This document shows positions 1 to 37,611 of a stretch of DNA of 37,611 nt, one piece after another. Position 1 is the stretch's first letter, and every line of letters starts with the position of its first letter. The DNA comes from an uncultured Candidatus Saccharibacteria bacterium (lineage in GTDB: Bacteria > Patescibacteriota > Saccharimonadia > Saccharimonadales > JAGQNJ01). The notes below the pieces were generated by a model, which had not been told where the DNA came from, searched no databases, and worked only from the letters and a program-made list of their open reading frames with translations. The DNA lies in NCBI GenBank assembly GCA_964617035.1, contig CAZTWB010000002.1, positions 1 through 37,611 on the forward strand, read 5' to 3'. The position numbers and the translations under genes were made by a program.

Positions 1-33
1 CTATGATATTGCACAAGGCGCAAATGACTAGTT

Positions 34-243
34 CTATACATATTGATTTTGGATAAACTGTGATAGTTTATCATGACGATTGCATGCAATCTCATTAAGC
101 TCGTCAAGGTTTGGTGGCCGCATGTCAGCCTCGAGGCTAGCATAGGTAACACAAACAACCCATATAGCCTCGGCTACATCACCCTGGCTAACACCAGCTT
201 GCTTACGCAATCGCTTGATATTGTCTACAAAATTAATAACCAA
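34..243 (-). CDS. XRE-family helix-turn-helix transcriptional regulator (69 aa)
   Basis: HTH_3-like pattern NIKRLRKQAGVSQGDVAEAI ... LDELNEIA. Small ORF next to the R-M operon at the window edge. Confidence 0.55.
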   Translation of the reverse strand: MVINFVDNIKRLRKQAGVSQGDVAEAIWVVCVTYASLEADMRPPNLDELNEIACNRHDKLSQFIQNQYV

Positions 244-343
244 AGTCCAGCGATTATGGTTGATACTAGTTCATTATAGTAAATTCTACGATTTTAATAA
301 ATTGTTATGCCTATAACCCTGACAACACTATTATATTTGCATA

Positions 344-2716
344 TCAGTTCCCGGCACTGGCGTACAGCTCTTTCTGTAGCTCAAGATAGTCATGAACTAT
401 CTCGTCGGGTTCACCGAGTTTTTCGGTAGCGTCCCGCAAAGTATGGTATTTCAAATTTACAAGACTTTTGAGTTTTTGCATACTTAGTTCTTTTTCGCCG
501 TCACGTTCATAAGTATCTAAGATGAATGAGATAAAGTCCCGCTCATTGTCATCGAGCTGCTCCAGATAATACTCTCGCACTATATCCGCTCGCTCGACTC
601 GTGTCATCGTGTCTTTTGCGTAGGCAATGTAGCGTAACACATCATAGATATCACTGTCTTCGGCATCAATTAGTTGCTTGAGAGCCTGCAACTTATCCTC
701 TTCAAATCCTCGCTGAGCAAGACCTATCAGCAAATTTTCTCGCGTACGCGGATCGGACCATTGCTTGCGCAGGTCGTCTTCGTCGGTAAAAAGTTGTGGC
801 AATTCGCCAAATAGTTTTTCTAGGAATTCACGCGGGCTTACAGGCTTGCCATCCATGTAGAATTTTGTATTGACAGTGTATTTGATCTCACGATTTTTGC
901 CATCCGCAAAACGAATGACGGTTTTCTGTGGCTTTTCATCCGTCGGCTCCATCGGTGAACCGCCATATGCTGGATTTGGTTCATTTACGACAGAGGTTAT
1001 GTCGACAGCTACTTCAGGTGGCTGATACACTACGTCAACATTTACATAAATCTCTTTTTTCTCGACTTCCTGTGGCTCACCGTCCCAAGCTGGATCTTCA
1101 AACTTGGCGTCATTGCCGTAAAAATCCACAATTGTAAAATAATCTTTATCGTCATACAGTCTAGTGCCACGCCCAACAATTTGCTTGAATTCCACCATGC
1201 TACCAACATTACGCATCAACACAATAAACCTCACGTTGCGAGCATCTACGCCAGTTGAAAGTTTGCGACTAGTCGTCACGATGGTCGGCACTTGCTTTTC
1301 GTTGTCACGAAAATCTTCCAGGTATTCGTCGCCAATCTTCCCTTCGGTCGCCGTCACACGCACGCAATAATTACGATGATCTCCCAGTGTACCAGCTGGC
1401 TTGTGCTGGTTGATATAATCGCGCACCATGGCCGCGTGTTTCTCATCGTTACAGAACACAATTGTCTTTTGGTTCGGATCAATTTGCTCAAACATTATCT
1501 GCACCAAACGCTCTTCGCGCTCAGGCAAGTAGATGGCGCGATTAAAATCACTTAGCGTGTATTCCTTAGTCTCATCTACCTCACCACTCTCAACATAATC
1601 CGCTGGATTAAATACATAACGATCCATTGTCGTCGTAATCCGCTTGACCTTAAAGGGTGTCAAAAAGCCATCTTCAATACCCTGTTTCAGTGAATAGCTG
1701 TATTTCGGCTCGCCAAAATAGTCATAAGTATCCACATTCAGGTCGCGTTTTGGTGTAGCTGTCAGCCCTAGATGAGTTGCGTCAGAAAAGTGATTCAGTA
1801 CCTCACGCCAGCTACTCTCATTACCCGCGCCACCGCGGTGACATTCATCGATAATCACGAGGTCGAAAAAATCTGCCGGATAGTCCATATAGTACGGCTT
1901 GTCTGGCTGGTCGTTCGGTTTGCCTGCTATCGCTTGGTAGATACTAAAGAAGATATTGCCATTGGTTGGGATCTTACCTTTTTTGCGAATCGCCTCGCCA
2001 TTGACACGCACAATCTCGCTCTCTAGCGGTTCGAAGTCACCCATCGCCTGCTCTATCAAGATATTACGGTCAGCGATAAAAAGTATGCGTGGTCGCCGCT
2101 CGTCACCACGCCTATTCCAGCGCGACTGAAATAGTTTCCAGGCAATCTGAAACGCGATCGTCGTCTTACCGGTACCGGTCGCCAGTGTCAGCAACACACG
2201 ATCTTCACCGCCAGATATTGCTCGCACCGCCGCATTGATAGCATTTTCCTGATAGTACCTAGGTCGACACCTACTAGTCTGATACGGCTCTATCAGCGCT
2301 TCGTATTGTTTGTGATCAACATCGTCAAACGTCATCACGAACAGGTCGTCTGGCGTATGGTAATTCTCTACAAACTCGCCACGCCCCGTTTTCATATCAA
2401 AAAAGTATATGCCATGGCCGTTAGTACTATACACATAACGAATATTGAGCGTCTCGGCATAGGCTTTCACCTGTTCTAGGCCATCGGTAACTTCTTTGCC
2501 CTCGGCCTTGGCTTCGACGATAGCCAGTTTTTGATTTTTGTACGCTAGCACGTAGTCGGCTTTTTTGCGTTTGCCACGTTGCCCAGCGCCAATCAAGCGA
2601 CCATCGGTAAACTCATACTCATCGATAATCTCCGAGCCGACCGTCTCGTTGCGCCCCCATTTGCTAGCTTTTAGCATCGGGTTGATCAGCTCTCGCCGTG
2701 TCGTCGCTTCGTTCAT
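344..2716 (-). CDS. hsdR: Type I restriction enzyme, R (endonuclease/translocase) subunit
   Basis: 790 aa. N-terminal PD-(D/E)xK nuclease (KADYVL...VEAKAEGK). SF2 helicase motif I LATGTGKT and motif II IIDECHRG. EcoEI-R-like helical C-terminus. Last gene of the hsdM-x-hsdS-hsdR operon, 12 nt after hsdS. Confidence 0.92.
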   Translation of the reverse strand: MNEATTRRELINPMLKASKWGRNETVGSEIIDEYEFTDGRLIGAGQRGKRKKADYVLAYKNQKLAIVEAKAEGKEVTDGLEQVKAYAETLNIRYVYSTNGHGIYFFDMKTGRGEFVENYHTPDDLFVMTFDDVDHKQYEALIEPYQTSRCRPRYYQENAINAAVRAISGGEDRVLLTLATGTGKTTIAFQIAWKLFQSRWNRRGDERRPRILFIADRNILIEQAMGDFEPLESEIVRVNGEAIRKKGKIPTNGNIFFSIYQAIAGKPNDQPDKPYYMDYPADFFDLVIIDECHRGGAGNESSWREVLNHFSDATHLGLTATPKRDLNVDTYDYFGEPKYSYSLKQGIEDGFLTPFKVKRITTTMDRYVFNPADYVESGEVDETKEYTLSDFNRAIYLPEREERLVQIMFEQIDPNQKTIVFCNDEKHAAMVRDYINQHKPAGTLGDHRNYCVRVTATEGKIGDEYLEDFRDNEKQVPTIVTTSRKLSTGVDARNVRFIVLMRNVGSMVEFKQIVGRGTRLYDDKDYFTIVDFYGNDAKFEDPAWDGEPQEVEKKEIYVNVDVVYQPPEVAVDITSVVNEPNPAYGGSPMEPTDEKPQKTVIRFADGKNREIKYTVNTKFYMDGKPVSPREFLEKLFGELPQLFTDEDDLRKQWSDPRTRENLLIGLAQRGFEEDKLQALKQLIDAEDSDIYDVLRYIAYAKDTMTRVERADIVREYYLEQLDDNERDFISFILDTYERDGEKELSMQKLKSLVNLKYHTLRDATEKLGEPDEIVHDYLELQKELYASAGN

Positions 2717-2728
2717 AATTACTTATGA

Positions 2729-3940
2729 TTATACCTTATTTTGTGCTGAAAAGGCTTGAGATAGGAGTGATTGGCGTAAGACGGTGAGTTTGGTGAGCTT
2801 CTTGAGATATGATTCTTCGATTTCACGAACCTTATCCAAAGCCTCATCCAACTTTGTCACCATTGTCCTTTGCTCCTCTATACTTGGAACCTCAATTTTT
2901 ATATTTTTAATTCTAGCCAACGCAAGTTTTGGTTGAGCGGATTGTTTCACTTCGGCTAGCGCCTGAGATTTAAACAATTCTGATTTAGTAAAATAATAAA
3001 GATAGTGTGTGTCAATTACCTCTGATGGTACAAGGCGACAAGCATTTTCAGTCAAGTTTGCACCATCAAGCTCATCTGGAACAATACCCGTTACGCCAAT
3101 AGTACCTGCGATACTTAAGAATACATCAGTTTTATTTATTATGTACCTTGATATTTGCGTATGAATTTTCTCCGAGATATATTTTATACCCTTCATATCG
3201 ACACTACCCCTGCCGTCAAAGTCTGTAACCCGTATATATCGATAGGGTGTTGGCGTGTCCGTAAGCATCTCGCCTTTTGGTATTCGCTTTCCGCCCAACA
3301 CAGCACATATATCGCCTAATTGGTGTGTGTGTGTGCTATCTGAACCGATCAAATACTTATGCAAAATACTCCTCTGCAACGCCGCCACATTGTCCAAATT
3401 CTGCCTCATCAAAACCTCCACTGCCGAAATCTTGTCAAACGCCGCATCCAGCTTCTCAACAATCCTCCGCTGCTCCGATATGTTACACCAAGGAACGTCG
3501 AGATGTTTTAGACCAGTGTTTGATATGTGAATAATCCCAGTAGTTCCAGTTATGTAGGGTATTAATTGTCTACGAGCATCCTTTGTTTCAAAGAAATAAG
3601 CCAGATACTCTGGATAAAATAAATCTTCAGAAACACGCATTATGTTGATATCGCCACTTATAAGTACGCCGTCAGACTGTATAACCCGCGCTCTCACCAT
3701 TTCCGACTTAGCTGCTGTCGAAGTCCCTGGAACTAGTATGTCGCCCGACCTTGACACGGTGCCGCTTGTACTATTTGTAGTTGATAAATCGTCGTCCAAT
3801 ATCCTAATTGACTTGTACTTAGTGAACAACTCGCCGTACAAAACACAATTATTATTACCGCCTTCGATGAGATCAGACTTTCTAAGACCATTCCCACGCC
3901 TCCATTCTATATTCAAATCACCAAGTTTTACAGTTTTCAT
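2729..3940 (-). CDS. hsdS: Type I restriction enzyme, S (specificity) subunit
   Basis: Two target-recognition domains. Each is followed by a conserved helix (EQRRIVEKLDAAFDKI and EEQRTMVTKLDEALDKV). The ORF opens at 4018, but the ATG at 3940 is preceded by GGAGGAGG. Confidence 0.87.
   Translation of the reverse strand: MKTVKLGDLNIEWRRGNGLRKSDLIEGGNNNCVLYGELFTKYKSIRILDDDLSTTNSTSGTVSRSGDILVPGTSTAAKSEMVRARVIQSDGVLISGDINIMRVSEDLFYPEYLAYFFETKDARRQLIPYITGTTGIIHISNTGLKHLDVPWCNISEQRRIVEKLDAAFDKISAVEVLMRQNLDNVAALQRSILHKYLIGSDSTHTHQLGDICAVLGGKRIPKGEMLTDTPTPYRYIRVTDFDGRGSVDMKGIKYISEKIHTQISRYIINKTDVFLSIAGTIGVTGIVPDELDGANLTENACRLVPSEVIDTHYLYYFTKSELFKSQALAEVKQSAQPKLALARIKNIKIEVPSIEEQRTMVTKLDEALDKVREIEESYLKKLTKLTVLRQSLLSQAFSAQNKV
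3323..3335. repeat. (GT)6G / (CA)6 dinucleotide tract inside hsdS
   Basis: gtgtgtgtgtgtg on the plus strand. It encodes S-T-H-T-H-Q at the junction of the central conserved helix and TRD2. Confidence 0.9.
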
Positions 3941-4004
3941 TTTTCCTCCTCCCAGATCTCTGGTATTTTCAGTTGGTTCATTCTTTGCCGAATTCCTCTC
4001 AGCG

Positions 4005-4841
4005 TCATATCGAGCCATCGTAATCTTCTTTTAGTCTCTCGTCTCTTAAGCGTTTAATGACGTTGTAGTCAAATTTCTGAAATGGATCGGGGTTCGTAGA
4101 GAGTTCTCGCCAATCAAAATCATACCTATTCTCCGCGGGGATTGAGCGAGGTACGGCAACCCGAAAATACCCACCTATTGCAGCGTCGTAACCATCATTA
4201 TAGCCTGAGTTAACCTGTAATACCTCGGGTGATTGTGAAAAATCTTCAAAAAGATACTGAGAAGTAATTAGTGCTGTTAGTCCACAAAAAGCATCTATCA
4301 GATTCTCGAAATTTGCTAAATGCAAAGAATTTGCTCGATCGTGCTTAATAGAGTTATAAGACTGATACCAAGAAAGCCTCCAGGGCTTTTTCGGGTCAGT
4401 CGGCTCACTCCAGCACTTAAATGGCTGACGGCTTGCTATCATTGAATTGCCCGACCAATATGGAAGTTTTACGTCATACCAGGACAAATAATGAGATGTA
4501 TTGATTAAGTAATAATCCTTAATTGATAGGCTCTCTCCTTGGGAAAACCTATCATATGAATTAAGAGAAAAAATTGCTTTAAAGTTCGCCTCGATTTCAA
4601 TACAAGTACGAACAAGAAGCTCCTGTATTCTGAATGAGAATGCTTTCAAAGCTTCATCCGAAGGCTCAATATACTTAAACAAGTTAATAATATCTTCGTG
4701 AATAAGCAGGTAGCTTCTAATATAGTTTGAAGGCATATGACTAAATTTATGATGTCGAATATATTGCCATCGTCCACCCTCAGAATATTCGCCATCGGCA
4801 AACTGTCTCACAGTCAACGGGTATGGTTTGCCTACTGACAT
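4005..4841 (-). CDS. Uncharacterised 278-aa protein embedded in the type I R-M operon; candidate HEPN-like (Rx4H) effector
   Basis: Clean ORF filling the hsdM-hsdS gap (10 nt after the hsdM stop). R-x4-H motif in KHDRANSLH (R169-H174, nt 4320-4337). Predicted helical context (RIQELLVRTCIEIEANFKAIF). The family assignment is tentative. Confidence 0.45.
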   Translation of the reverse strand: MSVGKPYPLTVRQFADGEYSEGGRWQYIRHHKFSHMPSNYIRSYLLIHEDIINLFKYIEPSDEALKAFSFRIQELLVRTCIEIEANFKAIFSLNSYDRFSQGESLSIKDYYLINTSHYLSWYDVKLPYWSGNSMIASRQPFKCWSEPTDPKKPWRLSWYQSYNSIKHDRANSLHLANFENLIDAFCGLTALITSQYLFEDFSQSPEVLQVNSGYNDGYDAAIGGYFRVAVPRSIPAENRYDFDWRELSTNPDPFQKFDYNVIKRLRDERLKEDYDGSI

Positions 4842-4851
4842 ACTACACCTA

Positions 4852-6312
4852 TCATAGTCTTATATTCTCCAAAATCTCCGCCACTTCCTTATCAATCGCC
4901 TTGATATCCTCCAAGATCTCCTCTGGCGCTTTCAATTCCTCTGCCTCTGGCTCGTGTGGGTTTTTGACACCAAGGTCGAGGGTGGACTTATCGATGTCGT
5001 CGATATTGACTGTCCATGAGTTTTCGCTGGTTTCACGAGTTTTGTATTTGGCTAGGAAGTCCGCAAAGTCGCCGATATTGAGTGGGTTGGTCTTGCCAAG
5101 GTTGTGGCCAGGATCTAGCTGATAATACCAGATGTCGCGTGTCGGTTCGCCTTTGCGGAAGAAAAGCACCACTGTCTTGACTCCCGTAGAACCAGTAGCG
5201 CTAAACACACCGCCCGGCAGGTCGAGGATGGTATGTAGGTTACAGCCCTCAACCAACTCACGACGGATATTGCCAGTTGCGCCAGTCGGCTCGTTGGTTA
5301 GGAAAGTGTTTTTGATAACGATAGCAGCTTCGCCACCAGTCCGAAGCTTTTTCATAAAGTGTTGCATGAACAGATTGGCAGTTTCACGCGACTGGATTTT
5401 GAAATTGCGCTGCACCTCTGGACGCTCACTACCCCCAAAAGGCGGATTTGCTAGTATGTAGTCGTAGCGATCTTTTTCTTCGATAGCGCGCGTATCTTCG
5501 TTTAGCGTGTTGCCGTGCACCATGTTTGGGGATTCGATACCGTGCAAGATCATGTTCATCGTACCGAGTAGGTACGGCTCTGGCTTTTTGTTTTTGCCAT
5601 AAAATGTATCATCTTTGAGTGCTTTGAGTTCGCTAGATGTTGTAACCTTTTGGCGCAGATAGGCATATGCTTCGGTCAAAAATCCAGCCGAACCAGCCGC
5701 TCCGTCGTAAATTGTCTTGAAAATCTGCGGGTCGACCACTTGTACCATCGCCTGAATCAGCGGACGCGGCGTGTAATACTCACCACTGCGCCCGGCGCCG
5801 CCCATGAGCTTCAAGCGGTCTTCGTACAGCGCGGATAGCTGATCGAGCTCGTCCTGAGTCTGAAATTGTAGTTTATCGATGATGTCTATAACATCGCGCA
5901 AGTTGCGACCGCTATTAATCTTGTTGTTTACCTCGCCAAATATCTCACCAATCTTGTAGATGAGTGACTTCGGATTATTTTCGGTATTTTTGAACGATTT
6001 GAGATACGGAAACAGCTCCTGATTGACGAATTCTATCAAATCTTTGCCGGTGCGCTGCGCGCTTAAGTCAGGCTCTCCATCTGGTAATTTGGGTGCTGCC
6101 CAGTTGTCCCACTGAAACTCGTCTTTAAACAGGGGCTCGTACGTTTCACCGTGGAACACCGCCTCGGCCTTGCGTGTTTCTTCCAAATCATCGAGATACT
6201 TGAGAAACAAAATCCACGACATCTGCGCCATATAGTCTCCAGCACCGTTTGTGCCTGAATCTTCTAGCAAAATGTTGTCTATTCGTTTAAATTCTGTGCG
6301 TATATCGGCCAT
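4852..6312 (-). CDS. hsdM: Type I restriction enzyme, M (N6-adenine DNA methyltransferase) subunit
   Basis: HsdM N-terminal domain. SAM-binding motif DGAAGSAGFL. Catalytic NPPF motif (LANPPFGG). Confidence 0.93.
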   Translation of the reverse strand: MADIRTEFKRIDNILLEDSGTNGAGDYMAQMSWILFLKYLDDLEETRKAEAVFHGETYEPLFKDEFQWDNWAAPKLPDGEPDLSAQRTGKDLIEFVNQELFPYLKSFKNTENNPKSLIYKIGEIFGEVNNKINSGRNLRDVIDIIDKLQFQTQDELDQLSALYEDRLKLMGGAGRSGEYYTPRPLIQAMVQVVDPQIFKTIYDGAAGSAGFLTEAYAYLRQKVTTSSELKALKDDTFYGKNKKPEPYLLGTMNMILHGIESPNMVHGNTLNEDTRAIEEKDRYDYILANPPFGGSERPEVQRNFKIQSRETANLFMQHFMKKLRTGGEAAIVIKNTFLTNEPTGATGNIRRELVEGCNLHTILDLPGGVFSATGSTGVKTVVLFFRKGEPTRDIWYYQLDPGHNLGKTNPLNIGDFADFLAKYKTRETSENSWTVNIDDIDKSTLDLGVKNPHEPEAEELKAPEEILEDIKAIDKEVAEILENIRL

Positions 6313-6438
6313 GTTTATTTCCCCTCATTGACATTATTGACAAAATTTGATACTGTTGAATAGTAGATGGAATGCGTGGGTTGATCTTCGATGATCATTG
6401 CACCCAAAGCACCATCTATTTTTGTTTGCCAGTTGTAT

Positions 6439-7221
6439 TTACTTCGCATGAAATTCCTCGATACTAAAGCGCAGTCCACCTGGCTTTTTTATTTTTTGCG
6501 ATTCGGACAAACGATCGGTATCTAGCTTTTTCTGCAGGTATTTCACCATCTCAAGCTTTGCTCCCTTGCCCTTGACCATACCAAACTTAACCTTGAACGC
6601 ATACGCGACAATACCAAGCAGCACATCCGTCATCTGAATTTCCGTGATAGCATGCGACTCCAGACGAGCCACGCCAAACACCGCATTGCGACGGAGGCGC
6701 ATCTTCACCTTTTCTTTGACAACTTTTTCGAAACGGTCATTTTTACTCGTCGAAACATCGTCCGCAAGCAAAACTATGTAGTTGCTACCCTTGCTTGATT
6801 CATCTTCAAGAGCGTCAGCAACAAGTTTTGCAACATACACACCATACGCCTTTTCGTAGTTACCACCGAAGTATTTCGTTAGGTCTAATTGTTTTTTGTC
6901 AAAAAGCAAACTCGAAAAACTAACATGTTGAGAATCAAAAAATATATCGATCAGACCTTTGTATATCGGAAGGTTTTCTTTGCGAATATCGGTAGATTTA
7001 AACTCTTTGTAGAACTTTCGTTTATTGCGAAAATTAATGATATCGCGGTGTAGTTTCTTGGGGTTGTGACAAATTGTCAGACCGAGACCGAATACCTTGT
7101 CGGTCGATGGCGAATGCAAAAGTCCTGTTTCGTCTAGATAGCCGAAAAGGTTGATTCGTGGCTTTGGTCCTGTCCCCTTTTCCATACAATTATTGTAGCA
7201 ATGATATGCAATAATTGCCAA
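6439..7221 (-). CDS. DUF3800-family protein
   Basis: N-terminal YLDETG motif and distal QxxD motif (IQMTDVLLG), typical of DUF3800. The likely true start is the ATG at 7185 (MEKGTG...). Confidence 0.7.
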   Translation of the reverse strand: MAIIAYHCYNNCMEKGTGPKPRINLFGYLDETGLLHSPSTDKVFGLGLTICHNPKKLHRDIINFRNKRKFYKEFKSTDIRKENLPIYKGLIDIFFDSQHVSFSSLLFDKKQLDLTKYFGGNYEKAYGVYVAKLVADALEDESSKGSNYIVLLADDVSTSKNDRFEKVVKEKVKMRLRRNAVFGVARLESHAITEIQMTDVLLGIVAYAFKVKFGMVKGKGAKLEMVKYLQKKLDTDRLSESQKIKKPGGLRFSIEEFHAK

Positions 7222-7295
7222 GGCTTACTCGAGGTAGGAGGCAGGACTTTGCGTTAAAATTACGTCGAATTAATCACTTTTAACGTAAAGTTGTA

Positions 7296-7937
7296 TCAAA
7301 TTTGCGCGAAACTGGTTTTTGTAATCAATATATGGTCGATGAGAGCAATACCTAACAGTTCGCCAGCATCTCTTAGGCGTTCGGTAACTGCTCTATCAGC
7401 GTCACTCGGTTGTAGATTTCCGCTGGGGTGGTTATGAGCCACGATAATGCTAGCGGCGCGGTCAGTGATGGTCTCGGCAAAGACTTCGCGTGGGTGGACT
7501 AGGCTGGCGGTGAGCGTGCCTATACTAATGACTCGTTTGGTGATTAGCCGATTAGCGCCATCGAGCGTCAGGCAAACGAAGTATTCTTGCTGTTTGTCGC
7601 GGATGTCGGCTAGCTGTTCTACTGCCTTTTCGGGGCTGTCGATAATTGGGCGCTCGCTCACCTGGAATTGCCGACTCCATAGTTCAAACCCCGCCATAAT
7701 CTGTGTTGCTTTGGCCGGGCCAAGACTTTTGACTGCTAGCAAATCTTCGTAAGTCAGCTCACTGCTCTTTTCTTTTAGTAATTTTTGGACATCACGGGCG
7801 ATTTTGGTCACATCGGCTTGCTTGTTGCCACTGCCGATAATAGCCATTAGGAGTTCGTAGTCGCTTAGGCTCTTTGAGCCTTTTGCTTGTAGCTTCTCTC
7901 TAGGTCGCAAATCTTTGCGCTGGTCGGTTATCTTCAT
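7296..7937 (-). CDS. radC: RadC-family JAB/MPN-domain protein
   Basis: N-terminal helix-hairpin-helix region (LSDYELLMAIIGSG), JAB metalloprotease signature HNHPSG, and downstream SDAD. Confidence 0.85.
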   Translation of the reverse strand: MKITDQRKDLRPREKLQAKGSKSLSDYELLMAIIGSGNKQADVTKIARDVQKLLKEKSSELTYEDLLAVKSLGPAKATQIMAGFELWSRQFQVSERPIIDSPEKAVEQLADIRDKQQEYFVCLTLDGANRLITKRVISIGTLTASLVHPREVFAETITDRAASIIVAHNHPSGNLQPSDADRAVTERLRDAGELLGIALIDHILITKTSFAQI

Positions 7938-8130
7938 TGTTTTTGATTATAGCCATCGAACCGCAATAAACATAAAGCCTGTGCTAAATTAATTGTATTT
8001 GATAAGACACTAATATTCGGGGAGTTCAAATTCTTCTTTTGGTGGTTTACCAGTTGGGTATGGTAGGTCAAAAGCTTTGATAAATAGAGGAATATATTGA
8101 TTTTTCTATAACGCGGAGTGCTAGTATTAT

Positions 8131-9963
8131 ATGAGCATGGATAGAAAGTACGATGTAGACAAGATTAGTATCAAAAATTTGCTTGCGGATATTGAGCAAG
8201 GGCGAATTTCTATGCCAGAAATTCAGCGACCTTTTGTTTGGGATTCTACCAAGGTGCGCGATCTTATTGACTCGATATTTCGTGGGTTTCCGATTGGCTA
8301 TATTATTACATCCGTCGATCCGACATTGATTCAGAAAGATGGCACTAAAGCGGATGGTAAAACTTCTATTATTGATGGCCAGCAAAGGATTACGGCTTTG
8401 CGAGCTAGTATTTTGGGCGAAGAGGTTGTTAACAAATATTACAAACTGGTAAGAATAAAGATTGCTTACAATCCTTTTGCAGATACAGATGCCGGAGAGA
8501 ATAAGTTTGAAACCTTAACCCCCGCAATTGAAAAGAGTCCAAAATGGTTACCTGACATTTCTAGGGTGCTTAACGCCAGCAGATCGGAAGTCAACGCTAT
8601 TATTGATGAATTTGCCAAGAATAATCCAGAACGAGGCAAAGATGAAATAGATGAAAAAATTGAGGATCTAGAACGCCTAAAAGATCAAGAGATTGGTTAC
8701 ATTAGGCTGCTATCAAATCAACTAACAATCGACGAAGTTGCTGACATTTTTGAGCGCATAAACTCAAAGGGTGTCCCCTTGAATCAGGCCGACTTTACCA
8801 TGAGCAAACTTGCATCTGATAAAGAAATTGGATCGTCCGTCAGGAAACTGGTTGATTACTTTTCTCATTTAGCAAAAGAACCAGAGTTTTATAAACATAT
8901 AGAAGCGAATGATGTTCAGTTTAGAGAAAGCGGTTTGCTAGACAAAATTGCTTGGCTAAAGGATGATCGTGGTGATATTTATGACCCAGATTATAGTGAT
9001 ATTATTCGAACATCATTTACCTATAGTTTTAAGAGAGGTAAGTTAGCTGACTTGGTGGCATTATTGTCTGGAAGAAATTTTGAGGCTCGTACCTACGAAG
9101 CGCAAATTGCACAAGACACCATTTTGCAACTGAAAGACGCAGTACTAAGTTTTGTTGACAGAAACAACTATACGGATTTTTTGCAGATTATTGAGTCTAC
9201 CGGGTTTATTGATAGCAAGATGATCGGTTCAAAAAATGCCTTAAATTATTCGTATGTTGTTTATTTACTGATGAAGCGCGATAATATCAATCCTAGTATT
9301 ATCAAAAAAACAGTAGCCAAGTGGTTTGTAATGAGTGTATTGACTAGCAGATATTCTTCATCACCAGAGAGTATCATTGATCGAGACGTGAAGGAAATTG
9401 CAAGGTCTAGTGCTGAAACATATCTGGCAAAGATTGAAGATAGTGATCTTTCTCAACAGTTTTGGGATGTCGCACTTGTTAACGATTTTGATAAAGCAAG
9501 CCAGCAACACCCCTACCTTAATACATTTTTTGCATCTCAGGTTTACTTTGGCGATACGGGATTTTTGTCGGATGTTATTTTACGTAGTATACGAAGTGTT
9601 AAGGGTGATATTCACCATACCTTCCCTTATGACTATCTTAAGAAGAATGGCAAATCTGATAGATATGATTATAATCAGATTGCTAATTTTGTTTATATGG
9701 AAAAGTCAACCAATATTCAAATTGGCAACAAAAAACCAAGCGAATATATGAATATTGTTATAAATCAAGTTAAGTCTGGTAGTCTTGACTCAAAACACCC
9801 AATCGGCAAAATAACAGACAAAGATCAGCTGGCGATTAACTTAGAGCAAAACTGTATACCTGATGGCTTTGAAAACTTAGCCGTTGAAGATTATGATGAG
9901 TATTTAAAAGCTAGGCGAAGATTAATGGTTGCAAAGATAGAAAAATATTATAAATCTCTTTGA
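8131..9963 (+). CDS. GmrSD-like nuclease (DUF262 ParB/Srx-like N-domain + DUF1524 His-Me finger C-domain), candidate type IV modification-dependent restriction enzyme
   Basis: DUF262 motifs IPEIQRPFVWD and IIDGQQRITAL. C-terminal DUF1524-like GDIHHTFPYDYL ... NQIANFVYMEKSTNIQIGNK. Confidence 0.8.
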   Translation: MSMDRKYDVDKISIKNLLADIEQGRISMPEIQRPFVWDSTKVRDLIDSIFRGFPIGYIITSVDPTLIQKDGTKADGKTSIIDGQQRITALRASILGEEVVNKYYKLVRIKIAYNPFADTDAGENKFETLTPAIEKSPKWLPDISRVLNASRSEVNAIIDEFAKNNPERGKDEIDEKIEDLERLKDQEIGYIRLLSNQLTIDEVADIFERINSKGVPLNQADFTMSKLASDKEIGSSVRKLVDYFSHLAKEPEFYKHIEANDVQFRESGLLDKIAWLKDDRGDIYDPDYSDIIRTSFTYSFKRGKLADLVALLSGRNFEARTYEAQIAQDTILQLKDAVLSFVDRNNYTDFLQIIESTGFIDSKMIGSKNALNYSYVVYLLMKRDNINPSIIKKTVAKWFVMSVLTSRYSSSPESIIDRDVKEIARSSAETYLAKIEDSDLSQQFWDVALVNDFDKASQQHPYLNTFFASQVYFGDTGFLSDVILRSIRSVKGDIHHTFPYDYLKKNGKSDRYDYNQIANFVYMEKSTNIQIGNKKPSEYMNIVINQVKSGSLDSKHPIGKITDKDQLAINLEQNCIPDGFENLAVEDYDEYLKARRRLMVAKIEKYYKSL

Positions 9964-9970
9964 GGATTTT

Positions 9971-11320
9971 ATGATGATTTCTAAATCAGATTATATGTTG
10001 TTTCTTAAACACCCGGCGTGGCTGTGGGTTAAGAAGAATGCGCCAGAAAAGATTCCGCAAGTGGATGAAAACACTCAGGCAATGTTTGATGCTGGTCATC
10101 AGTTTGAGCCATATGTAGAGAGCTTGTTTGATAGTGGCGTAACGCTGGGGTTTGATGACTATGAAGAATATCTATCTCTGCCCTCTCGTACTTTGCAAGC
10201 AATTGAGTCTGGCACTAAGGTTTTGTTTCAGCCCCGATTTGAGTGGCAAGAATATACCTGTATTTGCGATATCGTGGAGTTTGTAGCGCCTAAGGCTATT
10301 AATTTGTATGAAATAAAGTCGAGCACTAGCGTTAAGCTAGAGCATTTGTTTGATTTGGCCTTTCAGAAAGCTGTTTTAGAAGGCTGTGGTTATGAGGTGC
10401 GTCAAGTTAAGGTAGCTTTTGTCAATAATAAATATGTCCGCCATGGTGAGATCAACGCCAAAGAGCTATCGGTTATTGAAGATGTGACCGAAAAGGTTGC
10501 CGAAAAAGGTGATGTCACTGCAGAATCAATGCCTTTGGCACTAGAAACTGCTAGTAGTCAACAAATGCCCGACCCCGACCCTGCCCTAACAAAATTTGGT
10601 TACAAGAATGAATGGCTTAAGATATACAAAAATATAGTTGATGTACCCGAACCCGATTATAGCAATGCTCGGCCAACCATTAACCGACCTGCAATCAAAG
10701 AATTTTTGAGCCAACTTACTTTCCCTCTTTATTTTTTGGACTACGAGACAATGTCTGGATTAATACCCTACTTTGACGGCCAGCGCCCATATCAGCAAGT
10801 GCCGTTTCAGTATTCTTTGCATATTTTACAGTCGCCAAGTGCCGAACTTACTCATAAGGAGTATTTGCGTCAGAATAATTCTGACCCTACCCGCCCTCTG
10901 ACTGAGCAATTGATTAAAGATATTGGTGCCGAAGGATCGGTGATAGTTTGGTTTGAGGGTTTTGAAAAAGCACGCAATAGCGAACTAGGCGAGATGTTGC
11001 CCGAATATCAAGAGGCACTACAAGCAATCAACAATCGGGTGGTTGATTTGATGATTCCGTTTCAATCAAAAATGTATGATGACCCACGCTTTAATGGCAG
11101 TGCCAGCATTAAACAAGTCTTGCCGGTTCTATGCCCAGAATTATCTTATAAGGAGCTTGATATTCAAGAGGGTGCTTCGGCGCAACGCCTTTGGATGGAA
11201 GCAGTACTTGACGGTAAACATCCTAAAGATAAAGAAAAAATACTAAGTGGTTTATTAGAATATTGCAAGCTTGATACTTTGGCTATGGTAGAAATTTATA
11301 GAGTACTCGATAGATTGTGA
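9971..11320 (+). CDS. DUF2779-family protein with an N-terminal PD-(D/E)xK-like motif and a C-terminal RNase-H-fold exonuclease-like domain
   Basis: D...ExK pattern (CDIVEF ... LYEIKSST). C-terminal YFLDYETM ... QYSLH ... YCKLDTLAM, resembling DEDD-type exonuclease motifs. Starts 7 nt after the GmrSD-like stop. Confidence 0.7.
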   Translation: MMISKSDYMLFLKHPAWLWVKKNAPEKIPQVDENTQAMFDAGHQFEPYVESLFDSGVTLGFDDYEEYLSLPSRTLQAIESGTKVLFQPRFEWQEYTCICDIVEFVAPKAINLYEIKSSTSVKLEHLFDLAFQKAVLEGCGYEVRQVKVAFVNNKYVRHGEINAKELSVIEDVTEKVAEKGDVTAESMPLALETASSQQMPDPDPALTKFGYKNEWLKIYKNIVDVPEPDYSNARPTINRPAIKEFLSQLTFPLYFLDYETMSGLIPYFDGQRPYQQVPFQYSLHILQSPSAELTHKEYLRQNNSDPTRPLTEQLIKDIGAEGSVIVWFEGFEKARNSELGEMLPEYQEALQAINNRVVDLMIPFQSKMYDDPRFNGSASIKQVLPVLCPELSYKELDIQEGASAQRLWMEAVLDGKHPKDKEKILSGLLEYCKLDTLAMVEIYRVLDRL

Positions 11321-11352
11321 GCATTAGCGTTTGTCTTGTAAAATGAGCATAG

Positions 11353-12627
11353 ATGAACTTTCTGCAAAAAATATACTATTCGTTAAGCCCTTATGTTGAC
11401 GGGCGTGAACGGCGCATTGCTAAGTTTTTAGATGGCTTACGTGAGGACGATACTAAACAATTAATCACTAAACAAGTGACTGGTTTGATCCAGCAAGATA
11501 TAACCGTGTTTAATTTGTGGTGTGAGTGGAGGTATCGCGGATATCGGTATTTGGGCAAGTCCACCAGACGTCAACTTTATGCTAATTTTGACCACATAAA
11601 ATCCAGCTTTAGTGATTGCTCAGCTCAATACACGGTTGATAAAGAACAACTACTCGATGAATTATCAACCCTGGGGATAGATAGTGAGCAGTTTAATAAA
11701 CACGCCGAGCAATGGGTATATATCAAGCAGATAATGGAATATCTCTCCCCTGCTAGAGGGCGATATGAATATCGCGAATCTAGTACTTTTGGTAAATTGC
11801 TACGAAACCCAAATCGTGAGTCATTGATTGGGGACTGCAACCAGATTGTGACGCTGTATATTGCTCTGTTTGCTTTGAAGTTTGATGTTCAATTACTCCA
11901 ACTTAAAACTTACCCTGGCCATGTGGCGCTCCATTTTGATGGGATTGATATTGAGGCAACGAGGGCAGAGTTTAAAAAATATGATGAGCCGAAACAAGAA
12001 ATATTACCGCTTCATGAAATCATTAGCATTAATTTGTTGGATGTTTCTGATGATTATTATCGAACCAAGAAGGTGCCGGCAACTACTATCTTAGAGTCGG
12101 CAAGACTAGCTAGCTTGATTAGTAGCAATCAAGAACTCGTTAGTCGTAATCTTGAGGTTGCCTATAACAACACTGTGGCTGAGCTGATGAGGAGTAATTC
12201 ATATGATCGGGCACTTAGCTTTGCACTGCAGAGTAATAACAACAAGCTGGTAGACGCTGTTGGTACTAATGGTGCATCTTATTATTTGCAGAAACAAGAT
12301 TTTGCAAGAGCTTTAAAGTTGAGTGAACATTCATCCGAGCAAGCCCAACTGCAAAAGGCGATTTATCATAATCAAGGTGCGTACATGATGAGTAAGCAAA
12401 ATTATCATGGCGCCATCGATGTATTTCGGAAAATAGGCGATGAAGAAGCAGTGCGGAATTGCTACGTTGGATTGTACCAGCAAGAGGCAAGCAAGCTACC
12501 CAAGCAGTTTACTTCTGCTGAGCTCAAAAACTATAAAAGCATCATTAATAATATGAATAATTATGCCAACAAATCCGGTAACAAAACCCTGATTCAACAC
12601 GTTAGCGAATTTCGTAAACACTTATAA
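11353..12627 (+). CDS. Hypothetical protein with a transglutaminase/papain-like Cys-His-Asp core and C-terminal TPR-like repeats
   Basis: IGDCNQIVTLYIALFAL ... PGHVALHFDGIDIEAT fits the C...H...D order of transglutaminase-like proteases. The C-terminal half has repeated A/Y-rich helical pairs (NSYDRALSFALQ, QDFARALKLSE, QNYHGAIDVFRKIG). Starts 32 nt after DUF2779. Confidence 0.4.
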   Translation: MNFLQKIYYSLSPYVDGRERRIAKFLDGLREDDTKQLITKQVTGLIQQDITVFNLWCEWRYRGYRYLGKSTRRQLYANFDHIKSSFSDCSAQYTVDKEQLLDELSTLGIDSEQFNKHAEQWVYIKQIMEYLSPARGRYEYRESSTFGKLLRNPNRESLIGDCNQIVTLYIALFALKFDVQLLQLKTYPGHVALHFDGIDIEATRAEFKKYDEPKQEILPLHEIISINLLDVSDDYYRTKKVPATTILESARLASLISSNQELVSRNLEVAYNNTVAELMRSNSYDRALSFALQSNNNKLVDAVGTNGASYYLQKQDFARALKLSEHSSEQAQLQKAIYHNQGAYMMSKQNYHGAIDVFRKIGDEEAVRNCYVGLYQQEASKLPKQFTSAELKNYKSIINNMNNYANKSGNKTLIQHVSEFRKHL

Positions 12628-12689
12628 ATGCAGTGTTTAACCTGTGAAAATTTCCCTAAACTGGTCAGTAATTAGTATACTTATCAAAG

Positions 12690-14801
12690 ATGAGTAACAA
12701 GTTGTTTGTTAGGCAGGATGTTGGCAAAGGAAATCCACTGGTTTTGTTGCATGGAATGTTTGCGGATGGTTCGCAGTGGGAAACTATAGCCAAAATTTTG
12801 AGTAAGGATTATCGAGTGATTGTTGTGGATCTGCTTGGGCACGGGCGTTCACCAAGACCAAAGAATGCAAAATATACCGATAAAGAACATGTTGAAGCTT
12901 TGCGAGATACGCTTGAATCTTTAGGTGCTGTAAATAATTCGACTATTGTTGGCTATTCAATGGGTGGTGCTGTTGCTTTGGCTTACAGTAGTTCTTGCCC
13001 AGAAAGTGTCGAGCAGTTGTATTTAATTTCGACTCCGTTTTACTTGCAACCTGAGCAAATGATTCCTAACAAGTATGCCGGGTCAATTATTTTTACAAAA
13101 GTTAGTACAGGCGTATTTAGCTTGATAGAAAAATTAATTCACCCTGGAAGCTTGGGTGATAAGGTGGTGCGCTTTGTCAATCAGTCATCCCAGTTTCATA
13201 AAATGATCGGCGCAAACGATAACGAACTTGATGCACAAATAATTAGTAAAAATCTAGAAATGTTGGTTCATAAGTTTGACTTTGTCGGACATCTCAAAAA
13301 TCTTAAAGTTCCATTGACTTTTTATGCCGGCAAGAAGGATATTTTTATTGTTCAGCCCCAGCTCAATGCCTTGCGTCAGTATCAACCGTTCATGGATATT
13401 CACAGGTTGGATATCATAAAGATCGACCATATGCTGGTGCAGAATTTACCAAAAGAAATTTGCAAATTAATTAAAGTTAACAAGCAGAAGTTGTTGCATG
13501 TTTCTGAAGATACTGGCAAAGGTAAACCATTGATTTTGTTGCATGGCATTGAAAGTTCTGGTAATTATTGGAAGCCGTTAATTAAGCCCTTAGCCGAAAA
13601 GCATCGAGTAATCACAATTGATTTGCTTGGTTTTGGTGAATCGCCCAAACCACTCAATATTGCTTATACTCTGGATGATCAGGTTCGTTACCTAGAGGAT
13701 ACTTTGCAAGATTTAGGAATTGATGAGTTTGATATTATTGCTCATTCTTTGGGTAGTTTAGTGGCTATTGCTTACGCCGGAAAAAATACTAACAAGGTCA
13801 AATCATTAACTTTGTTGTCACCAGTTTTTGTTCCAGATAATGCTAATAGTAAAAATCAGATTATTAAACGTTTGCATTTTGTAGATAAAATTTCGGATGG
13901 CAGTTACATGTATTCTAAAACGGCTCAAGCTTTAGGATATAAAAGAATGACTAAATATTTGCCGTTCATAAGGTCTATTCAGGGTGCGATTCGCAATCAA
14001 CATGCCTTGCGATTGGCTAGGCAAATTAAAGACATCCCGGTTAAAATTCTATATGGTGATAATGATGGCTTAATTGACAAAACATATTTAAAACAGGTGG
14101 CGAGAGTTTTTAAGAATGCTGATGTGCTTGCTATTCCTAATCAAGGACATAACTTTGCCCTATTTGATCCATCTAAGACTTTAGAATTAATCTACCCCAA
14201 CAATAAATTTAAGAACAAACCAACAAAAGCAAGCATTATCCCTCCCTCGTTTGCAAAGCAATTAGTTAGGTTAGCGTCACCAGTTTTGCTACTGGAGTGT
14301 TTGGTTTATGTAGGGGCTGGAGTGTTGTTGTTTACGGATTATGCACCATTTATATTTACTCTTGGGTTGGCGGGATATTTGTTTTATTTAGGATATTCTT
14401 ATGTTCGTGGTGCCTTTTCTCTAAAGAACGAAGGATTATCATATTTTGGGTATATCCTACTAGGATTATTGATAGTAGGATTTGGCTGGTTCTTTATCAA
14501 GAATACTAGTGACGCCCTGAAAGTGTCGTCATTAGTGATTGCGGGGCTTGTTTTATTGGCTGGTGTCGCTAGGTTGATTGTTGGTTTTACTTGGGTTAAG
14601 GTGGAGAGAATAAAAACCCAACTCTTAACAACAGGGGTATTAATGTTATTAGTTGGTGCTGGAGCCTTGGCCGGTGGATTGTTTAGTATCAAAGTTATTG
14701 TTTACACAATAGCAGGGTTATTGATGGTGCGTGGCATTCAGTTTGGGGCGTATGCAACCGTTGCTATAGCTTTTGCATATATTCGTGGTTTCAATAAATA
14801 A
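12690..14801 (+). CDS. Tandem double alpha/beta-hydrolase fused to a C-terminal polytopic membrane domain
   Basis: Two homologous hydrolase modules, each with its own nucleophile elbow (GYSMGG, AHSLGS), acid (GKKDIF, GDNDGL) and His (IDHML, QGHNF). The last ~175 aa form about 6 Gly-rich hydrophobic helices (DUF308/HdeD-like look). Confidence 0.7.
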   Translation: MSNKLFVRQDVGKGNPLVLLHGMFADGSQWETIAKILSKDYRVIVVDLLGHGRSPRPKNAKYTDKEHVEALRDTLESLGAVNNSTIVGYSMGGAVALAYSSSCPESVEQLYLISTPFYLQPEQMIPNKYAGSIIFTKVSTGVFSLIEKLIHPGSLGDKVVRFVNQSSQFHKMIGANDNELDAQIISKNLEMLVHKFDFVGHLKNLKVPLTFYAGKKDIFIVQPQLNALRQYQPFMDIHRLDIIKIDHMLVQNLPKEICKLIKVNKQKLLHVSEDTGKGKPLILLHGIESSGNYWKPLIKPLAEKHRVITIDLLGFGESPKPLNIAYTLDDQVRYLEDTLQDLGIDEFDIIAHSLGSLVAIAYAGKNTNKVKSLTLLSPVFVPDNANSKNQIIKRLHFVDKISDGSYMYSKTAQALGYKRMTKYLPFIRSIQGAIRNQHALRLARQIKDIPVKILYGDNDGLIDKTYLKQVARVFKNADVLAIPNQGHNFALFDPSKTLELIYPNNKFKNKPTKASIIPPSFAKQLVRLASPVLLLECLVYVGAGVLLFTDYAPFIFTLGLAGYLFYLGYSYVRGAFSLKNEGLSYFGYILLGLLIVGFGWFFIKNTSDALKVSSLVIAGLVLLAGVARLIVGFTWVKVERIKTQLLTTGVLMLLVGAGALAGGLFSIKVIVYTIAGLLMVRGIQFGAYATVAIAFAYIRGFNK

Positions 14802-14850
14802 CCAACATTAGGATATTTAAAGTAAGTTATATTTTAGTTTTTGATCATGT

Positions 14851-15180
14851 CTAGCTAAGAATATTGATCCAGTACGCCACACCAAACCCTAAGGTTGTGA
14901 TAATTCCTACCAAGGGGCCGGCATCCTCATAAGCTTCTGGCATCATGGTATCGGCTATCATAGTTAGTAGTGATCCAGCAGAATAAGCTAATACGAAAGC
15001 TACTACATCAGGAGAAGCAGTATCAAATAGCGCAAACCCAGCAACCGATGCCAAGCCAGAAACAAAAACCACCAAAGACCACATTGCAACTAGTGATGAT
15101 TTTTTCCATCCATTTTTAAGCAATCCAGATGTAGCACTGATCGCTTCTGGTAAGTTTGAGGCAAATACAGCAATCAACAT
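14851..15180 (-). pseudogene. ZIP-family (ZupT/GufA-like) metal transporter, C-terminal fragment only
   Basis: SNLPEAISATSG ... AYSAGSLLTMIADTMMPEAYE ... matches only the last ~110 aa of ZIP permeases. It is read through from an ArsR fragment in the 139-aa chimeric ORF 14851-15270. Confidence 0.6.
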
Positions 15181-15425
15181 AGCTATACCTACTGTTGCTA
15201 GCACTATTACTACAACTTGCTCCCTTCCCTGGCGTTTCTTGATAATCAAGCCAGCTCTTTCTAGCACCATAATATGTTTGGAGATTTCTGCAAAAGTCTG
15301 CTGATAATGTTCCGCTATCTAACTTATGCTCATCTCGATTTTGCCACACGCTCTAAAATGCACCGTCGTGTACCGTCCAATAGAGCATTAATACGAAGAT
15401 CTAGTTGTTGTGCATGTTTAACCAT
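15181..15425 (-). pseudogene. Decayed ArsR/SmtB-family regulator, paralog of the intact gene at 25065-25388
   Basis: By-eye translation gives MVKHAQQLDLRINALLDGTRRCILERVAKS, then a frameshift, then (E)MSIS-TAG-IAEHYQQTFAEISKHIMVLERAGLIIKKRQGREQVVVIVLATVGIA. It is colinear with the intact ArsR until an abrupt junction to the ZIP sequence at ~15180. Confidence 0.65.
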
Positions 15426-15564
15426 ACAGTTGAACAACACGCCCTGCCATATAAGTTATCAAGGCTTATGGGCGGAAACAAACAACAAGCATCTTGTACA
15501 CCTTATAAATACCGGGTTAAAGAATAACTATTCAATGAAGTATGTACTGTAGTATTATTTAGGT

Positions 15565-16038
15565 ATGGAAACTCTGCTTATATTTATTGCCACTATACTT
15601 GTCGCACTACTTGCGGGAATTTTTCTAGCATATTCGATCTCAGTCATCCCTGCATTGCGCCGTGCAGGCGATCAAGAATATGTCCGTACAATGCAAAATA
15701 TTAATATCGTGATCCAGAATCCCGTATTTTTCTTGGTTTTTATGGGGCCTGTCCTACTGTTGCCTATCATTTCATTCTTGGCCTACGATCCTTCGAATAA
15801 CTTGCGGTTCTATGCGCTTGTCGGTGCATCGACTTTATATATACTCGGTTCGTTTTTCATGACAGTGCTTGGAAATGTACCGCTTAATGAACGACTAGCT
15901 AGGGTAAATGTTAGCCAAGCTTCGGAGGTGGCTAAAGCACGGTCTATGTATGAGAAGCCGTGGAATAAACTACACTCGGTTAGGACGATTTTTTCAATGG
16001 CCACTGCGTCGATTCTGATCATCATACCGTACATATGA
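15565..16038 (+). CDS. DUF1772 (anthrone-oxygenase-like) membrane protein
   Basis: 157 aa with four hydrophobic helices. Family-like N-terminal pattern LLAGIFLAYSISVIPAL and NVPLN motif. Confidence 0.6.
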   Translation: METLLIFIATILVALLAGIFLAYSISVIPALRRAGDQEYVRTMQNINIVIQNPVFFLVFMGPVLLLPIISFLAYDPSNNLRFYALVGASTLYILGSFFMTVLGNVPLNERLARVNVSQASEVAKARSMYEKPWNKLHSVRTIFSMATASILIIIPYI

Positions 16039-16090
16039 TTTAATAGAGCTTTAGGCGAAATTACAGTCACTATGATCTATTCTCAGTGCT

Positions 16091-16273
16091 ATGAGTATGC
16101 TAGGCAGACAAGTCGTAATATTTGGTGCTATAGGAGTATTGAACACGGCAGTAGATATCGGTAGCTATTTGTTATTGGTATCGCTGGGATTTTCTGTTGT
16201 GCTAGCGGTGATCTGTTCAACATCTCTTGGATTGGCGTGTAGTTTATCATCTAGCGCCTCCTTAGATGTTTAG
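16091..16273 (+). pseudogene. GtrA-like membrane protein, N-terminal fragment
   Basis: The 60-aa ORF (FGAIGVLNTAVDIGSYLLLVSLG) matches only the first two helices of ~130-aa GtrA proteins. No continuation in any frame downstream. Confidence 0.4.
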
Positions 16274-16420
16274 TATGAAAAATTTAAGTTACAATACATC
16301 GATAGCTACATCGTAAAACACTCCATATTATTGCAGTCATATAGCAACTTACAAATAATTAAAATAGTCTTGTGGTTCAATAGTAGATTAATCCTTGGGT
16401 TAATACTATATACTACCATT

Positions 16421-16999
16421 ATGAGTAAGATAATTTTTGCAACCTCTAATCCAGACAAAATGCAAATCGCCACATCAGTTTGTTCTACTTTCGATATTAA
16501 GGTTGAGTTTGTAAGACTAGATATTGATGAAATTCAAGGCGAAGACGCAGAGGTTATAGTTCGTGATAAAGCCAAGCGCGCCTATGAGCAACTAAATATG
16601 CCAGTAGTGGTTAGTGACGATAGTTGGGACATTAAGGCTTTAGGTGGCTTTCCTGGGGCCTATATGAAGTCGATAAATTATTGGTTTAAGGCAAAAGATT
16701 TTATTAGGCTAATGAGTGGCGTTAAAGATCGTCGCGTAACTCTACATCAATATCTTGCTTATACTGATGGAAGTATTACAGAGGTATTCACTAATGACCT
16801 TAACGGTGTTGTTGTGACCAAGCCTCGTGGTAACGTAGAGCGAGCTCCTTGTATGGAGGTGGTGGAGTTTGATTTTGATGAAGGGCTAACCTTAGCCGAG
16901 GTATTCAATAAACAAGATGATCAGCTAATGGCTAAGCGTTATAGTAAGCATCCAGATGCTTGGCACGAACTAGCAAAGTGGTATATATCTACCAGGTAG
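16421..16999 (+). CDS. Ham1/RdgB-like non-canonical purine NTP pyrophosphatase
   Basis: IIFATSNPDKMQ and SDDSWDIKALGGFPGAYMKS resemble the ITPase motifs (ATGNxGK, DSGL..aL.G.PG.ys). ATG at 16421 is preferred over the TTG at 16331. Confidence 0.65.
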   Translation: MSKIIFATSNPDKMQIATSVCSTFDIKVEFVRLDIDEIQGEDAEVIVRDKAKRAYEQLNMPVVVSDDSWDIKALGGFPGAYMKSINYWFKAKDFIRLMSGVKDRRVTLHQYLAYTDGSITEVFTNDLNGVVVTKPRGNVERAPCMEVVEFDFDEGLTLAEVFNKQDDQLMAKRYSKHPDAWHELAKWYISTR

Positions 17000-17029
17000 T
17001 TATCGTTATTCGACCTTCAATTATTATGC

Positions 17030-18526
17030 ATGAAGCTTTATGTGGGTTATGATAACTATATGGAATCTGTATACTTACCAATTTTAGTGGTAATTTTACA
17101 TTTGATTAATCTTTTTTGTTTGGTTATTTTGATTCGAAGTGGAATACAGATCTTATTTGATCATCCAAAACTGTATTGGACTGATAATACGACAGACGAC
17201 AATTATTGGTTGCGTTTTGGCAAAAAAATTATGCCAAAAGATAAGCTATGGACATCGCTTGATGAAGCAGAAGATCCTGGTAAAGTTGCCTTGCCTGGGG
17301 GTACGCACAACTTGGGTGCTGGCCGACATTGGCACTTTACGGCAGGTATTATTTGGGTAGTAACTGGCGTAATTTATTTGGGTTATTTGTTTTTTAGTGG
17401 GCAGTGGCAAAGGCTGGTGCCGACCGATATCGGCGTTTTTTCTAGGGCGATTGATACAATGATTCAATATCTAACCTTAAATATTCCTGCCGAAGGCGCA
17501 ACATATAACGCCTTGCAACAACTAACTTACGCTGGTGTTGTGTTTATTCTCGCGCCAATAGCTATCATCTCTGGACTGGCTTTATCTCCGGCTTTGGTCG
17601 CAAAGTATCCTGGGTTTTTATGGATTTTTGGAAATCGTCGTCAAGTAGCGAGGAGTGTTCATTTTTTGGCTATGGCTGGTTTTTCGTTGTTTATCTTAAT
17701 TCATATAACGATGGCGATAGGGTTTCACTTTTACGATAGCGTAAAACGTATAACCTTAGGAAATACTAACGTTAATTTTGGTCTAGCATTAACGTTATTA
17801 TTAATGGCGTTAATACTATTAGTAGCATTTAACATCTGGGCTTCTGTGTTTACACTGAATGATCAAGTAAAACTTCGTTCGATTCTTACAAAATTTTACA
17901 CCCCTGTTGTTAGGTTTATTTTTGGCTGGATGAAGTCTGAGCAAAAATATACTAAAAAAGATATTTCTCCGTTTTTTAGAGTTAATGGTTATCCGCCAGC
18001 TTCAACAGAGTACGAAAAACTCAAGGATAATAATTTCAAAGATTGGAAGTTGAAGGTAGATGGTCTAGTGGATAAGAAGCTGGAACTTTCACTTAAACAG
18101 ATTAAAGATCTTAAGAAAAAGAACCAAATAACTAAGCATCATTGTATTCAGGGCTGGACCGCCGTTGCCGAGTGGGGTGGCTTACCTATGAAAGACATTG
18201 TACAGATGTGTAAGCCTCAAAAAAATGCTAAATATGTAGTGTTTCATAGCTATGATATCGATGACCAAGGGCAACCATTCTACTCTAGTTTAAGGATTGA
18301 AGACATGTTTGATAAGCACACAATTCTAGCATACGAAATGAACGGTAAAGATTTGCCAATTGAACATGGCGCACCAATCAGGCTACGGTGCGAGACAAAA
18401 TGGGGCTATAAAATGGCCAAATACATTAGATCCATTGAATTTGTAGAGAGTTTTGAGCATATTGGCAAAGGTAGAGGTGGGCATCGGGAAGACAATGTTT
18501 TCTTTGATTGGGAGGCCTCTATATAA
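17030..18526 (+). CDS. Fusion of a di-heme cytochrome b (b561/PhsC/MsrQ-like) membrane domain with a sulfite-oxidase-family molybdopterin oxidoreductase (MsrP/YedY-like) domain
   Basis: N-terminal half: about 5 TM helices with candidate His ligands (ILHLINL, GRHWHF, RSVHFLA, LIHITMA). C-terminal half: HHCIQGWTAVAEWGG (Mo-ligand Cys context) and YEMNGKDLPIEHGAPIRLRCETKWGYKMAKYIRSIEF. Confidence 0.75.
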   Translation: MKLYVGYDNYMESVYLPILVVILHLINLFCLVILIRSGIQILFDHPKLYWTDNTTDDNYWLRFGKKIMPKDKLWTSLDEAEDPGKVALPGGTHNLGAGRHWHFTAGIIWVVTGVIYLGYLFFSGQWQRLVPTDIGVFSRAIDTMIQYLTLNIPAEGATYNALQQLTYAGVVFILAPIAIISGLALSPALVAKYPGFLWIFGNRRQVARSVHFLAMAGFSLFILIHITMAIGFHFYDSVKRITLGNTNVNFGLALTLLLMALILLVAFNIWASVFTLNDQVKLRSILTKFYTPVVRFIFGWMKSEQKYTKKDISPFFRVNGYPPASTEYEKLKDNNFKDWKLKVDGLVDKKLELSLKQIKDLKKKNQITKHHCIQGWTAVAEWGGLPMKDIVQMCKPQKNAKYVVFHSYDIDDQGQPFYSSLRIEDMFDKHTILAYEMNGKDLPIEHGAPIRLRCETKWGYKMAKYIRSIEFVESFEHIGKGRGGHREDNVFFDWEASI

Positions 18527-18534
18527 GTGCGAAA

Positions 18535-19740
18535 ATGTTAAAGAAAAAATACAAAAATAAACAACCAAAAAAGGATGCCTACTTTGCTTTGATGATAGCA
18601 ACTACTACCTTAGCGATAAATTTTTGGGCATGGTCACTTCTAAGCCCTATTGGGTTCGGCCTGGCTAAAGATTTACAACTAACGCCAGTGATGCTCTCTA
18701 TCTTGCTAGCAGTGCCAGTTATTATTGGGTCTTTAGGGCGTATATTTATTGGTATGTTGACAGATAGATTTGGGGGAAGAATGATGTTTGTGGTCGTCAG
18801 TATAGTTACTGCAGTATCGGTCTTTTTACTAACCTTTGCTGGCGATTATAAACAATATTTATTATCAGCCACACTGATTGGTTTTGGTGGAACAGCCTTT
18901 GTGGTGGGGATCCCATTTGTTAGTACTTGGTTTCCGGCAAGTCGTCGCGGTTTAGTGCTTGGTATTTATAGTATGGGCAATGCTGGAACAGCACTTTCGG
19001 GTTTTGCTACTCCATGGCTAGTGAATAATTTTGGTTATGATAAAGCATATATTTTTGTAGCTAGCTTAATAGTATTGTTGGCAATGATTTTTGTTTGTTG
19101 GGGGAAAAATGCGCCAGGATGGAAACCTGCCAAAATGTCTCCAGCTACTCGCTTATTATCGGTGGCTAAATTATCATTCACATGGGATTTGTCGATAGTT
19201 TATGCAGTAACATTTGGAGCATTGATTGCCCTTGGAGTGTATTTACCAACTCTTTTAAAAACAATCTATAATTTGTCTGTTGTGGACTCGGCATTGCGAG
19301 CAGGAGGATTTGTTTTGCTGGCGACTACGGCACGCCCTTTAGGTGGCTGGTTGAGTGATAAATTTGGTGGCAAGTTAGTTATTCAAGTAGCATTATTCTG
19401 CATTGTATTGCTTTCGATATTGGTAGCCTTTCAACCTACTTTGCAGCTACAAACTACTGTTGGATATCTTGCATTGGCATTTACTCTAGGTTGTGCAAAC
19501 GGAGCGGTTTTTGCCTTGGTTGGTAAACTAACCAAGCCAGAAGCAATGGGAAGTATAACTGGTATTATAGGCAGCGCTGGTGGTTTTGGCGGCTTTATTC
19601 CACCAATCTTGCTTGGATTGACTTATCAATACACAAACTCTTATGCTTTTGCGCTAACACTCTTAGGGTTGTCAGCTCTATTTGTTTTACTATTTATCAC
19701 CAAAAGATTCAAAAACAACAAGATCTATTATTGTACTTGA
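18535..19740 (+). CDS. MFS transporter, nitrate/nitrite-porter (NarK/NNP)-like
   Basis: About 12 TM helices. MFS motif A GMLTDRFGGRMM. Gly-rich NNP-like signature IIGSAGGFGGFIPP. The ATG at 18535 lies 8 nt after the upstream stop (alternative TTG at 18508). Confidence 0.7.
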   Translation: MLKKKYKNKQPKKDAYFALMIATTTLAINFWAWSLLSPIGFGLAKDLQLTPVMLSILLAVPVIIGSLGRIFIGMLTDRFGGRMMFVVVSIVTAVSVFLLTFAGDYKQYLLSATLIGFGGTAFVVGIPFVSTWFPASRRGLVLGIYSMGNAGTALSGFATPWLVNNFGYDKAYIFVASLIVLLAMIFVCWGKNAPGWKPAKMSPATRLLSVAKLSFTWDLSIVYAVTFGALIALGVYLPTLLKTIYNLSVVDSALRAGGFVLLATTARPLGGWLSDKFGGKLVIQVALFCIVLLSILVAFQPTLQLQTTVGYLALAFTLGCANGAVFALVGKLTKPEAMGSITGIIGSAGGFGGFIPPILLGLTYQYTNSYAFALTLLGLSALFVLLFITKRFKNNKIYYCT

Positions 19741-19909
19741 AGAGTATTTAATATTGACTAGCCTCAACTATACTTGTATCGAATCAAAAACATATATAAA
19801 CTATCTAAGACTTTGCGTTATGTGTCGAAATATAGTTATTTAGTTTACATGTCATGTGTCATAGTGTCTATTTAATTCATTAGCTACCAAAGTAATGTTT
19901 CTTTGTCCT

Positions 19910-20035
19910 CTAGTGTCCCGCCGGCAAATCAAGATCGTTACCAAACACAGGGTGATTGTTTCTAGACATAATTAGATACTTATCCATAGGATCGATCAGG
20001 ATGATTTTAGCTACTTTATTCACGGTAATAATCAT
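19910..20035 (-). pseudogene. NUDIX hydrolase remnant (N-terminal 41 codons, then stop and frameshift)
   Basis: By-eye translation MIITVNKVAKIILIDPMDKYLIMSRNNHPVFGNDLDLPAGH-TAG. The next frame continues LEDKETLL, i.e. the start of a NUDIX box (GGx5Ex7RE). Not in the supplied ORF track because it is under 60 aa. Confidence 0.35.
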
Positions 20036-20108
20036 ATTCAAGAACAATAGCTAATACATACTGAAATTCAATACATCTTGCGCTAACCAGATCGTATAAT
20101 TTACAGAT

Positions 20109-20627
20109 TCATTGTTTCTTAGTTGTAAATAAGAAGTAAATTGGAATACATATAATCAAGAAGGTTAATATTAGTCCCGGATATAATAATGGGAGCAGTA
20201 TTTCATTTGCTAGGTAGTTGCCGTTTTGCATGACACCTAAAGCTATTACTGCAACTAGTACAAGGCAAATAAGCATAATTATGTGGCAGATAGCAAAAGA
20301 CCAATCTATTAATAAGTTGGGTTTTGTTGGTTGCTTAATATAGAACAAATATAAGTAGAGTATTGCGCGAATCACAAAAACAGCTCCAAAAATAATAAGA
20401 GGCATAAACACTTTTTGTGAGATGTCAACAATTGCCGAGCTGTACAACCACATAAAGTAAGTAATTCCTAATATTAAGAACGTATGCGTGACCTCCCAGG
20501 TCGCATGAAGGTAGGCACCACCTTTATCTAGAGGTTTGCCGATTCGTCTAAATGAAATACCTGTCTCGACCAAGAACAAAGCTACATAGCAAAGAATCGG
20601 AATAACTACAAACCAAATCGCAGACAT
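20109..20627 (-). CDS. Half-size cytochrome bd subunit-II-like membrane protein (172 aa, about 5 TM)
   Basis: TAATG overlap with the cydA stop (20625-20629). The N-terminal pattern IWFVVIPILCYVALFLVETGISF ... HATWEVTHTFLIL ... VFVIRAILYLYLFY is colinear with the first ~170 aa of CydB (IWW..TDGFDMG ... HWDGNQVWLI ... RPVGFDYR). The CydB C-terminal half is absent. Confidence 0.5.
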   Translation of the reverse strand: MSAIWFVVIPILCYVALFLVETGISFRRIGKPLDKGGAYLHATWEVTHTFLILGITYFMWLYSSAIVDISQKVFMPLIIFGAVFVIRAILYLYLFYIKQPTKPNLLIDWSFAICHIIMLICLVLVAVIALGVMQNGNYLANEILLPLLYPGLILTFLIICIPIYFLFTTKKQ

Positions 20628-21961
20628 TAAAATACGCCTTTTTGTGGTTTTATTTTGCCATGCCTTTTAATCAGTACCCATATTGCTAGAGAAGTAACAA
20701 TAAATAATATCAGAAATAAAATTGGAAATACGTATCCCCATGAACCAATTTGTCCACTGAACGCCTCACTAGTTAGTAAATAACCATTTACAACAAATGG
20801 TTGTCTTCCAAATTCTGCAATCATCCAACCAAGCTCAACAATAATGATGGCCAGTGGCCCTAAAGGTAATAGCGCTATTAGCATGGGTTTTTTATAGCGC
20901 CAATCTCGATATTTTTGTTTAATCTTTTTGTAGTGCAATGATGTAAATATCAATGTAGTAATTGTGACAAGACCCACTAGTAACATTTTGAATTCAAATA
21001 ACAGATTAATAAACAACATTGGCCAGGTTTCTTTTGGAAAATCCTGTAAGCCAATTATCGTGGTTGATGGACTATCGCCTACCATGATACTGAGCATGCT
21101 TGGTATACGAATGCCACTCTCTACGGTTCCGTCTTCTTTCCAGTGTCCGCCAATAATATAAGGTGCGTTTTCCCTGGTTGTTGCGTTGAGTTCCATAGTT
21201 GCAAACTTACGAGGTTGTGATTGCGCCAAGTATCTTGTTTGAAAATGTCCAATAACCCCAGTCATTACTATAAATACGATGGCGGTTACAGACAATGTGA
21301 ACATAATCTTTTGAGTTGCAACTTTACTTTCTTTTACCGGCTTATATCTCAAACAATAATATGCATATACACCCAAAACACACAGTAAGGTTGCCAGGTA
21401 ATAACCAGATACTGAATGCGCTATCATAAAAAATGCGGTTTTGGAAAGTAAGTGAGCGAGCGGATCTGTGGTCTGAACAACCCCATTAGTGATTTCTAGA
21501 ACTCCAGGATTCTGCATCCATGCATTGCCTAATGTAATTGCAAAGGCTGAACCAAGAGATCCAAGTGCAACCGGAACGCCAAGCCACCAATGACGCCAAC
21601 CCTTAATCTTCTTCCAGGTGGATACATAAAAAGCCAGAAATACGGCCTCGATCATAAATGCATAACCTTCCCAGCCAAATGCTAGCCCCATTATTGGTCC
21701 ACCGAATTTAACAAGTCCAGACCACATCATCGACATCTGTATGGCAATAATTGTTCCAGAGGCTACACCGGCCACAACCAGAACAAGGGTTGCGTAAGAG
21801 ATTCGCCTAGCATGCTCAAGAATTATTGGATCCTTTTTTCGAATGGCTTGTTGCTCAACTAGGAGAATCACCAAAGGTAACCCAACGCCGAGTAATGCGA
21901 AGATTATATGAAATGCAAGGCTATCTGCCATCAATGTGCGCGCCGCATCTACGTTTAACAT
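20627..21961 (-). CDS. cydA: Cytochrome bd-type quinol oxidase subunit I (short Q-loop)
   Basis: 444 aa. Conserved ligand contexts: LAFHIIF (His19 equivalent), FGWEGYAFMIEA, MIAHSVSGYY (His186 equivalent), Q-loop QPRKFATME, FEFKMLLVG, and AEFGRQPF. Confidence 0.85.
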   Translation of the reverse strand: MLNVDAARTLMADSLAFHIIFALLGVGLPLVILLVEQQAIRKKDPIILEHARRISYATLVLVVAGVASGTIIAIQMSMMWSGLVKFGGPIMGLAFGWEGYAFMIEAVFLAFYVSTWKKIKGWRHWWLGVPVALGSLGSAFAITLGNAWMQNPGVLEITNGVVQTTDPLAHLLSKTAFFMIAHSVSGYYLATLLCVLGVYAYYCLRYKPVKESKVATQKIMFTLSVTAIVFIVMTGVIGHFQTRYLAQSQPRKFATMELNATTRENAPYIIGGHWKEDGTVESGIRIPSMLSIMVGDSPSTTIIGLQDFPKETWPMLFINLLFEFKMLLVGLVTITTLIFTSLHYKKIKQKYRDWRYKKPMLIALLPLGPLAIIIVELGWMIAEFGRQPFVVNGYLLTSEAFSGQIGSWGYVFPILFLILFIVTSLAIWVLIKRHGKIKPQKGVF

Positions 21962-22124
21962 TAGCTATATAATAGCAGATTTTTCTTTGCGACACATTGG
22001 TTGATAATCAGATGCTCTGCTTCGACTTGGTATAAAATATGTTTTTCCTTGCAGAATAAAATTATCCATTAGGATGATGGTTCGGACTTCTTTCTTTAGT
22101 AGTTCGTTGCATGTATCACCAGCT

Positions 22125-22194
22125 ATTACAGGATTGGAGTATACAAAAAGAGACAAATGAGACACGAAACACATATTACCTGGTGTTTCATTTT
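22125..22194. repeat. Conserved intergenic element, copy A (core GAGACAAATGAGACACGAAACACA at 22150-22173)
   Basis: The 24-nt core is identical to 25833-25856. Flanking matches ATTACAGG (22125-22132 vs 25807-25814), ACAAAA, TATT and TTTCAT. Local hairpin GAAACAC(22166-22172)/GTGTTTC(22183-22189). Confidence 0.8.
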
Positions 22195-22302
22195 GGGGCA
22201 ACATACTAAACATAAGCCACGCATTACGCAATCAATCCTACAACTCACAAGATGGTGCGTTGCGTCAATGCATTTATTAAGGCGGTGAGGTATTATATAC
22301 TA

Positions 22303-22848
22303 ATGAAGTACGTTGTTTTGCTTAGAGGCGTGAATGCTGGTGGTAAAAATCGTGTTTCGCAATCAGACTTTCAAAAAGTTTTAGAAAGTTACGGATTTAG
22401 TGATGTACGAATATACATCAATTCAGGCAATGCAATTGTTTCGAATAGTAAAGTTCCAGATTCTGAGGCAGTACAGTTTGCACTTGAAAAGCATTTTGGG
22501 TTTGCAATTCCTGCACTAATCATAGCTAAGGATAGGTTTTTACGAATTGCTAATTCAATTCCAGATAGTTGGACAAATGACCCGATCAGACCAGATAAGT
22601 CTGGCCAGAAGTCTGATGTGATATTCTTGTTTGACGAAATTAATACCCCTGAGATTATCGATAAAATTGGCCATAAACCAGATGTTGAAACAATGATATA
22701 TATTGATGGAGCCGTGATCACCAATGTCTCACGCGCAAATCAACTGAAGAGCAGTCTGCAAAAACTCATCAGCAACAAAGCTATCTACGACAACGTAACT
22801 ATAAGGAGCATAAATACTGTCAAAAAACTAGCTTTGCTGGTTGAATAG
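22303..22848 (+). CDS. DUF1697-family protein
   Basis: MKYVVLLRGVNAGGKNRV N-terminus is the hallmark of DUF1697. The ATG at 22303 has GGTGAGG upstream. Confidence 0.7.
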   Translation: MKYVVLLRGVNAGGKNRVSQSDFQKVLESYGFSDVRIYINSGNAIVSNSKVPDSEAVQFALEKHFGFAIPALIIAKDRFLRIANSIPDSWTNDPIRPDKSGQKSDVIFLFDEINTPEIIDKIGHKPDVETMIYIDGAVITNVSRANQLKSSLQKLISNKAIYDNVTIRSINTVKKLALLVE

Positions 22849-22860
22849 TAAGAAACTTTC

Positions 22861-23151
22861 TTAAGATTGATGTAACCGGGATAAATCAGGCGAAATTGCG
22901 ATTTCAACATTGTCGCCGGCAATTAATGTTTCAGCTTTTCGCACATCGGCTTTGATTGCCACGAACCACCGCCCTTTGCCCATGCTCATGGTTGTAGTTG
23001 GCCAAGATGTTTTTTCTATCGTGATCAAAACTGGAACGTTGCCATTTTTCTTTGCTTGTCCTTGTAGTTTTTTATGAATTCCCAGTGGGATGAGCACATA
23101 GTGCCAGCCACCCTTGGTATCGACCTTTTCAATTTCTGCCTTAAAGTTCAT
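22861..23151 (-). CDS. DUF1905-domain protein
   Basis: GGWHYVLIP ... GNVPVLITI ... WPTTTMSMGKGRWFVAIKADVRK pattern. ATGA overlap with the upstream DUF1801 gene (23148-23151). Confidence 0.6.
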   Translation of the reverse strand: MNFKAEIEKVDTKGGWHYVLIPLGIHKKLQGQAKKNGNVPVLITIEKTSWPTTTMSMGKGRWFVAIKADVRKAETLIAGDNVEIAISPDLSRLHQS

Positions 23152-23546
23152 GACACGTCTATCCTGTTTAGTTGGCCTTTGTTTTTGATGATGTCTTTGT
23201 AATTCCACTGAATATCATGGGCTTTTTGAAGCCAGCGTTTGACATCTGATTCGTTAATTTGCGACACATCTGTGTATTTAATTTGAGCCGCTTTAAACTT
23301 GCCTTCATTCTCTAAACCTGGCTCGTCAAAACTCTGCCCACTCCAAAACAGTAGCGCCACACCGTGTTTACGCACCCAATAGCCTACAACTGGGTTGCCA
23401 TCAATAAACCAAACCGGACCACCGTGCCAGAGTTTATTGGTAGAATCGGCTAGATTATCTTGGATTAGCTGAGCAAGTTGCCGGCAGATTGCAATATTTG
23501 GACTAACTTGGTCTTCATTATACTTAATTATTGTAGAATCTAACAT
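23148..23546 (-). CDS. DUF1801 (YdhG-like) domain protein
   Basis: KLWHGGPVWFIDGNPVVGY ... ALLFWSGQSF pattern typical of DUF1801. Confidence 0.55.
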   Translation of the reverse strand: MLDSTIIKYNEDQVSPNIAICRQLAQLIQDNLADSTNKLWHGGPVWFIDGNPVVGYWVRKHGVALLFWSGQSFDEPGLENEGKFKAAQIKYTDVSQINESDVKRWLQKAHDIQWNYKDIIKNKGQLNRIDVS

Positions 23547-23555
23547 CTTAACTAA

Positions 23556-24026
23556 CTATCTTCTTAAATCGGTGATGATGATCTTTTTCATTTTCATCAT
23601 ATTTTTAAACGCTACCGGATCATTAACGATTGTATTATCAAAATCTTCGGGCGTTATTTGCCAACTCAGACCGTATTTATCTTTACACCAACCGCAAACG
23701 CTTTCTTCACCGCCATCAGTCGTGAGCTTGTCCCAGTAGTAGTCTATCTCGGCTTGGTCTTTACACATGATCATCAGCGAAATCGCTTCGTTAAATGTAA
23801 AGTTATCGCCCGCATTGAGCGCGGTGTAGCGTTGTCCGAATAATTCAAAATCGATTGTAAGCGGCTTACCGGCAAATTCCTGCTGAAAATCTTTTAAACC
23901 TTCTGTTGGATAATTAGATTGCCCAAGCTTTTTACTGTCTGGGAAAACTGATAAATAAAACTCAACAGCCTCCTCGGCGTTATTGTTAAACCATAAGCAC
24001 GGTACGATTTTTTGTGAATTTGCCAT
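23556..24026 (-). CDS. VOC/glyoxalase-superfamily protein (PhnB / 3-demethylubiquinone methyltransferase-like domain)
   Basis: KIVPCLWFNNNAEEAVEFYLSVFP ... CGWCKDKYGLSWQI is the characteristic signature. SD TAAGGAG upstream. Confidence 0.7.
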   Translation of the reverse strand: MANSQKIVPCLWFNNNAEEAVEFYLSVFPDSKKLGQSNYPTEGLKDFQQEFAGKPLTIDFELFGQRYTALNAGDNFTFNEAISLMIMCKDQAEIDYYWDKLTTDGGEESVCGWCKDKYGLSWQITPEDFDNTIVNDPVAFKNMMKMKKIIITDLRR

Positions 24027-24046
24027 AACTAGTTCTCCTTATATTA

Positions 24047-24523
24047 TTACGCTTTCTGAGCTATCTTTTCGAGTGATTCAAGTGCCTGTCTCCATCCGTC
24101 TTCCATGCCGCTTTCTACCATGCCCTTCAGGTCATCTTGGCTTTGATAGGTGGATATGGTTTTGATTTCAGTCGTATTTTCATCGATTGTGTGGAAGGTC
24201 ATTTTCTCAAGTGCAACATGCCCCCGTTCGGGAAGACCCAAGAATTCAAATGTCCAAATTATTCGCTCGTTGTCTGCTACTTCGTGAAACGATCCACAGA
24301 ACATAAACTCATTGCCTTGTTCGTCGGTATTGGTCATACTGAAGCCCCCGCCGTTTTTGGCATCAAAACTGTGCAACGTTACTTTTGCTCCGCCGCCCAT
24401 CCACTTAGGGAATAGATCTTTATCTGTGTAGGCTTTAAAGACTTTCTGGAGTGGCGCGTTGATCATGGCCGTGCCAAGAATGTTTTGTGAGTTTGCTGGT
24501 ACTTCTACTTTTAATGTTGCCAT
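24047..24523 (-). CDS. SRPBCC-superfamily protein (AHSA1/Aha1-like domain)
   Basis: Fold signature INAPLQKVFKAYTDKDLFPKWMG ... W.FEF ... GWRQALESLEK. Confidence 0.72.
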   Translation of the reverse strand: MATLKVEVPANSQNILGTAMINAPLQKVFKAYTDKDLFPKWMGGGAKVTLHSFDAKNGGGFSMTNTDEQGNEFMFCGSFHEVADNERIIWTFEFLGLPERGHVALEKMTFHTIDENTTEIKTISTYQSQDDLKGMVESGMEDGWRQALESLEKIAQKA

Positions 24524-24540
24524 GGCGGTTGTTCCTTTCG

Positions 24541-25062
24541 TTAGTTAACTTTCGTTGCGGTTAATAATTCTTCGAGCTTGTCGAGCGTCTGAGCGTAGCC
24601 TTCCTTCATGCCCATTTCTAGCACGGTTTTCAGACCTTCCACTGTGTCATAGTGGGTGTCGACCGTAAGTTTGGTTAGGTTATCGCCATTTGGTACGAGT
24701 GTTACGACCGTTCGCGAACTAGGTAATTCCTCGTTCACTGTGCCGTTGTCATCGGTGAAATAATCGGTGTACTCAAAAGCATCTTCGGGGTTGATTTTGC
24801 CAAACGCCATCTTTCCGGCGCTGGTTTTGCCGTACCATTCACCCTGTGACTCATCCTCACATTTCATAACGTAAATGTACTCACCGCCCTCTATGAAATC
24901 ATGTGATTTTACTTCTGTTGACCAGCCTTTTGGTGCAAACCATTGTGCCAGCATAGTGGGGTCGGCGTAGGCCTGCCAGAGTTGGTGCTGACTAGCTGGG
25001 AATGTCCTCTCTATACGTAGCGTTTTGCTATCGTCTAGTATCGTAAAATTTGTTTTATCCAT
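24541..25062 (-). CDS. SRPBCC-superfamily protein (AHSA1/Aha1-like domain), second copy
   Basis: RTFPASQHQLWQAYADPTMLAQWFAPKGW ... GYAQTLDKLEELL. SD AAAGGAGG upstream. Confidence 0.72.
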   Translation of the reverse strand: MDKTNFTILDDSKTLRIERTFPASQHQLWQAYADPTMLAQWFAPKGWSTEVKSHDFIEGGEYIYVMKCEDESQGEWYGKTSAGKMAFGKINPEDAFEYTDYFTDDNGTVNEELPSSRTVVTLVPNGDNLTKLTVDTHYDTVEGLKTVLEMGMKEGYAQTLDKLEELLTATKVN

Positions 25063-25064
25063 AG

Positions 25065-25388
25065 TTAGTCCTCCTTTAATAATGCTTCTAATTTATCGAA
25101 CCGCTCGCCCCACATCTGAGCATAGCGATCGATGTGCTCGCGCGCGATGCCTACGGTGGCTGGCACAATTATCACAACCTGCTCCCTCCCTTGCCGTTTT
25201 TTAATGATCAAACCAGCACGCTCCAGCACTTTGATGTGCTTAGATATTGCCGCAAAAGTCAGCTGGTAATGCTCAGCTATTTCACCAATACTCATTTCAA
25301 TTTTGGCGACTCGTTCCAAAATATTGCGCCTAGTACTGTCCGACAGAGCGGTAAAAAGTAGGTCTAGTTGTTGCGTTCGTTCAACCAT
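25065..25388 (-). CDS. ArsR/SmtB-family winged-helix transcriptional regulator
   Basis: LFTALSDSTRRNILERV ... MSIGEIAEHYQLTFAAISKHIKVLERAGLI. First gene of the minus-strand cassette. ATG at 25388 is preferred over 25421. Confidence 0.85.
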   Translation of the reverse strand: MVERTQQLDLLFTALSDSTRRNILERVAKIEMSIGEIAEHYQLTFAAISKHIKVLERAGLIIKKRQGREQVVIIVPATVGIAREHIDRYAQMWGERFDKLEALLKED

Positions 25389-25397
25389 ATAGTTGAA
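25380..25397. promoter_or_regulatory. Perfect 6-6-6 inverted repeat TTCAAC-CATATA-GTTGAA overlapping the ArsR start codon (candidate auto-operator)
   Basis: Read directly from the sequence. The equivalent site in the pseudogene copy (about 15415-15432) is degenerate (TTCAAC-N6-GTTAAA on the coding strand). Confidence 0.35.
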
Positions 25398-25469
25398 TAA
25401 TACAGTTATCCGATATGTCATGTCAAGCCTTGCGTTTCATCTTACATGTTTGCCGCAAGTGACACTTAA

Positions 25470-25688
25470 TTAATAGTTGACTGTTCGTGGTTGTGCGCCG
25501 TCAGCTGGGCCGATTAGTCCTTCGGCTTCCATTTGGTCTAGGATCTCCGCAGACTTTGCATAGCTGATTTTGAGATCGCGTTGCAGCAATGCTACTGAAG
25601 CTTGTTTCTTGAAGCCAATCAATTCTTTTGCTCGTCGATAGGTCTCATCGGGTGCGCAATTGTCCGCCGAGCCCCCATAATACGACAC
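25470..25688 (-). CDS. FtsK/SpoIIIE gamma (winged-helix) domain-only ORF: gene remnant or stand-alone protein
   Basis: DETYRRAKELI..KKQASVALLQRDLKISYAKSAEILDQMEAEGLIGPADGAQPRTV matches the FtsK C-terminal gamma domain. GTG start, with an in-frame TAG two codons upstream. No ATPase domain. Confidence 0.55.
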   Translation of the reverse strand: MSYYGGSADNCAPDETYRRAKELIGFKKQASVALLQRDLKISYAKSAEILDQMEAEGLIGPADGAQPRTVNY

Positions 25689-25732
25689 GGTCTAGGTCAT
25701 TTTGCAGGTGATTTATAAGAGGTAATAAATAG

Positions 25733-25787
25733 AAAAATGACCGGTCATAGGAACACGGTCTTTTTACCTCTTGCTGAGTTTGGCTCC
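25733..25787 (+). repeat. Direct repeat DR-L (att-like): copy of the tRNA-Asn 3' end (7 nt) plus its terminator/3' flank
   Basis: 25739-25787 is identical to 35546-35594 (49 nt). The match extends to 55 nt with one mismatch. Ends in TGGCTCC with no tRNA body beyond it. Confidence 0.85.
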
Positions 25788-25806
25788 CCGTAACGCTCAC
25801 GGAACA

Positions 25807-25884
25807 ATTACAGGTGTCGCGAGGCACAAAATGAGACAAATGAGACACGAAACACACATATTTTTCATGTCTCGTTTTTGTGCC
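25807..25884. repeat. Conserved intergenic element, copy B (core at 25833-25856) with its own imperfect 16/17-nt inverted repeat
   Basis: Same 24-nt core as copy A. Arms GGCACAAAATGAGACA (25823-25838) and TGTCTCGTTTTTGTGCC (25868-25884) are near-complementary. Confidence 0.8.
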
Positions 25885-26036
25885 GGGTTTTGCGAATAAA
25901 TATCGCAACTTAACACGCACAATGATTAATGCCGATCAATTGTTAGATGCAGCTTATCCTTGCCTAGTTCCAAACTGCCCTTTTCGGGTCGGCATGATTG
26001 CATAAAATAAACTCAGGTGACATAGTATTGTTCATA

Positions 26037-26651
26037 ATGAAAAATGTCTTCATGCTACAAGGCTTCAGTAAAGATCTGGCATTCGATGACCCAAGTCTAG
26101 ATTTGCTTCGTGAAGCCATGGCCGAACACGATATTCAATTACATGGTGTTGAAAACGGCTGGAAGGATTATGGTATTAGAAGCTTTGGTATGCGTGCAGT
26201 TGAGCAATACCATGACTATCCGTACAAAGGGATACTTATTGGGCATTCGCTTGGTGCCTTGGCTGCTTTAAGTGTCCTGGAATTTATGCCAGTGCGACAT
26301 CTTGTACTTTGTTCGCCCTCAGCACTATTTAGTGAAGATATAAAATCGGGTCTCGACCCTCTGGTTGCCGTCCGTATTGGGAAAAAACGTATACAGGAGC
26401 TATCGAGCTTTTCAGTGGCAGAGGCTGTCTCTAGTGTTAATCGGCTCGGTATGCCCACTACTATAATGTTTGGAGAAAGAGAGCGAGTATTGCACCCTCG
26501 CCTGGTTTCTCGTAGTTGTGAGCTCGCGGACAAGATTGTAAACGCAACTCTTTTAGAAGTGCCTGGTGCCGGTCACTCCATAGGAGAAAATCCATATGCA
26601 TTTGAATTGTCGGTGGTTATGGGTGCTATTGCTGACAGTATCAACGACTGA
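26037..26651 (+). CDS. Alpha/beta-fold serine hydrolase (small, ~204 aa)
   Basis: Nucleophile elbow GHSLGA and C-terminal PGAGHS His context. ATG at 26037 is preferred over the TTG at 25998. Confidence 0.6.
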   Translation: MKNVFMLQGFSKDLAFDDPSLDLLREAMAEHDIQLHGVENGWKDYGIRSFGMRAVEQYHDYPYKGILIGHSLGALAALSVLEFMPVRHLVLCSPSALFSEDIKSGLDPLVAVRIGKKRIQELSSFSVAEAVSSVNRLGMPTTIMFGERERVLHPRLVSRSCELADKIVNATLLEVPGAGHSIGENPYAFELSVVMGAIADSIND

Positions 26652-26772
26652 GTTTACTGTATATTCATGAGCACAACATCAGTATATTAACGTCATTAAT
26701 TGTTGCTATGCAGGTAGTGAATGAAAGTGAGGTGATCATAAGGATTATTGGTGTCAGCACAAGACTGGGCTA

Positions 26773-27423
26773 CTAATTGATTTTCCACCATTCAACAGCC
26801 TTCATCCCTAGATTCAAAGGTGATATGTACTTTGCGGCTTCACGTGGGTCATCATTAATGCTTCCATCATACGCTCGTCCTGCATTCGAGAAGCGAGATC
26901 TGATGCTTTCTTTTAGTTTTCTGAATTCGACGCTCTCCTTATCAAATGGCAGTCGCGAACTAAAGCTTTGGACAGGCTGAAAAAACAAGAATGTAGTATT
27001 GGGCTCGTGAACGTGGCGAGGATTGTCGGCAGAATATAATGAGCTGAAAACAATAGTAAATAAGCGTTGCCCTGATATAGTTAACTGCCAGCCTGGATCT
27101 TCTATATTTTCAGTGAATAAAGCTTCATCGCTGGATCCATCATTTATTTTTAGTGCATGGTAGATGGACCTAAAGCCGGCGGCTAAAGAATTCAAATCAT
27201 TACCGATTACATTGTTCGAGAAAGCAACAGCAAGGCCATCTGGTGCCGTCGTGATACCTTCTTTGACATAGGAAGAAATATCTTCGTAAAGCCTCGTGGT
27301 TGTCTCAGATTCACTAAGATCACCACTAACGGGTCGTGCAAATGTGATTTCTGCTGATCTGGCAAATGGGCAGTATGTTTCGGACTTAATAGTTAGGAAT
27401 ATGTTATTTAGTTGTTCGCTCAT
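26773..27423 (-). CDS. YqcI/YcgG-family protein (family includes heme-dependent N-oxygenase-type enzymes)
   Basis: Colinear with the family landmarks: TYCPFAR (vs YPCYFG), WQLTISGQRLFTIVFSSLY..NPRH......FLFFQP, IRSRF...RAYD, REAAKYI. ATGA overlap with AlaRS-like-1 (27420-27423). Confidence 0.7.
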   Translation of the reverse strand: MSEQLNNIFLTIKSETYCPFARSAEITFARPVSGDLSESETTTRLYEDISSYVKEGITTAPDGLAVAFSNNVIGNDLNSLAAGFRSIYHALKINDGSSDEALFTENIEDPGWQLTISGQRLFTIVFSSLYSADNPRHVHEPNTTFLFFQPVQSFSSRLPFDKESVEFRKLKESIRSRFSNAGRAYDGSINDDPREAAKYISPLNLGMKAVEWWKIN

Positions 27424-28583
27424 AAAGAACTCTGCATTAATTGAAGTAAACTAGACTTTATGCCAAATGTTGCATGCAATTCAGCTGGAGATAGGTCCGG
27501 ATTTTTTGCTTTGGTAGTAGTAATATTAGATAGTATGCGACGCAATGCATTTTCCTCTGACACCACTGCCTCCGTTATGATTGCTGGATTAGCTGCGTTT
27601 TCCAAGAAATCACCCATAGCATCTTTTACGCTGACAAAATCACCCGATTGTAACCAGACTGTCTCGATAAGTGATCTAATCATCTTTCTGAGTGCATACC
27701 CGTGCTTTTTTTTGCTCGGTACTAACCCCTCTGCGGTTAGTTCGTCTATAACACAGCAGATGTTAGCCATATAATGAGCATCACCGTCTGTTATGCCTTC
27801 AAATTGAGATTTGAATTGATCGGATAGATTCCTCCAGGTTCGCATTGAATGTTCATTGTCCCCAGTTAGGGCCAGTTCCAACCTGCTCATCCCAAGGCCA
27901 ACATCAAAAGCGTTATACTCAAATTCTCGTAGTTCACCTTTTTCAGTAACACCATCTATATGAACAATACGCCCAAGCTGTATGCACTCAGATAGCTCAG
28001 GCTCATTTTGATACCCTGTCTCGGAAAACCACGCAATAATACCACGCCCGTGTAAGTCTCCCTCCCCAAAACTCCACTCATGCTGCATTGCGCCCGGGTC
28101 ATCAAATATACGGACCTGCTCAGCAGCCAATGACGATTCTGCAAGTGCAGCATTTAATGCATGGCCTCCTATCGATGAGAAAATTAGATTCTGCTTATCT
28201 AGTCCAAGAGCGTCGAGTGTGTCCAAGAAGTAGTTTACGGCGTCATCGTGACCAATCTCGAAAACACCACTGCCTAACATTTCAAATAGCGAGGTGTAAT
28301 TAGTATTTCTACGCGCTGCTTCTGGTGTACCGCCCGTACCGCCTAGGCGTAAGCACCTCTGAGATAGCGCAAAGTTAGTAAACGCTAGCTCCCCGGAAAA
28401 CATTGGTTTGAATGGTGTTATGGTTGCATTCGTGAACAACAGAGTGGGGTCTTCAATTACGAGTGGAAATGATTCGTGGATCTCAAACCCGTTGTCGCGG
28501 TGGTATTCAAGAAATGATGATCTTGCGGATTCTATGCTATTCACTCCATTCACACTCCGAATTAGTAAGTACGCCGTACTCAT
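27420..28583 (-). CDS. AlaRS-like class IIc catalytic-core paralog 1 (387 aa, divergent, no editing or C-Ala domains)
   Basis: DPTLLFTNATITPFKPMF, SQRCLRLGG, TSLFEMLGSG, DVGLGMSRLELAL and GLVPSKKKHGYALRKMIRSL align with the AlaRS motifs. The GDxGPCGPCxE and EIWNxVFMQ blocks are replaced (GEGDLHGRGIIAW; IQLGRIVHIDG). Confidence 0.75.
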   Translation of the reverse strand: MSTAYLLIRSVNGVNSIESARSSFLEYHRDNGFEIHESFPLVIEDPTLLFTNATITPFKPMFSGELAFTNFALSQRCLRLGGTGGTPEAARRNTNYTSLFEMLGSGVFEIGHDDAVNYFLDTLDALGLDKQNLIFSSIGGHALNAALAESSLAAEQVRIFDDPGAMQHEWSFGEGDLHGRGIIAWFSETGYQNEPELSECIQLGRIVHIDGVTEKGELREFEYNAFDVGLGMSRLELALTGDNEHSMRTWRNLSDQFKSQFEGITDGDAHYMANICCVIDELTAEGLVPSKKKHGYALRKMIRSLIETVWLQSGDFVSVKDAMGDFLENAANPAIITEAVVSEENALRRILSNITTTKAKNPDLSPAELHATFGIKSSLLQLMQSSL

Positions 28584-28651
28584 ACTATATCATAAATATA
28601 TGATACCTCAAAAAATCTTGCTTATCACTGATGAATTACATGTTAATTCTA

Positions 28652-29266
28652 TCAGGCTATTGTCCAGAGTTTGCCCTGACCTATTTTTTCACTTGAAGTG
28701 CTTATGTGCCATGCAGCAGATTCTCCTAGTGCAACAAAAGGCCGATATGAGCCATCTTCCGACCATATTTTCTTTGCTCTATTGAATGATTTTTCGTTTG
28801 CATGCACAAGTACGCCAACTGGGACGATACCCCAACCTTGCTTGAGCTCAAAAGAGCCACCGTCTTCGTCTATGTAAAATTCGGATAAGGCCTGTGCGCC
28901 GGCACTCAATCCAGCAACGTGCACTCCTCTGCTAATTGCTGCTCGAAGGTGCTCAACAAGCCCCCATTCTTTAAACACTCTCAGTAAATTCTCTGTATCA
29001 CCCCCGCCAATGTAAATAACAGATGCTGAATCCAGTACATTGATAGCAAACTCTTTACCTTTATCTACTGTTGGTACTATTACATTATACTGCTTTCCAA
29101 ATACCAACCTGATTGCGTCGGCGTAATCTGTGTTATCACTAGATGCAAACCCGATAAATACAAACGTTGAACCCTTAGGTGATAACGAAAGAATTTCTTC
29201 ATCAATTATCTTTGTTTCTCTATTTCTGAGTTCACCGCCACCGATTAGGTATATATTGCTTCTCAT
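28652..29266 (-). CDS. Peptidase S51 family (PepE / cyanophycinase-like serine peptidase)
   Basis: IYLIGGG ... VIYIGGGDTENLL ... HVAGLSAGAQAL (nucleophile Ser in GxSAGA). ATGA overlap with the upstream oxidoreductase (29263-29266). Confidence 0.8.
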   Translation of the reverse strand: MRSNIYLIGGGELRNRETKIIDEEILSLSPKGSTFVFIGFASSDNTDYADAIRLVFGKQYNVIVPTVDKGKEFAINVLDSASVIYIGGGDTENLLRVFKEWGLVEHLRAAISRGVHVAGLSAGAQALSEFYIDEDGGSFELKQGWGIVPVGVLVHANEKSFNRAKKIWSEDGSYRPFVALGESAAWHISTSSEKIGQGKLWTIA

Positions 29267-30714
29267 ATACTATCTCTTACAACAGGATTTAGGTTGTTAT
29301 TCATTTGGGCGTTAGACCTGCAGATAGCGCTCATTATTTTAACTGGTATTTCATGCGTGTCTATATTTGATTTTACGTTTTCTAGCGTAATCTGACCAGT
29401 CATGAAGTCGATAAACTCACGAATAATACGATATTTTGTGTTCTCGATTGTTAGCCGATGAGTCTCCCCTCTGTGTTCAAGGTCCTGTGATGATATCTTT
29501 ATATAGGGCTTACCCTCACCATACATACCTATGTTTCGGAATACGTAGATATCAAAGTGATTGTTACCCCCGACGTCAAACTCGTTAATGTTGTCGATGT
29601 CATGTTCGTGCTTGGATTGATAATTATGAATCTGGATGCATTGGAACGGACCTTGTTGGATAATGAACTGCTGATGTTTAACGCGGCCGTTACCTTTATA
29701 AAGATCTTCATTTGGTGGCGCCCAGGATCGTCTCGAGAAACTGCTGTGAAGGAGGTTAATTGAGATATTGCAAATATTAACACCTTGTTTCATTAAACGA
29801 ATTATACTGAACGCATCTATCTCTCCGTAATCGGTAACTTTATCTAGATACTGTTCGTTTGTAAGGCCTGTTTTTTGGAATTGGTTGCCGAAGTACCTAA
29901 TATAATCGTCCTCAGTAATGCAGACATCTAGGCCAGCTGGGTTAAGTGTTGAAGAAAGTACTTCTATCCCATCTGGTTGCTTTTCTGGTACGAGACTAGA
30001 CTGATACAATTGCCAGGCCATGTCAAAGAGATGATATCCACTATGTGATATTTTACCAAAACCATCTGAAAGTCCGTGCGATTCTTGGGTGAGGACTTCT
30101 TTTGGAAATCGCCAGGATCCATCCGCATGCATAATCTGCATTGATGTTATCGGAACATTAAATTTTTGCGTAGTCTCTGAAATTAGCTCCTTTACCTTGT
30201 CGAATCCCTTGTCGTATCTTCTCTGTACGTTGATTGAAAAGAGTGTCTGTTTAGTAGGCCGATAGGATTGATAGAGTTCAAGTAGTTCGTAATAATCACT
30301 CAAAAGGCCCTTAGCTTCAGTCGTGTCAACGCTAAGCTTCTTGCGTGCAGATATTGGCTTGTCCATGAGTATGTTCAGTCCATTACTAAGCGCCCACGCT
30401 GCGTATGCTTTATGCGCAGTAGGTTCTGTTGAGATGATTACTCCTTTAATGTCAAATTTTCTTACTAGTGTGTCCAGTTTTGCTTTAACGTGACTTGGAA
30501 CTCCAGTGCTCACATCAAATGGATTGAGATACATCATATCAAGTTTGTATTTTTGTTTTTTAAGATAATCGTCGATAGTATCTTTTTGACCCAAAAGATC
30601 AACTGCTGCGACTAGACGCACGGGGAGATTTAATGCAAACGTAAACAATGCTGGTGCATATATGCGCCTAGCGTGCGGGCCAAGACCGATGAGTAGTACG
30701 TTAGAAGTTTCCAT
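29263..30714 (-). CDS. Gfo/Idh/MocA-like NAD(P)-dependent oxidoreductase with an extended C-terminal domain
   Basis: Rossmann start VLLIGLGPHARRIY, then GVIISTEPTAHKAYAAWALSNGLNILMDKPIS (an EKP-type motif written DKP). The ORF opens at 30741; the ATG at 30714 fits the family N-terminus. Confidence 0.7.
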   Translation of the reverse strand: METSNVLLIGLGPHARRIYAPALFTFALNLPVRLVAAVDLLGQKDTIDDYLKKQKYKLDMMYLNPFDVSTGVPSHVKAKLDTLVRKFDIKGVIISTEPTAHKAYAAWALSNGLNILMDKPISARKKLSVDTTEAKGLLSDYYELLELYQSYRPTKQTLFSINVQRRYDKGFDKVKELISETTQKFNVPITSMQIMHADGSWRFPKEVLTQESHGLSDGFGKISHSGYHLFDMAWQLYQSSLVPEKQPDGIEVLSSTLNPAGLDVCITEDDYIRYFGNQFQKTGLTNEQYLDKVTDYGEIDAFSIIRLMKQGVNICNISINLLHSSFSRRSWAPPNEDLYKGNGRVKHQQFIIQQGPFQCIQIHNYQSKHEHDIDNINEFDVGGNNHFDIYVFRNIGMYGEGKPYIKISSQDLEHRGETHRLTIENTKYRIIREFIDFMTGQITLENVKSNIDTHEIPVKIMSAICRSNAQMNNNLNPVVRDSI

Positions 30715-30784
30715 TTTTATACTATAATAGCGGTAGTGCATTTAGGTGCAAAGAGCACGGAGCATACCTAAAATATCTGAAATA

Positions 30785-30793
30785 TGTTATAAT
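30785..30793 (+). promoter_or_regulatory. Extended -10 promoter element TGTTATAAT upstream of the oxygenase-like gene
   Basis: TGnTATAAT consensus read at 30785-30793, ~40 nt upstream of the ATG at 30834, in the divergent intergenic region. Confidence 0.4.
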
Positions 30794-30833
30794 ACAAGAT
30801 ATCACATTGCACAGGTTAGGACAATTATAGTTT

Positions 30834-31649
30834 ATGGCTAATGCAGAAAATCAATGGAACGTAGTACATTTGGGCCAGGAAGATTCCGAGCAAGCATGCG
30901 CATTATTGCCTGAATTGGCAAGGAATGAAATTGCGGCGCTAAAAATAGGCAAGTTTTTGTGCGATCAAGAGCTGGTAGTCATCAAAGCAAACGTGGTATC
31001 CAAAAACATAGCGTGGTATGAAAATAAGACAAATCAACAGGGTAGAATTGGCATAAACGCTACTGGATTTAGCCATCTTCCTTGTGGCAAGCAAATGTAT
31101 TTTGAGGCCACACCGAAAGCTGAACAAGAACGAGATGAGATATTCGAAGGGACTCAGAGCCCTATTCATAAAATAATTGAATTCTTTGGCAGTGGGTTTG
31201 ATGCAAAAACGGCTACAGAGCCCGAGCTAGCAGAAGCGAGATACTTCACGGGCCTAATTCGTGCAATGGGCGCCAAAAGTACACTACACTTTGATTATGC
31301 CCCAAAGCAGCTTCCTGGCTGGAGTGTCGCTAATGCGGATGAACAATTTGGTCTTGTTTTGTATCTCCAGATGCCAGAAACGGGCGGAGAGCTAAATATA
31401 TATGATCATTCATGGGCTCCAGAAGACGAATGCTTTAACAATGATCATGTTGAAAAAGGTACATTTGGGTTTACAGAAGGTTTCTTAGGTGACACGCAAT
31501 ATGCTTCAGTACTGCCGTCAGAAGGCGATCTCGTAGTATTTAAGACTCGGAACTTTCACCAGGTCGCCGAGATCAATTCCGACAAGCCAAGATTGGGTCT
31601 AACTACATTCATGTCGCAGCGTGGCAGTACTCTCTCTTTGTGGAGTTAG
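30834..31649 (+). CDS. Fe(II)/2-oxoglutarate-dependent oxygenase-like protein
   Basis: Candidate facial triad HxD...H (TLHFDYA ... RNFHQVAEI) and basic residue (PRLGLTTF) in the expected order. No stronger family signature recognised. Confidence 0.5.
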   Translation: MANAENQWNVVHLGQEDSEQACALLPELARNEIAALKIGKFLCDQELVVIKANVVSKNIAWYENKTNQQGRIGINATGFSHLPCGKQMYFEATPKAEQERDEIFEGTQSPIHKIIEFFGSGFDAKTATEPELAEARYFTGLIRAMGAKSTLHFDYAPKQLPGWSVANADEQFGLVLYLQMPETGGELNIYDHSWAPEDECFNNDHVEKGTFGFTEGFLGDTQYASVLPSEGDLVVFKTRNFHQVAEINSDKPRLGLTTFMSQRGSTLSLWS

Positions 31650-31657
31650 CTTGCTAA

Positions 31658-32482
31658 CTAACGATTGTATGAATCGAAGAAATTCTTGAATTTCTTCATT
31701 ACTTCATTGGTAACAATCCCCACCCTACCGTCACCTACAGCCGTCTCTGTTATTTTTGTAACTGGCATGACTTCTTTACCTGTAGCAGTAATAAAGACTT
31801 CGCTTGCACTCAGCAGTTCATCGACCGTGAAATCACGTACTTTCACTTTTACGGATAAATCTAGATCATTTAATATAACGCTGCGCGTAATACCTTCTAA
31901 AATTTTCGTTTTAGGAGTTGTGAGAATCCCATCTATTAAGGCAAAGATATTAGACCTTGTTCCTTCTCGTACAAAGTTGTTCGAAAAGTAAATAATCTCA
32001 TCAATATCATGTGGGGCTGCATTCATAGCACGAATTGCCTGTACATAGTTGGTTGTCTTGGCTTGTGGCTCGTATCGATCAAACTCGCTAAGCAAAATAT
32101 GTACGCCATTTATATAATCTTCAAGCGGACATAGTATTCGAGGTTCGCTGATGATAATAATTGTGGGTGTGTCCGCAGGTGTAAGTGTGCCAGATGGGCC
32201 TCCAGAAATAATCACGCGCATGACTATATCTGTGCTGCCTAGATTATTCGCATCTACAGTCTGTAGTACCCAGTCAGCGACCTGATGTTTTGACCAAGGT
32301 ATATCTAGTGAGATAGCCTGACAAGAATTAAATAGTCTATCAAGGTGTCTGTCCATCATAAATGGTCGACCCCTCGTAGTAATCATAAACTCAAAAGCAG
32401 CATAGCCACGTGAGTAGCCAAGGTCACGGGGAGATATCAGCAAATGGTCATCATTGACAAGATGGCCATTTAAAAAGTGCAT
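31658..32482 (-). CDS. Class IV (fold type IV) PLP aminotransferase (BCAT / D-amino-acid aminotransferase / ADC-lyase family)
   Basis: DLGYSRGYAAFE, catalytic Lys context QAKTTNY, EGTRSNIF, ILEGITR, and FITATGKEVMPV. ATG at 32482 is preferred; the ORF opens at 32506. Confidence 0.8.
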   Translation of the reverse strand: MHFLNGHLVNDDHLLISPRDLGYSRGYAAFEFMITTRGRPFMMDRHLDRLFNSCQAISLDIPWSKHQVADWVLQTVDANNLGSTDIVMRVIISGGPSGTLTPADTPTIIIISEPRILCPLEDYINGVHILLSEFDRYEPQAKTTNYVQAIRAMNAAPHDIDEIIYFSNNFVREGTRSNIFALIDGILTTPKTKILEGITRSVILNDLDLSVKVKVRDFTVDELLSASEVFITATGKEVMPVTKITETAVGDGRVGIVTNEVMKKFKNFFDSYNR

Positions 32483-32529
32483 GTTTATCATATAAATACT
32501 ATACACCAGGCCTGAGCTGATGTAGTGAC

Positions 32530-33849
32530 CTAAGAACGCAACGCGTGTTCGCGTTGGGCGTTGATATATTCGTCTTCGGGAAATATGACACCACCCCTAA
32601 TGCATGCTTCACGAACTAAATCTGCTGGAATGCCGTGAGTTGCGTGTAGCGTATGAACATCAGCTCCAGTAATCTCCCCTCTGTCAATAAAGGGTTTTAG
32701 TAGTTTGGTCCCGCGCGTGAGTACCTTAGAGAATGCTTGCTGCTCGATTCGAAGTATTTCCCTAGTTTCCTTTTGACTACTAGTCGCACCAGGTATTTTG
32801 GGGAGGTGTTCCTGTGCAGCTTCCTGGTAATCCGTTAGTTTTTCCTGGGTTATGTCGTGTTGGGCCATGATGCTCATGCTACGGCGTAGTAGTCTCCTTA
32901 ATACATAGGCTGCTGCTTTGTTGGCTGGCGTCACTCCAGACTGAAGTAGAATTTCCGATGTGCGGACATGATCAGTAATGATACGGGCACTACGTTCGTT
33001 GTGAGTATCAGCAAAAACGGTGTCATAGACAGGCAGCCACCGATCGATTTGATGAATACTTGGTGCATCTTGTAATACCATGGCAAACCGCTCTAGCCCG
33101 GCACCTCCATCTACGCTACGTGATTTTAGCGGAATTATTTCCCCTTCTTGATTCATGAAATACTGCATGAAAACACCAGCATTCCATATTTCTATATGTT
33201 GACCATTCCGAAGCTGCTGATCAATGTCATCGGAATCTGCAAAATCTTGGCCACGATCATAGAATACTTCTGTGCATGGCCCACAAGGTCCGCTGTCACC
33301 GGCAGGACCCCAGAAATTATCTTTGGCAGGAAGTGCAACAATACGTTCATTTGGCAAGAAACGTTGCCATGCTGCGATGGATTCAGTATCTCCGGGGATT
33401 CCCCTAGTCTCCTCTTCGCTATTAAGTACGGAGGCGGACAGACGTTCTGGTTCAAGACCGAAACCCTCAGTAATTAGTTCGTATGCGAGTTCTATTGCGC
33501 GCTCTTTGCTGAACTCTGGTCCAAACTGCCACGACCCCATCATATTAAAGCTAGTGCCGTGATGTGGGTCGCCTATGTCATCAATGTCACCAGTACGTAT
33601 GCAGTTTTGGACATTAGTGAGTAGGTTTGACGGAGGGGTTTTGTCACCAGTAAAATAAGGCTTCATTGGAGCCATGCCGGAATTTATTAGGAGCAATGTC
33701 GGATCGTTGTCTGGAATTATACCGCTATCTGGGTAATGGGTATAGCCACGTGATGTATAGAAATCAATATATATTTCTTGAATCTCATCAGTTGTCCGGA
33801 ACGTTGGTTTTTGCTCGCTCAACTCTTGCACTCCTATCTTTACCACCAA
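32530..33849 (-). CDS. AlaRS-like class IIc catalytic-core paralog 2 (439 aa, motifs intact, no editing or C-Ala domains)
   Basis: DPTLLLINSGMAPMKPYF, NCIRTGD, DNFWGPAGDSGPCGPCTEVFYD (GDSGPCGPC = nt 33274-33300), IEIWNAGVFMQ, DGGAGLERFAMVLQ, and ANKAAAYVLRRLLRR. Start is ambiguous (TTG 33849, GTG 33846, or TTG 33822 with GGAG 8 nt upstream). Confidence 0.85.
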   Translation of the reverse strand: MVVKIGVQELSEQKPTFRTTDEIQEIYIDFYTSRGYTHYPDSGIIPDNDPTLLLINSGMAPMKPYFTGDKTPPSNLLTNVQNCIRTGDIDDIGDPHHGTSFNMMGSWQFGPEFSKERAIELAYELITEGFGLEPERLSASVLNSEEETRGIPGDTESIAAWQRFLPNERIVALPAKDNFWGPAGDSGPCGPCTEVFYDRGQDFADSDDIDQQLRNGQHIEIWNAGVFMQYFMNQEGEIIPLKSRSVDGGAGLERFAMVLQDAPSIHQIDRWLPVYDTVFADTHNERSARIITDHVRTSEILLQSGVTPANKAAAYVLRRLLRRSMSIMAQHDITQEKLTDYQEAAQEHLPKIPGATSSQKETREILRIEQQAFSKVLTRGTKLLKPFIDRGEITGADVHTLHATHGIPADLVREACIRGGVIFPEDEYINAQREHALRS

Positions 33850-33890
33850 CCATTATTTGATATTCGTAGAGATTACTATGACACAGTATG

Positions 33891-33904
33891 ATTGATTAAT
33901 CAAT
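33891..33904. promoter_or_regulatory. 14-bp perfect palindrome ATTGATTAATCAAT upstream of AlaRS-like-2
   Basis: Read directly. It lies in the 68-nt gap between the DUF2779 copy-2 stop and the AlaRS-like-2 start. Confidence 0.3.
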
Positions 33905-33917
33905 TGGTGTGTAGTGT

Positions 33918-35266
33918 TCAGGGCTGATCTGCAAAAAACACCCGCAGTTTTCTGTAGATTTCAACCATAGCGAGGGTGTCTAGTTTACAGTACTCTATGA
34001 GATCGTTCAGGATTTGGTCCTTTTGCTCAGCTCGTTTGCCGTCCAGTATGGCTTCCATCCAGAGTCGTTGCGCCGATCCGCCCTCTTGGATACCGAGTTC
34101 TTTGTAGGATAACTCAGGACAAAGTACAGGCAGCACCTGTTTGATACTGGCACTGCCTTCAAAGCGTGGGTCATCGTACCATTTTTGCTTGAATGGAATC
34201 ATTAGGTCTACGATGCGGTCGTTTATGGCTTCCATCGCTTCTTTGTATTCTGGCAATAATTCACCAAGCTCGGTATTGCGAGCCTTCTCGAATCCTTCAT
34301 ACCATACAATCACACTCCCGGTGTCGCCAATGTCTTTAATAAGCTGTTGGGCAAGTGGTCGAGCAGGGTCAGAGTTATCGCGATGCAAGTATTCTTTTTG
34401 GATGAGTTTGGTATCGGGTGATTTGAGAATATATAACGAATATTGAAATGGTATCTGCTGATATGGGCGGTGACCGTCGAAGTGTGGAATGAGCCCAGAC
34501 ATTGTTTCGTAATCGAGAAAATATAGCGGATATTTCAGCTCATCCAAGAACTGCTTGATCTCATCGTGCTGAATGGCTGGTTGCAGGTCTGTCGGATAAT
34601 CCACTGGTTCTTGCGGCACGATGTTAGCGTAGATCTTTAGCCAATCATATCTTGATCCAAGCTTGGCCAGCTCTGGATTTGGATCGGGCATTGTTAGTCG
34701 CTTTGCAACTTCGAGTGCCATAGGCATATATTTGGCAGTCAGCTCGCCTTTGGCGCGAACTTTTTCAGTTACGTCCTCAGTGTGGGTAATCTCATTAGCC
34801 TTTATCTCACCTTGGCGAACATATTTGTTGTTGACATGTATAACGTAGATGTTACGAACTTTCAACCCCGAGCCCTCTAATACTGCTGTCTGAAATGCAA
34901 GGTCGAACTCGTGCTCAGTCTTGACGCTAGTACTGGCTTTGATCTCGTATAAATCTACTTCTTTATCTCCGACAAAACTGACGATGTCGCATATACAGGT
35001 AAAATCTTGCCATTCGAAACGTGGCTGGAATAAGACTTGGTCGCCTCGTGTGATAGCGTCTTGGGTGCGTTGCGGTAATGATAGGTATTCATCATAATCT
35101 GAAAAACCAAGGGCTACACCTTCAGGAAATAACGACTCAGCATATGGCTCAAACTGATGCCCTGCGTCAAACATTGCCTGGGTATTTTTTCACCTTGCGA
35201 AATATGACATCAGTACAGATAAACTGCAGCCACTGGCAACTTATGCAGATTATGTATTGTCATCAT
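33918..35266 (-). pseudogene. DUF2779-family paralog (copy 2) with a disrupted 5' end
   Basis: The 418-aa ORF (33918-35174) is roughly 70% identical by eye to residues 38-449 of copy 1. Upstream, an ATGATG at 35261-35266 opens a 18-codon ORF in another frame (MMTIHNLHKLPVAAVYLY-stop). An in-frame TGA sits at 35190-35192, and there is a 1-nt deletion relative to copy 1. Confidence 0.6.
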
Positions 35267-35539
35267 CAGACGCAAAGTTGATAACAGAACTAGTTCAAGG
35301 TATTCATACAAAGTTTGCTCTCAAGGGCGGCAAAATCGGTATCGCTTAACAGTTTATAAATACTGATCTTGACCGATAATTTTTGTTGATTGTGATAGGG
35401 ACCGGACACGGACTAAATTAACAGGGATAATGAAGTTTGGCACGGTCTCGGAACCCGGTCGCTAAACTAGCTGCTGAATCGTCATAATGTGGTACGGTCT
35501 TGGTTGTTTTGAGGGTCAATTAACAGAGGTGAAACTAAC

Positions 35540-35572
35540 AAAAAAGACCGGTCATAGGAACACGGTCTTTTT
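35540..35572. terminator. Bidirectional intrinsic-terminator-like hairpin downstream of tRNA-Asn
   Basis: A6-GACCG-(12-nt loop)-CGGTC-T5. On the minus strand the stem extends to AAGACCG/CGGTCTT and is followed by T6. An identical copy lies in DR-L (25733-25765). Confidence 0.5.
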
Positions 35573-35594
35573 ACCTCTTGCTGAGTTTGGCTCC
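35540..35594 (+). repeat. Direct repeat DR-R (att-like), overlapping the tRNA-Asn 3' end
   Basis: See DR-L. Positions 35588-35594 (TGGCTCC) are the complement of the tRNA 3' terminal GGAGCCA. Confidence 0.85.
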
Positions 35595-35662
35595 GGGGAT
35601 AGGATTCGAACCTACGACCTAGTGGTTAACAGCCACCCGCTCTACCGCTGAGCTACCCCGGA
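35588..35662 (-). tRNA. tRNA-Asn (anticodon GTT), CCA encoded
   Basis: Folded by eye: acceptor TCCGGGG/CCCCGGA (7 bp), D stem GCTC/GAGC, anticodon stem GGTGG/CCACT with loop CTGTTAA, T stem GTAGG/CCTAT with TTCGAAT loop, discriminator G, and CCA. 75 nt. Confidence 0.92.
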
Positions 35663-35837
35663 TTATTAATTACTGCTTACTAATCAGTTATGTCCTGAAC
35701 AGTACGAAGGAGTATTATATACAAAACAGGTTGCTTCTGCAATTTTATAATAAATAGAGAAAATGATAAAATCTTTATCATAATGGTAATGTTATGATAA
35801 TATTAACAATGCCATATTAGGTGATTAAGTTTAGATA

Positions 35838-36053
35838 ATGGGTAAATTAGCGAAACGAACAAAAAATACTGCTTCAGTAGCACTGTCAGTTACCAAAAAG
35901 GCTTCTTCGAAATCTCTTAAAATAGTCCAAAAAACCAGCAAAGTTCCTGTTAAGGTTGCAAAAAAATTCCGCATACTAAGACGTATCAAAGGGCTCATCG
36001 TGGTTATAAAGTGGCGCATAATAAATGTGCAGTACAGCCTCATCAGCACTTAA
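35838..36053 (+). CDS. Possible small, very basic Lys-rich protein (71 aa)
   Basis: Its stop overlaps the ATG of the downstream surface-protein gene as TAATG (36051-36055). Weak SD (GGTGA, 13 nt upstream). No homology recognised. Confidence 0.3.
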   Translation: MGKLAKRTKNTASVALSVTKKASSKSLKIVQKTSKVPVKVAKKFRILRRIKGLIVVIKWRIINVQYSLIST

Positions 36054-37366
36054 TGGAGAAGTCACCCAAATATGCGCGATGGCATAGTTGGCAATATAAA
36101 AAAATAAATCATAGCCACGTTCATATAGGAGCTTTGATTCTTTATGTTGTTTTTGTGGGGATGATTATTTTTAACAATATCGGCTATGTGTTTGCGGCAG
36201 ATCTTTCAAATAACTGGGATTTTTCAACACCTACGGATTATCAAGCAGACAGTGGAGTAGAAATTAACGGTAATAACGCTCACCTTAAATCCCAAGAGTA
36301 CTCCCCAGATGGTAACACCTCAGCACTTTACCATCTCAACGAAACAAGTGGATCATCGGTCGATGATAGTTCTACTAATAATAATGATGGAACAACAACT
36401 AATTCGCCAAGCTGGAATGCTGGCAGGATGAACAATGGCTTGTCGCTGAATGGCAATGATCAGTATGTCACTGCGCCAGATTCGCCTTCCCTCTCAGTTA
36501 CTGGCAATAATACGGTGGAAGCATGGTCAAAATTAAATAATAGTTTTAGTGCCGGGTCGTCTCAATATCGTCAAACTATTTTAGATAAAGGCCAATACCA
36601 GCTTTATTATGATAACGAAACCGGCAAGATAACTTACGAGTTAGAAAATTCTGGTGCAAATACTTGGACACAACAAGCCGGATACGATATGTTAGCAAAC
36701 AATGGCGCCAAGGTTAATCATAGCTGGGATCAAAATGGTAAGGGATCATTAACAGAAACTGTTAAGATAGGTAGTAAATTATATGTATCACTTGGTGGAA
36801 GTTCAAATGACGCAGAAGTGTGGGAATATGATATATCTTCAGAATTATGGTCGCAAATTGGTGGTGATGGATTAAATTCTAGCTGGAATAACGAAATTAG
36901 CACAAATGCTTACGAAGGCGTTTTGTCATTAGCCACAAACGGGACAGATACACTTTATGCTGGTCTGGGAACCGGGACTAACGATGCTGACATTTGGAGA
37001 TATAAATCTGGATCATGGTCGAAAATCGGTGGTGATGGATTAAATTCTAGCTGGACAGGAAGCGCATTTACAAGTATTTATGCATTAGCTGTAGATGGTG
37101 ATACTTTGTGGGCAGGACTTGGAAACGGAACAAACATGGCGCAAGTTTGGTCTTGTACAAATTGCAGTACTAACCCAAATTGGGGTGGTAGTCGGCTCGG
37201 TGGTTATGCGGGTACGGCTCGCGGTTGGGGTGCTGGCTATGAGATAGTTTACTCTATGGCGGTAATTGACGGTAAGCCGATTGCTGGTCTTGGCTCAACT
37301 GCGGGTGACGGTGAGGTTTGGCGATGTACATCAAATTGCACAACTCCTGGATCAGCAACTTGGTAA
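36053..37366 (+). CDS. Membrane-anchored surface protein: LamG/concanavalin-like domain followed by ~50-aa propeller-like repeats. Ends at an in-frame TAA, and the reading frame continues to the window end.
   Basis: N-terminal TM anchor (IGALILYVVFVGMIIF). LamG-like segment (ALYHLNE...DDSS..NDGT...W..GR..NGLSLNG.DQYV). Repeats with W-x-x-I-G-G-D-G-L-N-S-S-W ... LYAGLG.G.N.A.VW. A 28-nt exact repeat lies at 36861-36888 and 37029-37056. After the TAA (37364-37366) the same frame reads KLGGDGSGSGGQSWG...LYVGTGLTANADANVWKC. Confidence 0.7.
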   Translation: MEKSPKYARWHSWQYKKINHSHVHIGALILYVVFVGMIIFNNIGYVFAADLSNNWDFSTPTDYQADSGVEINGNNAHLKSQEYSPDGNTSALYHLNETSGSSVDDSSTNNNDGTTTNSPSWNAGRMNNGLSLNGNDQYVTAPDSPSLSVTGNNTVEAWSKLNNSFSAGSSQYRQTILDKGQYQLYYDNETGKITYELENSGANTWTQQAGYDMLANNGAKVNHSWDQNGKGSLTETVKIGSKLYVSLGGSSNDAEVWEYDISSELWSQIGGDGLNSSWNNEISTNAYEGVLSLATNGTDTLYAGLGTGTNDADIWRYKSGSWSKIGGDGLNSSWTGSAFTSIYALAVDGDTLWAGLGNGTNMAQVWSCTNCSTNPNWGGSRLGGYAGTARGWGAGYEIVYSMAVIDGKPIAGLGSTAGDGEVWRCTSNCTTPGSATW

Positions 37367-37611
37367 AAGCTTGGTGGAGATGGTTCTGGCTCTGGTGGAC
37401 AAAGCTGGGGTTCTGCAGAGTATGTTCTGTCAATGACATCCGATGGAAATGATCTATATGTTGGCACTGGTCTTACGGCGAATGCGGATGCTAATGTCTG
37501 GAAATGTGATACATCAACTTCGTGCAGTGACACATCAGGCTGGACAAGGATAGGAAGTGCAGCGAATTTTGGGACAGACAAAGAAGGTGTCTATGGAATG
37601 CGAAATAACGG

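What the first reader, a model, noticed from the sequence alone, without database searches (positions are those of the whole stretch)
25733..35662. 49-nt perfect direct repeat containing the tRNA-Asn 3' end brackets a ~9.8-kb island that carries the AlaRS-like cluster
Seen in sequence: GACCGGTCATAGGAACACGGTCTTTTTACCTCTTGCTGAGTTTGGCTCC is identical at 25739-25787 and 35546-35594, in the same orientation. Identity extends to 55 nt with one mismatch. In the right copy, the final TGGCTCC (35588-35594) is the complement of the 3' terminal GGAGCCA of tRNA-Asn(GTT) (35588-35662, minus strand). The rest of that copy is the tRNA terminator hairpin and 3' flank. The left copy has the same 7 tRNA nucleotides but no tRNA body. 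Established knowledge: a partial tRNA 3' end duplicated kilobases away in direct orientation is the classical attL/attR scar of site-specific integration at a tRNA locus. Inference: 25788-35545 is horizontally acquired. No integrase or recombinase ORF is visible inside, so the island is either immobilised or mobilised in trans. The tRNA-proximal end, where an integrase normally sits, holds ~365 nt of non-coding DNA plus the decayed 5' end of a DUF2779 nuclease gene.
Basis: partly seen in the sequence, partly recalled or inferred. Interest (0 to 1): 0.72.

Follow-up and report, generated by a model that had tools for sequence, protein, structure and literature searches.

The report
Decayed integrated island beside tRNA-Asn
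The 49-base repeat is real and marks the two ends of about 9.8 kb of acquired DNA inserted right after a tRNA-Asn gene in a Saccharibacteria genome. This is an ordinary kind of genomic island, notable mainly because its broken integrase is a serine recombinase that sits beside tRNA-Asn in many Saccharibacteria.

Summary
A perfect 49-nt direct repeat lies at 25739-25787 and 35546-35594. The right copy overlaps the last 7 nt of tRNA-Asn(GTT).

The repeat is not a dispersed element. Its 22-nt core was found in 8 other Saccharibacteria contigs, once each, always about 20 nt downstream of tRNA-Asn.

- **Integrase remnant.** 35182-35346 encodes the last 55 residues (95% identity) of a large serine recombinase (LSR). 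In every homologue locus examined, this recombinase lies 0.2-3.6 kb from tRNA-Asn.
- **Conserved module.** The repeat is the best-conserved ~50 bp of a ~200-bp tRNA-Asn-linked module that travels with this recombinase.
- **Larger extra segment.** Compared with the nearest relatives, the extra DNA spans 22178/23164-35586. It looks like two stacked, decayed islands.
- **Independent occurrences.** The same AlaRS-like cluster island is bracketed by an equivalent repeat in a second genome (L029). In a third (L020) it is joined at the same nucleotide.

Composition is host-like. This is a new member of a known kind: an SCCmec-like, LSR-associated island at a tRNA. LSR catalysis and the exact crossover point are inferred, not shown.

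The parts
35588..35662 (-). Intact tRNA-Asn(GTT). Its last 7 nt (GGAGCCA) are inside the right repeat copy.
   Evidence: ARAGORN; Rfam tRNA 71.6 bits. Homology with relatives L001/L002/L004 resumes exactly at 35587.
35546..35594 (.). Right (tRNA-proximal) copy of the 49-nt repeat: a 22-nt conserved site/hairpin, a 20-nt spacer and 7 nt of tRNA.
   Evidence: The core is invariant in 8 other tRNA-Asn loci. It folds as a weak hairpin flanked by A and T runs but is not called by the terminator scan.
35381..35545 (.). Remainder of the tRNA-Asn-linked module. It holds a second GGTCW-AGGAAC-GGTCW-type site, TAACAG blocks and a degenerate tRNA T-arm relic at the left edge.
   Evidence: nhmmer profile hit 35381-35592, E=4e-55; alignments A2/A3. 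No Rfam family matches.
35182..35349 (+). C-terminal 55 codons plus stop of a large serine recombinase gene. The first ~371 codons are deleted.
   Evidence: tblastn and BLASTP give 52/55 identical to residues 372-426 of the intact 426-aa LSR of L005. The L005 protein has Resolvase, Recombinase and Zn_ribbon_recom domains.
33918..35174 (-). DUF2779 (Cas4/RecB-like) gene lacking about 37 N-terminal codons. Its truncated 5' end abuts the LSR remnant at a deletion junction near 35175-35186.
   Evidence: Pfam. 80% identical to the L020 orthologue from its residue 38 onward. DNA homology to L020 and L025 stops at 35186-35188.
26773..33849 (-). Cargo cluster: YqcI/YcgG, AlaRS-like (387 aa), S51 peptidase, GFO/IDH/MocA-like, WelO5-like 2OG oxygenase (+ strand), class IV aminotransferase, AlaRS-like (439 aa).
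   Evidence: Pfam. The same cluster is present at about 72% DNA identity in L019, L020, L028 and L029.
25998..26651 (+). Alpha/beta-hydrolase gene at the distal end of the island.
   Evidence: Pfam. Orthologues occupy the same position in L019 and L020 (56-68% aa), with same-length ORFs there in L028 and L029.
25788..25997 (.). Distal end of the island (CCGTAACGCTCACGGAAC...). It contains a conserved GAGACAAATGAGACACGAAAC motif at 25826-25859.
   Evidence: Homologous sequence follows TGGCTCC in L020 and L029. A motif repeat lies at 22143-22176.
25739..25787 (.). Left (distal) copy of the 49-nt repeat, ending with 7 nt of tRNA 3' end and no tRNA body.
25658..25738 (.). Diverged partial module (about 70% identical to the right copy). 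It is interpreted as the former tRNA-proximal end of an older island and is cut on its left by a deletion.
   Evidence: nhmmer hit 25656-25785, E=8e-23, to profile positions 90-217 only. 82% identical to L005.
25470..25688 (-). Stand-alone FtsK-gamma ORF. Its first ~12 codons (the CxxCGH motif) are replaced by module-derived sequence.
   Evidence: Pfam. Alignment with 7 homologues. DNA homology to L021 ends at 25650. In other genomes the gene is translationally coupled to an upstream DUF2779 gene.
22178..25469 (.). Older accessory segment ('island A'): DUF1697, DUF1905, DUF1801, 3-dmu-9_3-mt-like, two AHSA1, ArsR. Apart from DUF1905, it is absent from the nearest relatives.
   Evidence: blastn vs L001-L004; Pfam. 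AHSA1 (24541-25062) and ArsR are singletons at 90% identity.

Best explanation
The two 49-nt copies are the junction duplicates (attL/attR-type) left when a genomic island carrying the AlaRS-like cluster inserted immediately 3' of tRNA-Asn in a Saccharibacteria chromosome. The island belongs to a family whose tRNA-proximal end consists of a large serine recombinase gene reading toward the tRNA, then a ~200-bp conserved module, then a ~50-bp block. That block (conserved site, spacer and last 7 nt of the tRNA) is shared between element and target. Insertion within this block placed the new island between the tRNA and the module of an older resident island of the same family. The resident copy of the block was pushed 9.8 kb away and became the left copy. 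This stacking resembles composite SCCmec arrays. Both islands then decayed. One deletion removed most of the recombinase gene and the 5' end of DUF2779 in the newer island. Another removed the rest of the module, the recombinase and DUF2779 down to codon ~12 of FtsK-gamma in the older one. The island is now immobile unless a recombinase acts in trans.

Shown: the repeat, its exclusive linkage to tRNA-Asn, the recombinase remnant, the recombinase/module/tRNA-Asn association, the same junction in other genomes, and both truncations.

Inferred: that the serine recombinase catalysed the insertion, that the crossover lies inside the ~50-bp block, and the order of events.
For: - The repeat is exact and non-random.
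- The core 22-mer occurs once each in 2 GTDB species genomes and 6 metagenome contigs, always about 20 nt 3' of tRNA-Asn or of a tRNA-Asn fragment.
- The nearest relatives (CydA at least 90% identical, flanks 92-97%) have cydA-DUF1905-296 bp-tRNA-Asn. Homology with the window resumes exactly at the tRNA 3' end.
- An LSR remnant lies at 35182-35346. The intact homologue in L005 sits in the same position and orientation.
- Four LSR homologues chosen without regard to context (P0031, P0035, P0034, P0109) all lie 0.3-3.2 kb from tRNA-Asn with the module in between. The same holds in L010 and L011.
- L007 and L012 are 100% identical across the right flank, tRNA, spacer and site, but only 84% in the module and unrelated beyond. 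The module therefore belongs to the exchangeable side.
- L029 has the same cluster bracketed by a direct repeat starting with GGAGCCA of tRNA-Asn: 49/50 in the first 50 nt, 88% over 94 nt, 11,541 bp apart.
- L020 (island-linked) and L026 (tRNA-linked) are 88% identical over 231 nt and diverge exactly after TGGCTCC.
- The FtsK-gamma and DUF2779 truncations are documented.
- The best named relative of the LSR is CcrB of SCC elements (126 bits, far below the family cutoff).
Against: - No intact recombinase is present anywhere in the window.
- No genome was found with the predicted empty site for this island (FtsK-gamma, module, tRNA-Asn). No circular junction was found either.
- Characterised large serine integrases leave only a 2-bp duplication and do not recombine attP with attL (my own knowledge). 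A ~50-bp shared block and stacking therefore require Ccr-like promiscuity or homologous recombination.
- The L029 island has an IS30-like transposase and no LSR.
- L019 carries the cluster next to tRNA-Asn without module, LSR or repeat.
- Composition is host-like.
- The nearest relatives lack the module altogether. The whole 22178-35586 segment may therefore have entered this lineage in one step by homologous replacement.
- A strain-chimeric assembly across the 49-mer cannot be excluded without reads.
Confidence: 0.68

Rival explanations
1. The topology is the same, but the insertion was made by RecA-dependent Campbell-type homologous recombination. A circular or incoming DNA carrying the module crossed over with the resident module within the longest identical stretch (49-55 nt). 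No site-specific catalysis was involved.
For: Homology between the two copies extends beyond the perfect block (139 nt at 76%; 94 nt at 88% in L029). That is more than a serine integrase site needs. Serine integrases normally leave no long repeat (my own knowledge). Saccharibacteria are naturally transformable (my own knowledge, not checked here).
Against: The island side starts at the same nucleotide (TGGCTCC|CC) in three lineages whose modules and spacers differ. A conserved recombinase gene is consistently linked to the site. A 50-nt identical stretch is a poor substrate for RecA.
Confidence: 0.17
2. No integration took place in this lineage. The whole variable segment (about 22178-35586), already holding both repeat copies, was imported from a diverged Saccharibacteria donor by homologous replacement. 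The crossovers fell in tRNA-Asn and in the cydA-DUF1905 region. This concerns how this genome obtained the region and is compatible with the repeat having arisen by integration in the donor.
For: Homology to L001 breaks exactly at the conserved tRNA. DUF1905 is only 83% identical while neighbouring segments reach 92-97%. Relatives lack even the module. Island genes are singletons at 90% identity.
Against: Background identity along the contig already varies from 84% to 97%, so the dip at DUF1905 is weak evidence. This does not explain the origin of the repeat itself.
Confidence: 0.3
3. The 49-mer is a dispersed terminator or REP-like element that happens to occur twice.
For: It contains a hairpin flanked by A and T runs and could terminate transcription in both directions.
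Against: All 15 other fetched loci with the site carry it once, next to tRNA-Asn or a tRNA-Asn fragment. The only exceptions are the distal island junctions in L020 and L029. The loop sequence is invariant, unlike terminators. The left copy includes 7 nt of tRNA. The simple terminator scan does not call it.
Confidence: 0.02
4. Assembly artefact: two strain haplotypes of the tRNA-Asn locus were joined through the shared 49-55-nt sequence, creating a false tandem arrangement.
For: The region is hypervariable. Related contigs L003, L005 and L018 break inside or at the tRNA, as expected at a branching assembly graph.
Against: L029 carries both repeat copies on a 57.8-kb contig that recurs in 3 samples under both ENA and JGI. 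L020 independently shows the distal junction. A 49-nt repeat is shorter than the final k-mers normally used (my own knowledge).
Confidence: 0.05

Closest known systems
SCCmec / SCC elements moved by the large serine recombinases CcrAB or CcrC (staphylococci)
   Same: The recombinase is a large serine recombinase, and the best named NCBIfam hit of the family is CcrB. Insertion occurs at the extreme 3' end of a conserved housekeeping gene, which stays intact. Short direct repeats of the integration-site sequence bound the element. Successive elements stack into composite arrays separated by repeat copies. Cargo is variable and cassettes are often decayed or immobile. The SCC properties cited here are from my own knowledge.
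   Different: The target is the 3' end and flank of tRNA-Asn rather than rlmH (orfX). The score to the Ccr models is far below the family cutoff (126 vs 900 bits), so it is not a Ccr orthologue. The shared block is about 50 bp and is accompanied by a ~200-bp conserved module with no SCC counterpart. The host is a CPR bacterium. No activity has been demonstrated.
Classical tRNA-linked genomic islands with P4-type tyrosine integrases, for example the Yersinia high-pathogenicity island at asn tRNA genes (my own knowledge)
   Same: Insertion occurs 3' of a tRNA(-Asn) gene. A direct repeat containing the tRNA 3' end lies at the far boundary. The integrase gene sits at the tRNA-proximal end. The island is variably present among relatives and is immobilised by integrase decay.
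   Different: No tyrosine recombinase is present. Only 7 nt of the repeat are tRNA and the rest is downstream flank. Composition is not atypical.
Large serine integrases of temperate phages and ICEs (phiC31, Bxb1, A118, TP901-1; TP901-1 is among the closest solved catalytic domains)
   Same: The domain architecture is Resolvase, Recombinase and Zn ribbon. The integrase gene lies next to the attachment site at one end of the element.
   Different: Those enzymes use simple 40-50-bp attP/attB sites with only a 2-bp overlap, usually inside protein-coding genes, and leave no long repeat (my own knowledge). No phage or conjugation genes were seen here. No match was found in IMG/VR.

Membership tests
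tRNA-linked genomic island bounded by attL/attR direct repeats (classical model) | Inserted at the 3' end of a tRNA gene that remains intact | tested here: met
   tRNA-Asn is intact. Extra DNA relative to L001/L002/L004 starts 1 nt beyond the tRNA 3' end.
tRNA-linked genomic island bounded by attL/attR direct repeats (classical model) | Direct repeat containing the tRNA 3' end at the distal boundary | tested here: met
   A perfect 49-nt repeat includes the last 7 nt of the tRNA. An equivalent repeat is present in L029. The same junction is present in L020.
tRNA-linked genomic island bounded by attL/attR direct repeats (classical model) | Tyrosine (P4-type) integrase gene at the tRNA-proximal end | tested here: not met
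   No Phage_integrase domain occurs in any ORF of the window. The remnant at 35182-35346 is from a serine recombinase.
tRNA-linked genomic island bounded by attL/attR direct repeats (classical model) | Absent from close relatives (variable presence) | tested here: met
   L001-type contigs lack 23164-35586; 4 places were shown and 20 more reported as similar. Island proteins are singletons at 90% identity.
tRNA-linked genomic island bounded by attL/attR direct repeats (classical model) | Atypical base composition | tested here: not met
   GC is 0.429 against 0.38-0.445 elsewhere. The tetranucleotide distance is no larger than for other segments.
tRNA-linked genomic island bounded by attL/attR direct repeats (classical model) | Excision to a circular form and regeneration of an empty site | not testable with these tools
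   No reads are available. No empty site for this island and no circular junction were found in the collections scanned.
Islands moved by large serine recombinases (SCC/Ccr-like) | Encodes a large serine recombinase (Resolvase, Recombinase and Zn ribbon domains) | tested here: inconclusive
   Intact in related loci L005, L010, L011, L013-L018 and L026. In the window only the last 55 codons survive.
Islands moved by large serine recombinases (SCC/Ccr-like) | Recombinase is a CcrA, CcrB or CcrC orthologue | tested here: not met
   Best hit is NF047343 CcrB at 126 bits against a cutoff of 900.
Islands moved by large serine recombinases (SCC/Ccr-like) | Fixed integration site at the 3' end of a conserved gene, with repeat copies separating stacked elements | tested here: met
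   LSR, module and tRNA-Asn are linked in every LSR locus examined. The junction is identical in three lineages. A partial older module and truncated genes lie left of the distal copy.
Islands moved by large serine recombinases (SCC/Ccr-like) | Recombinase acts on the repeat (crossover at a central dinucleotide) | not testable with these tools
   The crossover can only be confined to the ~50-bp shared block. No clear dyad was found by inspection.
Dispersed REP or terminator-type repeat | Many copies at unrelated loci | tested here: not met
   All copies found are linked to tRNA-Asn or lie at the distal junction of the same island.
Known structured RNA family (for the ~200-nt module) | Match to an Rfam covariance model | tested here: not met
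   Only tRNA passes. The remaining hits have E of at least 0.05 and score far below gathering thresholds. RNAalifold gives almost no covariation in either strand.

The most novel reading that the evidence does not exclude
Saccharibacteria may carry a lineage-wide, Ccr-like serine-recombinase system dedicated to the 3' end of tRNA-Asn. It would repeatedly stack defence and metabolic islands there. Its ~200-bp module has two GGTCW-AGGAAC-GGTCW sites 105-180 bp apart and tRNA-derived relics. The module could be a functional accessory element, either a protein-binding array or a small RNA, that controls recombination. Large serine recombinases are not known to need such an element. If so, the intact recombinases plus the ~50-bp block would be a ready-made site-specific integration tool for these hard-to-manipulate CPR bacteria.
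Probability: 0.25. Interest if true: 0.6.

Novelty: new member of a known kind. Interest (0 to 1): 0.4.

Why it matters
For this window, the result shows that the AlaRS-like gene cluster is cargo of a decayed, immobilised island rather than core genome. It also shows that the cluster travels among Saccharibacteria at one fixed chromosomal address. More generally, mobile elements of CPR/Patescibacteria are poorly described. A conserved serine recombinase with a defined ~50-bp site next to tRNA-Asn in many Saccharibacteria would mark the main island hotspot of these reduced genomes, which here carries restriction-modification systems, toxin-antitoxin pairs and metabolic cargo. It is also a candidate genetic tool. 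The phenomenon itself, an island at a tRNA with direct repeats and stacking, is textbook.

Tried and rejected
- **Third repeat copy or further tRNA-Asn fragments in the window.** None found.
- **Rfam search of the module.** Gathering-threshold and permissive E-value scans returned only tRNA.
- **Consensus folding of the module on both strands.** There was almost no covariation. The variable segment forms a clean hairpin in only some loci, so an RNA gene could not be supported.
- **Terminator and promoter scans.** The site is not called as a terminator. Folding z-scores are weak, -1.6 to -2.0.
- **Composition and tetranucleotide deviation.** No signal.
- **IMG/VR scans** for the 22-mer and for the distal-junction pattern. 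No hits.
- **Island A genes in all fetched loci,** searched in the hope of an empty site for island B. None found.
- **Exact look-up of the FtsK-gamma ORF.** Not on record.
- **A dif/Xer (IMEX) reading,** prompted by the FtsK-gamma gene and a CATAATG block. Rejected by inspection: the block is not conserved across loci and there is no XerD-arm-like half.
- **The idea that the module is purely chromosomal,** with islands inserting at its left edge. Weakened by L007 vs L012 (module 84% identical while tRNA, site and right flank are 100%), by the break at the tRNA 3' end relative to L001, and by the L020/L026 comparison.
- **Literature searches** for Saccharibacteria with 'serine recombinase' or with 'genomic island' and 'tRNA'. 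Nothing relevant.

Full report
**1. Observation.**
The 49-mer GACCGGTCATAGGAACACGGTCTTTTTACCTCTTGCTGAGTTTGGCTCC is identical at 25739-25787 and 35546-35594 in direct orientation. Identity reaches 55 nt with one mismatch. Weaker similarity of about 70% runs roughly 90 nt further left (139 nt at 76%). The 22-nt core matches the window only at these two places at up to 3 mismatches, and never in 100 shuffles. The only tRNA is tRNA-Asn(GTT) at 35588-35662 on the minus strand. Its terminal GGAGCCA is the complement of the last 7 nt of the right copy. The left copy continues with CCGTAACG and has no tRNA body.

**2. Source and nearest relatives.**
The window is a complete 37,611-bp NCBI contig of a Candidatus Saccharibacteria MAG. 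Contigs carrying a CydA at least 90% identical to the window's (L001-L004, including a 939-kb contig) have the order cydA, DUF1905, 296 bp, tRNA-Asn, then a 2106-aa gene.

blastn gives these correspondences:
- Window 19890-22177 matches at 96.6%.
- 22867-23163 (DUF1905) matches at 83%.
- Nothing matches until 35587-37611, at 92.6%.

Homology therefore resumes one base beyond the tRNA 3' end. Relative to these relatives the window has 12.4 kb of extra DNA (23164-35586), plus a 689-bp DUF1697 insert (22178-22866). The six proteins tested from 24541-35174 are all singletons at 90% identity in the 15-billion-protein collection. Base composition and tetranucleotide usage of 25788-35545 do not stand out.

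**3. The repeat is a tRNA-Asn-linked element, not a dispersed one.**
Exact scans for the 22-nt core found:
- 2 of 185,579 GTDB species genomes, both Saccharibacteria.
- 6 metagenome contigs.
- No viral contigs.

In each contig the core occurs once, about 20 nt downstream of tRNA-Asn. In L011 it follows a tRNA-Asn 3' half cut at the anticodon loop. In L005 the contig ends at TGGCTCC.

Most of these loci also share about 165 nt to the left of the core. I call the whole ~200-bp stretch a module. The module contains:
- A second copy of a GGTCW-AGGAAC-N-GGTCW-type site.
- Two TAACAG blocks.
- A GCTGAG block.
- At its left edge, about 180-187 nt from the tRNA, a direct relic of the tRNA-Asn T-arm. 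This relic is significant in 7 of 11 loci, for example a perfect 14-mer in L016.

No Rfam family matches and consensus folding shows almost no covariation. The core folds as a weak hairpin between A and T runs but is not called as a terminator. Its loop is invariant. In a diverged lineage (L026) a different pairing register forms around the same AGGAAC centre. A protein-binding site or attachment site therefore fits at least as well as a terminator.

**4. An integrase remnant is present.**
In L005 a 426-aa ORF with Resolvase, Recombinase and Zn_ribbon_recom domains ends 198 nt left of the site (about 240 nt from the tRNA 3' end) and reads toward it. It is a large serine recombinase (LSR). Window 35182-35346 (+ strand) encodes its last 55 residues at 52/55 identity, followed by the stop. 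The rest of the gene is gone.

The remnant abuts the 5'-truncated DUF2779 gene. The window protein starts at the residue corresponding to Met38 of the L020 orthologue. DNA homology to L020 and L025 stops at 35186-35188. A single deletion between two divergently oriented genes explains both truncations. No intact recombinase of any kind is encoded in the window.

**5. The recombinase family is tied to tRNA-Asn.**
The LSR has thousands of homologues in Saccharibacteria; the 120 best listed are 59-85% identical. I looked up four without knowing their context: P0031, P0035, P0034 and P0109, at 77-60% identity. All sit 0.3-3.2 kb from tRNA-Asn in the same relative orientation. The module lies in between, with zero to four cargo genes. 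Restriction-modification, ParB-methylase or toxin-antitoxin genes lie upstream. L010 and L011 show the same arrangement.

L007 and L012 are 100% identical across the right flank, the tRNA, the spacer and the site. They are only 84% identical in the module and unrelated further left. The module therefore belongs to the exchangeable DNA, and exchange boundaries fall at or near the conserved block. The closest named family is CcrB of SCC elements, far below its cutoff. The closest solved structures are catalytic domains of a conjugative-transposon recombinase and TP901-1 integrase.

**6. The same island and the same junction occur elsewhere.**
The 439-aa AlaRS-like protein has 78-84% identical homologues in other Saccharibacteria. 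Their loci carry the same gene cluster at about 72% DNA identity.
- **L029.** The contig is 57.8 kb and recurs in 3 samples under both ENA and JGI. The cluster lies 3' of tRNA-Asn. It is bracketed by a direct repeat that starts with GGAGCCA of the tRNA. The repeat is 49/50 identical over the first 50 nt, 88% over 94 nt, with copies 11,541 bp apart.
- **L020.** The distal end reads ...TAGGTCTAGGAACTAGGTCTACGTTTTTCTCTGCTTGGTCTGGCTCC|CCATACAGGTCACGGAAC....
- **L026 compared with L020.** The sequence left of the bar in L020 is 88% identical over 231 nt to the tRNA-linked module of L026. The two diverge exactly after TGGCTCC. L026 continues into the tRNA and L020 into the island.
- **L019.** The cluster lies 267 nt from tRNA-Asn, but behind an ordinary terminator. 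It has no module, LSR or repeat.

So three lineages whose modules and spacers differ have the island joined at the same nucleotide. In both genomes where the two ends are visible, the high-identity block is about 50 bp: 7 nt of tRNA, the spacer and the site. That reproducibility is the signature of site-specific insertion.

**7. What lies left of the distal copy.**
The 72-codon FtsK-gamma ORF belongs to a widespread family of 74-85-aa Saccharibacteria proteins with an N-terminal CxxCGHDxxKC motif. Elsewhere the gene is translationally coupled to an upstream DUF2779 gene inside similar islands. In the window its first ~12 codons are replaced by sequence read out of the module. DNA homology to L021 ends at 25650. 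The module profile matches only positions 90-217 at 25656-25785.

The left copy is therefore the stump of a former tRNA-proximal island end. A deletion removed the rest of that module, and presumably an LSR and a DUF2779 gene, down to codon ~12 of FtsK-gamma. The tRNA-proximal island shows the parallel architecture: module, LSR remnant, then DUF2779.

**8. Most likely mechanism.**
An island of this family, with the order distal end-hydrolase-cluster-DUF2779-...-LSR-module-site-spacer-7 nt, inserted within the ~50-bp block immediately 3' of tRNA-Asn. A resident, older island of the same family was already there. The resident block was displaced 9.8 kb and became the left copy. The incoming block now adjoins the tRNA and is the right copy. 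Deletions then inactivated both islands.

The structure and its recurrence are shown. Three things are inferred:
- That the LSR catalysed the insertion.
- The position of the crossover. It must lie right of 25738/35545 and at or left of the TGGCTCC|CC boundary.
- The order of events.

From my own knowledge, characterised phage-type serine integrases leave only 2 bp of shared sequence and do not use attL as a target. The ~50-bp shared block and the stacking therefore point to Ccr-like behaviour, since SCC arrays are built in this way. Alternatively they point to RecA-mediated Campbell insertion through the shared module (rival 1).

This lineage may have received the already composite 22178-35586 segment by homologous replacement, with one crossover in the tRNA (rival 2). 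That is compatible with the main explanation. A dispersed-repeat reading is refuted as far as the data reach. An assembly chimera is unlikely given L029 and L020, but cannot be excluded without reads.

**9. Comparison with known systems and verdict.**
The locus works like a tRNA-linked genomic island. Its closest mechanistic analogue is SCCmec: a large serine recombinase, a fixed site at the 3' end of a conserved gene, repeat copies between stacked cassettes and frequent decay. It is not a Ccr orthologue. It fails the tyrosine-integrase criterion and the atypical-composition criterion of the classical model.

I found no description of this recombinase/tRNA-Asn association in Saccharibacteria in the searchable literature. 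That library is incomplete.

The finding is a correct observation with a largely correct but incomplete interpretation. It is a new member of a known kind and of moderate interest. The interest lies mainly in the apparently lineage-wide LSR/module/tRNA-Asn hotspot in CPR bacteria and its possible use as an integration tool.

Noticed in passing
window 35381-35545 and 25658-25738; also L005-L008, L010-L016, L020, L026, L029: A ~200-bp module conserved next to tRNA-Asn. It has two GGTCW-AGGAAC-N-GGTCW sites 105-180 nt apart, two TAACAG blocks (the tRNA-Asn anticodon loop reads CTGTTAA), a GCTGAG block resembling the spacer, and a direct relic of the tRNA T-arm at its left edge. It looks like degenerate tandem copies of [tRNA 3' half + spacer + site], a possible fossil record of repeated integrations. 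Whether it functions as an RNA, as a protein-binding array or not at all is unresolved.
   Followed up: partly
window 22143-22176 and 25826-25859; L020 ~18780; L029 ~18360: A 34-nt motif (ACAAAA[A/T]GAGACAAATGAGACACGAAACACA) lies upstream of cydA and again upstream of the island's alpha/beta-hydrolase gene. It sits inside a long imperfect hairpin at 25822-25885. It is conserved at the island end in L020 and L029, and in diverged form upstream of cydA in L001. It may be a shared operator.
   Followed up: partly
L021 4514-6225, L024 479-2190, L025 6649-8237; window 25470-25688 and 33918-35174: DUF2779 (Cas4/RecB-like nuclease) and a 74-78-aa stand-alone FtsK-gamma protein with an N-terminal CxxCGH motif form a translationally coupled gene pair. 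The pair sits in Saccharibacteria islands rich in restriction-modification and ParB-methylase genes. Its function is unknown.
   Followed up: partly
window 26773-33849; L019, L020, L028, L029 (L030 is the same contig as L029 under JGI): The cluster comprises two truncated AlaRS-like proteins, class IV aminotransferase, WelO5-like Fe/2OG oxygenase, GFO/IDH/MocA-like oxidoreductase, S51 peptidase, YqcI/YcgG and an alpha/beta hydrolase. It is conserved as a unit in at least four other Saccharibacteria contigs. It lies 3' of tRNA-Asn wherever a tRNA was found in the fetched locus (L019, L029). AlaRS-like proteins of about 430 aa are widespread in Patescibacteria at 40-48% identity. The product or role was not investigated.
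   Followed up: partly
window 344-11320: A second defence-island-like block: type I R-M (HsdR, HsdS, HsdM), DUF3800, RadC, GmrSD and a paralogous full-length DUF2779 (9971-11320). Its R-M genes are 68-70% identical in DNA to those that lie in the same island as the AlaRS cluster in L020. The gene set resembles the cargo upstream of the LSR in L026.
   Followed up: no
window 35838-37611: The orthologue of the 2106-aa Laminin_G_3 protein of relatives is read in two frames: residues 1-43 in frame 3 and residues 41-591 in frame 2. It also carries an in-frame stop at 37364-37366. It is either a pseudogene or contains assembly errors. Internal 49-nt repeats lie at 36839-36887 and 37007-37055.
   Followed up: partly
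L011 (Ga0068855_100000184), locus 3970-4072: tRNA-Asn is cut in the anticodon loop. Its 3' half, the site and the module are retained. The 5' half is replaced by about 1.9 kb carrying an MGH1-like glycoside hydrolase gene. This is a different rearrangement at the same hotspot.
   Followed up: no
window 22178-22866: A 689-bp segment with a DUF1697 gene replaces 87 bp of the cydA-DUF1905 intergenic region of the nearest relatives. Its left boundary coincides with the 34-nt motif at 22143-22176.
   Followed up: no
L014 1048-2643; L028 1-144: A second, longer large serine recombinase (531-534 aa, about 23% identical to the tRNA-Asn-linked family) lies about 7-10 kb away in some loci. In L014 it is in the same island region as the 416-aa LSR. 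In L028 it is about 10 kb from the AlaRS-like cluster.
   Followed up: no

What the first reader, a model, noticed from the sequence alone, without database searches (positions are those of the whole stretch)
26773..33849. Compact non-NRPS biosynthetic-looking cluster built around two editing-domain-less AlaRS paralogs
Seen in sequence: seven tightly packed genes. On the minus strand, AlaRS-like-2 (32530-33849) is followed after a 23-nt gap by a class IV PLP aminotransferase (31658-32506). An Fe(II)/2OG-oxygenase-like gene (30834-31649) converges on it, 8 nt from the aminotransferase stop. A second minus-strand operon runs Gfo/Idh/MocA-like oxidoreductase (29263-30741), S51 peptidase (28652-29266, ATGA overlap), AlaRS-like-1 (27420-28583), then a YqcI/YcgG protein (26773-27423, ATGA overlap). 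Both AlaRS-like proteins end after the class-II catalytic core and helical tRNA-recognition region (439 and 387 aa; bacterial AlaRS is roughly twice that). Both lack the editing and C-Ala domains. Established knowledge: free-standing aaRS catalytic-core paralogs act as amino-acid ligases outside translation (SerRS-like amino acid:carrier-protein ligases, AsnA, HisZ, PoxA/GenX). From memory, AlaRS-like genes (acmD/acmF) occur in the ascamycin cluster. The YqcI/YcgG family is reported to include the heme protein DcsA (arginine N-hydroxylation in D-cycloserine biosynthesis). S51 peptidases (PepE, cyanophycinase) cleave Asp-X or isopeptide-type bonds. Inference: a pathway that tailors an amino acid (transamination, hydroxylation, possibly N-oxygenation, redox) and ligates alanine or another small amino acid to it. 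The S51 peptidase could serve for maturation, self-protection or salvage. No NRPS, PKS, RiPP precursor or ATP-grasp gene is present, so rule-based BGC detectors would probably miss it. The cluster also sits on a putative tRNA-associated island.
Basis: partly seen in the sequence, partly recalled or inferred. Interest (0 to 1): 0.88.

Follow-up and report, generated by a model that had tools for sequence, protein, structure and literature searches.

The report
Paired AlaRS-like alanylation gene island
A small gene island found only in ultra-small (CPR/Patescibacteria) bacteria pairs two shortened copies of the alanine-tRNA charging enzyme with a peptidase and three tailoring enzymes, and it most likely makes, and can uncap, an alanine-capped small molecule the way the antibiotic ascamycin is made.

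Summary
All seven genes, their coordinates, gaps, ATGA overlaps and family assignments were confirmed.

The cluster is not a chance grouping. A five-gene core recurs in about 14 distinct Saccharimonadales, Levybacteria, Nomurabacteria and other Patescibacteria loci. The core is a class IV aminotransferase, a WelO5-like HxD oxygenase, a Gfo/Idh/MocA dehydrogenase, an S51 peptidase and the divergent ~370-aa AlaRS-like-1. AlaRS-like-2, YqcI/YcgG and a neighbouring alpha/beta-hydrolase are accessory genes.

AlaRS-like-2 keeps every checked alanine-activation residue. AlaRS-like-1 has lost E183, E209 and N212 but keeps a conserved tRNA-recognition domain. That is the architecture of AcmF, the 370-aa Ala-tRNA-dependent alanyl transferase of ascamycin biosynthesis.

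In 7 of 7 sampled contexts, ~430-aa AlaRS-like-2 homologs sit next to a short AlaRS-like partner. An S51 or S66 peptidase is nearby in 6 of 7, and the tailoring genes vary.

Best reading (about 0.45):
- an AcmD/AcmF/AcmE-like module that adds alanine from tRNA and can remove it;
- a hydroxylase, dehydrogenase and transaminase cassette that installs the acceptor amine.

The product is unknown. AlaRS-like-2 is not a split housekeeping AlaRS. This is a new variant of a known kind, unreported in the searched literature.

The parts
32530..33849 (-). AlaRS-like-2 (family F2). It is ~430-439 aa and consists of the class II AlaRS aminoacylation domain plus the helical tRNA-recognition domain, with no editing or C-Ala domain. 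It is a near-canonical alanine-activating core. Proposed role: a dedicated (or product-resistant) Ala-tRNA(Ala) supplier, analogous to AcmD. It is an accessory part of the cluster.
   Evidence: Family hits: Pfam tRNA-synt_2c 313.8 bits. TIGR00344 316 bits is below the 457 cut-off, and NF002436 293 bits is below 529.

Active site: R69, H86, F90, W170, GPCGPCTE183, E209, N212, V214, D235, G237 and R242 are kept in 116 of 116 family members. The 4-residue motif-2 loop deletion is shared with a genuine CPR AlaRS.

Context: adjacent to a short partner in 7 of 7 sampled contexts. Degraded to a 63-codon remnant in L018.
31658..32506 (-). Fold-type IV (class IV) PLP aminotransferase, a core gene. Proposed role: converts the keto intermediate into the acceptor amine.
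   Evidence: Pfam Aminotran_4 135.9 bits. It lies below every NCBIfam equivalog cut-off (BCAT, DAAT, ADCL). The best PDB sequence hits are archaeal BCATs and Bacillus D-amino-acid aminotransferase at E about 1e-35 to 1e-32. It is present in all core loci.
30834..31649 (+). WelO5-like Fe(II)/2-oxoglutarate oxygenase with an HxD...H facial triad, which predicts a hydroxylase. It is a core gene and always lies on the strand opposite to its neighbours.
   Evidence: Pfam WelO5 71.4 bits and 2OG-FeII_Oxy_3 34.9 bits. The only PDB sequence hits are WelO5/WelO15-type enzymes. H152-x-D154 and H242 are invariant in 13 orthologs. It is conserved in all core loci.
29263..30741 (-). Long (~485-492 aa) Gfo/Idh/MocA NAD(P)-dependent dehydrogenase, a core gene. 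Proposed role: oxidises a secondary alcohol to a ketone ahead of transamination.
   Evidence: Pfam GFO_IDH_MocA 25 bits. The AF2 model has pLDDT 86.9. Foldseek top hits are glucuronide-3-dehydrogenase 8tdi, scyllo-inositol dehydrogenase 5yab, DgpA, RgNanOx and GenD2 (E 4e-15 to 3e-13). G19-x-G21 and D127-K128-P129 are invariant. Its stop overlaps the S51 start as ATGA.
28652..29266 (-). S51 (PepE/cyanophycinase-type) serine peptidase, a core gene that sits immediately upstream of AlaRS-like-1 in every locus that carries it. Proposed role: removes the alanyl cap, functionally analogous to AcmE or MccF.
   Evidence: Pfam Peptidase_S51 83 bits. The nucleophile motif GLSAGA aligns with the PepE motif GWSAGA. 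S121 and H164 are invariant in 12 orthologs. The S51-then-F1 order is kept even where the cassette is rearranged (L005).
27420..28583 (-). AlaRS-like-1 (family F1). It is 367-387 aa and strongly divergent, with the AlaRS catalytic fold plus tRNA-recognition domain. It is the core, signature gene. Proposed role: an Ala-tRNA-dependent alanyl transferase like AcmF (370 aa).
   Evidence: Family and fold: Pfam tRNA-synt_2c 81 bits. About 98 90%-identity clusters, all ~367-387 aa and all CPR, followed by a score gap from 289 down to 64 bits before true AlaRS. AF2 pLDDT 88.2. Foldseek top hit is the E. coli AlaRS catalytic fragment 3hxu, TM 0.69.

Active site: strand-for-strand mapping gives E183 to I, E209 to Q202, N212 to R205 (invariant). 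R69, W170, D235, G237 and R242 are kept.

tRNA domain: the helical domain is conserved at 0.63 against 0.70 for the catalytic domain, with K292, R299, K300 and R303 conserved.

Rarity: only 22 50%-identity representatives at E<=1e-30 among 1.84 billion.
26773..27423 (-). YqcI/YcgG-family protein, a putative thiolate-ligated heme N-hydroxylase. It is an accessory tailoring gene, present in 6 of about 14 loci.
   Evidence: Pfam YqcI_YcgG 32.9 bits. It is present in the window and in L006, L009, L012, L013 and L018. Cys18-Pro-Phe-Ala is invariant. The family chemistry (heme ligated by Cys44, guanidine N-hydroxylation) comes from PMC12866846. Its start overlaps the AlaRS-like-1 stop as ATGA.
25998..26651 (+). 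Small alpha/beta-fold hydrolase (217 aa) at the far end of the island. Possible role: a second deacylase or esterase (AcmE is an alpha/beta-hydrolase).
   Evidence: Pfam Abhydrolase_6 27.4 bits. Orthologs at 56-70% identity sit adjacent to the cluster in L006, L009 and L018. It lies inside the direct-repeat-bounded segment.
33918..35174 (-). DUF2779 / Cas4-RecB-like nuclease-domain protein between AlaRS-like-2 and tRNA-Asn. It is island cargo and probably not biosynthetic.
   Evidence: Pfam DUF2779 139.8 bits, Cas_Cas4 19.7 bits. A paralog at 70% identity lies at 9971-11320. A 31%-identity homolog lies near the cluster in L005.
35588..35662 (-). tRNA-Asn(GTT), the island's anchor. It is not a functional partner of the AlaRS-like proteins.
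   Evidence: ARAGORN and Rfam, 71.6 bits. The same tRNA-Asn flanks the cluster in L001, L006, L009 and L018. Other loci sit next to tRNA-Ser, -His, -Tyr or -Gln, and none sits next to tRNA-Ala.
35456..35594 (.). Right copy of the 139-nt imperfect direct repeat. It comprises the last 7 nt of tRNA-Asn, its terminator hairpin and about 80 nt more.
   Evidence: the repeat finder family D1, 76% identity overall, spacing 9807 nt. The alignment shows a run of about 57 nt that is almost perfectly identical, starting at GGAGCCA.
25649..25787 (.). Left copy of the 139-nt direct repeat, marking the far boundary of the ~9.8-kb island.
   Evidence: This repeat is not found in the relatives' loci.

Best explanation
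This is a horizontally mobile accessory island of Patescibacteria (the window is Saccharimonadales-like). It encodes a small-molecule pathway with two modules.

**Module A: installing the amine (inferred).**
1. The WelO5-like Fe/2OG hydroxylase adds a hydroxyl.
2. The Gfo/Idh/MocA dehydrogenase oxidises it to a ketone.
3. The class IV transaminase converts the ketone to an amine.

The net conversion is C-H or C-OH to C=O to C-NH2 on a salvaged scaffold. The scaffold is unknown. It could be an amino-acid side chain, or a sugar, cyclitol or nucleoside hydroxyl.

**Module B: adding and removing alanine (by analogy with the experimentally characterised AcmD/AcmF/AcmE system of ascamycin).**
- AlaRS-like-2 activates alanine and charges tRNA(Ala). 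Where it is absent, the housekeeping AlaRS does this.
- The catalytically remodelled AlaRS-like-1 binds Ala-tRNA through its retained tRNA-recognition domain. It transfers the alanyl group onto the acceptor amine, which sits in the former adenylate pocket.
- The S51 peptidase, and possibly the alpha/beta-hydrolase, can hydrolyse that alanyl amide. This would serve activation, self-protection or recycling.

**Lineage-specific additions.** YqcI/YcgG (heme N-hydroxylase), an FAD monooxygenase or an APH-type kinase act as tailoring or resistance add-ons.

**Likely product.** An N-alanyl-capped 'pro-drug' antimetabolite.

**Shown versus inferred.** Gene content, conservation, folds, the active-site residue pattern and the island context are shown. 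Every catalytic step and the product are inferred.
For: 1. **Conservation.** The five-gene core recurs in all loci whose F1 is at least 45% identical to the window's, across Saccharimonadales, Levybacteria, Nomurabacteria and other Patescibacteria; only L017 lacks the S51 gene. It behaves as two sub-modules: AT4-2OG-GFO and S51-F1 stay together when the order is rearranged (L005/L016).
2. **Asymmetry of the two AlaRS paralogs.**
   - F2 keeps R69, E183, E209, N212, V214, D235, G237 and R242 in 116 of 116 members.
   - F1 keeps R69, W170, D235, G237 and R242, but has I/V at position 183, Q at 209 and an invariant R at 212.
   - The confident AF2 model places F1 strands 177-186, 201-214 and 225-231 one-to-one on the E. 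coli strands, which supports that alignment register.
3. **F1's tRNA-recognition domain is under purifying selection.** Mean column identity is 0.63 against 0.70 for the catalytic domain. The acceptor-stem helix region 261-300 reaches 0.72-0.80, with conserved K292, R299, K300 and R303.
4. **Precedent** (PMC12945691; PMC4257720).
   - AcmF is a 370-aa AlaRS-like protein with only the aminoacylation and tRNA-recognition domains. It lacks adenylation residues (N219Q, D232E).
   - It transfers Ala from Ala-tRNA(Ala), made by AcmD, onto an amine held in the adenylate site.
   - AcmE is a hydrolase that removes the alanine.
   - F1 has the same length and architecture.
5. **Generality.** In 7 of 7 sampled F2 contexts, a short divergent AlaRS-like partner (367-402 aa) is adjacent. 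An S51 or S66 (MccF-family) peptidase is present in 6 of 7, while the tailoring genes differ.
6. **The dehydrogenase.** Its closest structures are secondary-alcohol 3-dehydrogenases of sugars and cyclitols. These include GenD2, which works with a transaminase to turn OH into NH2.
7. **The oxygenase.** It has an invariant HxD...H triad.
8. **The peptidase.** S51 keeps its Ser and His.
9. **Resistance-like neighbour.** APH-type kinases sit beside the cluster in L003, L005 and L012. This is typical of self-resistance in antibiotic producers (established knowledge).
Against: - No biochemical data exist for any protein of this family.
- The F1 active-site mapping depends on the alignment. hhalign gave a different register in the 170-215 region, in which an acidic residue would align with E183.
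- F1 still has the motif-2 and motif-3 arginines and D235, so residual adenylation cannot be excluded.
- Direct sequence similarity between F1 and AcmF could not be tested, because no AcmF sequence was available.
- The window F1 has K where the G3:U70-reading Asn lies (N in 62 of 88 family members). The partner Asp is not conserved in F1 or F2. tRNA(Ala) specificity is therefore not assured.
- F2 is absent from most clusters, so the module must work without it.
- Homologs of the dehydrogenase at ~50% identity occur with SHMT, TPP-enzyme and alanine-racemase genes and without any AlaRS-like gene. Module A chemistry may therefore be amino-acid metabolism of another kind.
- S51 peptidases are not known to cleave N-alanyl amides.
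Confidence: 0.45

Rival explanations
1. Both AlaRS-like proteins are tRNA-independent, ATP-dependent amino-acid ligases, in the manner of AsnA, PoxA or the amino-acid:carrier-protein ligases. They adenylate alanine or another small amino acid and ligate it directly onto the tailored amino acid, giving a di- or tripeptide-like product.
For: - F2 has a complete adenylation site.
- F1 retains R69, R242, D235 and G237.
- Under the hhalign register, an acidic residue (E169 of F1; E in 70 and D in 17 of 88 members) aligns with E183.
- Some partner types (F1b in L007 and L008) keep E183, E209, N212 and D235 and could adenylate.
- No tRNA(Ala) gene is associated with any cluster.
Against: - Both proteins keep the whole helical tRNA-recognition domain, and it is conserved. 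tRNA-independent aaRS paralogs such as AsnA and HisZ have typically lost their tRNA-binding parts (established knowledge).
- The structure-guided register gives F1 I, Q and R at positions 183, 209 and 212.
- The only characterised protein of this architecture, AcmF, is tRNA-dependent and does not adenylate (PMC12945691).
Confidence: 0.2
2. AlaRS-like-2 is primarily a self-resistance enzyme. The product is an alanyl-adenylate or Ala-tRNA 3'-end mimic, for example an N-alanyl aminonucleoside. It would inhibit the housekeeping AlaRS or translation, and the extra editing-less AlaRS core is insensitive to it. AlaRS-like-1 makes the inhibitor and S51 detoxifies it.
For: - Duplicate aaRS genes are the classic resistance marker of aaRS-inhibitor clusters. 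SbzA is both a resistance copy and a transferase (PMC12945691).
- AcmF's acceptor is an adenosine analogue held in the adenylate site.
- The dehydrogenase resembles sugar 3-dehydrogenases, including GenD2. A Gfo/Idh/MocA enzyme plus a transaminase is how 3'-amino-3'-deoxyadenosine is made for puromycin (Pur10/Pur4; recalled from memory, not checked).
- Sister cluster types carry S66/MccF-family peptidases, dCTP-deaminase-like proteins, HIT proteins, and methyltransferase plus PLP-decarboxylase pairs. These are reminiscent of microcin C mccD/E/F.
- A YqcI/YcgG gene occurs in the Yersinia mcc-like operon (PMC4010828).
Against: - F2 is missing or decayed in most clusters that keep F1. That is hard to reconcile with an essential immunity gene unless S51 suffices.
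- No nucleoside-specific enzyme is recognisable in the window cluster.
- A fold-type IV transaminase acting on a keto-nucleoside is unprecedented.
- This reading is compatible with, rather than exclusive of, the best explanation.
Confidence: 0.2
3. The cluster belongs to primary or cell-envelope metabolism rather than to a secreted bioactive compound. Examples would be synthesis and alanylation of a diamino or D-amino acid for peptidoglycan cross-bridges, alanylation of teichoic acid, or salvage of host-derived peptides. In that reading S51 is a dipeptidase and the aminotransferase makes D-amino acids.
For: - The aminotransferase scores about equally against D-amino-acid aminotransferases and BCATs.
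- Homologs of the dehydrogenase sit with SHMT and alanine racemase in other CPR genomes.
- One F2 cluster lies next to a Mur ligase (L007). L023 and L024 lie near PBP and MreBCD genes.
- Ala-tRNA is a known donor for peptidoglycan bridges (established knowledge; PMC2922099).
Against: - The distribution is very sparse: 12 loci found among 185,579 species representatives, and 22 50%-identity clusters among 1.84 billion proteins.
- The cluster has a tRNA-flanked island location with different tRNA anchors and direct-repeat boundaries.
- Genes are decayed in some genomes.
- The tailoring cassettes and APH-type kinases are variable.
- All of this fits an accessory, exchangeable trait, not envelope housekeeping.
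Confidence: 0.1
4. AlaRS-like-2 is the genome's housekeeping AlaRS, split from a separately encoded editing/C-Ala protein, and its position next to the enzymes is coincidental.
For: The catalytic residues are fully canonical. N-terminal AlaRS fragments are known to aminoacylate tRNA(Ala) (established knowledge). The rest of the window genome could not be inspected.
Against: - F2 scores below both alaS equivalog cut-offs (316 against 457; 293 against 529). A genuine 623-aa CPR AlaRS with an editing domain passes both (641.5 and 505.2 bits) and lies beside the cluster in L017.
- F2 is only 28-29% identical to that enzyme.
- F2 is reduced to 63 codons in L018 and absent from the L001, L003 and L005 clusters.
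- F2 is always adjacent to a short partner (7 of 7 contexts).
- It lies inside a repeat-bounded island.
- No tRNA_SAD or AlaX gene is present among the window ORFs scanned.
Confidence: 0.03

Closest known systems
AcmD / AcmF / AcmE of the ascamycin cluster (Streptomyces sp. JCM9888 / 80H647)
   Same: - Two AlaRS-family genes sit in one small-molecule cluster together with a hydrolase.
- One paralog is catalytically canonical (AcmD; here AlaRS-like-2).
- The other is a ~370-aa protein made only of the aminoacylation fold and the tRNA-recognition domain, with altered adenylation residues (AcmF, 370 aa; here AlaRS-like-1, 367-387 aa).
- The hydrolase can remove the alanyl cap (AcmE; here S51 and possibly the alpha/beta-hydrolase).

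Sources: PMC12945691 and PMC4257720.
   Different: - AcmD is a full-length 871-aa AlaRS. AlaRS-like-2 lacks the editing and C-Ala domains.
- The substitutions differ. AcmF has N-to-Q and D-to-E. F1 has N-to-R, E-to-Q and E-to-I and keeps the Asp.
- AcmE is a secreted alpha/beta-hydrolase, not an S51 peptidase.
- The rest of the acm cluster (sulfate activation, sulfatases, radical SAM) has no counterpart here, and the tailoring set here has no counterpart there.
- The host is a CPR bacterium, not an actinomycete.
- Sequence relatedness between F1 and AcmF was not testable.
Canonical bacterial alanyl-tRNA synthetase (E. coli AlaRS catalytic fragment, PDB 3HXU; short CPR form NF002436)
   Same: The fold and domain order of the N-terminal ~440 residues are the same (Foldseek TM 0.69 for F1; phmmer E 1e-60 for F2). 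F2 keeps all checked alanine and ATP site residues.
   Different: - Neither protein has an editing or C-Ala domain.
- Both are below the alaS equivalog cut-offs.
- F1 has lost the GPCGPCTE strand motif, E209 and N212.
- Both are encoded on an accessory island.
Microcin C-type and other 'Trojan-horse' aminoacyl-nucleotide systems (mccB-F; MccF = S66 peptidase)
   Same: - The logic is an aminoacyl group joined by an amide-type bond to a carrier or warhead, plus a dedicated serine peptidase for immunity or processing.
- Sister CPR clusters that contain F2 and a partner carry S66 peptidases and methyltransferase plus PLP-decarboxylase pairs.
- A YqcI/YcgG gene occurs in the Yersinia mcc-like operon (PMC4010828).
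   Different: - There is no MccB (ThiF-like) adenylyltransferase, no precursor peptide and no exporter in the window.
- The window's peptidase is S51, not S66.
- Nothing in the window shows that a nucleotide is involved.
OH to C=O to NH2 dehydrogenase/transaminase pairs (GenD2/GenS2 of gentamicin; WbpB/WbpE; Pur10/Pur4 of puromycin)
   Same: A Gfo/Idh/MocA dehydrogenase is encoded next to an aminotransferase. GenD2 is among the structural neighbours of the window enzyme.
   Different: - The partner transaminase here is fold-type IV, not the fold-type I DegT/GenS2 type.
- The dehydrogenase is ~130 residues longer than its structural neighbours.
- An additional Fe/2OG hydroxylase is present.
- The WbpB/WbpE and Pur10/Pur4 comparisons are from memory.
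YqcI/YcgG heme N-hydroxylases (AglA, DcsA, ChmN, GntA)
   Same: It is a Pfam family member with an invariant N-terminal Cys. This matches the thiolate heme ligand described for AglA (PMC12866846).
   Different: The Pfam score is only 33 bits. The substrate-binding residues were not compared. The gene is accessory, present in 6 of about 14 clusters.

Membership tests
Housekeeping alanine--tRNA ligase (alaS) | Scores above the curated equivalog cut-off of TIGR00344 (457 bits) or NF002436 (529 bits) | tested here: not met
   F2 scores 316 and 293 bits. F1 scores 72 and 28 bits. As a control, the 623-aa AlaRS of L017 scores 505 and 641 bits.
Housekeeping alanine--tRNA ligase (alaS) | Editing (tRNA_SAD / HxxxH-CxxxH) domain present in cis | tested here: not met
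   Neither protein has a PF07973 hit, and both end after the helical domain.
Housekeeping alanine--tRNA ligase (alaS) | Alanine and ATP site residues conserved (R69, E183, E209, N212, V214, D235, G237, R242; E. coli numbering) | tested here: met
   This is met for F2 (116 of 116 members). It is not met for F1, which has I/V at 183, Q at 209 and R at 212 in the structure-guided register. hhalign gives an alternative register.
Housekeeping alanine--tRNA ligase (alaS) | Sole, indispensable AlaRS of the genome | tested here: inconclusive
   The window genome beyond 37.6 kb is not available. Indirect evidence is against it. F2 has decayed in L018 and is absent from most clusters. A genuine AlaRS is present in L017.
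AcmF-type Ala-tRNA-dependent alanyl transferase | ~370-aa protein made only of the AlaRS aminoacylation domain plus the tRNA-recognition domain | tested here: met
   F1 is 367-387 aa. Its AF2 model matches the AlaRS catalytic fragment over both domains. AcmF is 370 aa.
AcmF-type Ala-tRNA-dependent alanyl transferase | Loss or alteration of residues needed for alanyl-adenylate formation (AcmF: N219Q, D232E) | tested here: inconclusive
   In F1, the N212 equivalent is an invariant Arg and the E209 equivalent is Gln, but D235 is kept. The related partner types F1d and F1e keep N212 and often have D235E, as AcmF does. The result depends on the alignment register.
AcmF-type Ala-tRNA-dependent alanyl transferase | Encoded with an alanine-charging AlaRS and a de-alanylating hydrolase | tested here: met
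   F2, S51 and an alpha/beta-hydrolase are all in the window island. The pairing recurs in 7 of 7 F2 contexts.
AcmF-type Ala-tRNA-dependent alanyl transferase | Sequence homology to AcmF closer than to canonical AlaRS | not testable with these tools
AcmF-type Ala-tRNA-dependent alanyl transferase | Uses Ala-tRNA(Ala), not ATP plus Ala, as the acyl donor | not testable with these tools
   This is a biochemical property. The only supporting observation is the conserved tRNA-recognition domain.
Peptidase family S51 | Pfam PF03575 above cut-off, with the Ser nucleophile in a GxSAG elbow and a catalytic His | tested here: met
   83 bits against a cut-off of 23.9. GLSAGA aligns with PepE's GWSAGA. 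S121 and H164 are invariant. The acidic third member of the triad was not pinned down.
Gfo/Idh/MocA oxidoreductases | N-terminal Rossmann fold with GxGxxA and the (E/D)KP motif, followed by a C-terminal alpha/beta domain | tested here: met
   Pfam gives 25.0 bits against a cut-off of 24. G19, G21, A24 and D127-K128-P129 are invariant. Foldseek probability is 1.00 to many family structures, with TM up to 0.79 normalised on the target.
Fe(II)/2OG halogenases of the WelO5 type | The facial-triad carboxylate is replaced by Gly or Ala (HxG/A) | tested here: not met
   H152-F-D154 is invariant. The fold family is WelO5-like, but a hydroxylase-type triad is present.
Branched-chain or D-amino-acid aminotransferase (equivalogs) | Score above the NCBIfam equivalog cut-off | tested here: not met
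   The best scores are 158 bits against 363 (BCAT subfamily) and 137.7 against 277 (DAAT). The protein is a fold-type IV member of undefined specificity.
tRNA-anchored genomic island | Adjacent to a tRNA gene, bounded by a direct repeat that includes the tRNA 3' end, and variably present among relatives | tested here: met
   No integrase gene lies inside the window island, so mobility may be ancient or supplied in trans.

The most novel reading that the evidence does not exclude
Patescibacteria (CPR) carry a previously unrecognised, diversified class of biosynthetic gene clusters. Its signature is a pair of truncated AlaRS paralogs, one a canonical charger and one a remodelled Ala-tRNA-dependent transferase, plus an S51 or S66 peptidase. 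This signature is combined with interchangeable tailoring cassettes: hydroxylase/dehydrogenase/transaminase in the window, and radical-SAM, AKR, carbamoyltransferase, dCTP-deaminase-like or methyltransferase/decarboxylase sets elsewhere. The clusters would make alanyl-capped 'Trojan-horse' antimetabolites, possibly aminoacyl-nucleoside mimics that target translation, which these episymbionts use against hosts or competitors. AcmF would then be the lone characterised outlier of a much wider enzyme family.
Probability: 0.3. Interest if true: 0.85.

Novelty: new variant of a known kind. Interest (0 to 1): 0.68.

Why it matters
- **Natural products in CPR bacteria.** CPR/Patescibacteria have minimal genomes and are thought to make almost no natural products. 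Rule-based detectors would not flag this cluster, because it has no NRPS, PKS, RiPP or ATP-grasp gene.
- **A wider enzyme class.** If the AcmF analogy holds, tRNA-dependent AlaRS-derived transferases are not a Streptomyces curiosity. They would be a recurrent enzyme class with a recognisable genomic signature: a short AlaRS-like gene, a ~430-aa AlaRS core and an S51 or S66 peptidase. That signature could be used for genome mining.
- **Testable enzymology.** The family offers small (~370 aa), well-folding candidates for the chemo-enzymatic N-aminoacylation of amines.
- **Episymbiont biology.** It gives a concrete handle on how episymbiotic ultra-small bacteria might chemically interact with their hosts.
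- **Annotation.** It warns against counting such genes as alaS when scoring the completeness of CPR genomes.

Tried and rejected
- **Split housekeeping AlaRS: rejected.** The grounds were sub-threshold equivalog scores, decay in L018, obligate pairing with a partner, and a genuine 623-aa AlaRS in L017.
- **Halogenase reading of the WelO5-like oxygenase: rejected.** The HxD triad is invariant.
- **A dedicated tRNA partner in the clusters: rejected.** The flanking tRNAs differ between loci (Asn, Ser, His, Tyr, Gln) and none is tRNA-Ala. They are integration anchors.
- **Rfam scan of the window:** only the tRNA was found.
- **Phage origin:** a tblastn search with F1 against 50,697 phage records gave only ordinary alaS hits at about 25% identity.
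- **Motif-2 loop deletion in F2 as a special adaptation: rejected.** The genuine CPR AlaRS of L017 has the same deletion.
- **hhalign of F1 against F2/canonical profiles** gave a different register in the 170-215 region. I preferred the register supported by pairwise phmmer and by the AF2 strand positions, but the ambiguity stands.
- **Retrieving the primary AlaRS active-site paper failed**. The roles of E183 and E209 rest on my own knowledge of class II synthetases. The roles of N212 and D235 rest on the review PMC12945691.
- **Same repeat boundary in relatives:** it is absent there, so the repeat is window-specific.
- **Full-length alaS in the window genome:** this could not be tested. Only 37.6 kb is available, and the tools do not give whole genomes.
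- **Literature:** searches for CPR paired AlaRS-like clusters returned nothing relevant.

Full report
**1. The observation**

The 23-nt and 8-nt gaps follow from those coordinates. Both ATGA overlaps were read directly: GFO stop/S51 start and AlaRS-like-1 stop/YqcI start.

All Pfam assignments hold: YqcI_YcgG, tRNA-synt_2c twice (81 and 314 bits), Peptidase_S51, GFO_IDH_MocA (weak, 25 bits), WelO5/2OG-FeII_Oxy_3 and Aminotran_4. Neither AlaRS-like protein has an editing-domain hit. Both end after the helical tRNA-recognition domain.

The weak Gfo/Idh/MocA call was confirmed by structure. The AF2 model has pLDDT 86.9. Its best PDB neighbours are glucuronide-3-dehydrogenase, scyllo-inositol dehydrogenase, DgpA, RgNanOx and GenD2. 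The GxG and DKP motifs are invariant.

**2. Where it comes from and how conserved it is**

Homologs of AlaRS-like-1 (family F1 below) form a tight family of about 98 90%-identity clusters. All are 367-387 aa and 42-79% identical to the window protein. Where named, they come from Saccharimonadales, Levybacteria, Nomurabacteria or 'Patescibacteria group'. Scores then drop from 289 to 64 bits before ordinary AlaRS appears.

An exhaustive HMMER profile search of 1.84 billion representatives found only 22 at E<=1e-30. A pattern scan of 185,579 species genomes found 12 loci.

I annotated 20 fetched loci by BLAST against the window proteins, together with the gene tables.
- The order AT4 / 2OG (opposite strand) / GFO / S51 / F1 is present in every locus whose F1 is at least 45% identical to the window's. 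L017 lacks S51.
- In L005/L016 the two sub-modules are swapped, but each stays intact (S51-F1 and AT4-2OG-GFO).
- YqcI is present in 6 loci.
- AlaRS-like-2 (family F2) is present in the window, L006 and L009.
- A 217-aa alpha/beta-hydrolase (window 25998-26651) also travels with the cluster in L006, L009 and L018.
- Other loci carry an FAD monooxygenase (L001/L010) or an APH-type kinase (L003/L011, L012, L005) instead.

They consist of a five-gene core plus accessories.

**3. Island context**

tRNA-Asn(GTT) lies 1.7 kb from F2. The same tRNA flanks the cluster in L001, L006, L009 and L018. Other lineages have tRNA-Ser, -His, -Tyr or -Gln next to it, and none has tRNA-Ala.

In the window, a 139-nt imperfect direct repeat (25649-25787 and 35456-35594) brackets 9.8 kb. 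The repeat starts with the last 7 nt of the tRNA and its terminator. The bracketed segment contains the alpha/beta-hydrolase, the seven genes and a DUF2779/Cas4-like gene. This supports the 'tRNA-associated island' remark. The tRNAs are anchors, not substrates.

**4. The two AlaRS paralogs are not alike**

I aligned 88 F1 and 116 F2 sequences to the E. coli catalytic fragment. My recalled E. coli sequence was verified against PDB 3HXU.

*F2* keeps R69, H86, F90, W170, the GPCGPCTE183 strand, E209, W211, N212, V214, D235, G237 and R242 in every member. Its only oddity is a 4-residue deletion in the motif-2 loop, which the genuine 623-aa AlaRS of L017 shares.

*F1* keeps R69, W170, D235, G237 and R242 but is rebuilt between them.
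- The confident AF2 model (pLDDT 88.2) has strands at 177-186, 201-214 and 225-231. These correspond one-to-one to the three E. coli strands.
- This supports the phmmer register: E183 to I/V, E209 to Q202, N212 to an invariant R205, V214 to V207.
- hhalign proposed another register, so this point is likely rather than certain.

Foldseek places the model on the AlaRS catalytic fragment over both domains (TM 0.69). The helical domain of F1 is nearly as conserved as the catalytic one (0.63 against 0.70). It is most conserved in the stretch that corresponds to the acceptor-stem-binding helix, where basic residues are conserved.

**5. The precedent**

The literature search turned up a 2026 review (PMC12945691) and the original cluster paper (PMC4257720) on ascamycin.
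- AcmD (871 aa) is an AlaRS that charges tRNA(Ala).
- AcmF (370 aa) is an AlaRS-like protein with only the aminoacylation and tRNA-recognition domains. It lacks key adenylation residues (N219Q, D232E). It transfers alanine from Ala-tRNA(Ala) to the sulfamate nitrogen of dealanylascamycin, which sits in the adenylate pocket.
- AcmE is a hydrolase that removes the alanine.

The window carries the same three roles: a canonical charger, a remodelled ~370-aa partner and a hydrolase. This is a resemblance of architecture and logic. Homology of F1 to AcmF could not be tested.

**6. The pairing is general**

I looked up the neighbourhoods of seven F2 homologs spread over the family, 39-81% identical to the window protein. 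In all seven, a short divergent tRNA-synt_2c gene (367-402 aa) is adjacent; it is split in one decayed locus. In six of the seven, an S51 or S66 peptidase is nearby. The genes in between differ:

| Loci | Genes accompanying the F2 + partner pair |
|---|---|
| Window, L006 | the window cassette |
| L007, L008, L025 | aldo-keto reductase, radical-SAM-like protein and an unknown protein |
| L023 | two radical-SAM enzymes |
| L024 (L020 is the same type without F2) | carbamoyltransferase, two methyltransferases, two dCTP-deaminase-like proteins, PLP decarboxylase and S66 |
| L026 | methyltransferase, S66 and a truncated class II tRNA-synt_2 core |

The partners are heterogeneous, at 16-38% identity between types.
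- All partner types except F1b replace the GPCGPCTE strand, and F1, F1d and F1e do so with an FWxEWxFG...GxG motif.
- F1d and F1e keep E209 and N212 and often carry D235E, as AcmF does.
- F1b keeps all four residues.

The two-AlaRS-plus-peptidase unit thus looks like a portable module attached to different tailoring chemistry.

**7. Is F2 the housekeeping enzyme?**

The evidence says no.
- It fails both alaS equivalog thresholds. The L017 enzyme, which has an editing domain, passes both and lies directly beside the cluster.
- F2 is only 28-29% identical to that enzyme.
- In the 817-kb Saccharibacteria contig behind L018, only the last 63 codons of F2 remain next to tRNA-Asn, while the rest of the cluster is intact.
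- Most clusters lack F2 altogether.

The rest of the window genome could not be examined, so the presence of another alaS there is inferred.

**8. What the tailoring genes say**

- The oxygenase is WelO5-like with an invariant HxD...H triad, so it should hydroxylate rather than halogenate.
- The dehydrogenase resembles secondary-alcohol 3-dehydrogenases of sugars and cyclitols. GenD2 among them works with a transaminase to convert OH into NH2.
- The transaminase is fold-type IV. It lies between BCATs and D-amino-acid transaminases and below every equivalog cut-off.
- The most economical chemistry is hydroxylation, oxidation and transamination to create an amine, which F1 then alanylates.
- YqcI/YcgG enzymes are thiolate-heme guanidine N-hydroxylases (PMC12866846). 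The window protein keeps an invariant N-terminal Cys. This hints that some products carry a guanidine.
- Homologs of the dehydrogenase at ~50% identity occur with SHMT, a TPP enzyme and alanine racemase, without AlaRS-like genes. An amino-acid scaffold therefore remains plausible.

The scaffold is unresolved.

**9. Verdict**

The best mechanistic model is tRNA-dependent alanyl transfer by AlaRS-like-1, with AlaRS-like-2 as charger and/or resistance copy, rather than two free-standing ligases. Confidence in that model is about 0.45. It rests on architecture, residue patterns, conservation and one characterised precedent, with no biochemistry.

Nothing in the searched literature describes these CPR clusters. 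I rate it a new variant of a known kind, with substantial interest (0.68).

Noticed in passing
window 25649-25787 and 35456-35594: A 139-nt imperfect direct repeat (76% identity overall; the first ~57 nt are almost perfectly identical). It begins with the last 7 nt of tRNA-Asn and its terminator hairpin. It brackets a 9.8-kb segment that holds the whole cluster plus an alpha/beta-hydrolase and a DUF2779 gene. There is no integrase inside the segment. The repeat is absent from relatives' loci.
   Followed up: yes
window 9971-11320 and 33918-35174: Two paralogous DUF2779 / Cas4-RecB-like nuclease-domain genes, 70% identical at the protein level. One lies next to a GmrSD-type gene and the other between AlaRS-like-2 and tRNA-Asn. 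A 31%-identity homolog also lies near the cluster in L005. Their function is unknown; defence or mobility is possible.
   Followed up: partly
window 344-9963: A defence-gene neighbourhood: a type I restriction-modification system (HsdR 344-2716, HsdS 2729-4018, HsdM 4852-6312), a DUF3800 gene, a RadC-like JAB gene (7296-7937) and a GmrSD-family restriction endonuclease (8131-9963).
   Followed up: no
L007, L008, L023, L024, L020, L025, L026 (other Patescibacteria contigs): At least four further cluster types are built on the same ~430-aa AlaRS core plus a short AlaRS-like partner. Their tailoring sets include AKR with a radical-SAM-like protein, two radical-SAM enzymes, or carbamoyltransferase with dCTP-deaminase-like proteins, methyltransferases and a PLP decarboxylase. 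They usually carry an S51 or S66 (MccF-family) peptidase. L026 also has a truncated class II tRNA-synt_2 (Asp/Asn/Lys-type) core of 369 aa.
   Followed up: partly
L014: 5626-11134 and 11878-17386: The whole unit (tRNA-His plus the five-gene core) is present twice in tandem with a 6252-bp period and identical BLAST scores. This is either a real tandem duplication or an assembly artefact of a circular or repeated element.
   Followed up: no
L018: 5152-5340; L025: 6231-10872: Signs of decay. In L018 only the last 63 codons of AlaRS-like-2 survive next to tRNA-Asn. In the complete genome CP064996.1 (L025), the AKR, S51 and partner AlaRS-like genes are fragmented while the ~430-aa AlaRS core is intact.
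   Followed up: partly
L017: 14441-16312: A genuine short-form AlaRS (623 aa, with an editing domain; NF002436 641 bits) lies directly beside the cluster's aminotransferase, in the position AlaRS-like-2 occupies elsewhere. That locus lacks S51.
   Followed up: yes
L021: 6752-11549; L022: 8001-13336: Homologs of the long Gfo/Idh/MocA protein at about 50% identity sit in a different conserved CPR operon with an SHMT-family PLP enzyme and a TPP-dependent enzyme. An alanine racemase or an SDR is sometimes added. The pathway is unknown.
   Followed up: no
window 22143-22176 and 25826-25859: A 34-nt intergenic sequence (ACAAAA[A/T]GAGACAAATGAGACACGAAACACA[T/C]AT) is repeated at 94% identity. The second copy lies just inside the left island boundary, upstream of the alpha/beta-hydrolase gene. 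It may be a regulatory element.
   Followed up: no
window 36011-37366: A 451-aa ORF with an N-terminal hydrophobic segment, no Pfam hit and internal repeats (49-nt repeat at 36839 and 37007, 90% identity; the protein motif 'IGGDGLNSSW' recurs). It is probably a CPR surface protein.
   Followed up: no
window 12690-14801: A 703-aa protein made of two tandem alpha/beta-hydrolase domains; the internal 57-nt repeat at 12701 and 13493 reflects the duplication. It is followed by assorted genes: an anthrone-oxygenase-like gene, a Ham1-like gene, a cytochrome b561-molybdopterin oxidoreductase fusion, an MFS transporter and cytochrome bd (15565-21961).
   Followed up: no
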